Shown here: piece after piece, positions 1-64,000 of the stretch
Layout of the letters: each line of letters opens with the position of its first letter
How positions within the stretch are numbered: the stretch's first letter is position 1
Origin: Candidatus Kaiserbacteria bacterium
GTDB taxonomy: Bacteria; Patescibacteriota; Minisyncoccia; Phycocordibacterales; Phycocordibacteraceae
Length of the DNA: 64,000 nt
Assembly (NCBI GenBank): GCA_016217905.1
Contig: JACRFL010000002.1
Coordinates: forward strand, 18,817 to 82,816
Direction of reading: 5' to 3'
The notes under the pieces: model-generated
The model's input: only the letters and a program-made list of their open reading frames with translations
What the model was told of the DNA's origin: nothing
Database searches by the model: none
Translations under genes and position numbers: made by a program

Positions 1-216
1 CGATTGTAGCCGAGTCCTTGCCAAGTTTTGAGCACCTCGGAGAGCGGCGCAGCGGCAAGCTTCTTGGCTGTTGAAAATTTCTTAATGAACTTTCTATAAA
101 ACGGTATCACGCGCTCTACTTGGGTCTGCTGCAGCATGATTTCTGAAACAAGTATTTGATACGGGTCATGCGTTTCCCTCCAGGGCAAGCTATGCCGTCC
201 GAATTTTTTATAATGC
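1..216 (-). CDS. mutY: A/G-specific adenine DNA glycosylase MutY-like, N-terminal part (partial; continues past window start). Start codon uncertain (ATG at 216 or upstream GTG).
   Basis: Minus-strand translation gives ...MHYKKFGRHSLPWRETHDPYQILVSEIMLQQTQVERVIPFYRKFIKKFSTAKKLAAAPLSEVLKTWQGLGYNR. This matches the conserved MutY N-terminus (LPWQ...VWLSEVMLQQTQV..VIPYF..F..FPT...LA.A....V...W.GLGYY). Not in the ORF track because it is truncated by the window edge. Confidence 0.55.
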
Positions 217-247
217 ATCCACACCACGCGCCGAAAATGCGGTATCG

Positions 248-901
248 TCATTTCGCCTTCGGCCAGCGGTTGGCGGCGGGTGGCCAGAGTTTCGTTAAGG
301 GATGCCCCGCGCACTCATGCCGCCGTGCGGAACACACGTAGCGCCCGTAGAGAACGAGGCCGTTATTGACATATTTCCAATCTTTTTTCGGTATGAGCGC
401 CTCAAGATCTTTCGAGATTTTTGTCAGATCATCATCCCGGTCGGTGAGATCGAAACGCTTGGCGAAACGCTTTACATGCGTATCGGTCGCGATGCCTTCC
501 CATACGCCGTAGAGCTCGCCAAGGATGACGTGCGCCGTTTTATAGCCGATGCCGGGAAGCGCGACGAGTTCCGCCTCCGTGCGCGGCACGGCTCCGCCGT
601 GCCGCGCCTCCACTTCCTTCGCCGCGGCGATAATCGCCTTTGCTTTGTTACGGAAGAACGGTATCGAGGAAATCTCTTTCGTAAATGCCGCCGTGCTCGC
701 CCTCGCAAAGTCGCGCGCCGTTTTGTATTTCTTAAAAAGCGTTGCGGTGAGTCGATTCACCGCCTTGTCGGTGCATTGCGCAGAGAGGATGACGGCGACG
801 ACGAATTGGAACGGTGTCTGGTATGTGAGCTCGCTCTCCGGAGAGGGGTATGTCCTCTTCAAATACGCGACGATTTTTTTCGCGCGCTCCTTGCGATTCA
901 T
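248..901 (-). CDS. nth: Endonuclease III-like HhH-GPD DNA glycosylase
   Basis: HhH motif LPGIGYKTAHVIL and a GPD-type fold with the catalytic Lys/Asp region. The C-terminus keeps only C-x6-C of the usual C-x6-C-x2-C-x5-C FeS cluster. Confidence 0.8.
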   Translation of the reverse strand: MNRKERAKKIVAYLKRTYPSPESELTYQTPFQFVVAVILSAQCTDKAVNRLTATLFKKYKTARDFARASTAAFTKEISSIPFFRNKAKAIIAAAKEVEARHGGAVPRTEAELVALPGIGYKTAHVILGELYGVWEGIATDTHVKRFAKRFDLTDRDDDLTKISKDLEALIPKKDWKYVNNGLVLYGRYVCSARRHECAGHPLTKLWPPAANRWPKAK

Positions 902-2067
902 AACACCTTGCTCGTATGCTCTTCGCGCGGGAATGCGAAGTTAAAAAAGAGCTGCAGGAGCACGCCGATGGAAAAAACGGTGAGGAGAAGCACGGCGAAA
1001 GATCCGACCGCCGGCACGAGCGTTATGAGTGAGAACGCGAGCATCCCGAGCACGCCATCATGCCACAGCATCGCGCTGCGGTGCGCGAAGCGGTGCGCGA
1101 ACAAGCCACCGAGGAGGATGCCGGCGTACATGACCGCAAGAACCGTCATGAGGACGTAGAGGACGAACAGGAGGAGCGCGAGACCCATGCCGACGAACGT
1201 GAACGAAAGCAGCATGAGCAGGATCGGCGTGGCAGCGAGAATAGCGAAACCGAGCAGCATGGAGAGGAGGATGCTTCGGGGGCGCGCCGCATAGGCGCGT
1301 TCCACGACCGCTTCCGCGAGCCTCGGGAACAGGCCGGTGAGGAGCCCGGCGAGGATGAGGGCGCCGAGAATGCGCACGAAAAGGAAGAAGCCGATGCTCA
1401 CGAGCGCGAGGATACGCGAAGTGCCGGCGCCCGGCAGATAGGACGCGCTTGTGTACTCAACGCCGCCGGCGAGCGTCGCCGACTCGGGAATCACCGCCGG
1501 CTCGGGGGCTTCATAGGAAAGCGTGCCGCGGACCGTCGTGCTCGCCGAAAGCGTCACGCGGCCGCTCGCGACGACTCGCACGGGACCCGCGAAATCACCG
1601 CCAAGCAGGATGTCGTTGCCGTATACGGTGACCGGACCCGCCGCTCCGTCTGTTAGAGCGACATCGACGGCGGCGACAAAAACGCTTCCGTCGGCACTGC
1701 CGGAATCGCGTACGGAAACGCCGAGGGCGACCAGGTCGCCTCCTACGGGTTCCAGGACGGCGATGCTCCCGCCCAGAACCTTAAGGTCGCCCCCGACGCG
1801 CGCGCGCGAACTTAGGGAACCGGCGAGAAGAGATACATCGCCCCGCACCGGAGACGCGACGACGATCGAGCCGGCGACCGCCGTGAGGTCGCCCTGCACC
1901 GGCGCCGTGGTGACGACAGAAACGCCGCCTGCGTACGCGTTCCCGGGCGAGGAACTCGCGACGAGGAGCGAGCGGGCCGCTGAAAAAGACGCGGGCGCGC
2001 GCGAGGCGAACGCGGCCGCCGGCAGAATAAGGAGGAGGATAAGCGCGGCGAGAAGCGAGCGGCGCAT
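898..2067 (-). CDS. Hypothetical exported/membrane protein: signal peptide, Gly/Asp/Val-rich beta-helix-like (bactofilin-like) repeats, C-terminal polytopic membrane domain
   Basis: N-terminal MRRSLLAALILLLILPAAAFA signal. Repeats of GGDL/VxxGxV. About 170 aa of hydrophobic C-terminal helices. Its stop overlaps the nth start (ATGA). Confidence 0.55.
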   Translation of the reverse strand: MRRSLLAALILLLILPAAAFASRAPASFSAARSLLVASSSPGNAYAGGVSVVTTAPVQGDLTAVAGSIVVASPVRGDVSLLAGSLSSRARVGGDLKVLGGSIAVLEPVGGDLVALGVSVRDSGSADGSVFVAAVDVALTDGAAGPVTVYGNDILLGGDFAGPVRVVASGRVTLSASTTVRGTLSYEAPEPAVIPESATLAGGVEYTSASYLPGAGTSRILALVSIGFFLFVRILGALILAGLLTGLFPRLAEAVVERAYAARPRSILLSMLLGFAILAATPILLMLLSFTFVGMGLALLLFVLYVLMTVLAVMYAGILLGGLFAHRFAHRSAMLWHDGVLGMLAFSLITLVPAVGSFAVLLLTVFSIGVLLQLFFNFAFPREEHTSKVL

Positions 2068-2072
2068 GGCAA

Positions 2073-2576
2073 CTAGGCTGCCGGAGGCATCGAGAGACTG
2101 CGCGGCGGAGTGGACGGTTCGACGGGGCGGGGCTCCCGCGGCGCGGGTCGCCCGTTTCTGCGTATCGGCTCAAGCAGGATTGCGCACGCGAAAATGAGGA
2201 GCGTGATGAGGGCCGAGACGGAGCAATAGACGCAAAACTCGCGTATCACGAATGCCTGGACGACTACGAAGTACGCCGAGGCGGCGACGCCGACGGCCGA
2301 TGCCGCTTGAAGAGTCCGGCGCACGCGGCGATCGGGGGCGACGATTTCAAGCGCGGCGAGAACGAAGAGGGCGGCGTAAAAAAGGACGCCGAGTTCGGCA
2401 ACGGGGATGTTGAATATGCGCGCATACTGGCTCGTGACCACACTGTTGCAGCCTGAAAGGCTTTGGGCACTGCAGATGAGCGGCGTTCCGTTCAATTCAT
2501 TCTGCGTAAGGTAGAAGGCGTCCGCGAGCCCGGAAAAAGCCAGGAAGAGAAGGGCGATAACGGCCGCTCGTTTCAT
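2073..2576 (-). CDS. Vitamin K epoxide reductase (VKOR)-family thiol-disulfide oxidoreductase
   Basis: 4-TM protein with a loop Cys pair (CSAQSLSGC) and an intramembrane CVYC (CxxC) active site. Start chosen at the internal MKRAAVIALLFLAF. Confidence 0.7.
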   Translation of the reverse strand: MKRAAVIALLFLAFSGLADAFYLTQNELNGTPLICSAQSLSGCNSVVTSQYARIFNIPVAELGVLFYAALFVLAALEIVAPDRRVRRTLQAASAVGVAASAYFVVVQAFVIREFCVYCSVSALITLLIFACAILLEPIRRNGRPAPREPRPVEPSTPPRSLSMPPAA

Positions 2577-2619
2577 GGCCCCAGGATACGCGCTTTGTCG
2601 CATCCGCGCAAATTGCGCG

Positions 2620-3567
2620 ATGCCGAAACGAGCGTCGGGGACGCAGTATAATACCGCAGTGGACAAGAAACTGATTCGTGCGGCAGTCGCCCTAATTCTC
2701 GCGCTTGCGGCGGGCGGCGCAGGGTACACTCTGGGCGGCTCCCCGAAGGAGAGCGTCGATATTTCGGCGCAAACCGTCTCGGCGCCGGCGGCTGGCTCGA
2801 CCCGTGTTCTCTACAGCCTCGATCAGAAACGGAACGACGAGGAGATCATCGCGCTCATCGACAGTGCGGAGAAGTACGTCTATTTTGCAATCTACACCTT
2901 TACGCTCCCGAATGTCGCCGACGCGCTCGTCGCCGCGAAAAAACGTGGCGTTGAGGTGCGGGGGGTTATGGATTCCGAACAGAGCAGTAATAGCTATGGC
3001 GCCCCCCTTACCGAGAAACTGCGGGCTGCCGGCATTCCAGTCGTGGTCGAGAAGCACGCGACAGGAAACGGCATCATGCATATCAAGCTCCTAGTAACCG
3101 AACGCGCGTATGCGACCGGCAGTTACAACTGGACGAAATCCGCGACGACCATCAACGACGAGGTCCTTGAGATCGGCACCGATCCGGCGCTTCGCCAAGC
3201 GTACGAAAATATCCTGAAACGGCTCCTCGACGCCTACCGAGGAAACAGCGCGGCCGCGGGAGCGGCCGCGAATGTTTCTATCGGCACCATCGACTATGCA
3301 CAGGCCTCTGCGCACATCGGCGAATACGCTTCCGTGAAGGGAGCGCTCGTCAAGGCCTATACGTCCAAAAGCGGAACGGTCTTCCTCGACTTCTGCACAA
3401 GCTACAAGACCTGCCCGTTCTCGGGCGTCATCTTCGCCGACGATGCGCGGAAGTTCGGCGACCTCTCCCGCTACGAGGGGTCCACCGTCACCCTCACCGG
3501 CAAGATTTCCTCCTACCAAGGCAAAGCCGAAATCGTCCTCTCTTCTCCGAGCCAGCTTTCGCCATAG
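2620..3567 (+). CDS. Secreted phospholipase D-family (Nuc-like) nuclease with a C-terminal OB-fold-like domain
   Basis: N-terminal TM/signal region. HKD motif HIKLLVTERAYATGSYNWTKSA (HxK...GSxN). C-terminal about 100 aa beta-rich domain (SVKGALVKAYTSKSGTVFLDFC...GKAEIVL). Confidence 0.7.
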   Translation: MPKRASGTQYNTAVDKKLIRAAVALILALAAGGAGYTLGGSPKESVDISAQTVSAPAAGSTRVLYSLDQKRNDEEIIALIDSAEKYVYFAIYTFTLPNVADALVAAKKRGVEVRGVMDSEQSSNSYGAPLTEKLRAAGIPVVVEKHATGNGIMHIKLLVTERAYATGSYNWTKSATTINDEVLEIGTDPALRQAYENILKRLLDAYRGNSAAAGAAANVSIGTIDYAQASAHIGEYASVKGALVKAYTSKSGTVFLDFCTSYKTCPFSGVIFADDARKFGDLSRYEGSTVTLTGKISSYQGKAEIVLSSPSQLSP

Positions 3568-3612
3568 CGTTGCGTATTCTGCTTTTTTTATGCTATATTC
3601 TGACTACTTCCA

Positions 3613-4206
3613 GTGGCTACCGATCGACTTCGCATCAATAACGAAATCCGCGCGCAGGAGCTGCGTGTCGTTGGCGCTCAAGGAGAGAATCTGGGAATTC
3701 TCGCGCTTGATGCGGCCTTGGCGGCCGCAAAGCAGGCGGGACTCGACCTTATCGAGATCTCGCCCTCGGCCGTCCCGCCCGTTGCGAAGATCATGGATTA
3801 TGGTAAATTCGAGTACGAGCGAAGTAAGAAGGAGAAGGTAGCAAAGGCCAAGGTCAAGATATCCGAGACTAAGGAGGTCCAGATCAAGGTCGGTACCGGC
3901 GACAACGACATGGCCCTGAAGGCGAAAAAGGCCGCCGAGTGGCTCGCCGAGGGGCACCGGGTGCGCGCCGAGCTATTTCTCAAAGGCCGCTATAAGAGCA
4001 TGGAGGAGGCGTTCCTCAAGGAACGTCTTGAGAGATTCCTCAAGATAATTCCCTACGCCTATAAGGTCGCCGAGCCAATCGCGCGGAGTCCGAAGGGCTT
4101 CGCCGGAGTTATCGAACGCGATCTGGTCGCCCAGGCAAAACGGGAGAAAGAAAAACTTCACAATGAAAACCATTCGATAAACTCAGGGCAAGCCAATAAA
4201 TCATGA
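3613..4206 (+). CDS. infC: Translation initiation factor IF-3
   Basis: INNEIRAQELRVVG...GENLGIL...AKQAGLDLIEISP...VAKIMDYGKFEYE. The ORF track M corresponds to a GTG at 3613. Confidence 0.85.
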   Translation: MATDRLRINNEIRAQELRVVGAQGENLGILALDAALAAAKQAGLDLIEISPSAVPPVAKIMDYGKFEYERSKKEKVAKAKVKISETKEVQIKVGTGDNDMALKAKKAAEWLAEGHRVRAELFLKGRYKSMEEAFLKERLERFLKIIPYAYKVAEPIARSPKGFAGVIERDLVAQAKREKEKLHNENHSINSGQANKS

Positions 4207-4397
4207 AAACCAATAAATCATATTCAAAAAGGATTCGCGTCACCCGCAACGGGAAGCTTGTTGCGCGCGCAAAGGGCCAGAACCATTTCAACGCGAAGCA
4301 GAGCGGCGGACAGCGACGCGCCAAACGCCGCTCCGTCACGCTCAATCTCTCAGCCAAGGTGCGCGCCCGCTTTCTCCCCGGCACCGGCGCCAAGTAA
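4203..4397 (+). CDS. rpmI: 50S ribosomal protein L35
   Basis: MKTNKSYSKRIRVTRNGKLVARAKGQNHFNAK; follows infC. Confidence 0.9.
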   Translation: MKTNKSYSKRIRVTRNGKLVARAKGQNHFNAKQSGGQRRAKRRSVTLNLSAKVRARFLPGTGAK

Positions 4398-4418
4398 TTC
4401 CCTACTAACTTTTTATTT

Positions 4419-4766
4419 ATGACCAGAATCAAAGGTGGAGTGCACGCCAATAAGCGCCGCAAGAACGTTCTCGAGCGAGCCAAGGGATACCGCGGCGTCC
4501 GTTCCAAGAAAGAGCGATATGCGCATGAAGCGCTGATGCGTGCCGGTCGCTACGCCTTCGCCCACCGTCGCGACAAGAAGACCGACTTCCGCCAGCTCTG
4601 GATCGTCCGGCTCAACGCCGCCGTCCGCGAGAACGGCCACAAGTCCTACAGTACGTTCATTGCGAAATTCAAGAAGAACGGCTTCCAGCTCGACCGCAAG
4701 GTCCTCGCCCAGTTCGCCTCAGAACACCCTGAGGTCTTCGCACGTATCGCGAGGCAGGTTATCTAA
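4419..4766 (+). CDS. rplT: 50S ribosomal protein L20
   Basis: MTRIKGGVHANKRRKNVLERAKGYRG...; infC-rpmI-rplT operon. Confidence 0.95.
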   Translation: MTRIKGGVHANKRRKNVLERAKGYRGVRSKKERYAHEALMRAGRYAFAHRRDKKTDFRQLWIVRLNAAVRENGHKSYSTFIAKFKKNGFQLDRKVLAQFASEHPEVFARIARQVI

Positions 4767-4799
4767 ACGAAAGCCGCTCCAAAAAGAGTGACTTTCGTT

Positions 4800-6191
4800 T
4801 CAAATCTTCTTTACCGAATCTTTCGTGATTTCCCACGTCTGACCGTAGTCGGGAACGATTGCGTTCCCGCCCAAGTAGTCGTGAATGCGCTGGGCGAGGA
4901 AGCGCTCCTCGGCGGGTTCGCCGATGGCGGTAAAGATGGCTTTCGTACGCCTCTCTGCAAGCGCCGCTTCGGCAAACTGGAGGAGTCCGTCGCGATCGGC
5001 GTGCGCCGACCAGCCCTCGAGCACCTCCACCTTCGCGTGCGCAACCACCTCTGCTCCGTTTATGCGTACCGTCTTCGCGCCCTCCTGGATGCGCCGCCCG
5101 GGGCTCCCGGGGGCCTGGTAGCCGACGATGATAAGCGTGGTCGCCGGGTCGGACAGGTACTGCGTCTCCCAGCGCCCGATGCGGCCGCCGTGGCTCATCC
5201 CCGCGCCAGCGATGATTATTTTCGGGTTCGGCGCCTTCTCTATCGACGCCGACTCTAAGCGTGAATTTGTCTTTGTGAGGAACGGGAATTCAAAAATGCT
5301 CCCTTCCCGCTTCATTTCATCCTCGGTCTCCGGCTTGAAATAGGTCATTCCCCACTTCTCGTAGACCTCCGTTACATGGATTGCAAGCGGCGAATCGAGA
5401 AAGACCGGAATCTGCGGAAGACTGTCTTCCGCAAAAAAGTTGGAGAGCTCGTAGAGCATGAGCTGGGTGCGCTCAAGCGAGAACGCAGGGATGAGGATCG
5501 TGCCGCCGCGGGCTATCGCGCGCACAAGCGTATCGCGCAGCGTCGCAACGCGCGCGCTCGACGGCGGGTGGATCCGATTGCCGTAGACGCTTTCCATCAC
5601 GAGCGCGTCCGCATCCTCTACCGGTTCCCAGTCAGGAAGAAGCGGCGAAGGCGAGTTGCCGATGTCGCCCGTAAGCGCGACGGCGACGCCCACCTCGTCT
5701 CTGATGCGCACGCTCGCGGAACCGAGGATGTGCCCGGTATTGCGCAGATACGCGGAGAGCCCGGGAGCGACCTCTTTTTCCGTATGGTACTCGAACGTTT
5801 CGATGAGCTTGAAGGTTTCCTCAACGTCTTTCTCCTCGTAGAGCGGTTCTCTGCCGCGGCGCGCGGCTTCCTCCGCGAGAATGCCGACGGAATCGCGCAA
5901 GATGAGTTCGGAAAGGTCCCTTGTCGGCGGCGTCATGTAAATTTTCCCGCCAAAGCTGTTCCGCACCAGCTTCGGGATACGGCCGACGTGGTCGAGATGC
6001 GCATGAGTCAGCACGAGCGCGTCGACCGTTTTCACATCGTACGGGAACGGCCCGTACACGCACTCCTCGCATAGGTGAGCACCCTGTTCGATGCCGCAAT
6101 CGACGAGAACTTTCCCGCGTGATCCCTCAATTAAAAAATTGGAACCGGTCACCTTCCCCGCTCCGCCGTAGAAACTAAGTCTGAGTGACAT
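4800..6191 (-). CDS. MBL-fold / beta-CASP family ribonuclease (RNase J/CPSF-like RNA-metabolising hydrolase)
   Basis: HAHLDH metal-binding motif. GG.GKVTGSNFLIE...VLVDCG N-terminus, plus beta-CASP region motifs. Confidence 0.75.
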   Translation of the reverse strand: MSLRLSFYGGAGKVTGSNFLIEGSRGKVLVDCGIEQGAHLCEECVYGPFPYDVKTVDALVLTHAHLDHVGRIPKLVRNSFGGKIYMTPPTRDLSELILRDSVGILAEEAARRGREPLYEEKDVEETFKLIETFEYHTEKEVAPGLSAYLRNTGHILGSASVRIRDEVGVAVALTGDIGNSPSPLLPDWEPVEDADALVMESVYGNRIHPPSSARVATLRDTLVRAIARGGTILIPAFSLERTQLMLYELSNFFAEDSLPQIPVFLDSPLAIHVTEVYEKWGMTYFKPETEDEMKREGSIFEFPFLTKTNSRLESASIEKAPNPKIIIAGAGMSHGGRIGRWETQYLSDPATTLIIVGYQAPGSPGRRIQEGAKTVRINGAEVVAHAKVEVLEGWSAHADRDGLLQFAEAALAERRTKAIFTAIGEPAEERFLAQRIHDYLGGNAIVPDYGQTWEITKDSVKKI

Positions 6192-6507
6192 GCTTATTGT
6201 ATAGATTACTATACAACCGCTCGTTCGGCGAACACGCAGCTATGCGGCATTGCCGTGTGCTGCCGCCTCACTTCGCGGCTGTAACGCCAATCGCCCTGTT
6301 TCCGAAGAAACAGGGCGATTGGCGGAGCCGTTCCCTAGTGCAACTTAATCTTGCCAGGTGGGGTTCCTGCGCGATGGCGTAGGAACGAATAAACGCTCGC
6401 ATTGCTACCGACGACCCGGAACCCCGAGAATTCGGCAAGTTGCGTTTTTAAGAACAGCTCCAGCCCCTAGTATACTCCTGCCGCGCAAAAGGCAAGGGAA
6501 AACTGAA

Positions 6508-6531
6508 AACGCAGCGCATTGCGTGGCTTTT
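6508..6531 (-). terminator. Putative intrinsic terminator downstream of map::ndk
   Basis: Minus-strand hairpin ACGCA-ATGCGC-TGCGT followed by UUUUCAGUUUUCCC. Confidence 0.3.
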
Positions 6532-6532
6532 T

Positions 6533-7903
6533 CTAGTCGCCGTGGCGTTTGTAGCTTTGGATTTTCTTCCCTCCAAACCAGTGATCAATCTCGTGTGCGG
6601 CTTCTTCCGGCGTTTCTGAAGCGTGGAGAATATTCGCTACGGCGCGCTTCTCTGCATTCGCAACCGCCGGTGAATCGTTGGAGAAATCTCCGCGGATGGT
6701 ACCCATATCGGCCTGGTACGGCATCGTCGGTCCGCAAATCTTGCGCACCATGTCCACTGCGTGTGTCCCTTCAACTACCATCTTCACGAGAGGCGCAGAA
6801 AGCATATAGTCTACGAGCCACTTCCGAATCTCGGGACCGATCTCTTCCGGCACCGTGGTGCCGAAGTCCGCCATCGCATCGAATTGGTATTTTTCGTACG
6901 TTACGAGCGTCTTCTCGCCAAGACGCCTAATCCACGCCGCGTCCTTAGGATAGTGGTTATCAACCTCTTCAAATGACGGTTGAAACATCTCGAGCGCAAC
7001 GATCTTGAGATCACGCTGTTCAAAACGCTTTATAACTTCGCCGATGAGGCCTTTCTTCACGCCGTCCGGCTTGATCATTACGTATGTCTTCTCTTCTTTC
7101 GGATTCTTGTTGGCCATGGTTTGAAAAATAAAAGCGCCTGCGGCGGTTATGATACGCGCCCCGCCCTTCTCAAGCAAGATGGTGTGTTCGAAGTGGGCGC
7201 TCCTCGAGCCATCCTTGGTGCGGTAGGTATAGCCGTCGGGAGCTAGGACAACCGCCGCTTTGCCCGCGCTCGCGATGGGCTCGAGCGCGAGCACCATGCC
7301 CTCGGTGAGCAACTCGCCCTTACCCGGGCGGCCGAAGTTCGGAATGAACGGTTCTTCGTGTACGAGGTCGCCGACACCGTGCCCGCCGAGTTCTCTCACC
7401 ACGGTGAATCCCGCCCGCTCAATCTCCTCCTGTATCGCGTGGGAAACATCGCCCATATGATTCCCCGGGACGGCCGCGGCGATGCCCGCCGCAAGCGCGG
7501 CTTCGGTCGCGCGCATAAGCTTCTTGGACACTTCGTCCACCGTGCCCACCGGTACGGTAATCGCCGCGTCGACGACGACGCCCGCGTGGCGCAGGCCGAG
7601 ATCGAGGCCGACGATGTCGCCCTCCTTCAGCGTCTTGGCCGACTCATTCGGAATACCATGCACGACTTCATCGTTAATCGAGACGCACAGCGTCGCCGGA
7701 TACGACCGTCCCGCGCCCTCGGGCGTGTAGCCGAGGAAGCAGGGATCATCGCCTCCGTCGCGGATAAGCCGCTCCGCGAGGTCGTCGAGCTCTTCGGCGG
7801 AAACGCCGGGCGCCACCTTCGCGCGAAGCGCTTTCAACACGGCCGCGAGGCGCTTCCCCGCCTCAATGAGGCTCGCCCGTTCGGTGTCGTTTGCGATTGT
7901 CAT
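6533..7903 (-). CDS. map-ndk: In-frame fusion of methionine aminopeptidase type I (N-terminal about 262 aa, 7118..7903) with nucleoside diphosphate kinase (C-terminal 194 aa, 6533..7117; an internal ATG sits at 7117)
   Basis: MAP metal ligands are present (DIVGLDLG..D, HGVGDLVHE, EHTILL). A linker AAGAFIFQT is followed by MANKN...YVMIKPDGVKKGLIGEVIKRFE...GTIRGDF...NILHASE (NDK catalytic His motif). There is no stop codon between them. Confidence 0.8.
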   Translation of the reverse strand: MTIANDTERASLIEAGKRLAAVLKALRAKVAPGVSAEELDDLAERLIRDGGDDPCFLGYTPEGAGRSYPATLCVSINDEVVHGIPNESAKTLKEGDIVGLDLGLRHAGVVVDAAITVPVGTVDEVSKKLMRATEAALAAGIAAAVPGNHMGDVSHAIQEEIERAGFTVVRELGGHGVGDLVHEEPFIPNFGRPGKGELLTEGMVLALEPIASAGKAAVVLAPDGYTYRTKDGSRSAHFEHTILLEKGGARIITAAGAFIFQTMANKNPKEEKTYVMIKPDGVKKGLIGEVIKRFEQRDLKIVALEMFQPSFEEVDNHYPKDAAWIRRLGEKTLVTYEKYQFDAMADFGTTVPEEIGPEIRKWLVDYMLSAPLVKMVVEGTHAVDMVRKICGPTMPYQADMGTIRGDFSNDSPAVANAEKRAVANILHASETPEEAAHEIDHWFGGKKIQSYKRHGD

Positions 7904-8466
7904 GCGATCTTGAGCGCTGCGTTGATATCGGCGGCGATTTCCTCCGGCGTCTGCTCGCCGTTCACTTCGATAAGCATGCAGGATGTGCGGAACAGCTCGA
8001 TTGCCGGTTCGGTATATTCATAATATTCCTTCAACCGCTCATCAACGACCGCGTCGTCGGCGCGGCTCTCGATCTCTTTTCGAAGATCGAGACGCCGGCG
8101 GACCTCTTTGTCGGAAACCCGGATATTCACAATAATACCCTGCCGTCCGAGCCACGCGAGAGAGTCGATGACGAGCTCGGCCTCCGGTATCTTGCGATTG
8201 AATCCGTCGAAAATGATCCCTCGGTCATCGGGAATTGAAAAGAGGGACTTCAGATAGAGATACATCGCGAACCAATGTGGCTGGAGTTCTCCCGCGTCGT
8301 TTTCGGTTTTTACCTTACGCCCAACCGGCGTGTCCTCTTCTGCAATTTCGCGGAAGAGCTTCCCCGAGGAAAAAACCGTCCAGCCCGTCTTCTGCGAAAG
8401 CAGTTTCGCCTGTGTCCCCTTCCCGCACCCCGGCTTCCCTATAAAAAATATCGTGGGTGTGCCCAT
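7900..8466 (-). CDS. adk: Adenylate kinase (short form, no zinc lid)
   Basis: GKPGCGKGTQA P-loop, plus the G.LFRE and GFNR/DGFPR-type motifs. Confidence 0.9.
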   Translation of the reverse strand: MGTPTIFFIGKPGCGKGTQAKLLSQKTGWTVFSSGKLFREIAEEDTPVGRKVKTENDAGELQPHWFAMYLYLKSLFSIPDDRGIIFDGFNRKIPEAELVIDSLAWLGRQGIIVNIRVSDKEVRRRLDLRKEIESRADDAVVDERLKEYYEYTEPAIELFRTSCMLIEVNGEQTPEEIAADINAALKIA

Positions 8467-8484
8467 CCGCTCACTCTAGCATTT

Positions 8485-9759
8485 TTAGTACTCGCGGAGC
8501 GACACCTGGGCGTCGATCTTGTGGGCGAGGTCGAGAGTGACCTGCACCGCGATGAGAAGCGCCGTGCCGCCGAGAACGAGCGTCGTGACGCCCGTGAGCC
8601 CCTGGATGATGCTCGGCGCGACCGCAAGAAGGCCGAGGAAGACGGCTCCGGGAAGCGTGACGCGATTGACGACCTTGCCGATGTACTCCTCCGTCTCCCG
8701 GCCGGGGCGCACACCCGGAACGAATGCTCCCGATTTTTGGAGATTCTCCGCGACGCGGTGCGGCTCGAACGTGACTGCGGTATAGAAATAGGTGAAGAGC
8801 ACAACGAGCAGGAAGTACGTCGCACCGTAATTCCACGGATTAGAGAGAAATCCTGTGTACCAGAGCGCCGCTCCCGCGGCAAAAGAAACGTGAAGCGCGC
8901 CGAGCATAGAGAGCGCCATCTGCGGCAGGAGAAGGAGGGAGAGCGCGAATATGATGGGGATCACTCCGGCCTGAAGGAGACGGATCGGGAGATACGTCGC
9001 CGCGCCCTGCGAGAGCGCCGCGCCGCGTACCGCGCGCGCGTAGGCGATCGGTATCGAGCGTTCGGCGTCGGAGACGACAACAACCGCGTAGATCATCGCG
9101 AGCGCAAGAAGCGTGAACGCGAGATAGGCGGGGACGCTCGCCGCGGTGGCGGAAAAGAGAGTCTGCGAAATGCTTGAGGGCACTCGAGCGAGGATGCCCG
9201 CGAGAATGATGAGCGACACTCCGTTGCCAATGCCGAACTCGGTCACGAGCTCGCCGAGCCACATGAGAAGCAGGGAGCCGGCAGCGACGAGCGCGATATT
9301 CGCCACAAGCGCCACCGCCCCCAGAGGCGCTATGACGCCCTGTCCCTCGAGCAGGAACAAGAAGCCGATACCCTGCAAAATAGCGATAGGGATTGTGAGT
9401 AGGCGGCTCCACCCGATAAATTTCGCGCGACCTGCCTCGCCTTCCTCAAAGTATGCCTGCTTCACCTGCGGAAAAATAATCGTGCCGAGCTGCATGATGA
9501 TCGATGCGGTGATATAGGGACCGACGCCTAGCATCACGACCGAGAGCTGGGAGAGCCCGCCGCCCGAGAAAATGTTCAGGAGACCGAAAAATTGGTTGTT
9601 CGCAAAGAATGATGCGAGCGCATTTTTATCGACACCCGGGATCGGCACCGACGCGAGAAGGCGGAAGAGCGCAAGCGCCCCGACGAGGAACAGGATCCGG
9701 AAACGAATCTCGGGATCTCCGAAAGAGAGCTTGAGCTTGCGGAAAAAGGAATTAAGCAT
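8485..9759 (-). CDS. secY: Preprotein translocase subunit SecY
   Basis: 10-TM protein with typical SecY N-terminus; sits between rplO and adk. Confidence 0.95.
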   Translation of the reverse strand: MLNSFFRKLKLSFGDPEIRFRILFLVGALALFRLLASVPIPGVDKNALASFFANNQFFGLLNIFSGGGLSQLSVVMLGVGPYITASIIMQLGTIIFPQVKQAYFEEGEAGRAKFIGWSRLLTIPIAILQGIGFLFLLEGQGVIAPLGAVALVANIALVAAGSLLLMWLGELVTEFGIGNGVSLIILAGILARVPSSISQTLFSATAASVPAYLAFTLLALAMIYAVVVVSDAERSIPIAYARAVRGAALSQGAATYLPIRLLQAGVIPIIFALSLLLLPQMALSMLGALHVSFAAGAALWYTGFLSNPWNYGATYFLLVVLFTYFYTAVTFEPHRVAENLQKSGAFVPGVRPGRETEEYIGKVVNRVTLPGAVFLGLLAVAPSIIQGLTGVTTLVLGGTALLIAVQVTLDLAHKIDAQVSLREY

Positions 9760-10204
9760 GGCGGGTGCCGCCGGCGGCCTCGACGGCGGTGAGCGCCGCG
9801 GCGGAAAGTGCGCATTGCTTCACGACAAGCGCTTTCGTGAGAGAACCCGTGCCGAGAATCTTCACTGAAGGCGCGCGGCCCTTCGCCCGGCGCACGAGCC
9901 CTTTGGCAAGCAGAGTCGCCGGCGACACCGTCTCTCCGGCCTTGTACGCCGCTTCAAGCGCGGCGAGATGCACCGTGGACACCGGGATGCGGTTCGTGCG
10001 GACAGTGCGCGCGCGATTCTTGCCGTGGCCGCGGCGCTTCGGGAGTTTCTTGATGAGGTCGCGGACTTCCGGGCGGATCTTGTGCCCGGCGCGGGCGGTC
10101 TGTCCCTTGCCGCCGCGGCCGGAGGTCTTTCCGCGCTTGCCACCGCGGCCGACGGGCGGGTTCTTCTTATTTTTGGTGCGAGGCGCGAGTGTGTGCAGTT
10201 GCAT
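9752..10204 (-). CDS. rplO: 50S ribosomal protein L15
   Basis: GRGGKRGKTSGRGGKGQ glycine/lysine-rich L15 signature. Confidence 0.95.
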   Translation of the reverse strand: MQLHTLAPRTKNKKNPPVGRGGKRGKTSGRGGKGQTARAGHKIRPEVRDLIKKLPKRRGHGKNRARTVRTNRIPVSTVHLAALEAAYKAGETVSPATLLAKGLVRRAKGRAPSVKILGTGSLTKALVVKQCALSAAALTAVEAAGGTRHA

Positions 10205-10214
10205 ATGAAGGGTT

Positions 10215-10841
10215 TTACGCCCCGCGCAATTTCTTCAGTGCGCCGACTGTCGCGCGGGCGATAGTGAGTTTGTTCTTGGAACGGCTGTGGATTTTGGTCA
10301 CCACGTCGGTTACGCCCGCGAGATCGAGCACGGTGCGCACCGCCGAGCCGGCGACAAGGCCACGGCCCTTTGAGGGGATGAACTCGACGACCGAGGATGC
10401 GTATTTCATCGACACCTGGTGCGGAATCGATCCCGATTTCGTACGAGGGACGGCGAAGAGATGTTTCTTCGCGTCGCGCGTCGCCTTGTCGATCGCGAGG
10501 GCGGTGTCGGTTCCCTTGCCGAGGCCGACACCGACGCGACCCTTCTTATCGCCGATCACGACGACGAGGCTGAAGTTGAAGCGGCGACCGCCCGCCATCA
10601 CGCGCGCCACGCGCCGCACGTCGATGGTTACCTGTTCGAACTCGCCCCGTTCCCGCGGCGCACGGCCGCGGCCGGAGCGCGGACCGCGGCTGCGCAGGGA
10701 CCCGCGGCTGCGCTTCCGCGGCGCAGCCGCCGGGGACGCAACCTCCGCGACCGTCGCTTCCGCAGCGGCGTTTCCCTCGACCGCGACTTCCGGAGCGCGT
10801 TCCGTCTCCTGCACCGTTTCCTGTTCCATCGGTGTCGTCAT
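10215..10841 (-). CDS. rpsE: 30S ribosomal protein S5, with an acidic/Ala-rich N-terminal extension of about 70 aa
   Basis: FEQVTIDVRRVARVMAGGRRFNFSLVVVIGDKKGRVGVGLGKG...; directly abuts rplO (no L30 gene). Confidence 0.95.
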   Translation of the reverse strand: MTTPMEQETVQETERAPEVAVEGNAAAEATVAEVASPAAAPRKRSRGSLRSRGPRSGRGRAPRERGEFEQVTIDVRRVARVMAGGRRFNFSLVVVIGDKKGRVGVGLGKGTDTALAIDKATRDAKKHLFAVPRTKSGSIPHQVSMKYASSVVEFIPSKGRGLVAGSAVRTVLDLAGVTDVVTKIHSRSKNKLTIARATVGALKKLRGA

Positions 10842-10844
10842 ATA

Positions 10845-11195
10845 TTAAAATGAGAGTCCTCCTGTGCGCGCGGCGTCCGCGAGCACCTTGACCTGCCCGC
10901 CGTAGCGATAGCCGCCGCGATCGAAGACAACGGCGATGATTCCCGCGGCTTTCGCCTTCTTCGCGATCGCTTCTCCGACGGACGCCGCTTGCACCGACTG
11001 CGATCCTTTGAACTCGCGGCCGTGTGCCGCGGCAATCGTCTTTCCCGCCGTGTCGTCGATGAGCTGCGCGGAGACGAATCGATTGCTCCGGTGGACGGCA
11101 AGGCGCGGCCGCTTTGCGGTACCCGAGACGCGTGCGCGCACGCGCGCGTGGCGGCGTTTGCGAAGCTCACTTTTCGTCGTGGGTTTGTGATTCAT
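10845..11195 (-). CDS. rplR: 50S ribosomal protein L18
   Basis: RLAVHRSNRFVSAQLIDD...GIIAVVFDRGGYRYGG. Confidence 0.95.
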   Translation of the reverse strand: MNHKPTTKSELRKRRHARVRARVSGTAKRPRLAVHRSNRFVSAQLIDDTAGKTIAAAHGREFKGSQSVQAASVGEAIAKKAKAAGIIAVVFDRGGYRYGGQVKVLADAARTGGLSF

Positions 11196-11197
11196 AC

Positions 11198-11728
11198 TTA
11201 CACGGCCTTCTTGCCCTGCTTGCGGCGGATGATCTCGCCCTCGTAGCGGACGCCTTTGCCAAGGTACGGCTCCGGTGGCTTGACGCGGCGGACGTTCGCC
11301 GCGAACTGCCCGACCGACTCCTTGTTCGCGCTTTCGAGCGTCATCACGTTCTTCTCCACCTTCGCCGTCATGTCTTCTGGAATGGAGAGCGACACCGGGT
11401 GGGAGAATCCGACGGCGAGCACCACATCCTTCCCTTTCACCTCCATCTTGTAGCCGACGCCGTCGAGCACGAGCTTTTTCACGTATGGAGTTTCGACCCC
11501 TTTCACCATATTTTTCACATGCGACGCGAACGTGCCGGTGAGCGCCTTGGCGAGGCGCGAGCGGTCCTTCGGCGTGACGGAAACGGCACCGCCCTCGATC
11601 GCGATCTCGACCGCAGGATGCACGCGCTTCGTGATTGTGCCCTTCGGGCCCTTCACGGTGAGCACGCCGCTGGACACCGAAACATCGGTCTTCCCTAATG
11701 AGATCGGCTTTTTCGCGAGGCGTGACAT
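11198..11728 (-). CDS. rplF: 50S ribosomal protein L6
   Basis: MSRLAKKPISLGKTDVSVSSGVLTVKGPKG; start taken at the internal Met of the track ORF. Confidence 0.9.
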   Translation of the reverse strand: MSRLAKKPISLGKTDVSVSSGVLTVKGPKGTITKRVHPAVEIAIEGGAVSVTPKDRSRLAKALTGTFASHVKNMVKGVETPYVKKLVLDGVGYKMEVKGKDVVLAVGFSHPVSLSIPEDMTAKVEKNVMTLESANKESVGQFAANVRRVKPPEPYLGKGVRYEGEIIRRKQGKKAV

Positions 11729-11756
11729 AAGTTTATTTATAATGAGCGTGGTCGAA

Positions 11757-12161
11757 CTACCAAATCTCAAAAAGCTCTTCGCCGCCGACGCGGTTCTTCC
11801 TCGCCTCGGCGTCCGAGACGATCCCCGAAGATGTCGAGAGGATGCGCGCTCCCGCGCCCCCCTTCACCTTGTGGGCGCTCGCGTGCGAAGCGTACAGTCG
11901 GCGGCCGGGCTTGCTCACGCGCTTCACGCCGCGCAGCCGCGCCGCGCCGCGCTCGTCGTACTCGAGCGTCGCGACGATCTCCTTTTTCACGCCGTCTTCT
12001 CCCCGCTCCTTCACGTCGACGGTATGAATGAAATCGAGTTCTTTGAGTTTCTTCGCGATGGCAAGAATATGGGCGGAATACGGCACGGACACCTGCGCCT
12101 TGCCGATCCTGGCGGCGTTCTGGAGACGAATGATGAAATCGCCGACGCGGTCGCTTACCAT
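11757..12161 (-). CDS. rpsH: 30S ribosomal protein S8
   Basis: [18 protein letters not shown]...; spc operon position. Confidence 0.95.
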
Positions 12162-12424
12162 GATGCCTTTTTAACGCCCGGTATCTTCCCCTCACGCGCG
12201 AGCTCGCGAAACTGGATACGCGAGAGGCCGAACGTGCGCATGTAGCCGCGGGAGCGGCCCGAGATCGCGCAACGATTCTTGAGCCGTACCGGCGAAGAAT
12301 TTCTCGGGAGCTTCTGGAGACCCTCGGCATCCCCAGCCAATTTCAAAGCAGCACGCTTGACCGCGTACTTCTTCACGAGTTTCGCCTTCTTGGCGTATCT
12401 CGCGAGCTGGGATTTCTTTGCCAT
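12155..12424 (-). CDS. rpsN: 30S ribosomal protein S14 (long, non-zinc type)
   Basis: [41 protein letters not shown]. Confidence 0.9.
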
Positions 12425-12463
12425 GAGAAAAAATAAAGCTCCGAGGAGCGTAGCTACAGAATA

Positions 12464-13021
12464 TCAGCGTTTTACGCTTGCGTCAACGATGAGTGGGAAG
12501 CCGAGATGGCGCAGGAATGCTTCGGCTTCGGCTTTCGTTTTTGCCGTCGTGACGATGGTAACGGCAAAGCCGAAGACGTCCTTGAGGTCCTCGTCGCTCG
12601 TCTCCGGAAAGATGGTGTTCTCCCGAATACCGATGGTGAAGTTCCCCATATCATCGATCGCCGACGCTTTCAGCCCGCGGAAGTCGCGGGTGCGCGGAAG
12701 CGCGATGTGGATGAGCTTGTCGAGAAAGTCGTACATCCGCGCGCCGCGAAGCGTCACTTGGAGGCCGACGGTGTCTCCTTCGCGCACCTTGAATGAGGCG
12801 ATCGAGGTGCGCGCGGGGCGGGGTGAGGGCTTCTGCCCCGTGATCTTCGCGAGACGATCGGAGATGAGTTCAATCTGTTTCTTGTCGCGCTTCTTCCCGA
12901 CGCCGGAAGAGACGATGACCTTGCTCACGCGAGGGCCCTGCATCGGGCTCGTATAGCGAAACACTTCCGCGAGCGCGAGATAGGTGGAGTGCTGGCGCTG
13001 CTTGGTGATAGACATGCTCAT
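12464..13021 (-). CDS. rplE: 50S ribosomal protein L5
   Basis: L5 motifs (GQKP..RARKSIA.FK.REG..VG..VTLRG..MY.FLDKL). Confidence 0.95.
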
Positions 13022-13236
13022 GTTTCGATGCGCGCGACGTTCGAGGCATCGATCGGCCGAGGACGTTCGACGATGCGACCGACCGTTCCGGAACGACCCT
13101 TCAAATGGCGCTTCGCCAGGGCGACCCCCTCGACGAGGACGGCATTGTTTTTCGGCAGGGCGCGCAGAACCATGCCGGACTTCCCTTTGTCCTTGCCAGA
13201 AATGACTTTCACTTTGTCTCCTTTTTTGACGTGCAT
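13018..13236 (-). CDS. rplX: 50S ribosomal protein L24
   Basis: [26 protein letters not shown] motif. Start taken at the internal Met; SD GGAGG lies in the rplN 3' end. Confidence 0.9.
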
Positions 13237-13244
13237 ACGAAAAA

Positions 13245-13622
13245 TTAAACGACCTCCGGCGCTAAGGACACGATGGAGTGCCATCCGAGTTCGGAGAGCT
13301 CGCGCGGCACCGGACCGAAGATGCGGTTCCCCTTCGGAGCCATCTCCTTACCCTGCTTTTCGATGAGGACGACGGCGTTTTCATCGAAGCGGACATACGA
13401 GCCGTCCTTGCGGCCAAAGGGCTTCGTCTGCCTCACAATGACTGCTCGGTAGATGTCTTTCTTTTTCACCGCTTTGCGCGGCTGTGCGGTCTGGATGGAG
13501 ACGACGACCGTGTCGCCGATGCCCGCGTAGCGGCGCTTACTTCCGCCAAGCACTTTGAAGATCCGGGCTATCTGTCCGCCGGAATTGTCCGCAACCGTAA
13601 CGATGGATCGGTCTTGCAACAT
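13245..13622 (-). CDS. rplN: 50S ribosomal protein L14
   Basis: [43 protein letters not shown]. Confidence 0.95.
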
Positions 13623-13624
13623 AA

Positions 13625-13900
13625 TTACATTTTCTCGCCCTCTACCGACACGGTCTTGGTCGGGTCAATGGCGAAGCACTTTAACTTCGAGATCGGGCGC
13701 GTTGCGACAATCGTCACGGTGTCGCCGACCTTTGCCGTATTGCCCAGATCGTGCGCGAGATACTTCTTCGAGCGCACGAAGTACTTCTTGTACTTCGCGT
13801 TCTTCACGTAGCGATCGACGCGCACCGTGGCGGTATCCTTCATCGCCGCTTTCACGACGACGCCGACGAATGATTGGGGGCGGACAGTTTTGTTTTTCAT
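13625..13900 (-). CDS. rpsQ: 30S ribosomal protein S17
   Basis: MKNKTVRPQSFVGVVVKAAMKDTATVRVDRYVKNAKYKKY; internal start. Confidence 0.9.
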   Translation of the reverse strand: MKNKTVRPQSFVGVVVKAAMKDTATVRVDRYVKNAKYKKYFVRSKKYLAHDLGNTAKVGDTVTIVATRPISKLKCFAIDPTKTVSVEGEKM

Positions 13901-13904
13901 GGTG

Positions 13905-14105
13905 TTAGGCCGCCGTGAGCGATCGCGCGTGTTGCTCGGTGAGCACCCGCGCGATCGCTGCGCGGAGCTTCTTCGGAGCATTGCTATCCTTGGCGCGCGC
14001 GCCGACGGCAGAGAAGCGCTCCGTGCGCAGCTGCGCACGCGCGTCGGCGAGAAGCTTCGTAAGCTCCTGATCGGATTTCGTCGTCATGTTTTCTTTTTTT
14101 GCCAT
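13905..14105 (-). CDS. rpmC: 50S ribosomal protein L29
   Basis: Short helical protein (KSDQELTKLLADARAQLRTERF) located between L16 and S17. Confidence 0.9.
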   Translation of the reverse strand: MAKKENMTTKSDQELTKLLADARAQLRTERFSAVGARAKDSNAPKKLRAAIARVLTEQHARSLTAA

Positions 14106-14127
14106 ACAAATCGGAAAAAAGCAATAT

Positions 14128-14550
14128 CTAGTGGCGGGTGACGATGGTCGTCTTCACCGGCAGTTTCATTCCCGCCTGTCGCAAGTGCGCACGGGCGACT
14201 GTCTCGGGAACGCCGTCCATCTCAAAGAGCACGCGACCGGGACGCACTTCGAAGACGTAGTGCTTCGGATCGCCCTTGCCGCTGCCCATGCCGACTTCCG
14301 CTGGCTTCGCGGTCACCGGGCGATCCGGAAAAATGCGGATCCAGAGTTTGCCCGTCTTGGCAGTGGCGCGCGTGAGTACCTTGCGGGCCGACTCGATCTG
14401 GTTGCTCGTCACGCGCGCGCTCGAGAGCGCCTTGAGCGCGAAGGAGCCGAAGACGAGCGTGACGCCGCGCGTGTCGGGGCGGTTGAGGCTCCGCTCGTTC
14501 TTGCGCTGCGTCTGCCACTTGCGGTGCTTCACTTTTTTAGGGAACAACAT
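14128..14550 (-). CDS. rplP: 50S ribosomal protein L16
   Basis: MLFPKKVKHRKWQTQRKN.... Confidence 0.95.
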   Translation of the reverse strand: MLFPKKVKHRKWQTQRKNERSLNRPDTRGVTLVFGSFALKALSSARVTSNQIESARKVLTRATAKTGKLWIRIFPDRPVTAKPAEVGMGSGKGDPKHYVFEVRPGRVLFEMDGVPETVARAHLRQAGMKLPVKTTIVTRH

Positions 14551-14562
14551 ACAAAAATATTA

Positions 14563-15276
14563 TTAGCCACGGGTGCCGGTGCCCTCCGGCAAGCCCACCG
14601 CCGTTTTCTTGTCCTGATACACATTCCCGCGGTAAATCCACACCTTGATTCCGATGACGCCGTAGGGCAGGTACGCCTGATCGTGCGCAAAGTCAATGTC
14701 GGCGCGGAACGTCTGAAGAGGGATGCGGCCTTTCTTGATCTCCTCTTTGCGGCTCATCTCCGCGCCCCCGAGGCGGCCGGAAATCGCAATACGCACGCCT
14801 TCGACCTCACGCGCGGCGATGACTTTCTCAACCGTCTGCTTGAGTACGCGGCGAAACGGCATGCGCTTCTCGAGCCCCTCCGCGACCATATAGGCGACGA
14901 CTGCAGCGTCCGTTTCCGGCTGGCGCACCTCGTTGATGTCGAGCTTGACCTGCTTGCCCGAGGGAAGGGCGGAAGCGGAGGCCTTCCGGACGATTCCGGT
15001 CAGATCGGCACGCAGCTTTACCGCGTTCTCGCCGGAACGGCCGATGACAAGGCCCGGGCGCGCGGTCGAAAGGATGACGCGCAACTCGCTCTCGGAACGC
15101 TCGATCTCGATGCCGCTCGTGTACGTGCCGCGCAAGCGCTTCGTGAGAAACCGGCGAATCAACTCGTCAATTTTGACGTTCTCGCGGTAGCTCTTCTTAT
15201 CCGCAGAGAACCAGCGGCTCTTCCAGTCACGGATGATGCCGAGACGGTGCGCGTAAGGGTGTACGGTGTGCGTCAT
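14563..15276 (-). CDS. rpsC: 30S ribosomal protein S3
   Basis: MTHTVHPYAHRLGIIRDWKSRWF plus a KH domain (GRSGENAVKLRADL). Confidence 0.95.
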   Translation of the reverse strand: MTHTVHPYAHRLGIIRDWKSRWFSADKKSYRENVKIDELIRRFLTKRLRGTYTSGIEIERSESELRVILSTARPGLVIGRSGENAVKLRADLTGIVRKASASALPSGKQVKLDINEVRQPETDAAVVAYMVAEGLEKRMPFRRVLKQTVEKVIAAREVEGVRIAISGRLGGAEMSRKEEIKKGRIPLQTFRADIDFAHDQAYLPYGVIGIKVWIYRGNVYQDKKTAVGLPEGTGTRG

Positions 15277-15281
15277 AGAAA

Positions 15282-15602
15282 TTATGCGAGAGTGACCTTC
15301 ACCCGGCTCTTCCGGCGGCGGATGGCGGAGGCGCGTCCGAACGCGCGCGGCATATAGCGCTTCAGCATGCCGGCGCTCTCGACGACAATCGACTGCACCT
15401 TCAGGGCGTCGACCGGTTTGCCCTGCCCTTTTGCATTAGCGGCTGCGCTTTTGATGAGCTTTTTGAGGGGTTCGGCGGCGCGGCGCGGCAGGAATTCGAG
15501 CGCCACAAGCGCATCAGAGACTTTCTTCCCTTTCATGAGGTCGGCCACGAGACGGACCTTGCGCGGCGTCTGATTGTAGCTCTCGAGGATTGCGTATGCC
15601 AT
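15282..15602 (-). CDS. rplV: 50S ribosomal protein L22
   Basis: AILESYNQTPRKVRLVADLMKGKKVSDALVALEF. Confidence 0.95.
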   Translation of the reverse strand: MAYAILESYNQTPRKVRLVADLMKGKKVSDALVALEFLPRRAAEPLKKLIKSAAANAKGQGKPVDALKVQSIVVESAGMLKRYMPRAFGRASAIRRRKSRVKVTLA

Positions 15603-15605
15603 ATA

Positions 15606-15950
15606 TTATTTCTTTGCTGCGGCCGGAGCTTCTTTCGCCGCCTTCGCGGAGGCGATTTCCGCCTCTTGTTTCTTCGCTTCCATCTCCTTCTGCATCTTTC
15701 CGCCGTGACGGAGGAACTTCTTGGTGGGCGAGAACTCGCCGAGGCGATGCCCCACCATTTCCTCGGATACGAGGACTTCAACATGCGACTTGCCGTTGTG
15801 GACGCCGAAGGTAAAACCGACCATCTCCGGGCTCACCTGGCTCCGGCGTGCCCATGTATTTATCACCCCGGCAGAAGCCGGTTTTTTATTCATGACCTTC
15901 TTCAGGAGTTTTGCGTCCACGAAGGGTCCTTTCGCAAGTGAGCGTGACAT
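15606..15950 (-). CDS. rpsS: 30S ribosomal protein S19, with a Lys/Ala/Glu-rich C-terminal extension
   Basis: [19 protein letters not shown]...[11 protein letters not shown]. Confidence 0.95.
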
Positions 15951-16018
15951 AAAAGTAATGAAAAGCCCGCTCAGCGGGATAGTAGAAAGATACAGGAATA
16001 ATAGTCCATGGTCAAACG

Positions 16019-16867
16019 TTACCCCTTCCTCTTTTTCCCTACCTTACGGCGGCTCACAATAAACACATTCGAATACTTTTTCGGCGTGCGGGTCTTCTGG
16101 CCTTTGCCCGAGGGCTTGCCCCACTTGGTCTTCGCCCTGCGGAGCCCGCGACCCTGCTTGCCCTCTCCGCCGCCGTGCGGATGGTCGACCGGATTCATAG
16201 CGGTGCCGCGAACGGTCGGTCGGATGCCCATCCAGCGGCTGCGACCAGCCTTGCCGATGATGACGAGATTGTATTCTTCGTTGCCGACCGCACCGACAGA
16301 GGCCCACGCGAGATCGGAGATTTTGCGTATCTCGGTCGAAGGGAGCTTGATCTGCGCGTAGCCGGCGTCGTGCGCGACCACTTCAGCGAAGGTGCCGGCG
16401 GAACGCACAAGCGACGCGCCTGAAAGCGGAGCGATCTCGATGTTGTACACGAACGTGCCGACCGGTATCTTCCCGAGCGGGAGACGATTTCCGGGGGTCA
16501 GGGGCGCATTCTCGGAAACGATAAACGTACTGCCAACTCCCACCTCCTTCGGCACGATAACGTAGCGACGCGCACCGTCGCGGTAGAGTGCACGAGCGAT
16601 GAACGCGCTGCGGAACGGATCATATTCGACGGTCTCAATCTTCGCCGGGATATTTTTCTTGTCGTACGTGAAATCAATCTCGCGCAAACGGCGCTTGTGC
16701 CCACCGCCCTGATGCCGCGTGGTGATGCGCCCGAAGGCGTTCCGGCCGCCCCGGCGTTTCTTCTTTGCGAGAAGCGGCTTGTGCGGAGAGTCGCCCGAAA
16801 GGAGCTCCTTGTACGGAAGCGTGGTCATGTGGCGGCGGCTCTTGGTGGTCGGTTTGTAGGATTTCAT
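16019..16867 (-). CDS. rplB: 50S ribosomal protein L2
   Basis: [16 protein letters not shown]; [10 protein letters not shown]; HPHGGGEG. Confidence 0.95.
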
Positions 16868-16875
16868 ACAGAATA

Positions 16876-17235
16876 TTATGCGAACTGGATCGTGTCGCCC
16901 GCGTTCAGATACACGTACGCTTTGCGGCGCGCCGCGCGCCGGCCTATGCCGCGCTTGGTGCGCATCATCTTGCGCTTCCCGGGAAGATTCACGATGCGGA
17001 TCTTCTTCGGGTCGACGTTGTAGATCTCCTTGATGGCGCCCGCGATGGCGGCCTTCGTCGCGCGCGCGGGGATCGCAAACGCGTACACGCCCTTCTCGGT
17101 AGCGATGAGCGCCTTCTCAGAGAACCACGGAGCGCGGATGATCTCGTGCGCAACTCCCTCTGCGGTTGGCGCAGTGCGCGCGCGGCGGCGCGGCGCGATC
17201 TTCTTCTCTTTCTTCGTAGTGCCAAATAGTGCCAT
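16876..17235 (-). CDS. rplW: 50S ribosomal protein L23
   Basis: IIRAPWFSEKALIATEKGVYAFAI. Confidence 0.9.
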   Translation of the reverse strand: MALFGTTKKEKKIAPRRRARTAPTAEGVAHEIIRAPWFSEKALIATEKGVYAFAIPARATKAAIAGAIKEIYNVDPKKIRIVNLPGKRKMMRTKRGIGRRAARRKAYVYLNAGDTIQFA

Positions 17236-17241
17236 AACGAT

Positions 17242-18045
17242 TTATTTAGACTTCGCCTGCCCTGAGTCTGCCAAACGGGCGCGGGAGAGAAGCGTCTTAA
17301 ACGCCTCCTCCGGCTTCTCAATGATGAGGTACTTGTGGGAAAGCACGTCCACCGGATTGATGTTGCGCAGCTCCTCTGTCGCGACGTTGCCGAAATTGCT
17401 GAAGCTCTTGATCACGTTCGCGTCGTATGCGGAGAGCGCGAGAAGCGCGGCATTCTTTTTCTTCGCAGCAAGCCCGACAGCGTTCGCTCCCTCCGCGAGT
17501 GCCGCGAGCACCATCTTCGCGGCACGTGTCTTCGGCGACGTAAACGCGAACGTGTCCACGAGGATTATCTCGCCGTCTTTCGCCTTCCTTGAGAGCGCCG
17601 AGAGAAGGGCGCCAACGCGCATCTTCTTGTTTATCTTCTCGCTGTAGTCGCGGGTCGAGCGCGGACCGAAGGTGATGCCGCCGTGGCGCCAGATCGGCGA
17701 GCGGCTGGAGCCGTGGCGGGCTTGCCCGGTGCCTTTCTGCTTCCACGGCTTCTTGCCGCCGCCTGCAACCTCGGAACGATCCTTGGTGTGGGCGCGGTTC
17801 TGGCGCAGGTTCGCCTGCATTGCGGTCGTGACCTGGTGTACCAGGTCGCCTTTCCAGGACATGCCGAAGATGCTCTCCGGGAGCGCAATAGAGCCGACCT
17901 TCTTGCCGTCCATCGAGAAAATAGAATGTTCAAGCGAAGAGCCAGCGGGAGAAAAACCGGTAGTAGGACTCGGCCTAGCGGCCCGGAGCGCGACCGGTTT
18001 TTTTCCTGCTGGTGATTTCTCGACGATTTTTTTAGCGGTAGCCAT
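17242..18045 (-). CDS. rplD: 50S ribosomal protein L4, with an N-terminal extension
   Basis: GGGKKPWKQKGTGQARHGSSRSPIWRHGGITFGP. Confidence 0.95.
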   Translation of the reverse strand: MATAKKIVEKSPAGKKPVALRAARPSPTTGFSPAGSSLEHSIFSMDGKKVGSIALPESIFGMSWKGDLVHQVTTAMQANLRQNRAHTKDRSEVAGGGKKPWKQKGTGQARHGSSRSPIWRHGGITFGPRSTRDYSEKINKKMRVGALLSALSRKAKDGEIILVDTFAFTSPKTRAAKMVLAALAEGANAVGLAAKKKNAALLALSAYDANVIKSFSNFGNVATEELRNINPVDVLSHKYLIIEKPEEAFKTLLSRARLADSGQAKSK

Positions 18046-18046
18046 A

Positions 18047-18676
18047 TTATGCAGAAATTACTTCAAGCAGAGTGCCGCGGCGGCCCGGCACGGCGCCGCT
18101 GACGATAATCTCGCCCGCTTTCGCGTCGACGGCGAGCACTTTGAGATTCGTCACGGTCACGCGATCGCCGCCCATGCGGCCGGCCATGCGCATGCCCTTG
18201 GCGACTCTGCCGCCCGCGCGGCCGCCTGAGCCGCCGATAGAACCGGGGCTGCGCTCGGTATGCTTCTGGCCGTGCGAACGCGGGCCGCCGTGGAAGCCGT
18301 GGCGCTTCACTACGCCGGCGAAGCCCTTGCCCTTGGTGAGACCCGAGACCTGCACGACATCTCCCACTGCAAAAATATTTGCACTGATTTCATCTCCCAC
18401 TGCCGCCTGCCCCTGCTCACTTTCGCCGGACAATCTAAACTCTTTGATTGCCTGAAATCCCCTGCCTTTGGTGTGTCCCAAGACTGGCTTGGTGATGTTT
18501 TTGATCTTACGCGCGCCTTGGCCGACCTGAATCGCCGCGTACCGATCCTTGCCCTCTTTCGCCTTGACCTGCGTAACGACGACCGGGTCGGCGGCAAGGA
18601 TAGTTCCCGCGCGGGCACGACCATCCTCCCCGAACACTCGGGTCATTCCTTCTTTCTTGGCGAGAATGAATTTCAT
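18047..18676 (-). CDS. rplC: 50S ribosomal protein L3
   Basis: MKFILAKKEGMTRVFGEDG...GKGFAGVVKRHGFHGGPRSHGQ. Confidence 0.95.
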   Translation of the reverse strand: MKFILAKKEGMTRVFGEDGRARAGTILAADPVVVTQVKAKEGKDRYAAIQVGQGARKIKNITKPVLGHTKGRGFQAIKEFRLSGESEQGQAAVGDEISANIFAVGDVVQVSGLTKGKGFAGVVKRHGFHGGPRSHGQKHTERSPGSIGGSGGRAGGRVAKGMRMAGRMGGDRVTVTNLKVLAVDAKAGEIIVSGAVPGRRGTLLEVISA

Positions 18677-18820
18677 TAAAGCAAATCGCGCCACAGCAAT
18701 CGCTTGGCGCGATTTGCTGGAGGTCCCTTAGGGGACATAGCGATCTCGCTACTCTACACGACCAGCTTAAAACACGCAACCGCCCTTACGAGCGGTTGCG
18801 TGTTTTCTTGGTCGTCTGCT

Positions 18821-19246
18821 TTAAACCATTTTTACATCGATCGTGACTCCCGAGGGGAGATTGAGGTTCGTGAGGGCCTCGATCACCTTCGGCGAGGGAT
18901 TCAGGATATCGATGAGGCGCTTATGGATGCGCATCTCGAACTGCTCTCTAGCGTCCTTGTGGACAAAGGTGGAGCGGTTCACCGTCCAGCGCTTGATCTC
19001 GGTCGGGAGCGGGACCGGGCCAACGACGACGGCGTCGAAGCGAGCGGCGGTGTCCATGATCTGCTTCACCGAGAGATCAAGGATCTTGTGCTCGTAGGCG
19101 CGGACGCGGATACGGAGCTTGTGTTCCGCAGCCGGGGCGACCGGAGCGGCCTTCTTCTTCGGCACCGTCTTCTTCGCTACAGCCTCTGTCGTCTTCTTAA
19201 CGGCGTGCTTGGCCGGCCTCTTCGCTTTAGTCGCAGTCTCGGGCAT
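18821..19246 (-). CDS. rpsJ: 30S ribosomal protein S10, with a Lys/Ala-rich N-terminal extension of about 37 aa
   Basis: HKLRIRVRAYEHKILDLSVKQIMDTAARFDAVVVGPVPLPTEIKRWTVNRSTFVHKDAREQFEMRIHKRLIDIL. Confidence 0.95.
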   Translation of the reverse strand: MPETATKAKRPAKHAVKKTTEAVAKKTVPKKKAAPVAPAAEHKLRIRVRAYEHKILDLSVKQIMDTAARFDAVVVGPVPLPTEIKRWTVNRSTFVHKDAREQFEMRIHKRLIDILNPSPKVIEALTNLNLPSGVTIDVKMV

Positions 19247-19254
19247 TGTAGTGA

Positions 19255-20454
<1,200 letters not shown>

Positions 20455-20597
20455 AGTAATTATCGATAATATTCTAATAAATCACGAATATTCCGACGCC
20501 TGTCTGCGCAGGCAGGTGAGTCGGAACAAACTCCTAAGCTTGCCGACTCACAAAAAGCAGACAAGCCAAAGAGCGACGCCAAGATGCGTTAGGAGCA

Positions 20598-20625
20598 CTA
20601 TACGAGAAGGCTTCGGGAAATGCAA
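20598..20625 (-). promoter_or_regulatory. Candidate sigma70-like promoter for tuf (TTGCAT-17 bp-TATAGT, minus strand)
   Basis: Hexamers read on the minus strand in the fusA-tuf spacer. Downstream is a 5' UTR of about 135 nt containing a 9-bp stem (GTGAGTCGG...CCGACTCAC). Confidence 0.3.
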
Positions 20626-20654
20626 CTCGCCACGGGGATAAAATAGAGTGGAAG

Positions 20655-20744
20655 ATTACTTCCTACTCGCGATGATGTCTTGGGCGATATTGTTCGGGAC
20701 AGTGTCGTAGTGGTCGAATTCCATGGTCATCGAGCCGCGGCCTT
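20655..20744. repeat. Relic duplicate of the fusA 3' end (90 bp, 100% identical to 21293..21382)
   Basis: Direct sequence comparison. It encodes ...[30 protein letters not shown], identical to the EF-G C-terminus. Confidence 0.9.
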
Positions 20745-20747
20745 TTG

Positions 20748-21014
20748 TTAGATACGGTAAATCCAACTGTGCGGCCCGCAAGTGAGAAATAGCGCGGTCG
20801 AGGCGTCGAGCCAACGGAAAATAATCCGATACTGTCGATTGATCCTGAAACTCCAAAGTTCGCGCTGTTTCGGATGCAACTTTTCGGTATGCAGTGACGG
20901 ATGGTAAGGATTCTCGCTGAACAATATCCATTTCTTATGTGCTTGCTTCCGCACTGCGGCGGGCAATTCGGCAAAACGCCTTTCGAATTCAAAAGTGGTC
21001 TCGACCGCGATCAT
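20748..21014 (-). CDS. Type II toxin, RelE/ParE superfamily
   Basis: ENPYHPSLHTEKL...ELWSFRINRQYRIIFRWLD...CGPHS matches the RelE/ParE core (..L.enP.....kL.......R....YRiiy.......Ih.igpH). Overlaps the upstream antitoxin by 4 nt. Confidence 0.7.
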   Translation of the reverse strand: MIAVETTFEFERRFAELPAAVRKQAHKKWILFSENPYHPSLHTEKLHPKQRELWSFRINRQYRIIFRWLDASTALFLTCGPHSWIYRI

Positions 21015-21244
21015 GCGGCGCGAATTTTGCTGGGCATATGTACCCGGTGACTACGCCCAGCGTGGTAGTCGGCTTCGGCACGTGTCACACTCGCGAGGAA
21101 CTCCGGATTGAATAAACCAAAGGAAGCTGCGAGTCGCTCCAAGCGGTCGGCGTCAAGCTCAAGCACAAGCTTATGGCTCTTCGAATTTTTCGAACGAATG
21201 GTGGCAGCAATGCGGTTCATGTCCACAGTATAACACGCCTTCAT
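21011..21244 (-). CDS. Putative antitoxin partner of the RelE/ParE toxin (small; family uncertain)
   Basis: 77-aa ORF immediately upstream of, and translationally coupled to, the toxin. Located in the low-GC insert. The start may be the internal MNRIAATI. Confidence 0.45.
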   Translation of the reverse strand: MKACYTVDMNRIAATIRSKNSKSHKLVLELDADRLERLAASFGLFNPEFLASVTRAEADYHAGRSHRVHMPSKIRAA

Positions 21245-21293
21245 GAATTAAAGAAAATCGCCCAGGATTGATGAGTACGGCGTATCGGCCAAA

Positions 21294-23441
21294 TTACTTC
21301 CTACTCGCGATGATGTCTTGGGCGATATTGTTCGGGACAGTGTCGTAGTGGTCGAATTCCATGGTCATCGAGCCGCGGCCTTCGGTCATGGAGCGGAGTG
21401 TGGTGGTGTAGCCGAACATCTCCGAGAGCGGCACCTTTGCATGCACGACCTTGTTCATCCCGCGCTCTTCCATTCCTTCTATCTGCGCGCGCTTCCCGGA
21501 GAGGTTACCGGTGATGTCGCCCATGAACTGGTCCGGCACGACGACCTCGACGCGCATAATCGGCTCGAGAATGACCGGCTTCGCTTTCTGCGCCGCTTCC
21601 TGAAAGGCCATCGACGCGGCGATCTTGAAGGCGATTTCGGATGAGTCGACGTCGTGGTAGCTGCCGTCATAGAGGTCGACCGAGATGTCGACCATCGGGA
21701 AGCCGGCCAGATATCCGCGCGACATCGCCTCGCGCACGCCCTTCTCCACCGCCGGAATATATTCCTGCGGGACGACACCGCCCTTGATGTTGTTGACGAA
21801 TTCGAAATGATCCTCGCGAGTAACGTTCTTCGCCACTTTCGCTTCCGGATCGACCGGCTCCATCTTCTTCATCTTGATCTTCACGTGGCCGTACTGACCG
21901 CGGCCGCCGGTCTGCTTGATGTACTTCCCTTCGGCCTCCGAGGAGCCGAGAATCGTCTCGCGATACGCCACTTGCGGCTTGCCCACGTCCGCGACGACGT
22001 TGAATTCGCGCTTCATGCGGTCAACGAGAATTTCAAGGTGCAGCTCACCCATGCCGGAAATGATGGTCTCGTTCGTCTCCTCGTCGGTCTTGATGCGGAA
22101 GGTCGGGTCCTCGTCGCTAAGCTTCCTGAGCGCGATGCCCATCTTCTCCTGGTCGGCCTTTGTCGAGGGCTCGATGCGGAGGCTGACAACTGGTTCGGGG
22201 AATTTGATCTGCTCAAGCACGATAGGGCTCGCCTCGTCGCAGAGCGTGTGCGAGGTCTTCGTATCCTTCAGTCCCACCGCGGCGGCGATCTCCCCGGTGA
22301 ACACCTTTTCGACTTCTTCGCGCTTGTCGGCCTGGAGCCGGACGATGCGGCCAACGCGCTCCTTCGAGCCGGTCGTCGAGTTGTAGACGTAGGAACCGGC
22401 GGTGAGGGTACCCGAATACACGCGGAAGAAGGTCAGCGCGCCGACGAAAGGATCGGTCTGGAGTTTGAACGCGAGCGCACAGAACGGCTCGTCGTCGGAG
22501 GCGTGGCGCTCGATCGGCTCGCCGGTTTTCGGGTTCGTGCCGGTTGCGGGCGGCAGGTCCAAGGGCGACGGTAGATAGTCGACGACCGCGTCGAGCACGA
22601 GCTGTACTCCCTTGTTCTTGAGCGCGCTCCCGCAGTAGACGGGGAAGATTTCGTTATTGACGACCGCCTTGCGCAGGATCGCTTTCAATTCTTCAACGCT
22701 CGGCTCTTTGCCCTCGAGATAGGCGCTCATCGCTTTGTCATCCTGCTCGACGATGCGCTCGATAAGATCGGCGCGATACTTCTTCGCATCTTCGAGAAGG
22801 TTCGCCGGAATCTCGCCCTCAATCACCTCCTCACCCATATTCCCAGAGAAGGTATACGCCTTCATCGCGAGCAAGTCGACGACGCCCTCATGCGCGCTCT
22901 CCTCGCCGATGGGGATCTGCATGCGGATGGCCTTTTTCGAGAGACGATCAAGGATGCTCGCGTAGGAGCGCTCGAAGGAGGCGCCGACGCGATCGAGCTT
23001 ATTGATGAAACAGACGCGCGGTACCTGCGCCTCATCCGCATAGCGCCAGTTGGTCTCGGACTGAGGCTCTACCCCCGCCACCCCGTCGAAGACGACGATC
23101 GCGCCGTCAAGCACGCGCATCGAGCGCTTCACCTCGGCGGTGAAGTCGATGTGGCCGGGAGTGTCGATGATATTGAAGCGAAATTTCTTGGTCGTATCCT
23201 TCTTGTCGGACTCGCCGGTCTTTGTCCAGAAACAGGTGATGGCGGCGGCGGTGATGGTGATGCCGCGCTCGCGCTCCTGCTCCATCCAGTCGGTCGTTGT
23301 CTCGCCCTCATGCACCTCGCCGATCTTGTGCTGGCTACCCGTATAGAAAAGCACGCGCTCGCTGGTCGTCGTCTTGCCCGCGTCGATATGCGCGATGATG
23401 CCGAAATTGCGTACTTTCTCTAACGGATAGTCTCTGTTCAT
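21294..23441 (-). CDS. fusA: Elongation factor G
   Basis: [18 protein letters not shown] and NKLD G-motifs; complete domains I-V. Start set at the [15 protein letters not shown] Met. Confidence 0.97.
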
Positions 23442-23572
23442 AAAGTTTCTAAAAAATAATCCGCCAGCTGGCGGACGCCGAAGCGTTATCAACAGAATAG
23501 CCGAAATGAGAGAAATTGCAAAGTGCAGGTATGCGCAGTAAGATTTAAGAGGAGTTCAAACGAGGAAAAAAG

Positions 23573-23788
23573 ATGGGGAGACTGAAACCAGATTCTGTCG
23601 AGCACATGCTTGGAAGAGCTGATTACTTTGCAGGGCTGGTAACGGAAACGTCTGATCCAGTGTACTGGCCACCGGAAAGGATCCGAGAGGCACTCGCGGT
23701 ATTGCGCCCTGCACGGGACCTCAGGCATGCGACATACGCAACAGCTTGTGCCGCGGCCGAATGTGTAGAGTTCAAGGCAGCGTATTGA
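23573..23788 (+). CDS. Small hypothetical protein (71 aa) inside the hicAB insert
   Basis: GAGGA-type RBS 8 nt upstream. Followed by the terminator at 23811..23835. No recognisable domain. Confidence 0.35.
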   Translation: MGRLKPDSVEHMLGRADYFAGLVTETSDPVYWPPERIREALAVLRPARDLRHATYATACAAAECVEFKAAY

Positions 23789-23810
23789 AGCCTCGCTTCT
23801 CCCATTAACC

Positions 23811-23835
23811 AAAAAACCCGCGTTCCGCGGGTTTT
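23811..23835. terminator. Bidirectional intrinsic terminator (AAAAAACCCGCG-TTC-CGCGGGTTTT)
   Basis: GC stem of 6 bp flanked by an A-run and a T-run. Lies between the hicA/rpsG relic and fusA. Confidence 0.6.
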
Positions 23836-23885
23836 ACATTATTCAAAATCCCTCGACGTCGCCAGGGATGATTTTGTAAACAAAA

Positions 23886-23939
23886 TCACCACGCGAAGTG
23901 GGCGAAGGCCTTGTTGGCGTCGGCCATGCGGTGCATCAT
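23886..23939. repeat. Relic duplicate of the rpsG 3' end (54 nt; about 48/54 identical to 24563..24616, all differences synonymous or in the stop codon)
   Basis: The minus-strand reading gives MMHRMADANKAFAHFAW*. The genuine S7 C-terminus is EMHRMADANKAFAHFAW*. Confidence 0.75.
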
Positions 23940-24172
23940 TTGCCTTGCAACAATTTCAAAAATTCATCCGCTGATATTTTCGCCTGCCTAAGAATGCTGG
24001 CCAAGTCCTTGCGTGATATATCGCGCGAATGACGCGGCACCGTTGCAAATCGTGTCGGATCAGCGGCGTGCCGTAGAAATACGTGACTTCCCTTCTGTCT
24101 AATAATCGTGAACCCCGCCTTAAGGAGCGCGGCGATGATTGTCGCCGCACGAAGCATCGGCAAAATGCTCAT
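23936..24172 (-). CDS. hicA: HicA-family toxin (mRNA interferase)
   Basis: LLKAGFTIIRQKGSHVFLRH...TVPRHSRDISRKDLASILRQAKIS matches the HicA consensus (..GF...RQKGSH......G...TVP.H...L..G.L.SIL.QAGL). Confidence 0.8.
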   Translation of the reverse strand: MSILPMLRAATIIAALLKAGFTIIRQKGSHVFLRHAADPTRFATVPRHSRDISRKDLASILRQAKISADEFLKLLQGK

Positions 24173-24468
24173 GCGTATACGGTAACTGGACCGGCTATTC
24201 TTGCAGTTTTACCCTTTCCGGTTATGTGTCCTTCATCATCAATAACTATTTTTCCGTCATCGAATGCAATTTCGCACAGTCCTTCAATAAGGTCATTCGC
24301 CATGTATTTTGCGTCAGCAAGAGTGGAACCTTGCGTCATTGTTTTTTGAAAGCTTGGGACTTCTACAAGATATAATTTGTCAGACCGGTCATACCATATG
24401 AGCGCATTAAAAATGCCATATTTAGTCTTGATAAGATATTTCCTTTTCATCCGCCAAGTATAGCACAA
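24169..24468 (-). CDS. hicB: HicB-family antitoxin (N-terminal RNase H-like HicB domain)
   Basis: KYLIKTKYGIFNALIWYDRSDKLYLVEVPSFQKTMTQGSTLADAKYMANDLIEGL is close to the HicB N-domain consensus. Overlaps hicA by 4 nt. Start may be the internal MKRKYL. Confidence 0.65.
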   Translation of the reverse strand: MCYTWRMKRKYLIKTKYGIFNALIWYDRSDKLYLVEVPSFQKTMTQGSTLADAKYMANDLIEGLCEIAFDDGKIVIDDEGHITGKGKTARIAGPVTVYA

Positions 24469-24562
24469 CGGCCAATTTTGATTACTACCAAGTGAGTGAG
24501 CGAAAAGAAATTCCTATTTCACTTTTCGAACGAACGCGGGGAGGAAGCTTTGTCCTCAAAGC

Positions 24563-25027
24563 TTACCACGCGAAGTGGGCGAAGGCCTTGTTCGCATCCG
24601 CCATGCGGTGCATCTCGTCCTTCTTCTTAATTGCATCGCCCTCGTTCTTGGCGGCGAGGAGGAGCTCGGCGGCGAGCTTCTCCGCCATCGGCTTCCCTTT
24701 CTTCGCGCGTGCCGCGGTAATCAACCAGCGGAAGGAGAGAGCGAGGCGCCGATTCTGCGGCACTTCCCGCGGCACCTGGTAGTTCGCCCCGCCGACGCGT
24801 CGCGAGCGGACCTCCATCAGGGGCGAAACGTTGCGCAGCGCCGCTTCGAAGGTCTCGAGCGGGTCGGCGCCGCCTTCTTTAACCGCGGCGAGCGCGTCGT
24901 AGACAACCGCGCGGGCGGTGTCCTTCTTCCCGTCCCACATGACCGCATTGATAAAGCGGGTGAGCGTCTCCGAGCCGTAGGTGAGGTCGGGGCGCCAGGT
25001 ACGCTTCTTTTTAAGGGGTCGGCGCAT
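24563..25027 (-). CDS. rpsG: 30S ribosomal protein S7
   Basis: FINAVMWDGKKDTARAVVYDAL...VGGANYQVPREV. Confidence 0.95.
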   Translation of the reverse strand: MRRPLKKKRTWRPDLTYGSETLTRFINAVMWDGKKDTARAVVYDALAAVKEGGADPLETFEAALRNVSPLMEVRSRRVGGANYQVPREVPQNRRLALSFRWLITAARAKKGKPMAEKLAAELLLAAKNEGDAIKKKDEMHRMADANKAFAHFAW

Positions 25028-25028
25028 G

Positions 25029-25442
25029 TTATTTTGCCGACGGGCGCTTCGCGCCGTAGCGCGAGCGGGCGGTGCGGCGCTTCTCGAGACCGCTTGTGTC
25101 GAGCTTGCCGCGCACGATGGTGTACTGCACGCCGATGTCCTTCACCCTGCCGCCGCGAAGCATCACGACCGAGTGTTCCTGGAGATTGTGCCCCTCGCCG
25201 GGAATGTAGGCGGTGACTTCCATCCCGTTGGTGAGGCGGACGCGGGCGATCTTGCGGATGGCGGAGTTCGGCTTCCTCGGAGTCTTGGTAGTCACCTTGG
25301 TGCATACGCCACGCTTAAAAGGCGAAGGATAGTAGGTCGGACGATTCGCGAGCGCATTAAAACCGCGGGCCAAGGCGGGCACGCTCGTCTTCGACGATTT
25401 CGACTTTCGCCCCCTCTTGGAGAGCTGGTTGATGGTGGACAT
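25029..25442 (-). CDS. rpsL: 30S ribosomal protein S12
   Basis: [15 protein letters not shown]...[19 protein letters not shown]...[14 protein letters not shown]. Confidence 0.97.
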
Positions 25443-25572
25443 TTAGAAAAAGAAGACCCGAGGTGGGTCACAAGCAATATAAAGGAATGGTGAGAGGAAT
25501 GCAACTTGGGCAGGCCGTAGGGAAAGTGGTTTGAATCTTTCCCGCATTTTCCTACAGACTACAATCTACTCC

Positions 25573-26235
25573 CTACAAACTATTTTCATCGATCGGCTCG
25601 CGGTAAGGGTCGGACGAGTACGCTCTTGGGAGCGCGGGGTTCGCGGGCGTGACGGGAATCGCGGCGGGGCGGGGCGGGGCGGGAGGTTCTGTCTGCAGTA
25701 TAGGAGGGGCGAATCGCGGTTCCGGAATCCGCGGCGGGACCTTGTTGAACTCGATATGCGGCTCCTCGTGATCCTCGAGCAGCCGGTCGCTCTCCATCGA
25801 CCTCGGAGTTGGGGAGGTCTGACCTTCCCCACTACTCACGGGAGGTTGCGGGGGTTGCGGAATGTAGCGCGGCGCTGGCGCGCTCATCGCCCGCGGCGCC
25901 GAGGGCGGTGCCGCGCCCCTCCGCTCCTCTTCCCGCAGCGGTACGAAGATCTGAGCATTGACATCCTGCACGATGCCGTCGACGGTCTCCCGGTCGAGAT
26001 GTGCCTCCTCGGCAAGCGCCTGAACGAACTCGTCCGGGTTCTCGACACCCATCAGGAGCAACATTATTTCTCGCTCGAGCACGCCGCCCTGATCGATGCG
26101 CAAACCGTACTTGGTCATCATATTCCTTGCGACTGCCGTATATCTCCCCTGCGTGAGATATGTGCGTATCACCGGCGGCAAGGTCTGCATCACTTGCTTG
26201 ACATCATCCTCTAGATTTTGGTTTTGTGGATCCAT
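25573..26235 (-). CDS. Hypothetical protein: globular N-terminal domain of about 105 aa plus a Pro-rich, low-complexity C-terminal half
   Basis: PPxPP-rich tail (APPSAPRAMSAPAPRYIPQPPQPPVSS...). Last gene of the four-gene operon upstream of rpsL. Confidence 0.5.
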   Translation of the reverse strand: MDPQNQNLEDDVKQVMQTLPPVIRTYLTQGRYTAVARNMMTKYGLRIDQGGVLEREIMLLLMGVENPDEFVQALAEEAHLDRETVDGIVQDVNAQIFVPLREEERRGAAPPSAPRAMSAPAPRYIPQPPQPPVSSGEGQTSPTPRSMESDRLLEDHEEPHIEFNKVPPRIPEPRFAPPILQTEPPAPPRPAAIPVTPANPALPRAYSSDPYREPIDENSL

Positions 26236-26252
26236 ACGTAATGTATCTCCGA

Positions 26253-28331
26253 TTACGGCTTTGGGGCTGCGGGTGCAGATGTCTTAGCTCTATCCTCTGC
26301 CTCTTTTTCCTCCCGCGCCATCTCCTTAATAAGTTCCTCCAATTTGTCTTTATTGGGTTTCGAGGTCCTGATTTTCTTAGCCGCCTCCGAACCGCCCGGA
26401 CCAAATAGTGCCCAACCTGCTAGCGAGCCTTCGATATTCTTGGCGTACTGCTCGCGACGGGCTTTTGCGCCAGCGGGCCTGACCTCGCTTTCTTTCTTCG
26501 CCTCGATACTTTTTTCAACATTCGTTTTTGCTTCCGTTGCTTTTGAAAGTTCTTCTTCGGTCTTCGTAACCTTCTCAAGCGCTCTCACGACACCGGCTTC
26601 AGCAGCCATAAGCTTTTCTTGATTTTTCGGGTCTGTGTCCCAATAACGATCCCCCCTCTTTTCTTCCGCAATACGGTCGCGCTCTTTGGTCGCCGTATCG
26701 TGCTCGCTCTTTGCCATATCATGCGAGCCTTGTGCCGTTGTCCGCTTTATTTCTGCATCCTTTATGGCCTTATCCTCTTCCCTCGTATTCTCTGTACGCG
26801 CCGTCTCGCGTCCTGTAAGAGATTTTGCGTACTCTTCGTGTCCCTTAACAGACTTTTCCTGTCGCGCTCGATATCCGCCCTTCTGCGCTGCTCCAGCGTC
26901 AACACCGCCGTATGGCAGTTTCCCTAGTACTCCTGTACCGCGCACGTCAAAACTCGCTTTCGCTCCACGATCGAATGTGCTGGCCAGCAAGCGTCCTCTC
27001 TTAGTTTCGCCCCAGCTGCTTGAACGAACCTTGCGCGAGAGATACTGCGACCCTGCTCCCACCGTAGAGCGCATGCCAAAAGCGGTCGCGCCGAACGTGA
27101 GCTTGCCGGCAAGCTTCGTCGCTCCGGCGGCGCCGAAGGCGGAGATCTTTTTCGAGACGATAACGACCGCGAGGAGGAGTCCCATCGCGACGAGGAAGGA
27201 GAGCATCAGACTCGCGAAGCCAGTCAGATCGTTACCGCCCACAAATCCTGTCCAATCTTTCGTACACGTTGCGCCCGGAGTGGACGGGGCGCAAATGCCG
27301 GTTAAGAAATTGACATCGGTGATGACCGCGAGCGCGATGTAAAGCAGGAGGAGGAGTACCGGCGCGGTGATGGTCTGTTCAAAGAGCGTGCTCCACCACT
27401 TCCCTGCCGAGCTCGCGAGCTTGGGCACCGCGAGCCCGGCGAAGCCGATGGGCGCGATAATAATAAGGAAGAGGAGTATGACAAACCGCGCGATGAGCAC
27501 GAACGCGAGCGAGAACATCACGAATGCCGTGATCAGGAAGAGAATGGTGCCCATAAAGCCGATAATCCAGGAGTTTCCCGATGTGAATACCCCTGTATTC
27601 ACCCTCCCTTGGCCGTAGATACTTTGTAGCCCAATCTGGTCCATAATCTTGTTTGAAATACCTTCGTTTTCGGGCGAGGTATTTAACTTGGCTAAAAAGT
27701 CGGGGGTCACCGGGTTACCGCCGTTAATCTGGGTGAAAAATTGCGTCGCGAAGAGGTTCCCGGTGTCGATAACCGCCTCGGCAAAAAAGAGCGAGAAGTT
27801 GAGGAAGACCGCGGCGACCAAGAGCATCGGGAGCATCTTCTTCCCGTAGCCGAGCCGTTCGGTGTTGAGAATGATGGAGATGCCGACCGCGAGGAAGCCG
27901 AAGATGAGCACGATGTTGCCGATGTCGCGCAGGATTCTCCAGGTGACGCCGACGGCGGAGAGCTTGTTCACGTAGTCCCCCATCGTGACGACGGTGAAGT
28001 ACACCGCGTAATCGAGCGTCATAGCCGCGACACCGACGAGCCACGCGAAGAGGCTCATGATCCAGGTCATAATTTTACCGAACCCCTCGCCAAGATCGCT
28101 GCTCGGCGGGAGCGTGCTCGGCGTTCCGGCGGCGGGGTTACTCTGGCTCACGTAATTCTCCGAAGTTACGCAGGTGCCATCTACCTGGTAGACCCCGCCA
28201 CCGGAGCCCGGTGCGCCCAGATCGCACGCCTGCCCGGGCCGGGGCTCGGCATGCGCGACGGGAGTACCCACGCCCGCCGCACCGACGAGGAGCACAAGAG
28301 CGACGAACGATGATGATAAGAAGCGCCGCAT
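26253..28331 (-). CDS. Large polytopic membrane protein (692 aa): signal peptide, Cys-containing exported N-domain, about 7 TM helices, and a C-terminal Lys/Glu/Arg-rich coiled-coil tail of about 270 aa. Topology resembles VirB6/TrbL-like proteins.
   Basis: N-terminal signal MRRFLSSSFVALVLLVGAAGVGTPVAHA. Multiple hydrophobic helices. Tail KSEHDTATKERDRIAEEKRGDRYW...EELSKATEAKTNVEKSIEAKKESE... ending APAAPKP. No ATPase motifs. Confidence 0.55.
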   Translation of the reverse strand: MRRFLSSSFVALVLLVGAAGVGTPVAHAEPRPGQACDLGAPGSGGGVYQVDGTCVTSENYVSQSNPAAGTPSTLPPSSDLGEGFGKIMTWIMSLFAWLVGVAAMTLDYAVYFTVVTMGDYVNKLSAVGVTWRILRDIGNIVLIFGFLAVGISIILNTERLGYGKKMLPMLLVAAVFLNFSLFFAEAVIDTGNLFATQFFTQINGGNPVTPDFLAKLNTSPENEGISNKIMDQIGLQSIYGQGRVNTGVFTSGNSWIIGFMGTILFLITAFVMFSLAFVLIARFVILLFLIIIAPIGFAGLAVPKLASSAGKWWSTLFEQTITAPVLLLLLYIALAVITDVNFLTGICAPSTPGATCTKDWTGFVGGNDLTGFASLMLSFLVAMGLLLAVVIVSKKISAFGAAGATKLAGKLTFGATAFGMRSTVGAGSQYLSRKVRSSSWGETKRGRLLASTFDRGAKASFDVRGTGVLGKLPYGGVDAGAAQKGGYRARQEKSVKGHEEYAKSLTGRETARTENTREEDKAIKDAEIKRTTAQGSHDMAKSEHDTATKERDRIAEEKRGDRYWDTDPKNQEKLMAAEAGVVRALEKVTKTEEELSKATEAKTNVEKSIEAKKESEVRPAGAKARREQYAKNIEGSLAGWALFGPGGSEAAKKIRTSKPNKDKLEELIKEMAREEKEAEDRAKTSAPAAPKP

Positions 28332-28333
28332 AT

Positions 28334-29995
28334 TTAAGGACCCCCGCCCCCGCCACCAAACGGCGTACAGACCGAGATCTTGAGCGCTTGCGCGTTCGTG
28401 CTGATGAGGTTCATTCGGTCAACCAAGGTACCCCCCGAGACCACGAGCGAGCCCGAGGGACTCGCGGTCGCTTGGCCCGTCGACTGCGCTTCTTGCGTCG
28501 CGCTCGCAATATCGGCCGGAGTGGGCGGTGCGCTCTGGAGCTCCAGAACATCGGCGCCGAGAGTGTTCGTCGCCGCCTGGACCCGTTGCAGGTTCGCGGT
28601 GGCGGTGGCGGCTACTGTCGAAGCGGCAGAGACTTGGGTGAGGACAGGAGCCACCCCGCTCGCGAGTGCCGCCCGTGCCGCGCTCGCTTGCGCCCTTGCG
28701 GTGCTTGCGAAAGCCGGATCCGCGCTCGCGGCTTGCGCGGCGGCGGTGCAGAAATCCGCCAAGTCGGTAACGTTGGTCGACGCCACGTCCGCCGAGGCGG
28801 CGACGGTGTTCCAGGCCGTTTTGTATTGGTTTACGCGGTTTGACGCGCTTGAGACCAGTGTCGCCGTGCTCGCCGCGGCACCCTGAAGCACGGCGGATTC
28901 GACTCCCGCGGAAGACCCTGCCTGAAATGCGGGAGAACTCCCGGCATCAATGAGGCCGCCGGACCCGCGACCGCCAAGGACGTCCTTCGCGAGATTGATA
29001 GTGCCCATGATAGTGGCGATACTGCCTAAAAGCTGACCGAATTGCGTGCCGATATTCCCGATCTGGACGAGCTTATCCTGGCCGCCGCCGAGCGCATGAT
29101 TAAGGCCAGCCGTAATGGTCGACGCCGGCGTCCTGATGGTGCCCGGGGTGCCGTCTTTGTTTGTGCACGGGTCCCCGGGAGCAGTGCCCGGACCTCCGCT
29201 CACATACGCTCCGGTCGTCTCGTCTATGTTGGCTCCATCGCTGCCGGGGCGCTCCGGGCCGCACCACGAGAGGAAGCCTTGGCCCCAATTGAGCTCCGCA
29301 AGCCGCGCGGCGGTCGCCCCCGCGACGAGATTCGCGAGCTGGCTCTGCGAACTCTGGTAGAGGGTATAGGGATTGTTCTGCGGCTCGGTTGTAAGCGCGA
29401 ACCACGCGCGCGCGCCCCCCTGTGACCAGTCCCCATTGAGAAACCCGTTTACATTCGGCGACGCGAGATTAAGCGTGTTTCGATTCGCGGCCAAGAACCC
29501 GGCAGCGCTCGTGTTCTGGACGTAGTTCCTTTGCAATGACGAGGAGATCGATGAGGCGAAGGGCGAAGTTGAATTCCGCCCGAATTGGGCGATGAAGGCG
29601 AATGCCTTCGCGTCTCCGACCTTCCGCTGATTTTCCTGCAAATTCTGCACGAATTGCGTAGAACCGGTCCCGTTTGCGTTGGGCTTAGTGACAAACGCTA
29701 TGACGCCGGCGGTGAGCGCCTTCAGCAGGAGGCCCGACTTGATAAAGGCAATCGGCGCAAGCACGTAGTCGTTGACCTGCTTCGCGACGGTTGCGAGGGT
29801 GGTTATTGGATCCGCGATGGCGGAAATGCCGGTTGCTACGGCGGTTATGGTCTCTTGAACCCAACCAACAGCATCGCCCACAACCACAACTGGAATTGCA
29901 TGCGCTCTCTGCGGCGCAACAAGAAATGCGGAAGGCGCGAGAAGCGCGACTGTGAGAACTGTCGCGAGTATTGAAGCAAGAGGGCGCGTACTCAT
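28334..29995 (-). CDS. Secreted Ala/Ser/Thr/Gly-rich low-complexity protein (553 aa), C-terminus GGGGGGP
   Basis: Signal peptide ending AHA|IP, then over 500 aa of A/S/T/G/Q/N-rich sequence. Start overlaps the upstream gene by 4 nt, and its stop/start junction with the downstream gene is separated by 2 nt. Confidence 0.55.
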   Translation of the reverse strand: MSTRPLASILATVLTVALLAPSAFLVAPQRAHAIPVVVVGDAVGWVQETITAVATGISAIADPITTLATVAKQVNDYVLAPIAFIKSGLLLKALTAGVIAFVTKPNANGTGSTQFVQNLQENQRKVGDAKAFAFIAQFGRNSTSPFASSISSSLQRNYVQNTSAAGFLAANRNTLNLASPNVNGFLNGDWSQGGARAWFALTTEPQNNPYTLYQSSQSQLANLVAGATAARLAELNWGQGFLSWCGPERPGSDGANIDETTGAYVSGGPGTAPGDPCTNKDGTPGTIRTPASTITAGLNHALGGGQDKLVQIGNIGTQFGQLLGSIATIMGTINLAKDVLGGRGSGGLIDAGSSPAFQAGSSAGVESAVLQGAAASTATLVSSASNRVNQYKTAWNTVAASADVASTNVTDLADFCTAAAQAASADPAFASTARAQASAARAALASGVAPVLTQVSAASTVAATATANLQRVQAATNTLGADVLELQSAPPTPADIASATQEAQSTGQATASPSGSLVVSGGTLVDRMNLISTNAQALKISVCTPFGGGGGGP

Positions 29996-31038
29996 GGAGT
30001 CTTGGTCGTCCTGGCCTGCTGCTTATCCTCGACATTCTTCATGATATTCACGAAGGAGGCGCCCGGCGCTCCGGCAGAGAGAGAGACGCCAGTCGCCGCG
30101 TATATCTCGCGGATATGCAGAAACGCCGTTGCGAGAGACTGCGCGGCGTCCGGGTACTGTTCGAGCGCGACGATAGTCGCCAGCGGGTCGTCGTTCACGC
30201 GCGCGAAGTCAGACGTTATCCCGCTTATCCGAATCATGGTATTTACAAGCAGGAGGTCGTCTGCGGCGAGCTCCTGCGGCACAGGGAGCATCGCGAGCCC
30301 CGCCGCGGCATCCCGATACGCCTTCGCTATCGAGGCGATGGATGAAAACGCCGTCGCATCATTTTTCTCAAGCGCGTCCTTCAGATATTCGACCTCGCTT
30401 TTCGAAGTATCGGGTCTGTTCTTCGCGAACACCGCCTCGGCGCTTGTCGCAAACGCCGTGAGAGCGTCTCTTCCCGAGCCGGAGACGGTGATATCCTTCG
30501 CGGATTTGTAATCGGGAGCAATGGCCACCATTGATGAGATCGACCGTATGCTTTCATTCGCGATATTCCGCATGTCCGCTTCGGAGAGATCCGCGCCGCC
30601 GGCAGCCTGTCTCGCCGCGAGATAGAGCGAGAGGAAGCTTTTCGTAAAGGCGTTCGTGAGCGTCCCCTCCGCCGGGGCGGGCGGAAGGCCGTCTGCGTCA
30701 GGGGCGGACGGCGACGAGGTTGCGACAGCAATGTCGGCGATCGCCTTCGGCACGACGAGCCCCTTCGCGACCGCCTGGCCGTCGGTCATGCCGAGACTGA
30801 AGGTGTCGACGATGTTCGGAGAAGTGCCGTAAAGCGCCTCTTCCCAGTCGGGGAGGCCGTCGCCGTCTGAATCTTTCACCGCTATCGCCTGTAAGAGCGC
30901 CGTCTCGGTAGAGGCCTCGGCGACCGAGGGCGACTCGATGCCGCGCGCGAGCAGATACGCTCCGGCAACCAACACTGCCGAGAAAAGAGTTGCGGCCAAG
31001 ACTCGCCAGTTTCGTAGAATCTGCCCCATAGTATTCAT
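29992..31038 (-). CDS. N-terminally membrane-anchored extracytoplasmic protein with a calcium-binding-like DSDGDGLPDWEE motif
   Basis: Single TM (RVLAATLFSAVLVAGAYLLA). DxDxDG-type motif. First gene of the four-gene operon. Start uncertain (ATG at 31038 or 31029, or the upstream start at 31110). Confidence 0.5.
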   Translation of the reverse strand: MNTMGQILRNWRVLAATLFSAVLVAGAYLLARGIESPSVAEASTETALLQAIAVKDSDGDGLPDWEEALYGTSPNIVDTFSLGMTDGQAVAKGLVVPKAIADIAVATSSPSAPDADGLPPAPAEGTLTNAFTKSFLSLYLAARQAAGGADLSEADMRNIANESIRSISSMVAIAPDYKSAKDITVSGSGRDALTAFATSAEAVFAKNRPDTSKSEVEYLKDALEKNDATAFSSIASIAKAYRDAAAGLAMLPVPQELAADDLLLVNTMIRISGITSDFARVNDDPLATIVALEQYPDAAQSLATAFLHIREIYAATGVSLSAGAPGASFVNIMKNVEDKQQARTTKTP

Positions 31039-31079
31039 AGGGAAGTATAGCAGCCGCACCCACACGGAGAAGTAGTTGT

Positions 31080-31832
31080 CTACACTAAGTGGTGCATGAG
31101 GGCAAGCCATGCAGAGAGCGGCAGGTCCTCGGCGCGGGCTTTTTCGGGAATATTTCCTTGCGGAAGACTCGCTTCCGCAAAGTTTTTCCGCACGAATTTC
31201 CGTTTATGCGCGAAGCCGGCGTGCAGAAGCGCGAAAAATCGTTTTTCTTCGGCGCGCGTAGTGAAATTCTTACGAGAAATATCGCGAACGGTGAGCACGG
31301 CAGAATCTACCTTGGGTGCGGGTGCAAAAGCGCCGCGCGGAACGGTGAATTCGTATTTCGGTGTGCCATAGGCCTTTACGGAGAGTGATAAAATGCTTTC
31401 TTTTTTTGAGCGGACAATACGCTCGGCGACCTCCTTCTGCACAAGAAGCGTCATCGCGCTCGGCTGATTGTCCGATTCGAGAAACATGCGGAATATCTCA
31501 CCCGTAAGATAGTATGGAATATTCGCCACGAGAGAGTACCTCTTCGGAAGAGCGGAAATATCAAATGTGCGGATATCACCGTGGACGAGCTCGAGATGGT
31601 CGCTTGCGATTTCATTTTTAAAAGCAATCTGCAGCTTTTCAAAAAGGTCGCGATCCGCCTCAACGGCAATCACCTTCCCCGCCAGTTTCAATAATTCCTT
31701 CGTGAGCATTCCCGTTCCGGGACCGATTTCTAACACGGCCGAGTTCGGCGCGAGTTTAGCCGTGAGTGTGATACGCTCCGCAATGCGCGCGTGCATCAGG
31801 AAGTTCTGCCCTAAAGATTTTTTAGCACCCAT
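31080..31832 (-). CDS. rsmA: 16S rRNA (adenine1518/1519-N6)-dimethyltransferase
   Basis: SLGQNFL, LEIGPGTGMLT and ANIPYY motifs. Confidence 0.9.
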   Translation of the reverse strand: MGAKKSLGQNFLMHARIAERITLTAKLAPNSAVLEIGPGTGMLTKELLKLAGKVIAVEADRDLFEKLQIAFKNEIASDHLELVHGDIRTFDISALPKRYSLVANIPYYLTGEIFRMFLESDNQPSAMTLLVQKEVAERIVRSKKESILSLSVKAYGTPKYEFTVPRGAFAPAPKVDSAVLTVRDISRKNFTTRAEEKRFFALLHAGFAHKRKFVRKNFAEASLPQGNIPEKARAEDLPLSAWLALMHHLV

Positions 31833-31994
31833 ATGATGTATAATTCTATACTACCTATGAACAATAACCGTATTACAGGAATTTCTAAATAAGGGGCATG
31901 CGGGATGGAAGGGTTTGCCGGAACACAAGAGACGACACATCGAAACCGCTCTTAAAGAACACTTCGGCATCACCGAACCGGAAGAAGAGGCTGT

Positions 31995-33926
31995 CTAGGC
32001 CTCAATTACCTCCTCCCCATTCGTCTCGTCGTAGAGCACGAGCGCGCTGTCGATGTCGGAGAGAAACGACGACGGCTCTGCGAAACAGTCGCTGCCGTAG
32101 ATCTTGCGTACGCGCGCGAGAGTGAGGATAAGCCGCTCTTTCGCACGCGTCATCGCGACGTAGAAGAGCCGCCGCTCCTCCTCTTCGTCGCGGTCATCGT
32201 CGCCGCCCACTCCTTCGTGCGGGAAAAGCCCCTCTTCCATGCCGGCGACGAACACCGTATCGAACTCGAGTCCCTTCGCTGCGTGGACGGTCATGAGGGT
32301 GACGCCCGTCTTCCCGTTTTGATCCATCTCGTCCTGGTCGCTCGCAAGCGCCGCCTCTGCGAGGAAGGCAGCGATGCCTTCCTTGCCGGGCGTGGCATCG
32401 TGCCGCGCGGCGACAGACGCGAGCTCTTCGACGTTCTCGAACCGTCCGCGGTCCTCTTCGTTCCCCTCGTCGAGAAGCGCGCGACGCATGCCGCTTTTCT
32501 CGATGACGAGCTTCACGAACTCGGAGGGAGTGAGCGTGTCGGCCACTTGAGAAAGCTCGGCAACAGCGCGCTCGAATTGCTCCACTTTCGCCAATTCGCC
32601 GGCGCGCAATTGCTCCCGCTGCCCTGCGGCGAGCTTGCCGAGCGTCACCTTGCCGATGCCGCGCGGCGGCGCAGAGGCCGCGCGGAGCTTGTCGACCTCT
32701 CTTGAGAGGTCCGTCGCGAGGCGCATCCACGCGAGCGCGTCCTTCACCTCTCTGCGCGAGAAAAAGCGCGTGCCGAGAAGCCGGTACGGCACGCCCGCGC
32801 GCAAGAGTCCTTCTTCGAGGGCGCGGGATTGAAAATTCGTACGGAAAAGTATGGCTATTTCTCCGAGTTTCGCCCCTTGTCTCATCAATTCCCGTATCTT
32901 CGCGGAGATCCAGCGCGCCTCGTCCTCGGCGCTCCGCGCGATATGAACAACAATGGGTTCACCCGCTTCCCGCTCGGTCGTCGAGTTTTTCTCTTTGCGA
33001 TTTTTATTTTTCTCGATGACCGCGTTCGCCGCATCGACGAGATTTTTCGTCGAGCGATAATTGCGCTCAAGAATAATCGTCTGCGATTCCGGGTATCTTT
33101 TTTCAAAGTCTAAAATGTTCTCCATCTTGGCTCCTCTCCATCCGTAAATTGCCTGATCTCCATCTCCCACGACAAAAAGATTTTTGTGTTTCGCCGCGAG
33201 AAGACTTGCGAGTCTTTCTTGCAATTCGTTCGTATCCTGGTACTCGTCGATGTGTATGTAGCGCCAGCGATCCTGCGCTCTCTCGCGAATGTCGGGGTGC
33301 TCTTCAAGGAGGCGCACGGGGAGCGCGATGAGGTCGTCGAAGTCGAGCGCCTTCTCTGCCGCGAGCATTTTCTCGTAACGGAGCCAGGCCTCCGCGGCGA
33401 CGCGCGCGCCAAAGCTGTTCTTCGCATATTTCTCATAAAACTCGTGCGCGCGCATGCCCTCCCCTTTCGCCCGCGAAATGCGGCCGAGGATGGCACGTGG
33501 CGAGAGCTCTTTGGCCCCCACGTCGAGCGCCTTCAGCGCGGCGGCGACCGCTCTCTCCGAATCGTCGCGGTCGTACACGCTGAAGAAGCGCGGGACGCCG
33601 ATGACCTTCCCATAGCTCTCCAGCAGCTCGCGCCCGAGTCCGTGGAACGTCGCCAGAAACGGAGACGAGCCCGGGCTATCGTCGCCGAGCATCGCACGGA
33701 CGCGCTCGCGCATCTCGCGGGCGGCTTTATTGGTGAAAGTAACGGCAAGGATCTCCTCGGCGTGGACGCCGCTCCGTATGAGGTGGTAGACCCGCGTCGT
33801 GAGCACGCGCGTTTTCCCGGCTCCGGCGCCGGCGAGGACGGACACGGGTCCGTCGAGGGCCACGATCGCGCGCTTCTGTGCTTCGTTCAATCCGTCGAGA
33901 TAGTTCACCGTCCGAATATAGCGCAC
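31995..33926 (-). CDS. UvrD/PcrA/Rep-family ATP-dependent DNA helicase
   Basis: Walker A GAGAGKTRVLTTR, a DEYQDTN-type motif and the helicase motifs of superfamily 1A. Confidence 0.85.
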   Translation of the reverse strand: MRYIRTVNYLDGLNEAQKRAIVALDGPVSVLAGAGAGKTRVLTTRVYHLIRSGVHAEEILAVTFTNKAAREMRERVRAMLGDDSPGSSPFLATFHGLGRELLESYGKVIGVPRFFSVYDRDDSERAVAAALKALDVGAKELSPRAILGRISRAKGEGMRAHEFYEKYAKNSFGARVAAEAWLRYEKMLAAEKALDFDDLIALPVRLLEEHPDIRERAQDRWRYIHIDEYQDTNELQERLASLLAAKHKNLFVVGDGDQAIYGWRGAKMENILDFEKRYPESQTIILERNYRSTKNLVDAANAVIEKNKNRKEKNSTTEREAGEPIVVHIARSAEDEARWISAKIRELMRQGAKLGEIAILFRTNFQSRALEEGLLRAGVPYRLLGTRFFSRREVKDALAWMRLATDLSREVDKLRAASAPPRGIGKVTLGKLAAGQREQLRAGELAKVEQFERAVAELSQVADTLTPSEFVKLVIEKSGMRRALLDEGNEEDRGRFENVEELASVAARHDATPGKEGIAAFLAEAALASDQDEMDQNGKTGVTLMTVHAAKGLEFDTVFVAGMEEGLFPHEGVGGDDDRDEEEERRLFYVAMTRAKERLILTLARVRKIYGSDCFAEPSSFLSDIDSALVLYDETNGEEVIEA

Positions 33927-34106
33927 AAACCGCTCTCCACAGGCACCGGGGAGGGCGATTGACTGTCCGCCCCCCTTGGCTATACTCGAGGTATCGGCTG
34001 TATGGAGGTACTCAAGGAATGGCTTATATAAGCCATTTTTGTATTAGGAAGACCCACCGAAATCCCTGTTTCCCTTATCGACTCGAATAAACATCTTTCC
34101 GACCCG

Positions 34107-35201
34107 ATGCCGCAGGGCACGAGGCTGGATACATACAAAACAGCCCGACAGCTCGCGCTGCTTGCGCTGGGGTTTGCGGTCGGCGTGATCGCTTCTTCTT
34201 TTATACCCGACAAGGCGCGCGCCTTCTGGCCTTTTTCTACAAACGCGGATGCCGCCACTGTGGCGAGCTTCCCGCACCAGTCGAGTTCGGAGATCTACGT
34301 ACGGGCCGCGGTCAATATCGATCCGAATCCGAACAAGGGCCTTAGCGGCATCCAGACGAGCGGCGGTCGCGCGCTGCTTGCGTATGGCGGCCCTTCCGGA
34401 ACGATAGCCGACGTCGCGGGCAGAGCATCGTCCGACCGCATCTCCGTGTACGTCGTGCGCGAAGGCGACACGCTCTCGGACATTGCGAACATGTTCGGCG
34501 TCTCGGTGAACACCCTCTTCTGGGCGAACGACCTCAAGAGCGTCCGCGACGTGCACCCCGGCGATACGCTCGTCATCCTTCCCGTCTCGGGTGTCGAGCA
34601 TGTCGTCAAGAAAGGCGATACGCTCAAGTCGATTGCAAAGAAATACAGCGCCGACGCGGACGACATCGCCCAGTTTAACGGCCTCGACCCTGATGCGGCG
34701 CTTGAGGTCGGTTCGACCATCATCGTCCCCGGCGGCGAGATCGTATCGCCCGCGCCGCGCTCCTCCTCTCCCTCCTCCGTCCGCGAACCGTACCTGGGCG
34801 GCGGCGGCTCCGTTCGACCAGGCTACTATGGCAACACGGTCGAGGGCGGCGTCATCACGCAGGGTATTCATGGCTGGAACGCGGTGGACATCGGAGCGGC
34901 ACGCGGCACGCCGATATACGCGGCCGCGGACGGTATCGTCACCGTGGCACGCAGCAACGGCGCCTGGAACGGCGGCTACGGCAACTACGTGGTCATCACG
35001 CACGGCAACGGCACGCAGACGCTCTACTCGCACATGAGAAACGCGGTCGTTTCGTCCGGTCAGACGGTGTCGTCGGGACAGATCATCGGGTACGTCGGAT
35101 CGACCGGCCTCTCCACCGGCGCGCATCTCCACTTCGAAGTGCGCGGCGCGGCTAATCCGTTCCGCAATTGCCGCGTCGGCAGTGTGTGCTCGCCGCAATA
35201 A
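34107..35201 (+). CDS. LysM-domain M23-family peptidoglycan endopeptidase
   Basis: Two LysM repeats (YVVREGDTLSDIANMFGVSVNTLFWAN...; HVVKKGDTLKSIAKKYSADADDIAQFNGL). An M23 core (GIDIGAARGTPIYAAADGIV...GNYVVITHGNG..TLYSHM......G..V..GQ.IGYVGSTGLSTGAHLHFEV). Confidence 0.85.
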   Translation: MPQGTRLDTYKTARQLALLALGFAVGVIASSFIPDKARAFWPFSTNADAATVASFPHQSSSEIYVRAAVNIDPNPNKGLSGIQTSGGRALLAYGGPSGTIADVAGRASSDRISVYVVREGDTLSDIANMFGVSVNTLFWANDLKSVRDVHPGDTLVILPVSGVEHVVKKGDTLKSIAKKYSADADDIAQFNGLDPDAALEVGSTIIVPGGEIVSPAPRSSSPSSVREPYLGGGGSVRPGYYGNTVEGGVITQGIHGWNAVDIGAARGTPIYAAADGIVTVARSNGAWNGGYGNYVVITHGNGTQTLYSHMRNAVVSSGQTVSSGQIIGYVGSTGLSTGAHLHFEVRGAANPFRNCRVGSVCSPQ

Positions 35202-35249
35202 TTTCTATACAACGGAGGATCCCCCCTGGCGGCGCGATTGTGCACCGGC

Positions 35250-36830
35250 TTATTCGAATCCGAAGAGGCCTCGCGGACGGTACTGGAGCGCCTCGTGCAC
35301 AAAGGAGGGCGTAACAACATCGGCGCCGCATAGGTCGGCGATGGTGCGTGCGACGCGCATGGTGCGGTGGAAACTCCTCGGCGAGAGCGAGAGACGGGCG
35401 GCCGCCGAGGTGAGAGCTTCTTTTGCGGCTGTAGTGAAGCCGCTCTTTTCATCGAGCTCCCTGCCCGAAAGCGCCGCATTCGTCGCGCCCGGTCTCCCGG
35501 CGCGCTTCTGCGCCCTCGCGCGCGCCGCGACGACGCGCGCCCGCACCGCCTCGGAGGCTTCGCCGCTGCCGAGCTTCGCGAGTGTGTCGTGCGGGACGAG
35601 CGGCACCTCGATCCAGAGGTCGAGCCGGTCGACGATGGGGCGCGAAATGCGGCGCGCCTGTTTCGCCGCGGCGCGCAGCGCGACGCGCGCGTCGTTGGAC
35701 AGGGTGTCCGCGGGATTCATCGCCGCGACGATCATGCAGTCGGCCGGGAACGTGATCGTCGCACGCGCACGTGACACCGTAACGATGCGGTCCTCGAGCG
35801 GCTGCCGGAGCGCCTCGAGCGTCCGCGAGTCGAACTCGGGAAATTCGTCCAGAAAAAGGACGCCCTTGTGCGCGAGCGTCACCTCCCCCGCCTTGGGGAA
35901 GGTGCCCCCGCCGACGATAGCGACATGCGATATCGAATGGTGCGGAGCGCGAAACGGCGGCCAGTGAACCGCCTCTCCTCCCTGCAGGAGCCCGGCGGTC
36001 GAGTGTATCGCGGTCACTTCGAGCACCTCGTCGTCGGAGAGCGGCGGGAGGATGCCGGCGAGCGCGCGGGCGAGCATCGTCTTCCCCGTTCCCGGCGGAC
36101 CGTAGAAAACGATGTTGTGCCGCCCCGCCGCGGCAATTTCCAAAGCACGCTTCGCGCTCTCCTGTCCTTTGATATCGCTAAGGTCGATCGCGGGTGGCGG
36201 CAGTTCTGCTCGGCGATCGCGCAAGAGGCGCGGAAGCGGCCTCTCGCCCTTCATATGATGTAGCAGTTCGGCGAGCGATGTCGGCGCATAGACAGCAACG
36301 CCCTCGGCGAGAAGCGCTTCGCGGGAGTTTCCCGGCGGGACGAAAACGGTCTTTGTTCCGCGCCGCTTCGCGGCGAGCACCTGCGGGAGGACGCCGCGCA
36401 CGGCGCGCAGCGAACCGTCGAGCGCGAGTTCCCCGATGAGCAACATCTCTTCCGCAGGCGGTGATACGTCGCCCGCAGCGATAAGGTACGCGAGCGCGAG
36501 CGCGAGATCGTAGTGCGAACCCTCTTTCTTCAAATCCGCTGGCGAGAGGGAGAGAACGATGCGTTTATTCTGCTGCTTCGGCGGCTTGTAACCGGAGTGG
36601 CGTATTGCGGCGCTGATCCTGTCGCGAGCCTCCTCAACCGCCTTGTCGGCGAGACCGACGACCGCGAAATTGTGCAATCCGCGCGTGAGATCCGCCTCGA
36701 CATTGACCAGCTCCGCTCCCGAGCCGACCGGCTGCGCGGCGAGCGTTTTCGCGTAACCGAGTTTCGGCAATGAGCGAGCGGTCGGAGAAGGCGCGCGAAC
36801 CGATGCGGATTTCGGCCGTGCCGCGTTCAT
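35250..36830 (-). CDS. comM: YifB/ComM-family Mg-chelatase-like AAA+ ATPase
   Basis: N-terminal ComM/Lon-like domain, Walker [12 protein letters not shown], sensor motifs and the C-terminal Mg-chelatase subunit ChlI domain. Confidence 0.85.
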
Positions 36831-36836
36831 GGAGTA

Positions 36837-37184
36837 TCACAAGTGCTCGACACAGGTCGTCGCGGCGGGGTCGGCCTCGAGCCGCTCCTCTCCTATCGGG
36901 CGGCCGCACACTTCGCAGATTCCGTATGTTTTCTTCTCGATTCTCGCAAGAGCCGCAAGCACGGTGTCGTAACGCGCCTCAAGATCGGCAAGAACGGCCT
37001 CGTTCCTTTCGCGGCTGATTACTACATCCGCCTGATCGGCCAGATCCGCCTCGGAGCCCGTCTCCGAGGGGACCGCTTCCCAATCGCCCGGAACTGCAGG
37101 GTTCCTCCGGCCGATACCCCCCATCTCTGACTCGAGCTTGAGCTTCTCCGCCTCAAGCTTTTTCCTGAAATGCTCGGTCTTCAT
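36837..37184 (-). CDS. DksA/TraR-family zinc-finger protein
   Basis: Coiled-coil N-terminus plus a C-terminal CEVCGRPIGEERLEADPAATTCVEH finger. Confidence 0.6.
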   Translation of the reverse strand: MKTEHFRKKLEAEKLKLESEMGGIGRRNPAVPGDWEAVPSETGSEADLADQADVVISRERNEAVLADLEARYDTVLAALARIEKKTYGICEVCGRPIGEERLEADPAATTCVEHL

Positions 37185-37207
37185 TCCACTATGGTAGCAG
37201 ATAAATG

Positions 37208-38323
37208 CTATCGCGTCCGCGATGTGGCGAGCCGATTGAGTATCTCGGAAAATACGGCCGGGTCGCGCGCGATGACCAGCGTCTTCTGATTCCAGTAACC
37301 ATAGAGAACGATACTGCGGCCAGCAGTGTCGCGGTACACGCGTACGTCGTGATTATCGACGACCTCGTCGCGGAAAACGGCCTGGGGCGCCATCGTTGTC
37401 GTCGCGTGCGGCGAGGAGGTCGCCGCAGAAGCGGAAGCGGCGGCCGGATACGCCGGGAAAAGCGCCCCGAGATCGCGCGGCATACGCGCCTCCCACGCGA
37501 GCAGCCCGCCGAACGTGCCGCTGTACGACGAAACGGAAAGTATGAAAAACGGGCTCGCCGAGCCGCCCGCGTTCGCGACGCCGGCCATGCTGCCGTCTGC
37601 GTTTATGTTGCGCACAAGAACATCGGGCGCCGAGAGAGGGAGCGCCGAAAAGACGCTTTCGGCGGACGTGCTTGCGACGTAGAGAAGCCGGACAGCGCTC
37701 GGAGCGAGCGGACGAGCGACCGACTCCTCGATTGCCGCAAGAAGCTCGGCGCCCGTTCCCGAAAGCGGCTCGCGCTCGTCGACGAATATCGGAGCCATCG
37801 CGCCGGCCTCCGGCGTGACGGGAACCGTTATGGTCACATAACTGCGATACGCGCTGTATGCTCCTATCCCGCCCGCGATAAGAAGCACGGCGCCCGCGCC
37901 GATATAAAGCGCGTTTCCCCACGGGAACTTTTTCTTCTGAAGCGGCGCCTCACGGCCCGCATCCTGCTCGGCGGCGAGCACCGTTGCGGTCGATGCGCGA
38001 GTCTCTTTCACCCTTTCTGAAAAATCTCCGGAATACGTTTCCAGAGGAGATACGAGCGGCGGGGTCGCCTTTGCCGGCACCGGCTTCTGTATCGGAGCGG
38101 CGGTCGGAGCCGGAGTAGGCGGCAGAGGCGATCCCGCGACGAGACGTTCCGAAGGAGCGGGATGCGCGGGTTCAAGAGGGGCCAGATCGGGAACGCCGCC
38201 TTTCTGGAGGATCTCCATGTCGCCGGCGAATGTGCGAATGTATTTCTCCGGCTCCTGCCCGCCGGCAGATGACAATCCTTTGTCCGGAGCGGAGGACTGC
38301 GTCGTCGTTTTAGTGTCCATCAC
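37208..38323 (-). CDS. Hypothetical single-pass membrane protein with a Pro-rich N-terminal region
   Basis: One TM (ALYIGAGAVLLIAGGIGAYSAY). No recognisable catalytic motif. Confidence 0.45.
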   Translation of the reverse strand: MMDTKTTTQSSAPDKGLSSAGGQEPEKYIRTFAGDMEILQKGGVPDLAPLEPAHPAPSERLVAGSPLPPTPAPTAAPIQKPVPAKATPPLVSPLETYSGDFSERVKETRASTATVLAAEQDAGREAPLQKKKFPWGNALYIGAGAVLLIAGGIGAYSAYRSYVTITVPVTPEAGAMAPIFVDEREPLSGTGAELLAAIEESVARPLAPSAVRLLYVASTSAESVFSALPLSAPDVLVRNINADGSMAGVANAGGSASPFFILSVSSYSGTFGGLLAWEARMPRDLGALFPAYPAAASASAATSSPHATTTMAPQAVFRDEVVDNHDVRVYRDTAGRSIVLYGYWNQKTLVIARDPAVFSEILNRLATSRTR

Positions 38324-38360
38324 TGCCTATAGTAGCGTACCCGACGCGCGGCGCTACTCG

Positions 38361-38876
38361 TTATGCCCGCGACACGATGGTGAATGTACGCGGATCGTCG
38401 CACATGTCGGTGAATGCGTGCGCGGCTTCCCTTAATTTGCTTGACGAGGATTTGCCGAAGGCGATGACTTCAACCTGGCACCCTTCGTTGAGGTCGAGAT
38501 ACTGGATGAGCGGCACGAAGTCGCCGTCGCCGGTCACGAGAACGACGGTGTCGAGCTTCGGCGCGAGCTTCACCGCGTCGATCGCCATGCCGACATCCCA
38601 GTCGGCCTTCTTCGCGCCGTCGGCGAAGACCTGGAGGTCTTTCACCTTGGTCTCGATGCCCATCTTGGTAAGCGCTTCGAAAAAGTTTTTCTCCTCGCCG
38701 CTCTCCGTCGAGATAACGTACGCGATGGCGCGCACGAGGATGCGGCCGCCGACGGCCTCCTCGAGGATCTTTCCGAAGTTGACGCGCGCTTTGTAGAGAT
38801 GCTTCGCGCTGTGGTAGAGATTTTGCGTATCGATGAACACGCCGACGCGCTGGGCTGGATGTTTGATGACTGCCAT
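38361..38876 (-). CDS. NYN-domain (LabA/DUF88-like) putative RNase
   Basis: VGVFIDTQNLYHSAK...VLVTGDGDFVPL motif pattern of NYN/PIN-like domains. Start set at the internal MAVIKHP. Confidence 0.65.
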   Translation of the reverse strand: MAVIKHPAQRVGVFIDTQNLYHSAKHLYKARVNFGKILEEAVGGRILVRAIAYVISTESGEEKNFFEALTKMGIETKVKDLQVFADGAKKADWDVGMAIDAVKLAPKLDTVVLVTGDGDFVPLIQYLDLNEGCQVEVIAFGKSSSSKLREAAHAFTDMCDDPRTFTIVSRA

Positions 38877-39007
38877 ATAAATACAGTAAGTAGTTTGTAG
38901 GGAGTAGGTTGTAGAAAAATACAAAAACTCCCCGTGCTATTAAAATTCAGCGGCGTAGCCGCCACTCTCATACTACCCCCTACTCCCTATCCCCTACAAC
39001 CCTGGTG

Positions 39008-39274
39008 TTATTTCTTCAACCCCAATTTCTTGATAAGCGCATTGTAGCGGCGCTTGTCGGAAGTCTCAAGATAGCGCAAGTGAGAGCGGCGGTCGGCGAC
39101 CATCTGGAGCAGTCCCCGGCGGGAATGAAAATCCTTCGGGTTCTTCTTCAGATGCTTCGCAAGCTCGTCGATCTGCTTTGAGAGAAGCGCGACCTGCACA
39201 TCCGGCGAGCCGGTGTCCATGTCGTGCCGGGCGGTGCTTTTCATAACCGCCATCTTCTTCTTCGTGGTAAGCAT
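39008..39274 (-). CDS. rpsO: 30S ribosomal protein S15
   Basis: DTGSPDVQVALLSKQIDELAKHLKKNPKDFHSRRGLLQMVADRRSHLRYL. Confidence 0.9.
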   Translation of the reverse strand: MLTTKKKMAVMKSTARHDMDTGSPDVQVALLSKQIDELAKHLKKNPKDFHSRRGLLQMVADRRSHLRYLETSDKRRYNALIKKLGLKK

Positions 39275-39365
39275 GAGTAAAGCCACCTTACCACGCCTTG
39301 CGAAAATGTGCAAGTGACGCAGAACGCGATCTGCGCACAATATTCTGCGTTATACTACAGTTACG

Positions 39366-40286
39366 ATGAACGTCGAAAACGCGAAACGGCAATTTCTTGA
39401 ACACACCGAGATAGAGCGCGGCCGCGCAGTGAAGACCGTCGAGAACTACGACCGCTACCTTTCGCGCTACTTCGCGCAGATGGATATCAAAGACATCGGC
39501 GACATCAGCGAAGAGAGCGTCCGCGCATTCCGCCTTTGGCTCAACCGCCAGCCGGGAACGAATACCGACTCAATGAAGCGCCGCACGCAGAATTACTACA
39601 TGATCGCGCTCCGTGCTTTTTTGAAGTTCCTCCGGAAGCGCGATGTCGAGGCCATCAGTCCTGAGAAAATAGAGCTTGCGAAGCTCCCCGAGCGCCAGCT
39701 CGACCTTATTACCACGGCCGAGCTTGAGCGGCTTATGCAGGCGCCGCGGGAGGCGTTTGAAAAGGAAAAGGATCCCGATAAAGCAAGGAATTATTTGCGC
39801 GACCGTGCCATCCTCGAACTCCTCTTCTCGACCGGGCTGCGCGTGTCCGAGCTCTGTTCGCTTAATTCCGATATCGACCTATCGCGCGACGAGCTCTCGG
39901 TGCGTGGCAAGGGCGAGAAGGTGCGCGTCGTCTTCCTCTCGAGCGCTGCCAAGGAGGCGGTGCGGAATTATTTGAAAGCGCGAGACGACATGGAGGAAGC
40001 GCTCTTTGTCGACGGGCGGCCGAACAAGCTGCACCGCATTATCCCGCGTGACATCCAGCGGCACTTGAAGGCGTACGTCGCGCGCGCGGGCATCACAAGC
40101 GTGGTCACTCCCCACACCCTTCGCCACGCCTTTGCGACCGACCTGCTCTCTAACGGCGCCGATATCCGCTCGGTCCAACAGCTCCTCGGCCACGCCTCCA
40201 TCAACACCACGCAGATCTACACGCACATCACCGACAGTCATTTGCGAGAAATACACAAGAAGTACCACTCGCGTTCGAGAGGTTAG
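39366..40286 (+). CDS. xerD: Tyrosine site-specific recombinase XerC/XerD family
   Basis: N-terminal SAM-like core-binding domain. Catalytic region with R...HTLRHAFATDLLSNGADIRSVQQLLGHASINTTQIYTHI (R-H-R-Y). Confidence 0.85.
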   Translation: MNVENAKRQFLEHTEIERGRAVKTVENYDRYLSRYFAQMDIKDIGDISEESVRAFRLWLNRQPGTNTDSMKRRTQNYYMIALRAFLKFLRKRDVEAISPEKIELAKLPERQLDLITTAELERLMQAPREAFEKEKDPDKARNYLRDRAILELLFSTGLRVSELCSLNSDIDLSRDELSVRGKGEKVRVVFLSSAAKEAVRNYLKARDDMEEALFVDGRPNKLHRIIPRDIQRHLKAYVARAGITSVVTPHTLRHAFATDLLSNGADIRSVQQLLGHASINTTQIYTHITDSHLREIHKKYHSRSRG

Positions 40287-40338
40287 TGACACATACAATT
40301 TCAGAAACGGAAACGAAGAGGCGCCGCGTGCGCGGCGC

Positions 40339-40611
40339 CTAGTCATCATGCATTATTGCCCACTCCACTTCGCCTCGGTCGTCAAACCCGAAGCACAAAT
40401 AAATCTCTTCAAAACCGTAAGTCGGGAGACATTCGTTTGCGCAGTCGATGATGTCGAGCAACGGCACAACGAGCCTTCTCCCTTCTTGCTCGAGACCGAT
40501 AAGGATACTTTCGCTCGCCTTAGGATCGATTAGTATCCCCCAATTGCCGTAATCGGCGTCTTCGGATTCTTGCATGAACCCCACGAGCTCGCGGATCGTA
40601 AAAAGAGACAT
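40339..40611 (-). CDS. Hypothetical small protein
   Basis: ORF of 90-110 aa with no recognisable motif. Start ambiguous (40611 or 40671). Confidence 0.3.
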   Translation of the reverse strand: MSLFTIRELVGFMQESEDADYGNWGILIDPKASESILIGLEQEGRRLVVPLLDIIDCANECLPTYGFEEIYLCFGFDDRGEVEWAIMHDD

Positions 40612-40700
40612 AGTCACCTCGCGTGAATGAGCATCCGGACCCCACTTTACGCCAATATCACAACGAGGCAAGCCACGTCATTGCGGTATACAATAGCCGT

Positions 40701-41471
40701 ATGAAAATCGTCTCGTGGAATGTAAATGGTCTGCGCTCGCTCGCCAAGGACGGCTACTGGGAATCCTTCTTGAAGGGCATAAAGCCGGACATCTTCTGCT
40801 TGCAAGAGACCAAGGCGAACCCGGAGCAGCTCGGAGAGGAGTTCCTCTCTCCTGACGGCTACTCGGCATTTTTCTCCTCTTGCCGGGTACGCAAGGGTTA
40901 CAGCGGCGTCGCATTGTATTCAAAGATTGAGCCTCTCAAAGTTATTTACGGCCTGGGAATACAGGAATTTGACCAAGAAGGTCGCTTTATCGGCGCTGAA
41001 TACGAAGACTTCTGGCTCTTAAACGCGTACTTCCCCAACGCCGGTCAAGGCCCCGAGCGGCTTGATTACAAATTGCGTTTCTATGACGCCTTCCTCGCAT
41101 TCGCGGAGAAATTGCGCGAACAAAAGCCGGTCATTTTCTGCGGTGATGTGAACACCGCACACGAGGAGATAGACCTCGCCCGGCCCAAAGAAAATGACGC
41201 AAACACTGGCTTTCTCCCCGAAGAGCGCGCCTGGATAGACGAGGTCGTGAGCGCCGGCTACGTCGACTCCTTCCGCCATTTCCATCCCCACACCAAGGAG
41301 GCCTACAGCTATTGGGACTTGTTTACCCACGCCCGCGACAGAAACATCGGCTGGCGTCTCGACTACTTCTTCGTCGCGAGTGAATTTATAAAACATATTA
41401 AAAAAGCCGAGATCCACCCAGACATTTACGGCTCCGACCACTGCCCTGTCTCGATTACCATCTCTTCTTAA
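40701..41471 (+). CDS. xth: Exodeoxyribonuclease III (AP endonuclease, EEP family)
   Basis: MKIVSWNVNGLRS..., QETK, ..GDVN..H..IDL.., SYW and a C-terminal GSDHCP motif. Confidence 0.9.
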   Translation: MKIVSWNVNGLRSLAKDGYWESFLKGIKPDIFCLQETKANPEQLGEEFLSPDGYSAFFSSCRVRKGYSGVALYSKIEPLKVIYGLGIQEFDQEGRFIGAEYEDFWLLNAYFPNAGQGPERLDYKLRFYDAFLAFAEKLREQKPVIFCGDVNTAHEEIDLARPKENDANTGFLPEERAWIDEVVSAGYVDSFRHFHPHTKEAYSYWDLFTHARDRNIGWRLDYFFVASEFIKHIKKAEIHPDIYGSDHCPVSITISS

Positions 41472-41717
41472 TTATTTATACGTATACGTAGTATCGTTCC
41501 TTCGACCGACAAATTCGATTTTGACCGTGTTGTGTGTGGTATAAGAAAAAATGACCCGGATATCGCCCTTCCGCACGCGGTACATATTTTCCGTTCCTTT
41601 GAGTTTTTTCACATTCAACCCGATGAGATCATTGCGGCTTAAACGCGCGATTAGGATATTCAGAGATTCACGCTCCTTCTTTGTCAGTGAGTTGAGAAAT
41701 TTATTTATTTTTTGCAT
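41472..41717 (-). CDS. Type II toxin, RelE/ParE superfamily
   Basis: NMYRVRKGDIRVIFSYTTHNTVKIEFVGRRND matches YRVRVGDYRIIY...VGHR. Its stop codon abuts the xth stop. Confidence 0.7.
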   Translation of the reverse strand: MQKINKFLNSLTKKERESLNILIARLSRNDLIGLNVKKLKGTENMYRVRKGDIRVIFSYTTHNTVKIEFVGRRNDTTYTYK

Positions 41718-41970
41718 CGAATCGCTTCATTGCAGTAATAAATTTATCTATTGACATACCGCCTTCCTTTCTGAAATCGACAACCGTCTCCCAAGTGCCC
41801 TCGTCACCCCACTCGTCCACTGGGACCAGCTTGAAGACCGGCCGAGAGCGGCGTACGACCGTAAACGATTTGCCCTGTTCCGTCTGGCGAATATAGGTAC
41901 TCATATTCTCCCGGAGCTCCTTGAGCCCGATAATCCGCTGTACCTTTTTTGTTGCGATAGCCATATGCAC
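41701..41970 (-). CDS. Phd/YefM-family antitoxin
   Basis: IGLKELRENMSTYIRQTEQGKSFTVVRRSRPVFKLVPVDEW matches the Phd/YefM N-domain. Overlaps the toxin start. Confidence 0.65.
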   Translation of the reverse strand: MHMAIATKKVQRIIGLKELRENMSTYIRQTEQGKSFTVVRRSRPVFKLVPVDEWGDEGTWETVVDFRKEGGMSIDKFITAMKRFDAKNK

Positions 41971-42018
41971 GAAGTTTATCTAAAGATAATCTTCCCGTCA
42001 ATGGGTTATATACACGCC

Positions 42019-42067
42019 CACGACATTCTACGGCTCCGACCACTGCCCCGCCTCCATTTCGCTCTAA
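42019..42067. repeat. Relic duplicate of the xth 3' end (diverged; 26/27 nt core identity gacatt(c)tacggctccgaccactgccc, frameshifted by 1 nt, ends in TAA)
   Basis: Without the extra C it reads DIYGSDHCPASISL*. The genuine xth end is DIYGSDHCPVSITISS*. Confidence 0.5.
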
Positions 42068-42346
42068 AGGACAGTCCGCGGAGCGGACTGAGCAGGTTAT
42101 CCACACTGTGTCCTTTACAGTGTCTTTTATGAGAATATACTCAACAGAGGACGGGATGTTCTTTATTGATCTGTCCGGCATCAGATGCGCCAGACGAGGC
42201 ACCTGCCACCGCTGCGCGGCGATCCGCGACACAAGCCCTTTGGCACGGTGTTCCTTAGTCGGAGCGCCAGCATGCATTAAGCAAAAAGCTGCCCCACTCT
42301 CTGGTCGGAGACCCTATCATTCACGCCCCTGCTCCTTTTTGTCTCC

Positions 42347-42368
42347 GGCCGCTCTGGGCGGCTTTTTT
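42347..42368 (+). terminator. Intrinsic terminator-like hairpin (GCCGC-TCTGG-GCGGC then TTTTTTG)
   Basis: GC stem plus a T-run on the plus strand, downstream of the xth relic. Confidence 0.4.
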
Positions 42369-42420
42369 GTTCCACGTGGAACTTATTTCATATACAACTA
42401 TGGAAGTCAGACTTCGATAG

Positions 42421-43890
42421 TTAACACACATGGTGCTTCTCCATTATGTGCTTTATTTCCTCATCTTCTGCGGCCTCCCTCCTCTGCTTCCCTGCTTCGC
42501 CAAGCGCCCTCAGCTCATCTTCGGATAGTTTCAGTAGTTTTTCGGTCTTTGTGTCAAGATATTCCTCGGTATTTTTATCAGCATCATCAAGTATTTCCTC
42601 AAGGAGGGCGTTGAGTGCCCAGCCAATCTTCGGTCCAGGGTTCACGTGGAACTTTTCCATGATATGTGAGCCATCTGTCTTAAGCATCTTGACTGAAATG
42701 GGATCGCGAAGTGCCTGATCAACCATCGCCTTGTACTTACGAAAGCGGAAGGGCTGCTCCTTTGGCCTGCCGGTGCCTATGCGGTCACAGATACGGAGAT
42801 TGAGCAGGTCCCAGATGTTCTCCTCACCAACGTTCGTTATCATCCTGCGGACTGCCGAGAGGGTAATCTGCTCCGGATCAGAGAAGAACATATGCCACCT
42901 CACTAATTTGACGACTTTTTCTATAGTCTCCCGCGGGAAGTGAAGATTTTCGAGCGCCTTCTTTGTTACACGTGAACCAACGACCTCGTGCCCATGGAAG
43001 GTCCAATCCTTCTTCTCCTCCGACCAGCGACGAGTCTCCGGTTTCGATATGTCGTGGAAGAGTCCGGCGAGGCGAATGTCAAAATCCCAGTTCTTGTCGG
43101 CCCCATGTTGCATGGTACGCAAATTGTGTTCAAAGACATCATACGAATGCGCCTGATTCTGCTTGACGCCGATGCCGCGGATAAGGTCTGGCACGATAAA
43201 TTTAAGGATTCCAAGCTGTTGTGCGAGGACAAGAGCGCTCATTGGCTGAGAAGAATTGAGAATTCTGGCGAGCTCATCCTTTACTCTTTCACGTGAAACG
43301 TGGTTTAAATGCTCGCTATTTTCGCTTATCGCCTTAGCGGTAGCGCCGTCTATGCCGAAGCCAAGCTCGGCGACGAAACGGACCGCACGGAGCACACGTA
43401 GCGCGTCTTCGTTAAAGCGCTCTGTCGGATTCCCTACTGCTCGCACGATTTTGTCCTTTATGTCCTTTTGACCCTCATGGGGGTCGACAATGTGTCCTTT
43501 AGAATCTTCAAGGGCGATTGCATTGATGGTAAAGTCGCGCCGCGCGAGATCTTCGATAAGCGACGTGTCGAAGGTGACTTGATCTGGCCGACGTTTATCA
43601 GAATATCCTGACTCAAGCCGATAGGGAGTTACTTCAACAATAGCGAGGCGCGAATCCTCTGCGCCTGTTTTCACCCCGACAGTACCGTAATCATTTTCAT
43701 AAAAAGAGTCAGGAAATACGGCTTGAATCTGCTCTGGGGAGGCATTGGTAGTGATATCCCAGTCCTTTGGCTCTAGCCCGATAATAAGGTCACGAACGCA
43801 TCCGCCGACCAAATAGGATTCATATCCCTCCCGCCGCAAACCGCTGGAGACAAGCTCAATTTCTTTCGGGATGCGGTAATGCATTTTCAA
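42421..43890 (-). CDS. cca: CCA tRNA nucleotidyltransferase / poly(A) polymerase family with HD domain
   Basis: GGCVRDLIIG..DWDIT head domain, then an HD-type region (RLAGLFHDISKP). Confidence 0.85.
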   Translation of the reverse strand: MKMHYRIPKEIELVSSGLRREGYESYLVGGCVRDLIIGLEPKDWDITTNASPEQIQAVFPDSFYENDYGTVGVKTGAEDSRLAIVEVTPYRLESGYSDKRRPDQVTFDTSLIEDLARRDFTINAIALEDSKGHIVDPHEGQKDIKDKIVRAVGNPTERFNEDALRVLRAVRFVAELGFGIDGATAKAISENSEHLNHVSRERVKDELARILNSSQPMSALVLAQQLGILKFIVPDLIRGIGVKQNQAHSYDVFEHNLRTMQHGADKNWDFDIRLAGLFHDISKPETRRWSEEKKDWTFHGHEVVGSRVTKKALENLHFPRETIEKVVKLVRWHMFFSDPEQITLSAVRRMITNVGEENIWDLLNLRICDRIGTGRPKEQPFRFRKYKAMVDQALRDPISVKMLKTDGSHIMEKFHVNPGPKIGWALNALLEEILDDADKNTEEYLDTKTEKLLKLSEDELRALGEAGKQRREAAEDEEIKHIMEKHHVC

Positions 43891-43941
43891 ATCGTATCAT
43901 AAACTCGTGTCTTCACTCGCTTGGTAGTACTATGAAGGCAC

Positions 43942-44013
43942 GCCATCGTGGTGAAATGGATATCACATCTGACTTCGGATCAGACGTTCCGGGTTCGAAT
44001 CCTGGCGATGGCA
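43942..44013 (+). tRNA. tRNA-Arg (anticodon TCG)
   Basis: Manual fold. Acceptor GCCATCG/CGATGGC. D-stem GTGA/TCAC. Anticodon stem TCTGA/TCAGA with loop CTTCGGA. T-arm CCGGG-TTCGAAT-CCTGG. 72 nt, no encoded CCA. Confidence 0.7.
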
Positions 44014-44055
44014 CTGGAAAAAGAAATGGACGACATGGTATTATGTCGCCCAGCA

Positions 44056-44129
44056 GCGGGTATGGTTCAATGGTAGAACATCTGGTTGCCAATCAGATGA
44101 TGGGAGTTCGATTCTCCCTACCCGCACCA
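44056..44129 (+). tRNA. tRNA-Gly (anticodon GCC)
   Basis: Manual fold. Acceptor GCGGGTA/TACCCGC. D-arm GTTC-AATGGTA-GAAC. Anticodon loop TTGCCAA. T-arm GGGAG-TTCGATT-CTCCC. Encoded CCA. 74 nt. Confidence 0.8.
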
Positions 44130-44262
44130 GAAAGGCGGAAAATGTGACCGCAAAACGACTTTTGTAGCTGTGCAAAAGTCTGTGGACATTGGGGATAAAG
44201 GACAGATGACTTTTGGAGGAGTCCGTGAAATAGTGAGGAAGTGAGCCATATTTCTAAAGGCC

Positions 44263-44658
44263 GTGGACATCTCTTCTAGGACTCGCAAAGAAGTCGGGGC
44301 GATCGGAGAAAAAACAGCCGCCGAGTACCTCCGGCGACATGGATTCGCCGTTGTAGATCACAACGTCGCACGCAAAACGGGGGAGATCGATCTCGTCGCG
44401 CAGAAGGAAAACACGCTGCATTTTGTCGAGGTGAAGACGATGCTCTCCGACGAATTTCCGGATGAAAAACATGCGGGAGACGATTATGACCCGTCTATCA
44501 ACCTGCACGAAGCGAAGATACGGAAAGTCGCGCGCACGGGGGAGTGGTATGTCCTTGAGCACGGATGGGAGGGGGAGTGGCAAGTGGACGGGTGCCTCGT
44601 GTGGCTGCGTCGCCGGGACGGCATGGGGAAAGTCCGCTATCTGCCACAAATCGTCTGA
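44263..44658 (+). CDS. yraN: YraN/UPF0102-family endonuclease-like protein
   Basis: GEKTAAEYLRRHGFAVVDHNVARKTGEIDLVAQKENTLHFVEVKT matches the UPF0102 pattern. Confidence 0.75.
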   Translation: MDISSRTRKEVGAIGEKTAAEYLRRHGFAVVDHNVARKTGEIDLVAQKENTLHFVEVKTMLSDEFPDEKHAGDDYDPSINLHEAKIRKVARTGEWYVLEHGWEGEWQVDGCLVWLRRRDGMGKVRYLPQIV

Positions 44659-44702
44659 CGATGCTACAGTGCGGGCAGCCCCTTGATATAGCTCGGGGCA
44701 AG

Positions 44703-44773
44703 CGGGCCGGAGTATGCCGGTAGTACGCGTCCTTTGGGAGGATGTAGACCGAGTTCAATTCTCGGCGGCCCGA
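44703..44773 (+). tRNA. tRNA-Pro (anticodon TGG)
   Basis: Manual fold. Acceptor CGGGCCG/CGGCCCG. Anticodon stem CGTCC/GGATG with loop TTTGGGA. T-arm CCGAG-TTCAATT-CTCGG. 71 nt, no encoded CCA. Confidence 0.65.
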
Positions 44774-44811
44774 TATACTCCTGAAACGTTTGCCCCGTTC
44801 ACGCACTTTCA

Positions 44812-45237
44812 TTGCCCGCTTGTGCAGGGGGGTCTGGTATGATTTACAGTATGAATAATCAAAAAATGGTTACGTGGATCTTGCGCGTTGCGGTTGCGGG
44901 CGAATTCATCGGACATGGCGTTTTCGCACTTCAAGGCAAAAAACAGTGGGTTGAGTGGTTTACCATTTTCGGCATTTCTGACGCAGGTGTAGCCACTCAA
45001 CTTCTGTTTTTCATTGGCCTTCTCGATATCGCGGTTGCGCTGGTTGTCCTTGTCTGGCCGGTTCGCGCGGTTCTGCTCTGGGCCGCGTTTTGGGGGTTTT
45101 GGACCGCGCTTATGCGCCCGATTGCTGGCGATCCGATCTGGGACTTCGTAGAACGTTGGGCGAACTGTGGCGCGCCTTTGGCGTTACTTCTCCTTGTTGG
45201 CTGGCCGAGGAGCTTGCGGGAGTGGTTTGGAAGATAA
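44812..45237 (+). CDS. Hypothetical 4-TM membrane protein (DoxX-like topology)
   Basis: Four hydrophobic helices; start may be the internal MNNQKMV. Confidence 0.45.
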   Translation: MPACAGGSGMIYSMNNQKMVTWILRVAVAGEFIGHGVFALQGKKQWVEWFTIFGISDAGVATQLLFFIGLLDIAVALVVLVWPVRAVLLWAAFWGFWTALMRPIAGDPIWDFVERWANCGAPLALLLLVGWPRSLREWFGR

Positions 45238-45255
45238 CGCCGCAATTCTTACGCA

Positions 45256-46377
45256 TCAGGGGAGTTGTGCGACGAGAACTGCCTCAAGAGCCGGTATCCG
45301 AAGGGAGAATTCAGTTATGACTGCCGAGATCGGCCCGGCGAGAAGCACGTCGAGCGCCCGGCCGGTCTCGCCTGCGTATGCGGCGCGAATGTAGGACGCC
45401 GTAATGGCGTCGAGTGCGCGGGTCTCCGTCGCGCCCTTAATGGTGCTCGTCGTGATGGTACCCACGAGCTCGCCCGAAGCGGAGGCGACTCCGCCGCCGG
45501 AAGACCCTTCCTGCGCGGCAGCCGAGCCGCCAAGCGCGAAGACATCGACGGTGTTCGTCGCGAACGTAAAAACGCCCTTCACTAGGCCGAACACGATCGT
45601 CGGAAAAAGTGACGATTGTATCTGATCCGCCGTAAGAAACTGTGCGCCGTACGAGGCGATGACGACCGGCGTTCCCTCGGAAGGCGGCGTCAACGCCAGC
45701 GGCACGGAAGGAAAGGTTTGGGGAAGCGGTGCGGATGTCGCGCTTTTTGTGATGGCAAGCAGCGCAAAATCGTATTCGCCTGTTCCTGTCGGCTCGATTT
45801 GTGCAATCACGCGCGCATTCGCGCTCACCCATGAGGGCGAGATGTAGGCGAGTGCCGCCCGATAGCGGTCGGCGGCCGGAGTGCCCGCGCGGATCGTGCA
45901 GGAAACGCCGCGGTCGGCGAGGAGGAAGTATTGCGCGATGTGGGCGTTGGTGAGGATGACGCCCTTCGGGTCGATCATCACCCCGCTGCCGCTTATGGAA
46001 TGCAGGCCGCTCCCGGAGGGGACGTAGCACAGGATATTCACGAGCGCGCTGCGCAGTGCCGAAGCGGCGGCATCGAGAGCGCCGGCAGACGAAGACGGCG
46101 CGGCGACTGGCGCCGGGGCGGGGACTTCTGCCGCGACGGGTTTTTCAGGCTTCTTCGGAGGCGTCTTATGTGTCGCGGGGGCGCTCGTCGCAGCGCTTGT
46201 TTCGGTTCTTGAAGAGTGACGTTCCGGCGAGGCTACGGAGAGCGACGGAGGGGACTCGGGAAGAGCGGATTCCGGAGGCGGCGAGGAGACCACGCCGCCG
46301 AAAAACGCCAGAGTGAAAACGCCGAAAAGAAGTGCGGCGATAATGCCGAGGTAGGGCGTGAAGCGCGACATATTCAT
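45256..46377 (-). CDS. Membrane-anchored trypsin-like (S1 family) serine peptidase
   Basis: N-terminal TM. His region GVILTNAHI. Ser region GSSGGGV (the GDSGGP-like motif). Pro/Ala-rich linker. Confidence 0.7.
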   Translation of the reverse strand: MNMSRFTPYLGIIAALLFGVFTLAFFGGVVSSPPPESALPESPPSLSVASPERHSSRTETSAATSAPATHKTPPKKPEKPVAAEVPAPAPVAAPSSSAGALDAAASALRSALVNILCYVPSGSGLHSISGSGVMIDPKGVILTNAHIAQYFLLADRGVSCTIRAGTPAADRYRAALAYISPSWVSANARVIAQIEPTGTGEYDFALLAITKSATSAPLPQTFPSVPLALTPPSEGTPVVIASYGAQFLTADQIQSSLFPTIVFGLVKGVFTFATNTVDVFALGGSAAAQEGSSGGGVASASGELVGTITTSTIKGATETRALDAITASYIRAAYAGETGRALDVLLAGPISAVITEFSLRIPALEAVLVAQLP

Positions 46378-46409
46378 ACGCTAGCGCAAAAATGCTATTC
46401 TCGCACTAC

Positions 46410-46480
46410 GCGGGACTAGTTTAGTGGCAGAACAGGAGGTTTCCAACCTTCTAGCGGGAGTTCGATTCTCCCGTCCCGCA
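46410..46480 (+). tRNA. tRNA-Gly (anticodon TCC)
   Basis: Manual fold. Acceptor GCGGGAC/GTCCCGC. D-arm GTTT-AGTGGCA-GAAC. Anticodon loop TTTCCAA. T-arm GGGAG-TTCGATT-CTCCC. 71 nt. Confidence 0.7.
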
Positions 46481-46510
46481 CAAAATCGTGAGGAGGAGTA
46501 CCATAGGCGC

Positions 46511-47638
46511 ATGGAACCCCTCGCTGCGCGGATACGGCCACAGACCCTCGACGAGGTCGTCGGGCAGGAGCATCTTGTGGGAGCAGGGAAGCCTTTGCGT
46601 GTTGCGGTAGAGAAGAAACATAAATTCTCATTCATCCTCTGGGGCCCGCCGGGGACGGGGAAGACGACCATTGCACGTATTTATGCGCGCGCGCTCGATG
46701 CCGAGCTCTTTGAGCTCTCGGCGGTCTCGGCAGGGAAGGATGACATTCGGGAAATTATTGAAAAGGATGCAGAAGAGAAGGATAAGGTGCTCTTTCTCGA
46801 CGAGATCCATCGCTTTAATAAAAGCCAGCAAGATTTTCTTCTGCCCTATGTCGAGAGCGGCGAGCTGACGTTCATCGGCGCGACCACAGAGAATCCCTCA
46901 TTCGAGGTCATCGCGCCGCTCCTCTCACGCTGCAGAGTGTTCGTGCTTGAGCCGCTCTCGGAGGAGGCGCTTCGCGCGATTGTTAAGAACACGAAGATAA
47001 AAGTGGATGACGATGCGTTCGACTGGTTGCTGGGGTATTCAAACGGCGACGCGCGCAAGGCGCTCGGGATGATGGAGGGGGCGAAGTCGTTGTATGGGGA
47101 GGTCACAGTCGAGACGTTGAATAAAGCGCTTGAGTCGCCGCACCTGCGCTACGACAAGAAGGGCGAAGAGCACTATGACACGGTGAGCGCGTTTATTAAA
47201 AGCATGCGCGCATCGCAGGCGGACGCGGCACTCTACTACCTCACGCGAATGATCGAAGCGGGAGAGGACCCGCTCTTTATCGCGCGCCGGATGGTGGTCT
47301 TCGCGAGCGAGGACATCGGTCTCGCCCAGCCCACCGCACTTGTGGTCGCAAATGCAGTCTTCCGCGCGTGCGAGACGATCGGCTATCCGGAATGCGCCAT
47401 CAATCTCGCCCACGGCGTCGCCTATCTCACGCAAGCGAAGAAAGATCGAGGTGCATACGACGCCCTTCGCGCCGCGCAAGCCGATGTGCACGCGTATGGC
47501 AACTTGCCAGTACCTAAAAAGATTCGTAATCCCGTGACGAAGCTGATGAAGGAGCTCGATTATGGGAAGGGGTATGAAAAATATGATAATGAGAGTTATC
47601 TGCCGGACGCATTGAAGAAAAATAAGTACTTGAAATAA
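46511..47638 (+). CDS. rarA: Replication-associated recombination protein A (AAA+ ATPase RarA/MgsA)
   Basis: [17 protein letters not shown] Walker A, FLDEIHRFNK Walker B/sensor and the MgsA C-terminal domain. Start set at MEPLAARIRP, preceded by GAGGAGGAG and downstream of the tRNA. Confidence 0.85.
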   Translation: MEPLAARIRPQTLDEVVGQEHLVGAGKPLRVAVEKKHKFSFILWGPPGTGKTTIARIYARALDAELFELSAVSAGKDDIREIIEKDAEEKDKVLFLDEIHRFNKSQQDFLLPYVESGELTFIGATTENPSFEVIAPLLSRCRVFVLEPLSEEALRAIVKNTKIKVDDDAFDWLLGYSNGDARKALGMMEGAKSLYGEVTVETLNKALESPHLRYDKKGEEHYDTVSAFIKSMRASQADAALYYLTRMIEAGEDPLFIARRMVVFASEDIGLAQPTALVVANAVFRACETIGYPECAINLAHGVAYLTQAKKDRGAYDALRAAQADVHAYGNLPVPKKIRNPVTKLMKELDYGKGYEKYDNESYLPDALKKNKYLK

Positions 47639-47680
47639 AACAACGCGGCGCCTCTGACGCCGCGTTGTTTAACACTGAAA

Positions 47681-47953
47681 TTATTTCACCGCGTCCTTGA
47701 GTGCCTTTGCAGGGCGGAACTTCGCGGTGCGGGTCGCCGCGATGTGGATCGTCTCGCCAGTTCGGGGATTGCGGCCCTGGCGCGCGGGGCGCGCTTTCGT
47801 CGCGAAGATACCAAGACCGGCAATCGATACTTCGTCGCCGGATTTGAGGCCGGAAACAATTGAATCGATCATGGTCTCGACGGCGCGTTCGGCGTCGGCC
47901 TTGGTGCTTCCGAGAACGCCGTGCACCTTGTCGACAATGTCTGCTTTGTTCAT
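47681..47953 (-). CDS. hup: DNA-binding protein HU
   Basis: MNKADIVDKV...GLGIFATKARPARQGRNPRTGETIHIAA. Confidence 0.9.
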   Translation of the reverse strand: MNKADIVDKVHGVLGSTKADAERAVETMIDSIVSGLKSGDEVSIAGLGIFATKARPARQGRNPRTGETIHIAATRTAKFRPAKALKDAVK

Positions 47954-48144
47954 GAGAATCTGCTAATTGCTAATCCCCACGACCACGCTGGGGTGGGTAT
48001 GAGAGAAAGTATAGGAAATGCGCCACATTGTGCAATAGGGCTTGCCAAGTGGTCGTGGATAGCGCGAAATCACGCTCCGATAGACCTCAATGGAAAAAAG
48101 AGCCCGGGAGCCGAGGCTCCCGGGAATTGTTTACCCGACGAAGA

Positions 48145-48474
48145 TCAAATGTTTTTGAAGATATAGAGACGAACCGGACAGTCGCGGGAGATCCCGCACA
48201 AACCGTCAAACGAGAGAAGTTCTCTGGTCCTCGGGCAGTCGCACCTCGTTACGGGGATCCCGTGGCCGACCATAAGGGGACAGTCCGGTGCCGACGGTGG
48301 CGGCTCGATCTTGCCGTCAAACTCCCTGCGGACAAACACCGCCAAATCGCTGTGCGTGGCCGTTGGAATCTTTTTCTTCGACCTTATCATCCTCCTGTTC
48401 ATTTGCGCCTGCCGCCGCTCCTCCATGGCAGTGAAGAACTCGCGTGAGTAACCGGTCACGGTCTCTCCTTTCAA
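48145..48474 (-). CDS. Hypothetical Cys-rich small protein
   Basis: 109-aa ORF with CPLMVGHG...CDCP...CG...CP cysteine pattern. No confident family assignment. Confidence 0.3.
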   Translation of the reverse strand: MKGETVTGYSREFFTAMEERRQAQMNRRMIRSKKKIPTATHSDLAVFVRREFDGKIEPPPSAPDCPLMVGHGIPVTRCDCPRTRELLSFDGLCGISRDCPVRLYIFKNI

Positions 48475-48620
48475 GTAACATCGGACAATTGGGCAAAAAA
48501 ATGCCGCGCACCGCGCGGTTTTCAGATTCTATATTGCCTGCTGTGTCTCATACCTCCTCAATTCTCCTCCGACGGCTCGCCTTTGGCAAGCCGAGATTGT
48601 CCACAAGCGCGGAATGCGCT

Positions 48621-50129
48621 TTATCGCGCAAATTCGACAACGCGGTTCTCGCGGATGATATTGACCTTGATTTCGCCCGGATATTTGAGCTCTTCTTGGA
48701 TGCGCTTGGCGATGTCGCGCGCAAGCGTGTGCATCGCGAGGTCGGAGACCTTGCCGGGGTTCACAAAGATGCGTATCTCGCGACCCGCGGCGATTGCATA
48801 GACTTTTTCAACGCCCTCAAAGGTCGCGGCAAGCCGCTCGAGGTCGCCGAGGCGCTCGAGATAGCGGTCCACCGTGTCGCGGCGTGCTCCCGGGCGACCG
48901 CCCGAGATAGCGTCAGCCACCTGTACGATGACCGCCTCCGGAGTTTCGTACGGGTACTCCTCGTGATGCGACTGCATCGCCTGTATCACGCGCGGGTCGA
49001 CCCCAAACTTCTCGAGGATGCGCCGCCCGATTTCGACATGCGTGCCTTGCACGTCGTGGTCGACCGCCTTGCCGATATCGTGGAGGAGGGCGCCCGCGCG
49101 CGCGACGCTCACATCCGCTCCGAGTTCCGTTGCGAGCATACCGGCGATATACGCCATTTCGACAGAGTGCGTAAGCACGTTCTGCCCGTAGCTCGTGCGG
49201 AAGTGGAGACGCCCGAGAAGCGCAACGAGCTTCGGGTCAAGTCCGATGACGCCCGTCTCGTAGGCTGCCGCCTCGCCCTTCTGCTTCACGATTTCCGCGA
49301 CTTCGGCGCGCGTTTTTTCAACCGTTTCTTCTATTTTCGCCGGCTGGATGCGGCCGTCGACGATGAGCTTTTCGAGCGCGATCTTGGCGATGGCGCGGCG
49401 CAGCGGATCGAAGGAGGAGAGGGTTATACGGTCCGGCGCGTCGTCGATGATGACATCGACGCCGGTCGCGCGTTCAAACGCCTTGATATTCCGCCCCTCC
49501 TTGCCGATGATCTTCCCTTTTACGTCCTCGGAGGGGAGCGCGACCGAGAGCGACATAACTTCGGCGTTGACCGCGTTAGCGAGACGGTGGATGACGCTCG
49601 TGAGGATGGCGCGCGCCTTATCCTCAAGGCGCTCGCGGCCGTGCGCGGCGAGTTTCTGCAGCCGCAGAAGGATCGCCTCCTCGTGCGCGCGCTCTATTTC
49701 GGAAAAGAGCTTCGCGCGCGCCTCCTCCTCGGAGAGATGTGCGACTTTCGCGAGTTCTTTGGAACGTTCTGCGGTAAGATTTTCCGCTTCGCTCTTCGCG
49801 CGCGCCGCTTCCTGTTCGCGCGCGCGGACTTCATTTTCTTTTTCATCAAGAAATTCTTCGCGGGAGGCGACACGCTCTTCTCGCGCGCCGATTTTTTCTT
49901 CGCGTTCTTCGATTGGCGCGAGGCGCTCGGTCTCAACGACCTCCGCGCGGAACTCGGCATCCGCGATAATCTTCGCCGCCGCCTCCTGCGCCTGGAGCAG
50001 TTTCCGCTTCGTGTCGAGTTCGACCGAACCGCGGCTTGCAAGGCCGATAAGGACGCGCAACACGTAGCCGAGTACCACGCCGCCGACGCCTGAAAGCGCG
50101 AGCATGATAAGTATGATTTTGAGTGACAT
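48621..50129 (-). CDS. rny: Ribonuclease Y
   Basis: N-terminal TM, coiled-coil, KH domain (IGKEGRNIKAFERATGVDVIID) and HD domain (LLHDIGKAVDHD). Confidence 0.9.
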   Translation of the reverse strand: MSLKIILIMLALSGVGGVVLGYVLRVLIGLASRGSVELDTKRKLLQAQEAAAKIIADAEFRAEVVETERLAPIEEREEKIGAREERVASREEFLDEKENEVRAREQEAARAKSEAENLTAERSKELAKVAHLSEEEARAKLFSEIERAHEEAILLRLQKLAAHGRERLEDKARAILTSVIHRLANAVNAEVMSLSVALPSEDVKGKIIGKEGRNIKAFERATGVDVIIDDAPDRITLSSFDPLRRAIAKIALEKLIVDGRIQPAKIEETVEKTRAEVAEIVKQKGEAAAYETGVIGLDPKLVALLGRLHFRTSYGQNVLTHSVEMAYIAGMLATELGADVSVARAGALLHDIGKAVDHDVQGTHVEIGRRILEKFGVDPRVIQAMQSHHEEYPYETPEAVIVQVADAISGGRPGARRDTVDRYLERLGDLERLAATFEGVEKVYAIAAGREIRIFVNPGKVSDLAMHTLARDIAKRIQEELKYPGEIKVNIIRENRVVEFAR

Positions 50130-50274
50130 ACGACGCCCGTTTTGTTAGCCCCGTCCCACAAGAGGGGGCGGGATAAAGTTCTAAAAAGGTGAGGGCGGTG
50201 AGGCGGTCGGGACAGTCAGTCAGCGAGGCGGTATGAGGGGACTGTAGCACAAACGAAGCGCGCCGGCGATAAGC

Positions 50275-50285
50275 GCGCAGTGTTT
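50275..50285. repeat. 11-bp direct repeat GCGCAGTGTTT (left copy; right copy at 51485..51495) bounding the AT-rich island
   Basis: Exact 11-mer at both boundaries. The left copy sits exactly where GC content drops. Both copies are the 3' arm of a GC hairpin. Confidence 0.45.
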
Positions 50286-50352
50286 TAGAAAATTAAGATT
50301 AAATCTAGTTTATAATCAACTATTAATAGCTTTACAATATATTTAAAAGTGG

Positions 50353-50381
50353 TTGACAATCAATAAACCAAGGAATACAAT
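50353..50381 (+). promoter_or_regulatory. Consensus-like sigma70 promoter TTGACA-17 bp-TACAAT for the island gene
   Basis: TTGACA at 50353..50358 and TACAAT at 50376..50381. The -10 element overlaps the annotated ATG, so the true start may be downstream or the transcript leaderless. Confidence 0.35.
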
Positions 50382-51417
50382 GGCCTTAATGAATCGAGAA
50401 ACTGAGGTATTACAGCTGGCAAAGCTGAAAAAAAGACTGAAAACTATGGATATTATGGATTCCTTTGGGATCTCGAGACAATATGCCGTTGTCCTAGTCA
50501 ACGACCTAATATCAAAAGGTAAATTGGTTAAGGTTGGTTCAACAAATAGAGCTTACTATTTGTTACCAGAATCAGCCGACGAGGCCGGGGCATTCCCTAC
50601 ACGGATTTCTAAACGGCTAAAAAATGTAGGGCTCCAAGAGCACGAAATTTATGAAGATATTCAAAACCAATATCCTCCCGTCAAACGCGTTTCTGAAAAT
50701 GTCAGAAGTATTTTTAATTACGCATTCTCTGAAATATTAAACAACGCAATTGAGCACTCGCAATCAAAATATATAGAAGTTGAGGTATCTGTTCAAAACC
50801 GCAAATTGCGTTTTATCATCAACGATTTCGGAATCGGCGTGTTTCGTAACATCATGAAAGAAAAAGGATTGAGAACAGAAGTGGAGGCAATGCAGGACTT
50901 GCTGAAAGGAAAGACCACCACGATGCCGAAATCTCATTCAGGTCAAGGCATATTCTTTACGTCAAAGGCGGCCGATGTGTTTACACTTCAAAGCTACGGA
51001 TATATTTTAACGATAAATAACAAGATACACGAGGTCTCATATAAAATCCTTCCCGCTCTTAAAAGAGGTACGCGAGTTAGTTTTTCAATTGACGTTAATT
51101 CCCCGCGACATCTGAGCGTTATCTTTAGGAAATTCAGTGTCGGTACAGAATTTGCATTCAACAAAACAGAAATAAAAGTGAAGTTGTACGCTTCTGGCGA
51201 CGGAATCCACGTATCCAGATCTCAGGCACGACGTATTTTGGAAGGATTAGATAAATTTGAATCTATAATTCTCGATTTCGATAAGGTGCCGACAATTGGA
51301 CAAGCGTTTGCAGATGAAGTTTTCAGGGTTTTTAAAGAAAAGTATCCAAATATTGAAATCCAACCAGTAAACATGGATGACGCAGTTCGTTTTATGGTCG
51401 AAAGAGTCGGTAAATAG
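50380..51417 (+). CDS. Winged-helix HTH + GHKL-type (HATPase_c, anti-sigma/serine-kinase-like) ATPase + C-terminal STAS-like (DUF4325-like) domain protein
   Basis: N-box E..NNAIEHS. G1 box INDFGIGV. G2 box SGQGIFF. N-terminal wHTH (LQLAKLKKRLKTMDIMDSFGISRQYAVVLVNDLISKGKLVKV). C-terminal about 90 aa domain. AAGGAA RBS. Confidence 0.6.
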   Translation: MALMNRETEVLQLAKLKKRLKTMDIMDSFGISRQYAVVLVNDLISKGKLVKVGSTNRAYYLLPESADEAGAFPTRISKRLKNVGLQEHEIYEDIQNQYPPVKRVSENVRSIFNYAFSEILNNAIEHSQSKYIEVEVSVQNRKLRFIINDFGIGVFRNIMKEKGLRTEVEAMQDLLKGKTTTMPKSHSGQGIFFTSKAADVFTLQSYGYILTINNKIHEVSYKILPALKRGTRVSFSIDVNSPRHLSVIFRKFSVGTEFAFNKTEIKVKLYASGDGIHVSRSQARRILEGLDKFESIILDFDKVPTIGQAFADEVFRVFKEKYPNIEIQPVNMDDAVRFMVERVGK

Positions 51418-51462
51418 AGGACTTGAGCTGCAACTTCGCGAAATCCGACTTCGTGGGAAACG

Positions 51463-51495
51463 AAACACTGCGCCGACGAAACCGGCGCAGTGTTT
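51463..51495. terminator. Hairpin with 13-bp stem (AAACACTGCGCCG-ACGAAAC-CGGCGCAGTGTTT), a probable bidirectional terminator between the island gene and clpP
   Basis: Perfect inverted repeat; U-rich tract follows on the minus (clpP) side. Confidence 0.5.
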
Positions 51496-51508
51496 CAGTG
51501 CTGTTTCG

Positions 51509-52081
51509 TCAATTAAAAACCTTGTCGACGAGACCGTACTTCTTCGCCTCCTCGGCGGTCATGAAGAAGTCGCGCTCGACGTCCTTCTCGATCTTCGCGA
51601 GCGGCTGGCCGGTATTCTTCGAGAGGATCTTGTTCAGCACGGCGCGCAGCTTCAAAATCTGCTTCGCGGTTATCTCGATGTCGGTGGCCTGACCCTCGGC
51701 ACCGCCGTGCGGCTGGTGGATCATCACTTCGGCGTTCGGCAGCGCAAAACGCTTGCCCTTTTCTCCCGCAGAGAGGAGAATCGCCGCGCCGGAGGCCGCC
51801 ATGCCGACGCACACCGTCGAGACATTCGGCTTCACGTGATTCATCGTGTCGGCCATCGCAAGGGTCGCGGTAACCGAGCCGCCCGGACTGTTGATGTAGA
51901 GCGAAATGTCCTTCTTCGGGTCCTCGGCTTCAAGGAAGAGGAGCTGCGCGATGACGAGATTGGCGACATCGTCATCAATAGGGCCGCCGAGAAAGACGAT
52001 GCGTTCCTTGAGGAGGCGCGAGTAGATGTCGTACGCGCGCTCGCCGAATTGGCTCTTCTCGATAACCATCGGGACGAGCAT
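51509..52081 (-). CDS. clpP: ATP-dependent Clp protease proteolytic subunit
   Basis: Ser region GMAASGAA, His region MIHQPHGG and Asp of the catalytic triad. [11 protein letters not shown]-terminal region. Confidence 0.95.
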
Positions 52082-52135
52082 AGATGCGCGGGGTGAAGAT
52101 TTCATAGGTAAAAGGTTAAAGATAAAATGTCAGAA

Positions 52136-52309
52136 TCATTGCGCGGCCGCAGGCTCGGTGAATGCCCGATTTTCCGCGATTCGCTTGCCCCAGGAGTAGA
52201 ACGCGCCGATGACGATCATGAGCACGATGATGGCAATCGAGATGACGACGCCCCAAGACTGCGCTTTGGGCGACGGGATTCCGGGCGGGAGGAGTTTCTC
52301 GTCTTCCAT
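52136..52309 (-). CDS. Small hypothetical membrane protein (57 aa), not in the supplied ORF track
   Basis: Translation: MEDEKLLPPGIPSPKAQSWGVVISIAIIVLMIVIGAFYSWGKRIAENRAFTEPAAAQ*. One TM. Fills the clpP-ppa gap. Confidence 0.3.
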   Translation of the reverse strand: MEDEKLLPPGIPSPKAQSWGVVISIAIIVLMIVIGAFYSWGKRIAENRAFTEPAAAQ

Positions 52310-52311
52310 AG

Positions 52312-52836
52312 CTACTTTTTATCGTCGTACATTTTTCGGGCCCGCTCAAAAGCGGCTTCGGCTTCGACGCGACCCTTATAGCCCTTGATCACGACCTCGG
52401 CCGGTTTACCTTTGAGATTCTTGTACGTTTCGAAGAAATGCGCAAACTCCTTCAGCGCGTGTTTATTAAGATCCGCCAAGTCTTGGACATCGTCCCAGCG
52501 CTTGTCCTCCGTCGGGACGGCGATAATCTTATCGTCAGCGTCGCCGCCGTCAATCATGTTAAGAATACCGACTGGACGCACCGTCACCAGGACGCCCACA
52601 TTGAGCGGGTAGGTCGTGAGCACGACGACATCGAGTGCGTCACCGTCATCCCACAATGTCTGCGGGACGAAGCCATAATCGAACGGGTAAGCGGCCGCAT
52701 CGTAATTCGCCCGGTCGAGCTTGATGAGACCGGTTTTCTTGTCGATCTCGTATTTATTGTGTGAATCCTTTGGGATCTCGATGACAACGTTCATCTCCTC
52801 CCTCGTTCCCGGGTCGATATCGTGGAGCAAGTTCAT
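52312..52836 (-). CDS. ppa: Inorganic pyrophosphatase (family I)
   Basis: DHNKYEIDKKTGLIKLDR...DGDALDVVVL...IDGGDADDKIIAV. Confidence 0.95.
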   Translation of the reverse strand: MNLLHDIDPGTREEMNVVIEIPKDSHNKYEIDKKTGLIKLDRANYDAAAYPFDYGFVPQTLWDDGDALDVVVLTTYPLNVGVLVTVRPVGILNMIDGGDADDKIIAVPTEDKRWDDVQDLADLNKHALKEFAHFFETYKNLKGKPAEVVIKGYKGRVEAEAAFERARKMYDDKK

Positions 52837-52851
52837 ACGCGAATCAGTATA

Positions 52852-54234
52852 CTACTCGTCTTTTGCCTTGTCGCGGTCTTCTCCGGCGTCCGCAACGGTC
52901 TCATCGCTCGAGGGGAGAGCGGCGAGTTCTTCTTCGGCGGGAAGCTCGGTTACTTGCGGGGCCTCGTCGGTAATTATCTCCACGCTTTCGGTCGGCATGA
53001 CGCCCGCCGCTTCGGCGGGCTGCTCCTCGCCGTTTACAACAGCGACCGTTGTGCCATCGGATTCCGCGACTTCCGTACCGGCGGCGGACACGATGTCGAT
53101 ATTCCATCCCGTGAGCTTCGCGGCAAGGCGGACGTTCTGTCCGCCGCGACCGATGGCAAGCGACTGCTCGTCTTCGGCGACGGTCACGGTGGCGCGGTGA
53201 TCCGCTTCATCAAGGACGACCTCGATCGGGGTGGCGGGCGAGAGCGCTTCCTTCACGAACTCTTTCGCGTCGTCGTTCCATTCGATGATGTCAATGCGTT
53301 CGCCGCCGAGCTCGCTCATCACGGTCGAGACGCGCACGCCGCGCTGGCCGACCAAGGAGCCGACCGGGTCGACATGCGCATCGAGCGAGGCGAGCGCTAT
53401 TTTGGTGCGGCTGCCCGGCTCGCGCGCGAGCGCTTTTACTTCGATAGCGCCTGAGGCGAGCTCCGGCGCTTCCATCTCGAAGAGCTTCACGACGAAAAGA
53501 GGATGCGCGCGAGAGAGCCGCAGGTACACGCCGCGGAAGCCTTCGTCCACCGCGTAGAGGTACGCGCGGATGCGCTCGCCGATGCGGTACCGCTCGCCGG
53601 GGATCTGCTCCTCGTAGGGGATGATGCCGGTCGTGCGCCCGAGATCGATGAAAAGAGCTCCCCGCTCCATGCGCTGGACGGTGCCGCTTACGATCTGCCC
53701 CTTCTTCTCGCCGAACTCCTCCATCATCGAGAGCTTCTCGGCTTCGCGCACCTTCTGGATGACCACCTGCTTGGCGGTCTGCGCCGCGATGCGGCCGAAG
53801 TCGTCCTGCGGCTCAAGCGGGAAGATGATCTCCTCGCCGACCTCCGCGCCACGCTTCATCAACCTCGCGTCGGCCAGAAGAATGTGCTTCTCCGGATCAA
53901 AACGCGGAAGCTCTCCCTCGGCTAAATCATGTTCTGCATGATCGCCCGACCATCCGCCGCGCGGATGGTGTAGAGCGAGATGTTCTTCCGCGACCACCTC
54001 ATCCGGGGCGGGGAAGCGCACCGTCGTGTCGTCCGCCACCGTCTTCACCTGCTCAAAGGAGATGGTGCCCGTGTTGAGGTCGAGCTTGGCGCGCACGACC
54101 TGCCCGCGCTTGCCGTATTCGCGCTTGTAGGCGGTTGCCATCGCGCTCTCGATAGCCTCGACCATCGTGGCGCGGCTGATCCCGCGGTCTTCAAACTCCC
54201 CGAGCACTGCATTGATGGTCTTTAAATCAATCAT
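52852..54234 (-). CDS. nusA: Transcription termination/antitermination factor NusA with an acidic C-terminal tail
   Basis: N-terminal domain (INAVLGEFEDRGISRA...), S1 domain, two KH domains (GSLVGQRGVRV; AIGRGGQNVRLAAKLTGW). Start at the internal MIDLKT. Confidence 0.9.
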   Translation of the reverse strand: MIDLKTINAVLGEFEDRGISRATMVEAIESAMATAYKREYGKRGQVVRAKLDLNTGTISFEQVKTVADDTTVRFPAPDEVVAEEHLALHHPRGGWSGDHAEHDLAEGELPRFDPEKHILLADARLMKRGAEVGEEIIFPLEPQDDFGRIAAQTAKQVVIQKVREAEKLSMMEEFGEKKGQIVSGTVQRMERGALFIDLGRTTGIIPYEEQIPGERYRIGERIRAYLYAVDEGFRGVYLRLSRAHPLFVVKLFEMEAPELASGAIEVKALAREPGSRTKIALASLDAHVDPVGSLVGQRGVRVSTVMSELGGERIDIIEWNDDAKEFVKEALSPATPIEVVLDEADHRATVTVAEDEQSLAIGRGGQNVRLAAKLTGWNIDIVSAAGTEVAESDGTTVAVVNGEEQPAEAAGVMPTESVEIITDEAPQVTELPAEEELAALPSSDETVADAGEDRDKAKDE

Positions 54235-54376
54235 ATGGAATGTGTATGTCGCACTGTTTATAAAGAAAGCCCCGTTGGGGCATTCAGGTGGGGAGAAGTA
54301 TATCAAACCTACTTTGGGTGTCAACAATGGCTGAGAGGGTATATACTGGGCGCACTTATTCATTAACTACAGACAC

Positions 54377-54640
54377 ATGGCTGAAGGACTGCAGGAAGGA
54401 TCGTGGGAGGAACAAAAGAGAAACCTGGACAAGAATCCAGATTTTCACATGGACACGAGCAAGGAAGTCGACCCGGTAGAAAGGCTTGTCGAGCAGTTGG
54501 GATGGGAAGGCGCGCTGGAGCGTGTCCAAGAGAATCTTGATAAAAATCCCAATGACGAAGAGGCTCGTCGGCAGGCGAATCTTATGGTCAATCTTATGAA
54601 CAAAAAAATGCAGGGGCTGAGGGATAAACTAAGCCACTAA
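54377..54640 (+). CDS. Small hypothetical acidic protein (87 aa) in a lower-GC stretch
   Basis: ORF only; helical/charged; about 45% GC. Confidence 0.3.
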   Translation: MAEGLQEGSWEEQKRNLDKNPDFHMDTSKEVDPVERLVEQLGWEGALERVQENLDKNPNDEEARRQANLMVNLMNKKMQGLRDKLSH

Positions 54641-54710
54641 AACTCGGAATACGTTTCGTGTGTGCAATGCGCGTCCAGCCACAGGCCGGACGCGCTATAC
54701 TGTACTCTCT

Positions 54711-55013
54711 ATGCCCGGTATGACAACTTCGGATAAAAACTTTCACTATGTCTATGTGCTTGAAAGCGCATCGGATGGTAAGCGATATATCGGGATGACT
54801 GCGGATCTACGCCGACGGTTCCAAGAGCATCAAAAAGGTAAAAGTTTTGCTACGGCTCCGCGGCGGCCTTTCTCGCTCATTCACTACGAAGCAGGTCGGT
54901 CGTATGTAGACGCCAAGAACCGCGAGAAGTATTTCAAGACAACGGCAGGCCGCCGCTCTCTTGCAAGGCGACTTCGAGATTACGTCGAAAGGCGTGATCC
55001 GAAGTTGTCATAA
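54711..55013 (+). CDS. GIY-YIG nuclease-domain small protein
   Basis: FHYVYVLESASDGKRYIGMTADLRRRFQEH (GIY...YIG with the Arg/Glu catalytic residues). Confidence 0.7.
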   Translation: MPGMTTSDKNFHYVYVLESASDGKRYIGMTADLRRRFQEHQKGKSFATAPRRPFSLIHYEAGRSYVDAKNREKYFKTTAGRRSLARRLRDYVERRDPKLS

Positions 55014-55019
55014 CCGGGT

Positions 55020-56768
55020 ATGCACGTTTCGGAAGGAGAACTGAAAGAGTTCATCATCGATTCGGGCCTCGTCGCTAAGAAAGATATCGACACGGCGGAT
55101 CTTGAGGCGAAAGAGCGCGGACAATCGCTCGGCGACATCCTTGTCTCTCGCGGCTCCCTGACCGAAGACGCGCTCCGGCGCATCCAGGCGTACGTGCTTG
55201 GCATTCCTTTTGTGAACCTGAAAGAGCATCGCGTGCCAGCCGACGTTCTCGCCCTCATCCCCGAGCCGATCGCGCGCACGCATAACATTATCGCCTATAA
55301 GAGAGAGGGGGATTCCCTTGACGTGGCGATGCTCGATACCGAGGACCTCGCGTCGATCGATTCGGTGCGGAAAAAGACCGGATTCAAGATATTGCCGCGG
55401 CTCACCGACACCGAGAGCATCAAATATACGCTCCTTCAGTATCAGAAGTCGCTCAAGGACGAATTCGGGGACATCATCTCGACCGAAGCGGGGAAGATCC
55501 GCGTTGTCGCAGAGGGCGGGAAGGATCTCTCGGGCGACGAACTCAAGAAGATCGCCGAAGACTTGCCGATCGTGCGTATCGTCGACACGCTCCTGCGACA
55601 CGCCATCGTGCAAGACGCTTCCGATATTCACATCGAGCCCATGGAAACCGAGGTGCTCGTCCGCTATCGCATCGACGGCATCCTGCACGACGCCATGACG
55701 CTTCCGAAAACCGCCGCCGCTGGCATCGTCGCGCGCATCAAGGTGCTCGCGAACCTGAAGCTCGACGAGAAGCGCTTGCCGCAGGACGGCCGCTTCAAGA
55801 TGGAGACCGAGGCCGACCGCGTGTCCTTCCGCGTCTCGATCCTTCCCACCTTCTTCGGCGAGAAAACCGTCATGCGCCTTTTGCGCGAAACAGGGGAGGG
55901 CTTCACGCTCGATGTGCTCGGGCTCCACGGCGAGAACATGGAGCGCATTCATCATGCGCTCAAGCAGACGACCGGGATTATCCTCATCAGCGGACCGACC
56001 GGAAGCGGCAAGACCACGACCTTGTATACGATGCTCGACATCCTGAACCAGCCGGACGTGAACATCTCGACCGTCGAGGATCCGATCGAGTATCAGATGA
56101 AGCGCGTCAACCAGACACAGGTGAATCCGCAGATAGGGTTCACCTTCGCGAACGGGCTCCGCTCGCTCGTGCGCCAGGACCCGGACATCATCATGGTCGG
56201 CGAGATCCGCGACGGCGAGACCGCGTCGCTCGCTATTAATGCCGCGCTGACCGGCCACCTGGTGCTCTCTACCATCCACACCAACAGCGCGGCGGGCGCC
56301 ATTCCGCGGCTGATCGATATGGGCGTCGAGCCGTTCCTTCTCGCTTCCACCATCCGCGTTATCGTCGGGCAGCGATTGGTCCGTAGGCTCTGCGAGGGCA
56401 AGGAAGCGTATGCGATGGACAAAGCCATGCGCGCGAAGATTGCAGCAGATGAGGAATTCGCCACCGTCTTCAGGGTTCTTCAGGAGGAGAAGTTGGTAAA
56501 AAAAGGCTCCGCTATCGACGATATTTCTTTCTATCGGCCCGTTCCTTCGGTCGAGTGCGAGGATGGCTATAAGAGCCGCATCGGCATCCACGAGGTGCTC
56601 GCGGTATCGCCGACTATTCGCGAGATCATGCTCCACACAAGCACGAGCGACGCGCTCGAGGAACAGGCGCGGAAGGAGGGCATGCTCACGATGTTCGAGG
56701 ACGGCCTCTACAAGGCCGCCCGCGGCATCACGAGCATTGAAGAGGTGCTGCGCGCGATAACCGAATGA
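55020..56768 (+). CDS. pilB: Type IV pilus assembly / type II secretion ATPase (GspE/PilB family)
   Basis: N-terminal GSPII-E domain. Walker A GPTGSGKTTTLY. Asp box, Walker B and His box. CxxC-less tetracysteine-like region. Confidence 0.9.
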   Translation: MHVSEGELKEFIIDSGLVAKKDIDTADLEAKERGQSLGDILVSRGSLTEDALRRIQAYVLGIPFVNLKEHRVPADVLALIPEPIARTHNIIAYKREGDSLDVAMLDTEDLASIDSVRKKTGFKILPRLTDTESIKYTLLQYQKSLKDEFGDIISTEAGKIRVVAEGGKDLSGDELKKIAEDLPIVRIVDTLLRHAIVQDASDIHIEPMETEVLVRYRIDGILHDAMTLPKTAAAGIVARIKVLANLKLDEKRLPQDGRFKMETEADRVSFRVSILPTFFGEKTVMRLLRETGEGFTLDVLGLHGENMERIHHALKQTTGIILISGPTGSGKTTTLYTMLDILNQPDVNISTVEDPIEYQMKRVNQTQVNPQIGFTFANGLRSLVRQDPDIIMVGEIRDGETASLAINAALTGHLVLSTIHTNSAAGAIPRLIDMGVEPFLLASTIRVIVGQRLVRRLCEGKEAYAMDKAMRAKIAADEEFATVFRVLQEEKLVKKGSAIDDISFYRPVPSVECEDGYKSRIGIHEVLAVSPTIREIMLHTSTSDALEEQARKEGMLTMFEDGLYKAARGITSIEEVLRAITE

Positions 56769-56769
56769 T

Positions 56770-57984
56770 ATGAAATTCCGCGTCACGATACGCAAAGAAG
56801 GGGCGCCGGACGCCGTGCGCGTACTTGAGGCGCCGTCGCGTTTCGCGATATACGAACAGGTCCAAAAAGACGGCGGAGTCGTCGTCGAGCTCTCCGAAGG
56901 CGAAGGAAGATTCAAACTTCCTGCGTGGCTCTCTTACAGCATCGGCTCCGGCGTGAAGCATGCGGAAATAATCCGGGTGGCGAGAAATCTCTCCGCGATG
57001 CTCGCCGCCGGCCTCTCGCTCTCCAGAGCGCTCTCGGTCATTGAGCGGCAATCAAACAACAAGCACCTCAAAGCGATTATGACCGGGCTGTCCGAGTCGA
57101 TAAAGAAGGGGTCGTCGTTCAACGAGGCGCTCTCCGCGTATCCGAAGGTCTTCCCCGCGCTCTTCATCGCGATGGCGCGTGCGGGAGAAGAGTCGGGGTC
57201 TCTTTCCGACGCGCTTTCCGTCGTCGGGCTCCAGATGGAGCGCTCGGAGGAGCTCGCGCGCAAAGTCAGGGGTGCGATGATCTATCCGTCGATCGTCATT
57301 TCCGCCGTCTTCATCGTAGGCGTCTTGATGCTCATCTACGTCGTCCCGACCCTGACGAGCACGTTCACGTCGCTGGGCGTGCAGATTCCGCTCGCCACCC
57401 GCATTATCGTCGGCCTATCCGATTTCATGGTGGCGCACGTTACCACGGTGATCATTGCGCTCATCGCGCTCGTTACCGGCGGCGTCGCGTTCGTCCGGTC
57501 GCGCCGCGGCAGCCGCATCGTGATCGCGGTCGCGCTCCACGTACCCGTCATCGGCGAACTCGTGCGCGAGACGTACGCGGCGCGCGCCTCCCGCACGCTC
57601 TCTTCGCTCCTTTCCTCCGGCGTGCCAGTCCTTGATGCACTTTCCATAACGAAAGACGTCGTGCGCGCCGAAGCGTTCGCAAGGGTCGTCGGAGAAGCGG
57701 AGGAGCTCGTCAAGAAGGGCGAGCTGCTCTCGGCGTCTTTCGCACAACATGCGAATCTTTACCCGATCTTGATGAGCGACATGCTTACGGTCGGCGAGGA
57801 GACCGGGAAGGTCGCGGAGATGCTGAAGCAGATCGCAGAATTCTACGAGGGCGATGTCGCAGAACGCACGAAAGACCTCTCGACGATCATCGAACCGATC
57901 CTGATGCTCATCATCGGGACGTTCGTCGGCATTTTCGCCGTCTCGATGATTGCCCCGATTTACTCGCTTTCATCGGCAATCTGA
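56770..57984 (+). CDS. pilC: Type IV pilus / T2SS platform protein (GspF/PilC family)
   Basis: Two T2SSF repeats, 3 TM helices; immediately follows pilB. Confidence 0.9.
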   Translation: MKFRVTIRKEGAPDAVRVLEAPSRFAIYEQVQKDGGVVVELSEGEGRFKLPAWLSYSIGSGVKHAEIIRVARNLSAMLAAGLSLSRALSVIERQSNNKHLKAIMTGLSESIKKGSSFNEALSAYPKVFPALFIAMARAGEESGSLSDALSVVGLQMERSEELARKVRGAMIYPSIVISAVFIVGVLMLIYVVPTLTSTFTSLGVQIPLATRIIVGLSDFMVAHVTTVIIALIALVTGGVAFVRSRRGSRIVIAVALHVPVIGELVRETYAARASRTLSSLLSSGVPVLDALSITKDVVRAEAFARVVGEAEELVKKGELLSASFAQHANLYPILMSDMLTVGEETGKVAEMLKQIAEFYEGDVAERTKDLSTIIEPILMLIIGTFVGIFAVSMIAPIYSLSSAI

Positions 57985-59696
57985 TGCCCTCAACCGCGCA
58001 CACCCGGAGGGGCGGATTCGGTCTCATCGACGTCATCGTGAGCATCGCACTCACGCTCATCCTCTTCCTTTCTCTCTTCGGCATCCTGCGCGCCTCGCTC
58101 CTCGTCTCTTCGCTCGCCCGCGCCAAGGCCGGAGCGACCACGATCGCCCAAGTGCAGATGGAATATATGCACGGACTCTCTTATGACTCCGTGGGCACGG
58201 TGGGCGGCATCCCTTCCGGCGCGGTCGTGCAGGATGCGACCACCACCGAGAACGGCATCGATTACGCGGTTCACACCTTCGTGAGCTACGTCGACGACCC
58301 TGCCGACGGCACCGGCGCGAGCGACACGAACGGCATCACTATCGACTACAAGCGGGCGCGTGTTACCGTCTCTTACACGATTGCGGGGCGCACACGATCG
58401 GTCGCTCTGGTAGGCCACTTTGCTCCGCCGGGCATTGAGAGTACGAACGGCGGCGGAACGCTTGCGATAAACGTCGTAAACGCGACCGGCGCGCCGGTAA
58501 ACAATGCGACCGTACACATAACCAACGGCGCGACCGCGCCAACCGTTGACCTCACCACCTTCACCAACAACGCGGGCGTCGTGTATCTGCCCGGTGCGGC
58601 GACCTCCTCGGAATACCAGGTCGCCGTGAGTAAAGCCGGTTACTCGAGCGCGCAGACCTACACGCGCGACCTGATCAACCAGAACCCAACCCCGGGCTAT
58701 CTTGCGGTCGCCAAGGACCAAACCACGAGGAGCACTTTCGCCATCGACCTCCTCTCCACTCTCACGCTCGCGACCTTCTCGCCCATCGCCACAAGTACCT
58801 TCGCCGACGCCTTTGCCGATGCGTCAAAGCTTGCCGCAATGGCTTCGACGACGATTACCGGCGGCGCGCTCGCGCTCCTTTCGGGCGAGACAAGCGGTTC
58901 CGCGCGCTCTCTAGCGACGACGTCTGCGTATCTCGCGAGCTGGGGCGAGGCTAGGGCGACAACGACGATCCCCACGGGCACCTCCGTCACGCTCCACGTA
59001 TACGACGGGGCGGGGAACTTGATTCCCGATGCCATCCTACCCGGCAACGCGGCAGGCTTCGGCAGTTTCCCCGTGCCGCTTTATGGCATCGGAACGACGA
59101 CATATCCCTCGCTCGCCCTGGGGGCGAATTTCACCGGCACGGAAAGCAGCACCCCCGTTATCACCGGCTGGTCGCTCTCGTACGCGTCGGGGCCGACGCC
59201 CCTGTCGAACGTCTCCTTCACTCTCACCGGTGCCAAAACCATCGGATCCACCGGCGGCGGCGCGCCCATCTACAAAACAGTATTTCCCGCGTCCACCGGC
59301 GGCGACGGCACACAGGGCGTCATCCTTGAATGGGACAGTTATAAACTGAATGTCGCGAACTACGGCATTGTGGACGCCTGTCCGTCGCCGCCTTACGCTA
59401 TCGCCCCGGACACGACGCCGAGCGCCACGCTCTTTCTGGCACCGGTGCCCTCCCACTCGCTGCGCGTGGTTGTTACCGACAATGCGGGCGCGGCAGTCGA
59501 CGGCGCGAGTGTGACGGTCGCGCGCGCCGGATTTTCGCAGACGGTGCCGAGCTCCTCGTGCGGCTCGGCATATTTCGACACCCTCGCAAGCGCAAGCGAT
59601 TACACGGTAACGATAGCAAAGATAGGTTACACGACCACCGATTTCACCGGGATCTCCGTAAGCGGCGCCTCGACCGTCAACGCGAGCTTTCCTTAA
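57984..59696 (+). CDS. Giant pilin-like protein (570 aa): prepilin-type N-terminal helix (GFGLIDVIVSIALTLIL) plus beta-sandwich (CarboxypepD_reg/Big-like) repeats
   Basis: Class III-like signal with G|FGLID (Asp rather than Glu at +5). Repeats such as TLAINVVNATGAPVNNATVHITNG and LRVVVTDNAGAAVDGASVTVARAGF. ATGA-type overlap with pilC. Confidence 0.65.
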   Translation: MPSTAHTRRGGFGLIDVIVSIALTLILFLSLFGILRASLLVSSLARAKAGATTIAQVQMEYMHGLSYDSVGTVGGIPSGAVVQDATTTENGIDYAVHTFVSYVDDPADGTGASDTNGITIDYKRARVTVSYTIAGRTRSVALVGHFAPPGIESTNGGGTLAINVVNATGAPVNNATVHITNGATAPTVDLTTFTNNAGVVYLPGAATSSEYQVAVSKAGYSSAQTYTRDLINQNPTPGYLAVAKDQTTRSTFAIDLLSTLTLATFSPIATSTFADAFADASKLAAMASTTITGGALALLSGETSGSARSLATTSAYLASWGEARATTTIPTGTSVTLHVYDGAGNLIPDAILPGNAAGFGSFPVPLYGIGTTTYPSLALGANFTGTESSTPVITGWSLSYASGPTPLSNVSFTLTGAKTIGSTGGGAPIYKTVFPASTGGDGTQGVILEWDSYKLNVANYGIVDACPSPPYAIAPDTTPSATLFLAPVPSHSLRVVVTDNAGAAVDGASVTVARAGFSQTVPSSSCGSAYFDTLASASDYTVTIAKIGYTTTDFTGISVSGASTVNASFP

Positions 59697-59701
59697 ATCC
59701 C

Positions 59702-60307
59702 ATGCGCTTTACTTTTTATACCCGCGGATTCACCCTCATCGAGACGCTCGTCGTCGCGGCGCTCACGGCTATCGTGACGGTCGCGCTGGGCGGGCTCATT
59801 CAGTATTTCTATAAAACCAATGCCTACGTGCTCGAGCAGACACAGGCCACCGAGAGCGCCCGCCGCAGCATCGAGAGCGCGATGGCGGATCTGCGCGAGG
59901 CTTCTTACGGAGCCGACGGCTCCTATCCGCTTATGGCGGCGGCGACGTCGAGCGTTACCTTCTATGCCAACATTGACAGCGACACGGCGATCGAAAGGGT
60001 TCGCTACTACTTGTCGGGAACGACGCTCTACCGCGGCACCACGAAGGCTTCCGGAAACCCGCCCTCCTATGCGGGACAACCCGAGGTCGCGACGCTTGTG
60101 GTCGACAACATCCGCAACGGAACAAGCACGCTCTTTTCTTATTTTGATTCGGCCGGCAACCAGCTTTCCGACCCTATCAACATATCCCTGGTCGCTTCGG
60201 CGAAAGCGCGCGTGATGACCGACGTGAACCCGAACCGCGCGCCGGAGATATTCACGCTCACCGGCAACGCGACATTAAGGAACGTGCGCAGTACAATAAA
60301 GCCATGA
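59702..60307 (+). CDS. Type IV pilin (prepilin with canonical G|FTLIE N-terminus)
   Basis: MRFTFYTRGFTLIETLVVAALTAIVTVALGG. Confidence 0.8.
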   Translation: MRFTFYTRGFTLIETLVVAALTAIVTVALGGLIQYFYKTNAYVLEQTQATESARRSIESAMADLREASYGADGSYPLMAAATSSVTFYANIDSDTAIERVRYYLSGTTLYRGTTKASGNPPSYAGQPEVATLVVDNIRNGTSTLFSYFDSAGNQLSDPINISLVASAKARVMTDVNPNRAPEIFTLTGNATLRNVRSTIKP

Positions 60308-61737
60308 CGCCGCGCGCCTTCCGGGGATCGACGACGCTCCTGGTACTCGTCTTCGGAGGCATTTTCCTCCTTGTGCTCTCGGCGCTTTCCGGACATGTGC
60401 TCGTGCAGAATCGGGCAGAAGATGTAACGCGCATCAAGGCCGAAGCATTCAACGTCGCTGAAGCGGGCTTGGAGTATTACCGCTGGCATCTGGCGCACTT
60501 CCCGAGCGATTTGACAAATGGCACCGGCCTTCCCGGCCCCTACGCGATCGCCATACCGGATCCCTCCGGCGGGGCCATCGGCACCGCTTCGCTTGCAATT
60601 ACGCCGAACACCAGCTGCAACCAAACAACCTCAATCGATATCGCGTCCACGGGTACCGCTTCTGATGGACCCTCATTTTCCCAAACCGTTATCGGCCGCT
60701 ATGCACAGACCTCGGTCGCCTCCTACTCTTATATCGTGAACGACAGCGTGTGGGCGGGAAGCGACCGCATCATTAACGGTCCGTACCACAGCAACGGCGG
60801 CGTGCGCATGGACGGGACGACCAATGCGCCGGTTACCAGTTCGGTTTCGAGTTGGACCTGCACGTCCTCCTTCGGATGTTCCCCGAATGCGACCGAGCCG
60901 GGCGTTTTCGGTGGCGGCTCCAATCAGAATCTCTGGAGGTACCCGACCCCGCAGCTTGACTTCGCCGGCATCGCCGCCGATTTTACTTCGCTCAAGGCGA
61001 CTGCGCAGTCGCGCGGCATTTATCTGCAGCGGTACAGTTCGGGCGCGAGCAACAGCAGCGCGTATCATAAGGGGTATCACCTCGTTTTCAATAGCAACAA
61101 CACGGTCACGGTATACCGCGTTTCTTCCGCGACAAGACTGACCGTCACGCCCGTCAACAGTAGCGACCCGACGACCGATTACGCGCTCATCGGCAACCAA
61201 ACGTCCTACAACACCTACACCATTCCCTCGAACTGCGGCCTTATCTTCGTCGAGGACAACACGTGGGTGGAGGGAATCATACCGTCGAAGGTAACGCTCG
61301 TCGTCGCGAATGTCACCACGACCGGCGTTACGCCTGACGCATTTCTGAAAGGCAGTATCACCTACGCGTCGGCCGACGGGTCCGGCGGCTTCACTCTCAT
61401 CAGCTCCCATGACATTCTGATAACCCCCAATTCTCCGCAAAACATGACGCTTAACGGCGTCTTCATCGCGCAGAGCGGGGCATTCGGGCGCAACTATTAC
61501 GGCAACGCGGGCTGGGGCTGCGACGGCACTTACGAGCCCCGCGGCACGCTCACCATTCTCGGCTCCACCATTTCAAACAAACGCACGGGCACGCAGTGGA
61601 AAAGCGGCTGCTCGCCCGGCAATGCGGGGTATCTCTCGCGCATCGACTCTTTCGACCGCATGCTCGCGAACGATCCGCCGCCGTTCACTCCCGTCATTTC
61701 GACCGATTACTCCTTCGTCGACTGGCAGCAGAAGTAG
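60304..61737 (+). CDS. PilX-N-like minor pilin / pilus-associated large protein (477 aa)
   Basis: N-terminus RGSTTLLVLVFGGIFLLVLSALSG resembles the PilX N-terminal domain. Ser/Thr/Asn/Gly-rich beta-rich remainder. Overlaps the upstream pilin stop. Confidence 0.55.
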   Translation: MTPRAFRGSTTLLVLVFGGIFLLVLSALSGHVLVQNRAEDVTRIKAEAFNVAEAGLEYYRWHLAHFPSDLTNGTGLPGPYAIAIPDPSGGAIGTASLAITPNTSCNQTTSIDIASTGTASDGPSFSQTVIGRYAQTSVASYSYIVNDSVWAGSDRIINGPYHSNGGVRMDGTTNAPVTSSVSSWTCTSSFGCSPNATEPGVFGGGSNQNLWRYPTPQLDFAGIAADFTSLKATAQSRGIYLQRYSSGASNSSAYHKGYHLVFNSNNTVTVYRVSSATRLTVTPVNSSDPTTDYALIGNQTSYNTYTIPSNCGLIFVEDNTWVEGIIPSKVTLVVANVTTTGVTPDAFLKGSITYASADGSGGFTLISSHDILITPNSPQNMTLNGVFIAQSGAFGRNYYGNAGWGCDGTYEPRGTLTILGSTISNKRTGTQWKSGCSPGNAGYLSRIDSFDRMLANDPPPFTPVISTDYSFVDWQQK

Positions 61738-61772
61738 CGCTTCGCGCGGATGGGGGCTGCTATACTTTCCCC

Positions 61773-62516
61773 ATGCTCGTTATCGCGAACTGGAAGGCGT
61801 ACGTCGAAGACGCGAGGAAGGCGCTCCTTCTCTTCGCGGCAAGCAAGCGGGCCGCGCGCGCGACCGGGATCAGCATCGTACTCGCTCCGCCCGCGCCTCT
61901 TCTGGGAATCCTGTCGAGAAACAACCGCTCGACGGTCGCGTTCTGCGCGCAGGACGTCTCGGCAACCACCGGTGGCCCGGAGACCGGCGAGGCGACCGCG
62001 GCGGCATATGCAGCAGCGGGCGCGACGTACGCGCTCGCCGGCCACTCCGAGCGGCGGACGCGGGGCGACACCGATCAAATCGTCTCCGAAAAAATAACGC
62101 GCGCGCTTGCGCACGGGCTCACGCCCGTTCTGTGCGTCGGCGAACGTGAGCGCGACGGCGAAGGCCGCTACCTTGCCTACCTGCGCGAGGAGCTTACGGA
62201 GGCGCTCAAGCCGCTTGCGCCGAAAGAGCGCGCGAACATCGTCGTCGCGTACGAACCTCTCTGGGCCATCGGAAAGGACGCTTCGCTTTCCATTGAACCG
62301 AACGATCTGGCCGAGATGACGCTCTACATACGCAAAGTACTTGCCGAGCTCCTTCCGGGCAAAAGCTCCTCCCGTTCCCGCATACTCTACGGCGGTTCGG
62401 TCGAGTCCGGGAACATCCGCGCGCTCGCGGCAAGCTCCGGCGTCGACGGATTTCTCATCGGGCACGCATCGGTCGATCCGCTGAACTTTCCCCAGATCGT
62501 AAAGCGGCTTATATAA
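61773..62516 (+). CDS. tpiA: Triosephosphate isomerase
   Basis: IANWKAY, AYEPLWAIG and YGGSV motifs. Confidence 0.9.
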   Translation: MLVIANWKAYVEDARKALLLFAASKRAARATGISIVLAPPAPLLGILSRNNRSTVAFCAQDVSATTGGPETGEATAAAYAAAGATYALAGHSERRTRGDTDQIVSEKITRALAHGLTPVLCVGERERDGEGRYLAYLREELTEALKPLAPKERANIVVAYEPLWAIGKDASLSIEPNDLAEMTLYIRKVLAELLPGKSSSRSRILYGGSVESGNIRALAASSGVDGFLIGHASVDPLNFPQIVKRLI

Positions 62517-62518
62517 CG

Positions 62519-63685
62519 ATGCGCAGCGTCCGCGATATACCGTTTTTCGCGAATATTCCGATACTGGTGCGCGCCGCCCTGAATGCCCCCGTCAAAAACG
62601 GGGAGGTGGTGAATGACTACCGCTTGCGGCGAGCCGCGCCGACCATCCGTTTTCTTGCCGAACGGGGCGCAAAAGTCGTCCTCATAAGCCACCTGGGCGA
62701 ACAGGGGACCGAGACTCTCTCCCCTGTCGCGCGCGCGCTCGAAAAAATCGTTCCGGGAACCTCGTTTTTCGGCGAGACTGTCGGGGAACGCGCCCGCGCT
62801 GCGGTGCGCGACCTGCCGCCAAGGAATGTCCTCGTTCTCGAGAACCTGCGCCGCGATAAGGGCGAGCGTACAAACGACCGCGCATTCGCCCGAGAGCTCG
62901 CCGCGCTCGCCGACGTCTTCGTCCAGGACTCGTTCGACACCTGCCACCGTGCGCACGCCTCGATCGTCGGCGTCCCGGAGCTTCTGCCGAGCTATGCGGG
63001 GCTCCTGCTCGAGGAGGAAGTGCACGAACTCTCGCGGGCGCTCGCTCCGAAGCGTCCGGCGCTCGCGGTCATCGGCGGAGCGAAGTTCGGCACGAAAGAG
63101 CCCGTGCTCATGAGGCTTCTGCAGACGTACGACCACGTGTTCGTCGGCGGAGCGCTGGCGAACGATTTTCTAAAAGCCGCAGGACAGCCTGTGGGAAAGT
63201 CGCTTGTCTCGACCGCCGATTCCTCGCATGTGAAAAAACTTCTTGTCAATCCGAAACTCGTCATACCGGTGGACTCGCTCGTCATACCCGCGAGCGCGGT
63301 CGGCACGCCGAACGCGCGGGCGAGAGCGCGTATCGCGAGTCCCGGAGGAGTGTGGTCCGACGAAGTAATCCTCGATCACGGGCCGGGCACCTCCGCGCTT
63401 CTCTCCAGTCTCGCAGAGAAAGCGAAAACCATCCTCTGGAACGGTCCTCTAGGGAAGTATGAAGACGGACTCACGGACGCGACCGATGCGTTTGCGCAAG
63501 CGGTTGCAGCCTCAAATGCCCACTCAATCGTCGGGGGCGGCGACACGATTGCAGCCATAGAGAAGCTCGGCCTCTTGTCGCGGTTCTCCTTCGTCTCCAC
63601 CGGTGGCGGCGCGATGCTCGACTTTCTTGCGAAGGGCATGCTCCCCGGCATTGAGGCCCTCGACAATAGCCCATTTACGCGGTAA
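62519..63685 (+). CDS. pgk: Phosphoglycerate kinase
   Basis: RxDxNVP-like N-terminal region, VLISHLG, GGAKFGTKE and GGGA...FL C-terminal motifs. Confidence 0.9.
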   Translation: MRSVRDIPFFANIPILVRAALNAPVKNGEVVNDYRLRRAAPTIRFLAERGAKVVLISHLGEQGTETLSPVARALEKIVPGTSFFGETVGERARAAVRDLPPRNVLVLENLRRDKGERTNDRAFARELAALADVFVQDSFDTCHRAHASIVGVPELLPSYAGLLLEEEVHELSRALAPKRPALAVIGGAKFGTKEPVLMRLLQTYDHVFVGGALANDFLKAAGQPVGKSLVSTADSSHVKKLLVNPKLVIPVDSLVIPASAVGTPNARARARIASPGGVWSDEVILDHGPGTSALLSSLAEKAKTILWNGPLGKYEDGLTDATDAFAQAVAASNAHSIVGGGDTIAAIEKLGLLSRFSFVSTGGGAMLDFLAKGMLPGIEALDNSPFTR

Positions 63686-63737
63686 CGTGCAGCCTACAAA
63701 CGGCCTATGGTGGCCGTTTGAAAAGGGGGAGTTATCT

Positions 63738-63941
63738 ATGAAGCTGATCGCTTTAGCTGTAACCGTCCTGATGGGGACTATGTTCCTCGCAGTAAAGTTC
63801 GACTTGGGATTGTTCGGAACGGTGGTGACGGGCATCGTGCTCTCCGTCATCGTGGCCCTGGTGAATGAGGCCGTCGACGTGGCGTTCCACGGCCCGCTCG
63901 GTAACAGGCGATTGGACGAATCCGAGTTCGAAGAAGAGTGA
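63738..63941 (+). CDS. Small hypothetical 2-TM membrane protein (67 aa)
   Basis: AAAGGGGGA RBS 8 nt upstream of the ATG. MKLIALAVTVLMGTMFLAVKF...VVTGIVLSVIVALV. Confidence 0.4.
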   Translation: MKLIALAVTVLMGTMFLAVKFDLGLFGTVVTGIVLSVIVALVNEAVDVAFHGPLGNRRLDESEFEEE

Positions 63942-64000
63942 AAAAAGCTTTGACACGATACGCGCCCGCACCTCTGGTGCCGGCGCTTTTTGTTACGATT

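Follow-up and report, generated by a model that had tools for sequence, protein, structure and literature searches.

A hicBA toxin-antitoxin cassette between rpsG and fusA of a Candidatus Kaiserbacteria genome, followed by a second, allele-like rpsG tail

The rpsG-fusA junction of a Candidatus Kaiserbacteria (Patescibacteria) genome carries an insert of 677 nt that is, by its predicted products, a compact type II toxin-antitoxin (TA) module, formed by HicA as small RNase toxin and a short HicB as its neutralizer, and behind it lies a second, intact copy of the rpsG 3' end. The two tail copies differ from one another as orthologues of separate species do. Our preferred reading, to which we give a probability of roughly 0.6, is that a foreign gene tail was captured together with the cassette by homology-dependent recombination and that TA addiction keeps the insert in place. 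The hicBA pair alone is an ordinary TA module; its setting recurs, in that the rpsG-fusA and fusA-tuf junctions are accessory-gene hot spots throughout the clade.

All analyses refer to a 64-kb stretch of this genome (hereafter the window, W), with labels of the type L001 or L009 denoting relatives and other assemblies. The hicBA-locus elements described in a first-pass annotation of this DNA were all found in place on the minus strand (Table 1). The S7 product of rpsG shares 61-95% identity with S7 of 80 Patescibacteria species. The cassette is low in GC, with hicB at 0.39-0.47 and hicA at 0.53-0.55 against 0.60-0.70 in the flanks.

Table 1. Features of the rpsG-fusA junction and of the two further tail-flanked cassettes in the window
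Feature	Position	Strand	Details
rpsL	25029-25442	minus	
rpsG (ribosomal protein S7), functional	24563-25027	minus	PF00177, E 5.7e-55; 3' end ...EMHRMADANKAFAHFAW, stop TAA
Repeated rpsG tail, functional copy	24565-24614	minus	47/50 nt identical to 23888-23937 in the relic
Spacer after functional rpsG stop	24474-24562	minus	hairpin GCTTTG-AGGA-CAAAGC plus element E
Extended -10 box, TGcTATACT	24457-24465	minus	6 nt ahead of hicB ATG; pattern evidence
hicB-like antitoxin ORF	24169-24468	minus	likelier start ATG 24450 (24169-24450, 93 aa); HicB N-terminal domain only
hicA toxin	23936-24172	minus	78 aa; RQKGSH motif; PF07927
rpsG tail relic	23886-23937	minus	MHRMADANKAFAHFAW, stop TGA; collinear with native ends of relatives
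Native-type post-rpsG spacer	23842-23885	minus	two small hairpins; fold -14.6 kcal/mol
Predicted bidirectional intrinsic terminator	23811-23835	both	AAAACCCGCG-GAA-CGCGGGTTTTTT
Antisense 71-aa ORF	23573-23788	plus	convergent with hicA; good RBS (GAGGA 6 nt before ATG)
fusA promoter-like box and leader	23442-23500	minus	TATTCT 23494-23499, AACGC, hairpin 23459-23476 plus T run, ATG 23441
fusA (EF-G)	21294-23441	minus	
Second instance, fusA	20655-21382	minus	functional tail 21293-21382, relic 20655-20744; 90 nt, 100% identical
fusA-cassette genes		minus	antitoxin-like ORF (ATG 21220); RelE/HigB-like toxin 20748-21014
Third instance, xth	41427-42067		tail 41427-41471 (plus); relic 42029-42067, encoding YGSDHCPASISL plus stop
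xth-cassette genes	41472-41970	minus	Phd/YefM antitoxin; ParE/RelE-like toxin

HicA matches its Pfam profile at 59 bits (cut-off 27, E 4.9e-16), its residues 11-66 aligning to positions 3-58 of the 58 in the profile, and its translation contains RQKGSHVFLRH, which sets a histidine that we take to be catalytic in a G-S-H context; an exact-sequence look-up found no record of the protein. The HicB-like partner returned no match from Pfam (E<0.1) or NCBIfam (E<1), so we assigned it from its homologues, a modelled structure and a fold search. Patescibacteria hold 73 homologues of about 93 aa, several of them named HicB by NCBI or JGI. Searching the PDB with a profile of this family matched only the HicB entries 6hpb and 6u0i (E about 0.5). 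An AF2 model (pLDDT 91.9) run through Foldseek against the PDB gave HicB or TTHA0281 as its best 14 matches, with probabilities up to 0.99 and superpositions of 1.4-1.8 Å RMSD over 54-56 columns. Past the long helix the model has just two short strands and a single short helix before a tail of low confidence, and neither the 93-aa length nor the model leaves a C-terminal RHH or HTH DNA-binding domain. The modelling thus confirms a HicB N-terminal (partial RNase H-like) fold for the partner. The identities proposed for both genes therefore hold, by profile for HicA and by fold for HicB, whose curated profiles failed.

The two genes are small, adjacent and co-oriented, hicA starting within the hicB stop (4-nt overlap, ATGA), and are preceded by a promoter-like box, the layout of a type II TA operon. 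The same pattern, TGnTATAMT, lies 6-7 nt before hicB homologues in four other genomic contexts (five with W) and also ahead of the antitoxin of the fusA cassette. This extended -10 pattern would give hicBA a predicted promoter of its own, and its spacing suggests that the hicB mRNA is leaderless or nearly so. A strict sigma-70 scan of 19000-26500 returned zero sites, and also missed the terminator at 23811-23835; our promoter statements accordingly draw on conserved motifs only. That hicBA is an insertion is borne out by the ten closest species (S7 92-95% identical), which have no hicBA and in several of which the rpsG-fusA gap spans just 39-130 nt.

The rpsG-end relic behind hicBA was likewise present as described, identical at 48 of 54 nt over the longer spans first annotated. 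Its ATG overlaps the hicA stop (TGATG), its three internal differences from the functional tail are all synonymous (GCG>GCC, GAT>GAC and GCG>GCC) and the stops differ, TAA in the functional tail and TGA in the relic. The whole window has only eight families of direct repeats (28 nt or longer, copies within 6 kb), three of which are gene-tail repeats around TA cassettes, and the rpsG repeat is thus no chance match. We also rejected the idea of an ancestral regulatory repeat: it is missing in insert-free relatives, and where a relative has its rpsG or fusA end duplicated, an insert is present, though a different one. L009 is borderline, 112 nt of non-coding DNA being all that separates its rpsG stop from a 17-nt relic.

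The first-pass annotation took the synonymous changes as the mark of an older event that had since diverged; the differences look instead like those between alleles of separate lineages. In a codon-position test of eight relic/functional tail pairs, from the present genome and six related species, differences are distributed 12/5/56 over the three positions, a third-position fraction of 0.77 (56/73) that sits within the 0.76-0.91 of true between-species orthologues. The excess is significant against 1/3 (P = 4e-14) and against 0.45 (P = 3e-8), the latter being about the most expected for a neutral relic drifting beside a constrained gene. All tested relics are free of indels and keep both frame and stop, and the C-terminus encoded by the xth relic is a plausible alternative to the functional one. 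Because the third-position bias is orthologue-like and frame and stop are kept, relic and functional tail are best taken as allelic: the copies would stem from different lineages, not from a duplication that decayed in place. As they differ like alleles, the level of identity cannot date the event.

Flanking sequence resolves two haplotypes. The functional rpsG tail is followed by a spacer whose element E ends in a -10-like TTGGTAGTAAT (24481-24487); together they resemble L012, L014, L007 and L041, in which homologous sequence lies directly 3' of rpsG, and this same spacer is found in inverted orientation ahead of fusA or tuf in L024, L067, L026 and L008, with compensatory changes in its central hairpin. 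The relic and the 44 nt that follow it line up collinearly with the native end of rpsG and its spacer in L017, L003, L019 and L030 (spacer identity 82-95%), and run on into a module shared with L009. This collinearity is what would tell the foreign copy from the resident one, for rpsG only: a nearest-neighbour test of the fusA tail copies gave an uninformative signal, and in a sliding comparison of rpsG for a recombination breakpoint the relatives, at most 85% identical, are too distant for resolution. The functional tail of L003 looks native.

Beyond the native-type spacer, the terminator and the antisense ORF are both there as annotated. The hairpin has fold energies of -15.2 kcal/mol (minus strand, z = -2.7) and -14.8 kcal/mol (plus strand, z = -5.3), with T runs after it on both strands; L009 has a hairpin in the same place whose stem change is compensatory (G-C to C-G, CCCGCC/GGCGGG), making this a convincing predicted bidirectional terminator. 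The 71-aa ORF shares 53% identity over 32 aa with its positional counterpart in L009; it does not match the ORF at this place in L094, its homologue search came back empty and it has no Pfam match. An Rfam search over 18000-27000 (E up to 1) yielded nothing relevant. The terminator and ORF do not belong to the hicBA event: L009, which lacks hicBA, has relic (TGA), terminator and ORF alike, so that the latter two form part of an older module common to both genomes.

Nor does the insert seem to be what split the str operon, as had been proposed. Most of about 70 relatives, short-gap ones among them, keep the motif GCTATTST-N7-9-AACGCC..GGCGC-TTTTTATTTTT ahead of fusA, another conserved promoter-like box precedes tuf in most of these species, and strong terminator hairpins lie between rpsG and the fusA box in insert-free relatives such as L010, L013 and L037. 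Since fusA and tuf have their own boxes and insert-free relatives a post-rpsG terminator, we consider the operon natively split in this clade, where the classic str operon probably amounts to three transcription units.

Gap sizes vary widely over about 70 species, with 5-5,719 nt separating rpsG from fusA and 121-3,354 nt separating fusA from tuf, and the genes inside are unrelated: cell-wall hydrolases, TA genes (Panacea, PIN, HicA, HepT/MNT, RelE/ParE) and genes of housekeeping function. The Pfam families listed for 175 gap ORFs of these relatives include neither integrase nor transposase. Tail relics recur as well, of fusA in L050, L028, L024 and L003 and of rpsG in L030, L009, L024, L094 and L100; the fusA repeat of L050 is 98.6% identical over 139 nt, and L100 holds an array of cassettes with tail relics between them. 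The starts of fusA relics range from -47 to -139 nt. Those of rpsG relics are identical in W, L100 and L024, and lie at -17 to -30 in the others. W, L094 and L100 share one hicA-relic junction, and between W and L100 the cassette block is more alike (86.4%) than rpsG (82.8%) or fusA (79.3%).

In the capture reading, the cassette would have arrived by homology-dependent recombination, bringing along the final ~50 nt of a foreign rpsG. That foreign tail, with its TAA stop and own downstream spacer, would now complete the functional gene, and the resident tail (TGA), with its native spacer, terminator and antisense ORF, would have been pushed downstream intact as the relic. The first junction might have formed either by a single crossover of a circular fragment or by break repair copying a foreign template; both fit. 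The same process would yield the fusA and xth relics of the window and the fusA and rpsG relics of other species. Flanking direct repeats can delete an insert by recombination, and an addictive TA module would be selectively retained. We infer this direction of transfer, its dependence on homologous recombination and the formation of the first junction. Once taken up as DNA, cassettes may move through homologous recombination in their flanks; Patescibacteria have homologous-recombination and competence genes (PMC12455944). With 50-157 nt shared at 72-100% identity, the tails would be a poor RecA-type substrate at high divergence. Searches for a recombination intermediate, an empty site or a donor genome found none, an exact-match metagenome scan for relic plus spacer (the empty-site search) giving 0 matches. 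Counting against the capture reading, hicBA homologues elsewhere in genomes showed no flanking repeats, from which it follows that the tail repeat is not an obligatory part of the cassette.

Several observations would also suit a remnant of site-specific integration at the rpsG 3' end, in which an integrative element, or a cis-mobilisable remnant that relied on an integrase in trans, carried a replacement tail and the two tails are attL and attR. Streptococcal ICEs and IMEs bring replacement tails to rpsI, rplL, rpmG and guaA, and integration into ribosomal-gene 3' ends with flanking direct repeats is documented (PMC4701971); here, too, direct repeats surround the insert, the target gene is intact and the tails look like different alleles, as if the element had brought its own. 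Moreover, two unrelated cassettes (W and L024) join the rpsG relic at the same nucleotide, which hints at a site preference that pure homology does not predict. The window does hold a tyrosine recombinase gene (39366-40283), but it is the sole recombinase in 64 kb, has XerC/D architecture and size and lies 15 kb away, and neither integrase nor excisionase is found in the 677-nt insert or in the Pfam list of the relatives' gap ORFs. Three genes (rpsG, fusA and xth) are hit in one window, the fusA start points vary and the repeats reach 139-157 nt, against the 2-60 bp of typical att identity; we therefore consider this origin unlikely. An integron cassette was rejected: the window has no IntI-type gene and there is no attC, the cassette ending at the hicA stop without an imperfect inverted repeat. 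Duplication in place of a 50-150-nt target, transposition-like or by staggered-break repair, with the downstream copy drifting as non-coding DNA, could account for variable repeat lengths (staggered breaks allow them) and for the fresh look of the fusA repeats in W and L050. It would leave at most about 45% of differences at third positions where 77% are found (P = 3e-8), and it sits poorly with the want of frameshifts, the retained stop codons and the different native haplotypes 3' of the two rpsG copies; we give it very little credence, and the codon-position test rejects a transposon-type target duplication.

A double crossover in rpsG and fusA could have swapped in the whole interval, cassette and relic having been preformed in another genome. 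The recurrence of the junction in L094 and L100, the cassette being more alike between genomes than its flanks, the variable content between conserved genes and the precedent in Neisseria (PMC3787668) all speak for such exchange, which nevertheless leaves unexplained how tail relics arise, and arise many times with different cassettes and boundaries. It describes a mode of spread rather than an origin and is compatible with tail capture; as the full account it is doubtful. That the locus is an assembly chimera, two strains or species having been fused at a conserved k-mer, deserves mention, the sequence being almost certainly metagenomic and the independent contig L001 breaking inside the repeat. 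This contig, a Logan assembly of SRR12113407, nonetheless runs from rpsG through spacer and hicBA and 33 nt into the relic, variant bases included, and an ENA contig (L094) and a JGI contig (L100) have the same hicA-relic junction with substitutions. As three independent assemblies from different projects thus contain the junction, two of them with variation, and as a chimeric jump from the hicA stop to the middle of the rpsG tail would itself need that junction, an artefact is very unlikely indeed. More tentatively, and as a bolder extension of tail capture that we hold to be possible rather than probable, the cassettes might be integrase-free mobile units for which the 3' tail of an essential gene serves as portable attachment site, looping out as circles of tail, short spacer and cassette by recombination between tail copies, re-entering the same conserved gene of another species by single crossover, building integron-like arrays with displaced gene tails between the cassettes and resisting loss through TA addiction.

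With their tiny genomes and few recognisable mobile elements, Patescibacteria gain genes in ways that are poorly understood. Portable-tail cassettes, if true, would give these bacteria a general way of acquiring genes. The junctions of rpsG, fusA and tuf, among the most conserved of translation genes, act as landing pads at which each landing can leave behind an intact displaced gene tail, marked by its codon-position pattern as coming from another lineage; displaced tails thereby offer a sequence-only marker with which to find and count recent inter-species transfers in uncultured bacteria. Horizontally acquired regions of Patescibacteria are dominated by ribosomal protein genes, rpsL and tuf (PMC12455944), a dominance that such landings may explain. 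The split str operon affects operon-based annotation in the clade.

The cassette is antitoxin first, whereas the toxin gene comes first in E. coli hicAB. It otherwise resembles the HicAB systems of E. coli (6hpb), Burkholderia pseudomallei (6g26) and Streptococcus pneumoniae (HicBA, 5yrz) in its GSH-motif HicA, HicB N-terminal fold and small overlapping genes. Unlike in those, HicB here has 93 aa and no C-terminal RHH/HTH domain, closer to the stand-alone TTHA0281 (2dsy), escapes the Pfam and NCBIfam HicB models and is apparently translated from a leaderless mRNA. As a class of locus, the junctions recall the minimal mobile elements of Neisseria (Saunders and Snyder 2002; PMC3787668), for which exchange by homologous recombination in competent bacteria was proposed: differing whole-gene cassettes lie between the same conserved genes with no recombinase of their own. 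The second intact 3' tail of the upstream gene and the stacking of tail-separated cassettes go beyond that definition. With ICEs and IMEs (PMC4701971, PMC5357655) the cassettes have in common an essential-gene 3' end as target, an intact gene and flanking direct repeats, but they are inserts of 0.5-1 kb with one or two genes, carry no integrase, transfer or mobilisation genes, appear to have variable crossover boundaries and occupy three target genes in one 64-kb window. The fungal mitochondrial atp6 and cob genes of Endoconidiophora (PMC6279837) show a like arrangement, a mobile ORF 3' of a conserved gene and then a partial C-terminal duplicate; those elements encode homing endonucleases that break DNA, whereas the inserts here encode no nuclease for DNA, their HicA and RelE-type toxins cutting RNA.

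The first-pass annotation read this stretch as a hicB-hicA insertion in the str operon, and rpsG, hicB, hicA, a second, displaced copy of the rpsG 3' tail (the relic), a hairpin, an antisense ORF and fusA all lie where it had placed them. The tail repeat is 47/50 identical between 23888-23937 and 24565-24614, the 48/54 identity first given over longer, 54-nt spans is reproduced, and GC falls to ~0.39-0.47 in the hicB region. Because its junctions recur in four independent assemblies (the window, Logan contig L001 of run SRR12113407, ENA contig L094 and JGI contig L100; L handles denote loci of related species or independent assemblies), the rpsG-hicBA-relic arrangement is real.

Features discussed in the text, by window position
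Feature	Position	Strand	Remarks
rpsL	25029-25442	minus	
rpsG	24563-25027	minus	
Element E	24478-24552	minus	spacer module
Extended -10 box	24457-24465		TGcTATACT
99-aa ORF (HicB-like)	24169-24468	minus	
hicA	23936-24172	minus	
Second copy of rpsG end (relic)	23886-23939	minus	
Hairpin	23811-23835		folds at ~-15 kcal/mol on both strands, T runs after
71-aa ORF	23573-23788	plus	
Conserved fusA upstream box	23442-23500	minus	
fusA	21294-23441	minus	
Second cassette	20655-21382		fusA-tuf gap; antitoxin-like ORF + RelE/HigB-like toxin
Toxin of second cassette	20748-21014		
tuf promoter-like pair and leader	20500-20620	minus	
XerC/D-like gene	39366-40283	plus	306 aa
Third cassette	41427-42067		after xth, opposite orientation; Phd/YefM antitoxin + weakly ParE/RelE-like toxin
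GIY-YIG nuclease gene	54660-55010	plus	117 aa

The identity of the toxin-antitoxin (TA) pair holds, with profile confirmation for one partner only: HicA, which carries the RQKGSH motif, scores 59 bits against PF07927 (cut-off 27) in a Pfam profile search, whereas the HicB-like ORF has no Pfam or NCBIfam match. The latter falls in a close-knit family of 73 Patescibacteria proteins (~93 aa), several of them named HicB by NCBI or JGI, and a PDB search with the family profile matched only two sequences, both HicB (E about 0.5). Its AlphaFold model (pLDDT 91.9) supports the HicB fold, the best 14 Foldseek PDB matches all being HicB or HicB-like TTHA0281. As family naming, family profile, model and fold matches agree, the ORF is a short HicB: it has the N-terminal toxin-binding domain but lacks the C-terminal DNA-binding domain that HicB proteins usually carry. 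The cassette as a whole is an ordinary, though short, HicBA module. The likely hicB start is ATG 24450, with an extended -10 box 6 nt upstream. The same box stands at the same distance ahead of hicB homologues in four unrelated genomic contexts and also ahead of the antitoxin of a second cassette in the window, and the box-to-ATG spacing suggests leaderless transcripts.

Two more TA cassettes in the window are flanked, like hicBA, by gene-tail repeats. In the second, the antitoxin-like ORF starts at ATG 21220, 6 nt downstream of a TGTTATACT box, and the flanking 90-nt repeats of the fusA tail are 100% identical; both genes have homologues (46-50% identity) in the same gap of a distant relative (L079), where no relic is found. 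The xth tail relic that comes after the third cassette encodes YGSDHCPASISL plus a stop, and its C terminus (PASISL in place of PVSITISS) is different yet plausible. Elsewhere, fusA tail relics follow unrelated inserts at four loci (L050, L028, L024, L003) and rpsG tail relics occur at five (L030, L009, L024, L094, L100), L100 holding an array in the order rpsG, Panacea TA pair, zinc-ribbon ORF, relic 1, hicBA, relic 2, terminator, antisense ORF, fusA.

Across eight pairs of relic and functional tail, differences at codon positions 1/2/3 number 12/5/56, and every relic keeps an intact frame and a stop codon at the orthologous position. The third-position fraction of 0.77 compares with 0.76 (fusA) and 0.91 (rpsG) for orthologous tails between species, and exceeds 1/3 (P = 4e-14). 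A neutral relic drifting next to a constrained gene would give ~0.45 by our own estimate, which is likewise far from the observed value (P = 3e-8). The third-position excess, intact frames and orthologous stops thus argue that the two copies diverged as working gene ends in different lineages. Since they differ as orthologues do, their level of identity gives no insertion date, and the earlier description of the hicBA insertion as an 'older event' lapses.

Which rpsG tail is resident can be judged from its surroundings. Four relatives (L017, L003, L019, L030) have a native rpsG end and spacer that match the relic plus the 44 nt that come after it. L009 lacks hicBA but has three features in common with the window: a relic whose stop is likewise TGA, the same terminator (with a compensatory change in its stem) and an ORF homologous to the 71-aa one. 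In the functional tail the stop is TAA, followed by the ~85-nt element E, as in rpsG of L012, L014, L007 and L041. From these matches we infer that the relic and what follows it are the older, resident arrangement, the functional tail having arrived with the cassette; for the fusA tails, nearest-neighbour comparison gave no decision on the resident copy. The hicA-relic junction is shared by the window, L094 and L100 (GGCAA[A/G]T[G/A]AT[G/C]CACCGCATGGCC). Between the window and L100, identity is 86.4% over the block that starts at the -10 box and ends shortly beyond the relic stop, against 82.8% for rpsG and 79.3% for fusA, which points to movement of cassette and relic as a unit after the host lineages split.

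An S7 search yielded 80 relatives at species level, most of them Candidatus Kaiserbacteria and Paceibacteria, whose rpsG-fusA gap spans 5 to 5,719 nt and fusA-tuf gap 121 to 3,354 nt. The closest species (S7 92-95% identical) lack hicBA, and several have an rpsG-fusA gap of only 39-130 nt. A Pfam scan of 175 ORFs from both gaps returned TA families (Panacea, PIN, HicA, HepT/MNT, RelE/ParE), cell-wall hydrolases and assorted housekeeping genes, with no integrase or transposase among the families listed. Both junctions are insertion hot spots throughout the clade.

Repeats of other kinds were also seen. The 5.7-kb rpsG-fusA gap of a Nomurabacteria locus (L076) holds three repeat copies of 86-172 nt (7708-7877, 8348-8519, 11572-11657). 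In L091, 35-nt non-coding direct repeats (4636-4670, 5296-5330) lie either side of a two-gene cassette just 5' of tpiA that adjoins a hicBA homologue; repeat-flanked cassettes therefore extend beyond gene tails.

The insert and the terminator had been proposed to split the str operon, a cause that falls away because insert-free relatives already have both hairpin and fusA box: four (L010, L013, L037, L041) have, in the stretch from rpsG to the box, a strong terminator hairpin. This motif, GCTATTST-N7-9-AACGCC..GGCGC-TTTTTATTTTT, lies 15-20 nt ahead of fusA in most of 70 relatives at any gap length, and its near-palindrome AACGCCnnGGCG may serve as an operator or form a 5' hairpin. The tuf gene is preceded by a promoter-like pair, TTGCAT...TATAGT, and by a leader of ~110 nt with high conservation (94-97% in some species, more conserved than neighbouring coding DNA), which has a GAGTCGG...CCGACTC hairpin and no Rfam match and is possibly an unrecognised regulatory RNA. 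Given the fusA box, the terminators of insert-free relatives and the tuf promoter-like pair, the str genes seem to form separate transcription units in the clade, which may explain the tolerance of insertions between them.

The hairpin that follows the rpsG stop lacks a U run. The conserved part of element E is a module of ~70 nt, with an A/T hairpin showing compensatory changes and GC-rich conserved flanks. It directly follows rpsG in five species and is found within the tuf leader in L007 and L014; in four other species (L024, L067, L026, L008) it stands in inverted orientation ~33 nt 5' of fusA or tuf. It has no Rfam match and resembles a small promoter module that is mobile or portable.

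The anatomy of the inserts is compatible with three routes. A circular fragment with tail and cassette would enter by a single crossover, or a break in the gene tail would be repaired by copying foreign DNA, followed by end joining; neither asks for more than DNA uptake and homologous recombination functions, both of which are reportedly common in Patescibacteria, where ribosomal protein genes, rpsL and tuf abound in the acquired regions (PMC12455944). The third and less likely route, by way of a site-specific recombinase that acts in trans, would fit the meeting of two unrelated cassettes with the rpsG relic at an identical nucleotide: TGATGCA closes two unrelated toxin genes, in L024 (1649-1700) and in the window (23936-23940), and the stops of both overlap the Met138 codon in the displaced S7 tail, with no shift in position between them. 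Candidate causes of this junction are chance, microhomology and translational coupling, and the recombinase route is weakened by variable relic boundaries, repeats as long as 157 nt, three different target genes hit within one window and no integrase seen in or near the inserts. The direct repeats can delete the insert, and addictive TA modules could reasonably be expected to be retained at repeat-flanked sites.

The window also encodes a free-standing GIY-YIG nuclease (PF01541, E 1e-13), a type that could, as a candidate only, supply the breaks for one insertion model. Its sole tyrosine recombinase, XerC/D-like with a SAM-like N domain and a catalytic domain, is encoded 340 nt 5' of xth, whose tail is duplicated.

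A limited open-access literature search found no description of the displaced-tail cassette pattern in Patescibacteria. The window locus behaves as a minimal mobile element site (PMC3787668); it resembles ICE/IME integration (PMC4701971) in insertion at the 3' ends of ribosomal protein genes, and fungal mitochondria (PMC6279837) in C-terminal gene duplications adjoining mobile ORFs. Unlike these three systems, the window cassette carries neither its own recombinase nor its own nuclease, and the displaced tails are intact and can be stacked into arrays.

Follow-up and report, generated by a model that had tools for sequence, protein, structure and literature searches.

A four-gene block beside rpsL in a Kaiserbacteria genome is very probably the membrane and surface half of the Patescibacteria type IV secretion system

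Organisation of the locus

In the window (the whole stretch of 64,000 nucleotides that was analysed), four minus-strand genes, here called A to D from upstream to downstream, lie between rsmA and the str operon. The genes and their conserved neighbours are the following:

29992..31038, minus strand: gene A, 348 aa from the likely start (full ORF 29992..31110)
28334..29995, minus strand: gene B, 553 aa, secreted
26253..28331, minus strand: gene C, 692 aa, "extended" VirB6/TrbL-like polytopic membrane subunit
25573..26235, minus strand: gene D, 220 aa, cytoplasmic
31080..31832, minus strand: rsmA/ksgA, 16S rRNA dimethyladenosine transferase (PF00398 RrnaAD), conserved neighbour directly upstream of A
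25029..25442, minus strand: rpsL, first gene of the str operon rpsL-rpsG-[HicAB-like pair]-fusA
34107..35201, plus strand: LysM + M23 peptidase, ~3 kb upstream of A-D on the opposite strand, conserved

The four ORFs delineated in the first-pass annotation are all present, tightly packed and strongly conserved. Stop/start overlaps had been claimed for two junctions; that between A and B is a true ATGA overlap, whereas the B/C junction reads TAA-AT-ATG with a 2-nt spacer. C and D are separated by a 17-nt spacer with GGAG inside. The likely start of A is M25 of the ORF (position 31038), judged from orthologues, which begin with MG(Q/R)IL or MNTMG; from this residue the gene starts 41 nt after the rsmA stop, without overlap. 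In the 130 nt between D and rpsL, a small hairpin and a T-run after it immediately precede the rpsL ATG, so co-transcription with the str operon does not follow from adjacency. The AT-rich gap upstream of rsmA likely bears a promoter. An Rfam search returned tRNAs only.

Proteins A, B and D

Protein A begins with a membrane anchor or a long signal peptide. Two TSP3-type repeats (KDSDGDGLPDWEEALYG..DT..GMTDG) follow, then a linker rich in Pro and, outside the cytoplasm, an Ala/Leu-rich domain of ~220 aa that has no family match. The initial description of an N-anchored extracytoplasmic protein with a calcium-binding-like motif agrees with the presence of the TSP3-type motif DSDGDGLPDWEE. The Pfam family TSP3_bac (PF18884) matches 25 of the 34 A orthologues (best E 3.2e-9); for the window protein the value is 6.6e-4, which is under the cut-off when scored alone. 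Residues D56, D60, G61 and W65 are invariant in the orthologue alignment, and distant orthologues clearly have the second repeat (DTDGDGxSD). By sequence, the repeats are of the bacterial DxDxDGxxDxxE TSP3 type and are predicted to bind calcium. The A family profile gave no match among PDB sequences.

Protein B carries a Sec-type signal peptide, with cleavage after AHA and before IP, and Ala, Gly, Ser and Thr make up 47% of its residues. It had been described as a secreted, low-complexity protein; secretion is supported by the signal peptide, whereas low complexity is an incomplete description in view of ~35 invariant positions in the N-terminal half and four conserved cysteines (C245 and C543 invariant, C277 and C416 nearly invariant). 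The GGGGGGP ending, once listed as a feature, is not conserved among the orthologues. The motifs of the N-terminal domain are SPF..Y, GDWSQGG..WFALT..NNPY, GQGFLSWCG and PGDPCT..DGTPG.I.TPGS, and the C-terminal half is confidently predicted as a long helical bundle (residues ~370–550). The B family comprises 2769 clusters (50% identity) at E<=1e-3 and >1800 at E<=1e-10; the 150 matches listed in a profile search of representatives are all close relatives. Two of the long family members show weak Peptidase_M15_4 matches.

As a secreted protein encoded directly upstream of the VirB6-like C, B occupies the slot of virB5/trbJ before virB6/trbL, as in virB5-virB6 on Ti-type plasmids. Identity with VirB5/TrbJ is not supported: an hhalign comparison of the B family with aligned VirB5 sequences gave 5% probability and covered the signal-peptide region only. 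No Pfam T4SS or VirB5 match occurs in 38 family members, and the B profile against PDB sequences returned coiled-coil or other noise only, with no significant similarity to VirB5. In fold, B matches the TraC/VirB5 three-helix bundle no better than it matches helical bundles in general.

Protein D has no hydrophobic segment, contains 16% Pro and possesses a conserved N-terminal domain of ~105 aa, in line with the cytoplasmic location, globular N-domain and Pro-rich tail first assigned to it. The middle part is variable, Pro-rich and disordered, with short conserved motifs (LLEDHEEPHIEF; PPNLPG in orthologues), and the C-terminus bears an invariant DPYRE (DPYREP in most). D is the least conserved of the four genes (26–70% identity), is not detected in 3 of 63 loci and matches neither Pfam nor PDB sequences. 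Searches of Pfam, NCBIfam and PHROGs with the four window proteins gave nothing significant except TSP3 in A. The earlier remark that none of the proteins belongs to a nameable family holds for A, B and D, which match no named family, but not for C, which is VirB6-like.

Protein C as a VirB6-like subunit

The layout initially proposed for protein C holds: after a signal peptide come ~7 hydrophobic helices, and residues ~393–692 form a helical tail rich in Lys and Glu. Six hydropathy peaks are found within residues 87–392, and the stretch 253–302 probably holds two helices, giving about seven in addition to the signal peptide; the AF2 model has long helices at the same places. This membrane region is preceded by a variable exported N-segment and followed by a conserved juxtamembrane cytoplasmic region (~393–500) and a variable Lys/Glu coiled-coil tail. 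An exported domain containing Cys had also been noted; the segment is present, but its Cys is not conserved.

In topology, C has the at least 5 TM helices of the VirB6/TrbL family (PF04610, TrbL_2/3/4), and in sequence it falls short of the curated threshold of that family. Foldseek against the PDB gave TrwI chains as all of the top five matches (probability up to 0.99, target TM-score 0.49); as modelled, C has the VirB6 fold seen in TrwI of R388. Pfam TrbL matches 8 of 40 C orthologues (best E 1.1e-4, 22.5 bits vs a cut-off of 25.9) and TrbL_4 matches 4 of 40 (best E 4.7e-6, 26.6 bits vs 27). These are the only Pfam families recurring among the orthologues, and every match lies under the gathering score; the window protein itself has no Pfam match at E<=1 and no NCBIfam match. 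The hhalign comparison of the C family with a VirB6 alignment (three sequences, a narrow template) is not significant (E 0.21), and its best stretch, against Agrobacterium-type VirB6, covers the same part of the membrane domain as the Pfam TrbL matches. A search of PDB sequences with the C profile gave coiled-coil or other noise and did not recover TrwI. The original guess of a VirB6/TrbL/ConG-like protein is supported by the fold matches, the recurrent sub-threshold TrbL matches and the gene context.

Conservation and locus layouts

The A-D block is nearly universal among the 80 related species genomes examined. Conservation of the four-gene linkage had been suggested as a check, and the order A-B-C-D is kept in 60 of 63 eligible loci, each from a different GTDB species, which is far beyond chance. 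In 57 of 62 loci, rsmA is found no more than 1.5 kb upstream of A, and the gene after D is rpsL in 58 loci and PrgI in 7. Full-length ORFs of A, B and C are present at essentially every locus, the translational coupling has been kept and, in each of the four proteins, dozens of positions do not vary even though pairwise identity drops to 25–30%. These observations, along with the >1800 clusters of the B family, speak against a decaying, non-functional remnant of a broken T4SS locus; the split of the locus described below and the low conservation of D, including its three missing cases, would fit such a remnant, to which we give the least credence of all the explanations weighed here.

In seven related genomes (L063, L070 and L076–L080), among them a Kaiserbacteria genome, A-B-C-D runs directly into the ATPase/pilin half. 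There D is followed by VirB3-like PrgI (PF12666, E 1e-8), a TraC-like protein of 213 aa (PF26593), VirB4 (TraG P-loop, E 4.5e-25), two unknown genes, a protein with a T4SS_pilin domain and one more unknown gene. This contiguity identifies A-D as the proximal half of the Patescibacteria chromosomal T4SS locus.

In the Kaiserbacteria lineage of the window (58 loci), D is followed by rpsL-rpsG-fusA, and rpsL marks the breakpoint with respect to the PrgI-VirB4 layout. The other half was read directly in two relatives with the split layout, where PrgI-TraC-like-VirB4-x-x-pilin-x adjoins yidC-rnpA-dnaA-dnaN. For seven VirB4 orthologues, the longest contig equals in size a contig that carries A-D or a C homologue (two of these were read, and five are placed by size match alone). 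The sizes shared by VirB4 and A-D-rpsL contigs are 993452 (L034), 159247 (L021), 108147 (L049), 175952 (L059), 79063 (L050) and 122653 (L036); at 360455 the match is between VirB4 and a C homologue, the layout there being unread. VirB4, labelled "conjugal transfer protein TraC" in databases, is ~80–90% identical across these lineages, which points to continued function.

In the 64-kb window, tblastn with the genes of the VirB4 half and their neighbours detected no VirB4, PrgI or pilin gene. No T4SS ATPase is present in the 25 kb that follow A-D or in the 33 kb that precede it, and the large ORFs at 37–62 kb encode a CCA-adding enzyme, a protease, MgsA, RNase Y, NusA and PilB/PilC. The combination by which a Patescibacteria T4SS is recognised, VirB4 with PrgI and TrsD/TraC-like neighbours, is found in the orthologous and split-genome loci and not in the window. 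The statement in the first-pass annotation that no ATPase is nearby is true within the window but misleading.

The missing ATPase could also be explained by an ATPase-independent envelope apparatus for host attachment or uptake, driven by co-expression with str and sharing with T4SSs an ancestral VirB6-like protein. It would suit the lack of a known T4SS family for A, B and D and the intact state of the block beside rpsL in 58 species after the split, which makes separate regulation possible. The junction of A-D with PrgI-VirB4-pilin in seven relatives, including a Kaiserbacteria genome, the size-matched contigs of the VirB4 orthologues (two read) and the high identity of VirB4 all oppose it, and dispersed T4SS genes are known elsewhere, e.g. 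in Rickettsia (cited in PMC12102498). We consider such an apparatus, which is in essence what the first-pass annotation proposed, improbable.

Among the neighbouring genes read at the A-D and VirB4-half loci there is no relaxase, integrase or VirD4 family, and the neighbours with families are housekeeping genes (rsmA/ksgA upstream of A; dnaA, dnaN, yidC and rnpA beside the VirB4 half). That A-D belong to a mobile conjugative element for DNA transfer (an ICE or the remnant of a plasmid), inserted beside the str operon, is highly improbable in view of these neighbours, of the place of A-D between rsmA and rpsL or PrgI, fixed in >60 species, and of the G+C content of the operon (0.55–0.63), which resembles that of the window (about 0.6). 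It would agree with the conjugative plasmid T4SS as the closest solved fold to C and with the database name of VirB4; relaxases are, for their part, missing from most Patescibacteria T4SS loci (PMC12102498).

Proposed assignment and mechanism

In general, A-D are very likely the membrane/surface half of the known Patescibacteria T4SS, detached from the ATPase half in a genome that is known here from 64 kb. The first-pass annotation took the block for an uncharacterised stand-alone envelope apparatus and named assignment to a well-known system as the result that would overturn this; the probable assignment to the T4SS is such a result. The genes reveal no new kind of system, as the Patescibacteria T4SS was already described in 2023–2025.

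By analogy with the R388 structure, an oligomer of C in the cytoplasmic membrane would be the platform for VirB2-like pilin assembly and substrate passage, the VirB4 ATPase, tethered by PrgI, would dock beneath it, and the juxtamembrane region and coiled-coil tail of C would touch the ATPase complex. B would be exported by Sec, stabilised by disulfides and placed on the outer face of C, where VirB5 sits in diderms, possibly as a stalk, a tip, or a cell-wall-spanning and host-contact element. A would be a membrane-anchored, calcium-binding scaffold in the wall zone, and D a cytoplasmic adaptor whose DPYRE-type and other short motifs may bind a partner such as VirB4 or the C tail. These roles of A, B and D are proposed from gene position and predicted location only. 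The LysM + M23 peptidase, whose syntenic gene in L001 also carries LysM and Peptidase_M23, is a possible cell-wall-opening, VirB1-analogous partner. By analogy with Southlakia, where the T4SS is needed for epibiotic growth and has no recognisable relaxase or coupling protein, the machine probably functions in host interaction, the export of proteins or the display of pili, and not in conjugation.

A more specific model combines several of these proposals, and as a whole we hold it to be tentative and rather unlikely. It states that A, B and D are unrecognised core subunits which give the Paceibacteria T4SS a new architecture: a large disulfide-bonded B replaces VirB5 atop an extended VirB6, may make host contact and may carry a cell-wall hydrolase insert in some lineages; D is an adaptor docking via the DPYRE-type motif; and the VirB6 module is separately regulated and physically joined to the str operon.

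Few envelope machines have been shown to be indispensable to a cultivated patescibacterium living as an epibiont. The T4SS is among them, and its composition outside Saccharimonadia is known only via profile matches around virB4. In Kaiserbacteria-type Paceibacteria, VirB6 and three conserved partners lie in a block that would be missed by virB4-centred searches (±20 genes). B, A and D are concrete candidates for the extracellular and adaptor parts of the system.

Comparison with known systems

Patescibacteria T4SSs comprise VirB3, VirB4, VirB6 and VirB2-like pilins, usually without a relaxase (Quinonero-Coronel et al. 2025, PMC12102498). The same work reports KsgA, dnaA and rnpA as frequent neighbours (KsgA often near virB4), VirB1-type matches with M23/LysM domains, and VirB6 matches obtained mostly with the MPF_T VirB6 profile rather than with that of PrgH. 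The loci described here share with these chromosomal systems the monoderm MPF_FATA-like set (PrgI/VirB3, TrsD/TraC-like, VirB4, VirB6-like, VirB2-like pilin), the chromosomal location, the usual lack of a relaxase, the KsgA/dnaA/rnpA neighbours and a long VirB6-like protein with a helical C-terminal extension. They differ in layout, with the VirB6-like gene and those for A, B and D standing apart from the VirB4 block and next to the str operon, an arrangement for which no description was found in the literature searched. A, B and D are absent from the named components of the Patescibacteria T4SS.

The T4SS of Southlakia epibionticum (locus SEML1_0006-0019) is essential for epibiotic growth, has no recognisable relaxase or coupling protein, and contains a TrbL/VirB6-like protein of 1088 aa that is extended at its C-terminus by a helical region (Wang et al. 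2023, PMC10633639). Proteins termed "extended VirB6" bear large hydrophilic domains in their C-proximal part (PMC12857230). In Southlakia, two proteins, one NTF2-like (VirB8-like) and one of 998 aa, are encoded between VirB6 and PrgI; in Paceibacteria, D alone takes this place.

The membrane domain of C is structurally closest to the TrwI/VirB6 stalk with TrwJ/VirB5 of the R388 T4SS (PDB 7O3V, 8RT9, 8RTD), and the gene for a secreted helical protein (B) directly upstream of C resembles the virB5-virB6 order. C is 10–16% identical to TrwI and 2.6 times longer, its additional parts being a signal peptide, an exported N-segment and a cytoplasmic tail of ~300 aa. B (553 aa) is longer than VirB5 (~220 aa), and neither sequence nor profile comparison finds significant similarity between the two. 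The host here is a monoderm without an outer-membrane core complex, unlike that of the R388 system.

PrgH (pCF10), ConG (ICEBs1) and TcpH (pCW3) are Gram-positive VirB6-like proteins, polytopic and with large extra hydrophilic domains, encoded with VirB3-like and VirB4 genes and a cell-wall hydrolase for a monoderm envelope. By description, C is comparable to them as a polytopic protein with large hydrophilic domains in a monoderm host.

Gene layout

The four consecutive minus-strand open reading frames, A to D, reported by the first-pass annotation are present in the window, between rsmA/ksgA and rpsL:

31995-33926: UvrD-type helicase, upstream of A together with rsmA/ksgA
31080-31832: rsmA/ksgA, upstream of A
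29992-31110, minus: A (open reading frame)
28334-29995, minus: B, 553 aa
26253-28331, minus: C, 692 aa
25573-26235, minus: D, 220 aa
25029-25442: rpsL, downstream of D, followed by rpsG and fusA

The junctions were read directly. A and B share an ATGA overlap, as annotated, whereas the overlap claimed for B and C is a 2-nt spacer (TAA-AT-ATG); C and D are separated by 17 nt with a GGAG. Because the orthologues of A begin with MG(Q/R)IL or MNTMG, the true start of A most likely lies at 31038, which would give a protein of 348 aa starting 41 nt past the rsmA stop.

The 130-nt gap between D and rpsL carries a small hairpin and a T-run at its end. The hairpin is short and GC-rich (25455-25469, minus; ~12 nt before the rpsL start codon); it may act as a terminator or attenuator between the operon and the str operon, or may be a chance match. 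A-D may be co-expressed with the str operon. A toxin-antitoxin pair on the minus strand, HicA-like (23936-24172, with 'KGSHVFLRH') and HicB-like (24169-24468), separates rpsG from fusA within the str operon. Most related loci have rpsG and fusA close together, at variable spacing.

Other features of the window

A type IV pilus gene cluster occupies 55020-63685 (plus), with several further ORFs downstream of 59696:

55020-56768, plus: PilB/T2SSE ATPase (PF00437, E 8.8e-126)
56770-57984, plus: PilC/T2SSF
57984-59696, plus: 570-aa protein with a C-terminal CarboxypepD_reg domain

The ORF at 50353-51417 (plus, 354 aa) lies in a block with a G+C of 0.47 (0.38 at third positions), far below the ~0.6 found elsewhere in the window, and is possibly foreign DNA.

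Conservation and linkage

Protein C is 100% identical to the hypothetical protein HY972_00835 of a Candidatus Kaiserbacteria MAG, and B likewise matches HY972_00840. More than 500 homologues of C occur in Paceibacteria-type Patescibacteria. Scanning a single genome for each GTDB species yielded 80 loci, which were compared by tblastn of the window proteins. The order uvrD-rsmA-A-B-C-D is kept nearly everywhere; A, B, C and D follow one another in 60 of the 63 loci of judgeable length, and in 57/62, rsmA is found no more than 1.5 kb upstream of A. Identity to the window proteins in most loci is 45-64% for A, 31-54% for B, 39-60% for C and 26-70% for D, dropping to ~30% in the most distant ones (L076-L080). 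From this order and these identities it follows that the proposed four-gene linkage is real and is conserved in other genomes.

A mobile conjugative element is very unlikely, since the housekeeping position is fixed in more than 60 species, the G+C content is native, and neither relaxase nor integrase is found among the genes read. Still less probable is a decaying remnant, given the intact, coupled ORFs and the many invariant residues.

Upstream of uvrD-rsmA-A-D, a LysM+M23 peptidase (34107-35201, plus) and a ComM/Mg-chelatase-like ATPase (35250-36830, minus) keep their position in the relative L001; the peptidase could be a wall-opening enzyme of a type IV secretion system (T4SS). Many loci (L006, L008, L009, L013 and others) come from third-party-annotated MAGs titled 'uncultured Candidatus Saccharibacteria', yet they have a Kaiserbacteria/Paceibacteria-type locus with rpsL, rpsG and fusA at ≥90% identity, and the titles look taxonomically wrong.

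Secretion system genes in relatives

The window's arrangement, with rpsL-rpsG-fusA after D, is found in 58 loci. Seven others have a T4SS gene set after D instead: L063, from a record titled Candidatus Kaiserbacteria; L070, titled Saccharibacteria, whose C is 51% identical to that of the window; and the five distant Paceibacterota L076-L080. The order of this set is:

1: PrgI-family (VirB3-like) protein (PF12666, E 1e-8)
2: TraC-like protein, 213 aa (PF26593)
3: VirB4 ATPase, 604 aa (TraG P-loop, E 4.5e-25; AAA_10)
4-5: two unknown proteins
6: protein with a T4SS pilin domain (PF18895)
7: one further unknown protein

Because these seven loci continue from D into PrgI, TraC-like, VirB4 and pilin genes, A-B-C-D makes up the proximal portion of a single T4SS locus, and the new envelope apparatus that had been suggested is not borne out.

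The claim that no ATPase is nearby holds within the 64-kb window, where no VirB4, PrgI or pilin genes, nor their usual neighbours, are found; it fails in the seven relatives, where VirB4 directly follows PrgI and the TraC-like protein. For seven VirB4 homologues, the longest contig equals in size one that bears A-D or else a C homologue (993452, 159247, 360455, 108147, 175952, 79063 and 122653 bp); six of these matches are to loci in which the A-D-rpsL layout was read, and at 360455 bp the partner is a C homologue of unread layout. Two matched VirB4 loci were read directly and show PrgI-TraC-like-VirB4-x-x-pilin-x beside yidC-rnpA(-rpmH) and dnaA-dnaN:

L083, 8937-15809: VirB4 half of a split-layout relative
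L085, 8915-15479: VirB4 half of a split-layout relative

Both adjoin the presumed replication origin, with a ComEC-like competence gene a few kb upstream. Should each pair of matching records represent one contig read in one orientation, the VirB4 half would lie tens of kb from A-D. The ATPase half is thus not lost in relatives with the split layout (two read, the others by contig-size match). A stand-alone apparatus working without an ATPase, as the window by itself might suggest, is unlikely, as A-D are contiguous with VirB4 in relatives and VirB4 is present in genomes of identical split layout.

Protein C

The predicted topology of C (signal peptide, ~7 hydrophobic helices, then a long helical tail rich in Lys/Glu) was confirmed; the cysteines of its exported N-terminal segment, to which attention had been drawn, are present but not conserved in orthologues. 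The window protein itself matches no curated family. Across 40 orthologues, two Pfam families alone recur, TrbL/VirB6 (8/40, best E 1.1e-4) and TrbL_4 (4/40, best E 4.7e-6), with all hits slightly below the gathering score. In the AlphaFold2 model (40 homologues; mean pLDDT 70) the membrane domain mostly scores 75-85. The top five Foldseek matches in the PDB are TrwI chains (8rtd_L, 8rt9_F, 7o3v_F/G/J; probability up to 0.99, target TM-score up to 0.49), with E-values of ~0.1-0.8 that alone are not significant. Profile-profile comparison with a narrow VirB6 alignment (Agrobacterium, Sinorhizobium, Acetobacter) was likewise not significant (E 0.21); its best stretch sets C 289-331 (IAPIGFAGLAVP..A..WW) against the conserved GP...G....A.KW of VirB6. 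Each of these lines is soft singly; with the gene context they are convincing, and the earlier VirB6 guess was a good one.

Proteins A, B and D

That no family could be named for the operon remains correct for A, B and D, apart from TSP3 in A, and not for the VirB6-like C. Protein A has, as described, an N-terminal hydrophobic anchor and a calcium-binding-like motif, the TSP3-type DSDGDGLPDWEE repeat. After two TSP3 repeats of calcium-binding type (match in 25/34 orthologues, best E 3.2e-9; D56, D60, G61 and W65 invariant) the chain continues with a Pro-rich linker and then a conserved domain of ~220 aa, for which neither Pfam nor the PDB has a sequence relative.

Protein B is secreted (Sec signal peptide) and Ala/Gly/Ser/Thr-rich (47%), but it is not simply low-complexity, with four cysteines conserved and dozens of positions invariant. 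Conservation does not extend to the GGGGGGP tail. The family comprises 2769 clusters (50% identity, E≤1e-3), 1893 of them at E≤1e-10. Only the C-terminal 180 residues, a long helical bundle, are modeled confidently. Many orthologues carry 'GDIVFDPTN' after the signal peptide, like 'QFVVSDPATE' of Agrobacterium VirB5, and B holds the position of virB5 relative to virB6; homology to VirB5 was tested for these reasons and is not supported, the likeness being positional only. Two long members, P0402 (860 aa) and P0428 (936 aa), have an inserted N-terminal-domain segment with a weak, below-threshold Peptidase_M15_4 (VanY-like) match (E ~1e-3), a slight hint of a cell-wall link.

Protein D agrees with its description as cytoplasmic and Pro-rich: it has no hydrophobic segment. 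Its conserved N-domain (~105 aa) leads into a disordered, Pro-rich region that is variable but contains short conserved motifs, and at the C-terminus DPYRE is invariant (DPYREP in most); no family matched. This pattern would suit an adaptor binding its partners through short linear motifs.

Proposed mechanism

The operon probably belongs to a VirB6-bearing monoderm T4SS. C would form the VirB6 membrane platform of this pilus-bearing system, energised from the cytoplasm by VirB4 tethered through PrgI; A and B would make up the extracytoplasmic part, and D may link it to the cytoplasmic machinery. By analogy with Southlakia, the most likely task of the whole machine is not conjugation but host interaction, protein export or pilus display. 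The analysis shows directly the fold of C, the contiguity of the genes in relatives, VirB4 in two split genomes on a contig of matching size, and strong conservation; the oligomeric state, contacts and substrate, the roles of A, B and D, and co-expression with the str operon are what we infer.

Comparison with known systems

A Patescibacteria-wide chromosomal T4SS related to the monoderm MPF_FATA class has been described, with VirB3/PrgI, TrsD, VirB4, VirB6 and VirB2-like pilins, usually no relaxase, and KsgA, dnaA, dnaN and rnpA as frequent virB4 neighbours (PMC12102498). In Southlakia epibionticum the T4SS is essential for epibiotic growth (PMC10633639). The A-D operon belongs to this described system and is not a new kind. 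In the literature searched, neither the split layout, in which the VirB6 block adjoins the str operon, nor proteins A, B and D were found described; a search range of ±20 genes around virB4 would miss the A-D block in the split lineage. C, with its ~300-aa C-terminal hydrophilic extension, fits the 'extended VirB6' type (PMC12857230) and parallels the 1088-aa, TrbL/VirB6-like SEML1_0013 of Southlakia. What remains of interest is the split locus, together with three conserved partner proteins without a family.

Follow-up and report, generated by a model that had tools for sequence, protein, structure and literature searches.

The window, that is, the whole 64-kb stretch of DNA analysed here, belongs to an ultra-small groundwater bacterium, Candidatus Kaiserbacteria-like (CPR). 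It contains the xth gene (40701-41471, plus strand), which profile searches identify as encoding exodeoxyribonuclease III (TIGR00633, E 6.5e-92; also PF03372). The TAA stop codon of xth (41469-41471) directly adjoins the stop codon (41472-41474) of a convergent gene for an 81-aa toxin on the minus strand (41472-41717), just as the preliminary description of this DNA had it. The start of the toxin gene is overlapped by a gene for an 87-aa antitoxin on the same strand (41701-41964), and a promoter scan placed TTGACG-17-TAAACT (41973-42001, minus strand) ahead of the pair, the -35 box forming the edge of the cassette. GC content is 39.8% in the toxin gene, 48.5% in the antitoxin gene and 44.7% in the cassette as a whole, compared with 52.9% in xth and 58.6% in the window. 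The low GC reported earlier for this block thus stands, the figure of about 42% being slightly too low for the block in its entirety.

The antitoxin is a member of the Phd/YefM family, scoring 32.3 bits against PF02604 (cut-off 29.8; E 8.6e-8) and 34.6 bits against TIGR01552 (cut-off 20.8; E 8.6e-9), and an identical 87-aa product was also called on an independent contig. The toxin had nothing above threshold in Pfam and NCBIfam (ParE_toxin, E 0.054). A profile of 4 toxin homologs matched two archaeal RelE structures, RelE3 3bpq_B (E 3.3e-4) and aRelE 1wmi_A (E 3.4e-3), and the AF2 model of the toxin (pLDDT 82) has an alpha-alpha-beta4 topology, its top Foldseek matches being RelE structures (TM 0.65-0.71). 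Residues R47, R49, K50, R54, R72, R73 and Y78 are invariant across 8 homologs, and two toxin homologs had been named RelE by JGI. The homolog profile match to archaeal RelE, together with the predicted fold, assigns the toxin to the RelE/ParE fold. The initial naming of the pair as a RelE/ParE-type toxin with a Phd/YefM antitoxin therefore holds directly, from Pfam and NCBIfam, for the antitoxin, and only by way of the homolog profile and the predicted fold for the toxin.

The two genes have the layout of type II toxin-antitoxin (TA) systems, with the antitoxin first, on the same strand and with a 17-nt overlap. By gene order, antitoxin domain, toxin fold and the possession of its own promoter, the pair classifies as a predicted type II TA system of the Phd/YefM-RelE class. 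A palindrome, TTATCT-tt-AGATAA (41976-41989), lies within the promoter; this palindrome, TTATCTttAGATAA, overlapped by TTGACG-17-TAAACT, is kept across loci and is a likely operator for predicted autoregulation. The promoter sequence agtttatctaaagataatctt is 100% conserved in the window and in loci L010 and L034, and is conserved in L081-L088.

On either side of this cassette lies a copy of the xth terminus in direct orientation. The live copy (41421-41471, plus strand) and the second copy (42022-42067, plus strand; 46 nt), referred to here as the relic, share an exact 20-nt core, TACGGCTCCGACCACTGCCC, that spans the YGSDHCP codons and is found in the 64 kb only at 41427-41446 and 42029-42048. 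With up to 3 mismatches allowed, the chance expectation is 0.02 matches, and two matches were obtained in 0 of 100 shuffles. The restriction of the core to these two places in the window argues against its belonging to a repeat family unrelated to xth. Without gaps the repeat measures 37 nt, with 84% identity between the copies; allowing for one extra C in the relic (42028), it reaches back to GACATT (42022). The relic translates as D-I-(+C)-Y-G-S-D-H-C-P-A-S-I-S-L-TAA, with the tail CGCCTCCATTTCGCTC after the core and the TAA at 42065-42067. A second, frameshifted xth terminus with an inserted C and a TAA, as first described, is accordingly present, within a few bases of the coordinates originally given for it.

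To interpret the two termini, we used a comparison set of 71 related genomes or contigs around xth, with loci labelled L001 and so on. In about 55 cassette-free members of this set of 71, AGGACA..TTATCCACA..TGTCCTTTACA occurs 5-50 nt after the xth stop. The same native downstream context is found in the window at 42068-42141 (plus strand), with TTATCCACA at 42097-42105 and a promoter, TTTACA-16-TATACT, at 42114-42141, but it comes after the relic stop rather than after the stop of the live gene. Because the native motif follows the relic, the relic marks the original end of xth; judged by its flanking sequence, it is the displaced original xth end, and the initial reading, in which a cassette entered the 3' end of xth and pushed the old end downstream, is borne out.

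The tails of the two copies agree with this assignment. The last ~25 nt of xth (41447-41471; ..VSITISS-stop) make up a tail that exceeds those of cassette-free sites by two codons (70 relatives compared). Alignment of the C-termini with those of relatives, proposed in the preliminary description as a way to tell the ancestral ending, identified ..SISL-stop, the 19-nt tail of the relic, as the empty-site type in both length and kind, and the longer live tail as resembling those at other occupied sites. Relatives that end in ..PVSITIS-stop and yet are free of a cassette, which would have spoken against the displacement, were not encountered in the set; the closest, L001 and L002, carry an insert between the stop and the motif.

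It is extremely improbable that this arrangement is an assembly artefact in which strain variants were joined as a chimera or a small circle was unrolled into the path of the chromosome. The sequence does derive from a metagenome-assembled genome, and the 90-nt repeat at fusA described below, with its 100% identity, is of a kind prone to mis-resolution by short-read assemblers. However, the xth copies are not identical (84% over 37 nt), and the 20 exact nt that they share are fewer than in the usual k-mers. One further contig, from Logan (run SRR12113407), is identical at 100% to window positions 40905-42471, so that both repeat copies are contiguous in a second assembly, and the architecture is also present in assemblies from unrelated studies (L010, L033, L081 and L083-L088).

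At least 10 other contigs carry the same cassette at the end of xth (L010, L034, L081, L083-L086, L088, L093 and L161), and in the Xth tree occupied and empty loci are interspersed. Its edge, consisting of the promoter, a spacer of about 19-20 nt and 'gacatytacggctcc', is kept across copies, and the promoter-spacer-relic junction is nucleotide-identical in at least 6 loci, a distant lineage included. In the window the spacer between promoter and relic is tgggttatatacacgcccac (42002-42021, plus strand), with homologous spacers in L081, L083, L084, L085 and L088; it may be the decayed upstream part of a carried xth fragment. A search of 41900-42500 against Rfam gave no match.

The distant lineage is represented by L083. 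Between L083 and L034 the xth body is 33-68% identical (about 55%), whereas the cassette is 73-83% identical (about 80%); on this comparison of sequences, the cassette has crossed into the distant lineage. The live end of L083 consists of the host-type ..YPEV(P/M)GS followed by DHCPVSITIN-stop, the tail PVSITIN-stop being identical to that of the Kaiser-clade loci L034 and L086, and L084 has the same host-type part followed by DHCPIGVTIG-stop. The relics of L083 and L084 begin with the element-type DIHGS or DTYTP and go on, in frame to the stop, as P-IELV(V/T)S(F/L)-stop, a P[VI]EL tail of the type found in non-Kaiser Xth; their 5' part does not come from the host's own xth. As read from these translations, each of these two loci has a live copy and a relic that are reciprocal hybrids of element and host, and the switch point falls within the conserved GGCTCNGACCAC core, at the GSDH codons.

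The layout of gene, cassette and displaced gene end is not confined to xth. As first noted, it recurs in the window at fusA and rpsG, where the repeats around the TA pairs are 90 nt with 100% identity and 50 nt with 94% identity, respectively. The fusA end cassette (20655-21382, minus strand) comprises the live end (21293-21382), an antitoxin gene (21011-21244), a gene for a HigB/RelE-like toxin (20748-21014; an exact-protein look-up returned no record) and the copy of the fusA end (20655-20744). The rpsG end cassette (23888-24614, minus strand) comprises the live end (24565-24614), a HicB-like gene (24169-24450), hicA (23936-24172; PF07927, E 4.9e-16) and a copy with its own TGA (23888-23937). 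Another Kaiserbacteria genome, L166, has this same fusA cassette, here with a 51-nt relic; the fusA relics of the two genomes are each ~100% identical to their own live copy, whereas the toxins are only 81% identical. Among the other relatives, 7 loci have RelB/YafQ at the end of xer, their relics all beginning at the same xer position, and TrmB-type cargo is found at the NYN gene in L001. Finally, L045 carries an array in which xer is followed in turn by a cassette, a relic, part of an older antitoxin and another relic.

The relics are variable in length, ~46-60 nt in the window, 31 nt in L010, 48 nt in L033 and 30 nt in L008 and L028, and the toxin-xth junction measures 0 nt in the window versus ~90 nt, with a hairpin, in L081, a difference which indicates that later rearrangements blur the original edges. 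Moreover, among 60 metagenomic contigs with the TA family, about 55 lack a flanking repeat, and significant repeats were detected only in L081, L109 and L116. Relics are likewise absent from the TA copies convergent with rny (L162-L165), and no flanking relic accompanies the fusA-tuf copies of the Phd-RelE family. Since most family members have no repeat, the repeat is not needed for residence, and it may mark only recent events or particular sites.

These observations could also be accommodated if the cassettes had arrived by illegitimate recombination, homology-facilitated or not, with subsequent selection, the relic being a by-product without a role in mobility and the tight edges a product of deletion bias. 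Incoming DNA, held in place by homology to xth, would have been joined illegitimately slightly upstream of the resident stop, and in a compact genome only joins that leave xth and the downstream promoter intact would then survive. Neutral insertion points are indeed few, given intergenic spacers of only 0-30 nt in these genomes, and the spread of relic lengths between loci (30 to ~60 nt) and the frequency of repeat-free family members fit such an origin. We nevertheless consider it rather improbable. Repeated independent joins would not be expected to give the nucleotide-identical junction noted above or the same constancy among the xer RelB/YafQ relics; furthermore, the 5' part of the L083 and L084 relics is foreign to the host xth and matches the lineage that donated the cassette, and the fusA copy, with its 100% identical repeats, already has tight edges.

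We then considered which enzyme could have moved the cassette. The only tyrosine recombinase gene in the 64-kb window, of the XerC/D type (39366-40286), had been pointed out as lying near the cassette. It is part of a nyn-rpsO-xer-xth-cca synteny preserved in about 60 relatives whether the cassette is present or absent, so that the suggested link does not hold. Nor did the search for dif-like motifs at the cassette boundaries, suggested at the same time, find any at any edge: CATAA-N6-TTATG, with up to 2 mismatches, gave 13 matches in the window, none of them near the three cassettes, although the motif may differ from the dif of this clade. Xer was rejected as a partner of the cassette on both grounds, the synteny in empty-site relatives and the lack of a dif-like motif at the edges.

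Several other types of element were rejected as well. An integron cassette was dismissed because attC is lacking, neither edge bears an imperfect palindrome, and the toxin stop lies 0 nt from the xth stop; the score of the local recombinase, 131 bits, is below the cut-off of 265 bits for integron integrase. An insertion sequence, MITE or transposon was dismissed because terminal inverted-repeat scores at the three cassettes did not exceed those of shuffles and an ORF for a transposase is lacking. The duplicated stretches consist of coding sequence and measure 37-90 nt, unlike a short target-site duplication of fixed length. Movement through an RNA or cDNA intermediate was discarded because the mobile unit contains the -35 and -10 promoter elements, which are upstream of any transcript start. 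For a phage or plasmid carrier, viral contigs were scanned with the antitoxin profile, which gave no match.

A further possibility is an integrase-bearing element for which the xth 3' end served as attB and whose attP brought the replacement end, surviving as a decayed CIME-like remnant or mobilised in trans, possibly by the host Xer. Duplication of a gene 3' end around cargo, with the tail supplied by the element, is the classic integrase signature, as in E. coli icd/icdC around e14 (PMC13626634), and the xth site has this property of the e14/CIME class: the repeat is the target 3' end and the element supplies the working end. An element-encoded or related integrase, however, was found neither in the window cassette nor in other cargo across more than 25 occupied xth loci, nor at the xer, fusA and rpsG sites, and the one tyrosine recombinase at hand is syntenic in empty-site genomes. 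Hybrid attL/attR copies like these would also result if the integrase had been lost by decay or had acted in trans. TA pairs are typically among the last parts of a decaying element to survive, and both integrase-less CIMEs and tandem accretion at a target gene end are documented (PMC5704250). The L045 array resembles such accretion, and the relic start is constant within one cassette family. Against this, the cassette edges bear no dif-like core, and at least 4 targets share no visible repeat sequence, so that each would need its own recombinase. Furthermore, even at fusA, where the repeats are 100% identical, the cassette is bounded by the -35 box and the toxin stop, so tightly that nothing of a larger element could remain. 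On balance, we regard such an origin as unlikely, though less so than illegitimate joining.

With no recombinase encoded by the cassette and no site shared between targets, general homologous recombination by the host is the most likely means of insertion. We propose, with moderate confidence, that a 0.54-kb TA cassette without a recombinase is mobile and recombines in the GSDHCP core of xth, probably via homologous recombination. Promoter, Phd/YefM antitoxin and RelE-fold toxin would make up a minimal mobile element whose docking site is the xth 3' end. An xth fragment carried with the cassette would recombine with the resident xth end, either by a single crossover of a circle or by a double crossover of a linear repeat-cassette-repeat molecule taken up by transformation. 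The upstream copy of ~50 nt would complete a working gene with a slightly longer tail, and the downstream copy would be the old end, now decaying, which would serve as a portable homology arm. Once inserted, the cassette could be lost by recombination between the repeats, and RelE/Phd addiction would select against cells that lose it. Patescibacteria keep homologous recombination genes as well as comEC/pilus competence (PMC12455944), and TA islets without mobile-element genes have been proposed to spread via homologous recombination at flanking core genes (PMC13617665).

The evidence for this mechanism is wholly comparative, and we infer the recombination event itself; the crossover can be mapped in one clearly independent acquisition only, that of L083/L084. 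At xth the stretch of homology, 37-60 nt with an exact core of 20 nt, is short and comes close to the minimum that RecA-dependent exchange requires. In addition, the ~100% identity of each fusA relic to its own live copy requires gene conversion or independent duplication of resident sequence and does not follow from a simple foreign-arm model.

More broadly, TA cassettes might form a recombinase-free mobile class in CPR bacteria, in which the carried 3' end of a conserved gene (xth, xer, fusA or rpsG) acts as a homology arm for RecA and transformation. We offer this generalisation tentatively and hold it to be less probable than the proposal for xth. The relic would in this case be a working part of the life cycle of the element, and insertion would take place in any genome that has the gene, regardless of the downstream sequence, with the TA pair penalising subsequent deletion between the repeats. 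We found no account in the literature of TA cassettes between duplicated gene ends in CPR bacteria, within a coverage that is incomplete and leaves room for an earlier description.

Among known systems, e14 and phage 21 at E. coli icd leave icdC as a C-terminal pseudogene, and repeat-repeat recombination removes the cargo and gives a chimeric gene (PMC13626634). The order of gene, new 3' end, cargo and displaced old end as a direct repeat is the same here, and the target stays functional (predicted for xth). The cargo, in contrast, is a single TA operon of 0.54 kb that contains no phage genes and neither an integrase nor an excisionase; the repeats measure 37-90 nt, and the same layout occurs at several genes in one 64-kb stretch. 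As with CIMEs and tandem accretion in the ICESt1/ICESt3 family (PMC5704250), insertions accumulate, for example in L045, but CIMEs are kb-sized ICE or IME decay products that need the integrase of a related element, and neither such a partner nor an integrase was found near any of more than 30 occupied sites. TA cassettes of integrons (PMC13108822) are similarly minimal, with tight edges, their own promoter, several TA families and fixed sites; unlike them, the present cassettes have no attC hairpin, attI or IntI and are dispersed at housekeeping gene ends rather than arrayed. The TA islets (PMC13617665) are likewise TA pairs without mobile-element genes that lie between conserved genes and are proposed to spread by host recombination. 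In the present cassettes, by contrast, one of the flanks duplicates the other and is carried along, so that the two arms correspond to the same ~50 nt of one gene, which makes insertion independent of conserved downstream gene order. The cassettes differ from IMEX and pdif modules in lacking dif-like sequence and in having repeats that are target coding sequence and vary by target. In IMEX (CTXphi/TLC) and pdif modules, cargo without a recombinase uses the host recombinase and comes to lie between a good copy of the site and a degenerate one.

Selfish gene pairs can thus enter genomes with almost no intergenic space, even in the middle of the str operon, by docking on the last codons of a gene, whose tail is replaced and a datable fossil left behind. 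If the process is driven by homology, fragments of conserved genes would act as attachment sites without a dedicated recombinase, which would widen the repertoire of mobile elements and suggests a simple design for gene delivery to uncultivated CPR bacteria. Relics and altered C-termini mislead annotation, giving false pseudogenes and wrong gene ends, and are useful for tracing recent gene exchange among CPR lineages.

By eye, no common sequence was apparent among the repeats of the different targets; the sole shared string, CGACCACT in the xth and fusA repeats, covers D-H codons in both and was judged a chance match.

The xth gene of the window (40701-41471, + strand; TIGR00633, E 6.5e-92) encodes a protein that is 70-91% identical to its counterparts in ~70 metagenome-assembled genomes, which carry the labels Candidatus Kaiserbacteria, Paceibacterota or Parcubacteria; the window accordingly derives from a member of the CPR/Patescibacteria. 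NCBI also lists, under Ca. Kaiserbacteria, a protein identical to one encoded elsewhere in the window. The TAA of xth directly abuts, with a gap of 0 nt, the stop codon of an 81-aa toxin ORF on the opposite strand (41472-41717, - strand). This ORF shares 17 nt with the gene for an 87-aa Phd/YefM antitoxin (41701-41964, - strand; PF02604, E 8.6e-8; TIGR01552, E 8.6e-9). Searches of curated families with the toxin returned no match; a profile of four homologs matched the RelE structures 3bpq_B (E 3.3e-4) and 1wmi_A (E 3.4e-3), and RelE proteins were the top structural matches (TM 0.65-0.71) of its AlphaFold model (pLDDT 82). The antitoxin is preceded by a sigma-70-type promoter, TTGACG-17-TAAACT (42001-41973, - strand), with the palindrome TTATCTttAGATAA inside it. 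A second copy of the xth terminus, the relic (42022-42067), starts 20 nt beyond this promoter and consists of a 20-nt exact core, one additional C at 42028 and a tail, ..SISL, which differs from the live tail and comprises 16 nt and its own TAA (19 nt). The window (GC content 58.6%) contains exactly two occurrences of the core, against 0.02 matches expected by chance. The layout noticed in the preliminary description, namely, xth, an abutting toxin-antitoxin (TA) pair and a downstream copy of the xth end, is thus borne out by the coordinates and the repeat search. Positions 40905-42471 are matched at 100% identity by a Logan contig of run SRR12113407, so this region is not an assembly artefact.

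A conserved block, AGGACA..(G)TTATCCACA..TGTCCTTTACAnTGTCCTTTA, lies 5-50 nt beyond the xth stop in ~55 of 71 relatives. In the window, this block comes after the relic TAA, not after the live xth stop. Furthermore, the 19-nt relic tail equals in length and type the tails of empty sites (e.g., ..SITL), whereas ..SITISS, the live tail, exceeds them by two codons, like those of occupied sites (..ITIGT, ..ITIAT, ..ITITN and ..ITVSQP). The conserved block and the empty-site-type tail together identify the relic as the original xth end. Judging from these sequences, the cassette sits between a replacement xth end and the original one, and the conserved block supports the proposal that cassette insertion displaced the old end.

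The same Phd-RelE family is convergent to xth in other related or metagenome loci (L010, L034, L081, L083-L086, L088, L093 and L161), where the toxin stop mostly overlaps the xth stop or lies within ~18 nt of it (~90 nt in L081). At the xth end of L033, a homologous toxin is partnered with a MazE/AbrB-type antitoxin, and the relic spans 48 nt, reading DVYGSDHCPISITTN in frame to its stop. The -35 box is the cassette edge in all Phd-RelE copies; beyond it, the window, L081, L083, L084, L085 and L088 share a ~19-nt spacer and then gacatytacggctcc, the 5' part of the relic. Given this identical order in six loci, the 5' part of the relic travels with the cassette. In L085, L088 and L022, a ~42-nt insertion (e.g., gctgcgccccgccgaagccggccagcaggctggcgtagaagg), possibly a small insertion element able to form a hairpin, directly follows ggctcc of the xth relic or the xth stop, splitting the relic at one shared position.

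Occupied and empty loci are interspersed in a neighbor-joining tree of Xth; the Xth lineage that includes L083 and L084 branches deeply. Compared with L034, the xth body of these two loci is 33-68% identical per 60-nt window versus 73-83% for the cassette, which shows transfer of the cassette to the corresponding xth site of a distant host. Their live and relic ends are reciprocal hybrids. The live ends are host-type up to ..YPEV(P/M)GS and continue as DHCPVSITIN in L083, identical to the tail of L034 and L086 from the Kaiser clade, and as DHCPIGVTIG in L084. The relics start as element-type (DIHGS in L083, DTYTP in L084) and proceed in frame to the stop as P-IELV(V/T)S(F/L), the P[VI]EL type of tail found in non-Kaiser Xth proteins. 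The switch falls within the GGCTCNGACCAC core encoding GSDH, as would be predicted if a carried xth fragment had recombined with the resident gene.

Self-comparison of the window for further cases revealed two, both within the str operon, in agreement with the earlier claim of the same architecture at fusA and rpsG. The first (20655-21382, - strand) comprises fusA, 48 nt, an antitoxin, a HigB/RelE-like toxin, 3 nt and a 90-nt, 100% identical copy of the fusA end; the second (23888-24614, - strand) comprises rpsG, a HicB-like gene, HicA and a 50-nt, 94% identical copy of the rpsG terminus that includes a TGA of its own. The fusA cassette is also present in another Kaiserbacteria genome, L166, with a relic of 51 nt whose start maps at most 5 nt away from the corresponding fusA position. 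Relic and live copy are near-identical in each genome (100% in the window, 50/51 in L166), with toxins only 81% identical between the two. A simple model leaves this near-identity unexplained; it suggests that the repeats are still undergoing gene conversion or that resident sequence was duplicated.

RelB/YafQ cassettes are convergent to the xer stop in L045, L053 and L039 and lie between xer and xth in L056, L022, L088 and L081. After their promoter-proximal end, cattgtatacacaaccgcaacc, five loci contain decayed xer-tail relics with a common xer start position, and L045 carries two in succession. In L001, a 56-nt, 95% identical repeat of an NYN-gene end flanks a TrmB-type regulator (1736-2593) and an unknown ORF, so that the cargo is not strictly TA. 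Collectively, these repeats indicate that gene-end-duplicating insertion is general in this clade. Most Phd-RelE copies elsewhere are wedged between housekeeping genes with no detectable repeat. This family is widespread in groundwater CPR contigs, where it occupies the fusA-tuf spacer of L092, L095, L107, L131 and L134 and also occurs at ~40 other metagenome loci; between housekeeping genes, the toxin stop typically falls between -4 and +9 nt relative to the following start, and in L134 the -35 box begins exactly at the fusA stop.

The xer-xth spacer measures 415 nt in the window (40287-40700) versus ~20 nt in many relatives. It includes a 110-aa ORF (40339-40671, - strand) with no homolog among 70 relatives and no Pfam or NCBIfam match. 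Because relatives carry RelB/YafQ cassettes or other DNA of up to 3 kb at this position, the spacer represents a second insertion hot spot. At xth itself, L008 (~6025-6095) and L028 (~6735-6805) have a replacement tail directly abutting a 30-nt relic (gaccactgccc..taa), without cargo. The bases coding for this tail (..PVAITIAT) form a perfect 9-bp hairpin, GGTCGCGAT-tac-ATCGCGACC, and the same tail type accompanies cargo in L003. The cargo-free arrangement looks like a scar of cargo loss.

No recombinase gene was found in the cassettes or neighbouring cargo, and no dif-like motifs or terminal inverted repeats were found at the cassettes. The implied connection to Xer was not supported, because the Xer gene, the sole tyrosine recombinase of the window, also adjoins xth in cassette-free relatives. 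An integrase acting in trans, or later lost, would leave products identical to those observed. However, no common sequence was seen by eye among the xth, xer, fusA and rpsG repeats, which makes a single sequence-specific enzyme unlikely, and we consider the integrase scenario doubtful. Homologous recombination fits all sites and is probably the route of insertion: a circle with one gene-end fragment could integrate via a single crossover, or a linear repeat-cassette-repeat fragment via a double crossover, the relic then being the right-hand arm. Patescibacteria are reported to keep recombination genes and comEC/pilus-based competence (PMC12455944), and spread by recombination at flanking core genes has been proposed for TA islets without mobile-element genes (PMC13617665). 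A bolder reading, which we consider less likely than not, is that the cassette is a recombinase-free element for which a conserved gene end would serve as portable homology arm.

The same architecture is known from e14/phage 21 at icd, with its icdC fragment, where element loss recombines icd with icdC (PMC13626634); there are also similarities to integrase-less CIMEs, which accrete at the end of a target gene (PMC5704250). Unlike these, the unit is a bare TA operon of 0.5 kb, has no evident integrase partner, and repeats one design at several conserved genes with several TA families. Membership tests placed the cassette among neither integron cassettes, Xer-dependent elements nor transposons. 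In the literature, incompletely covered, we found no description of CPR TA cassettes flanked by duplicated gene ends.

Between xth and cca, ~60 relatives share a conserved non-coding unit (42068-42374, + strand) consisting of the DnaA-box-like TTATCCACA, a promoter (TTTACA-16-TATACT, 42114-42141), an RNA of ~225 nt and a terminator (42347-42372). It matched no Rfam family at E<=1; RNAalifold on 14 relatives yielded 25 pairs, 15 with compensatory changes, and some lineages have additional hairpins. The unit is likely an undescribed structured sRNA. Directly upstream of its promoter, a TrmB-family regulator gene (~250 aa) recurs at occupied xth sites (L004, L010, L022, L042, L052, with two copies, and L053). 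ARAGORN predicted a tRNA-Pro(TGG) at 44703-44773, where the Rfam tRNA model made no call at the gathering threshold. Finally, a 24-nt motif, TACAAyCTACTCCCTACAAACTA, which may be promoter-associated or a repeat, lies upstream of rpsL (25559-25582) and, inverted, upstream of the NYN gene (38891-38914); the copies are 95.8% identical and opposite in orientation in + coordinates, with a related copy at ~38975-38997.
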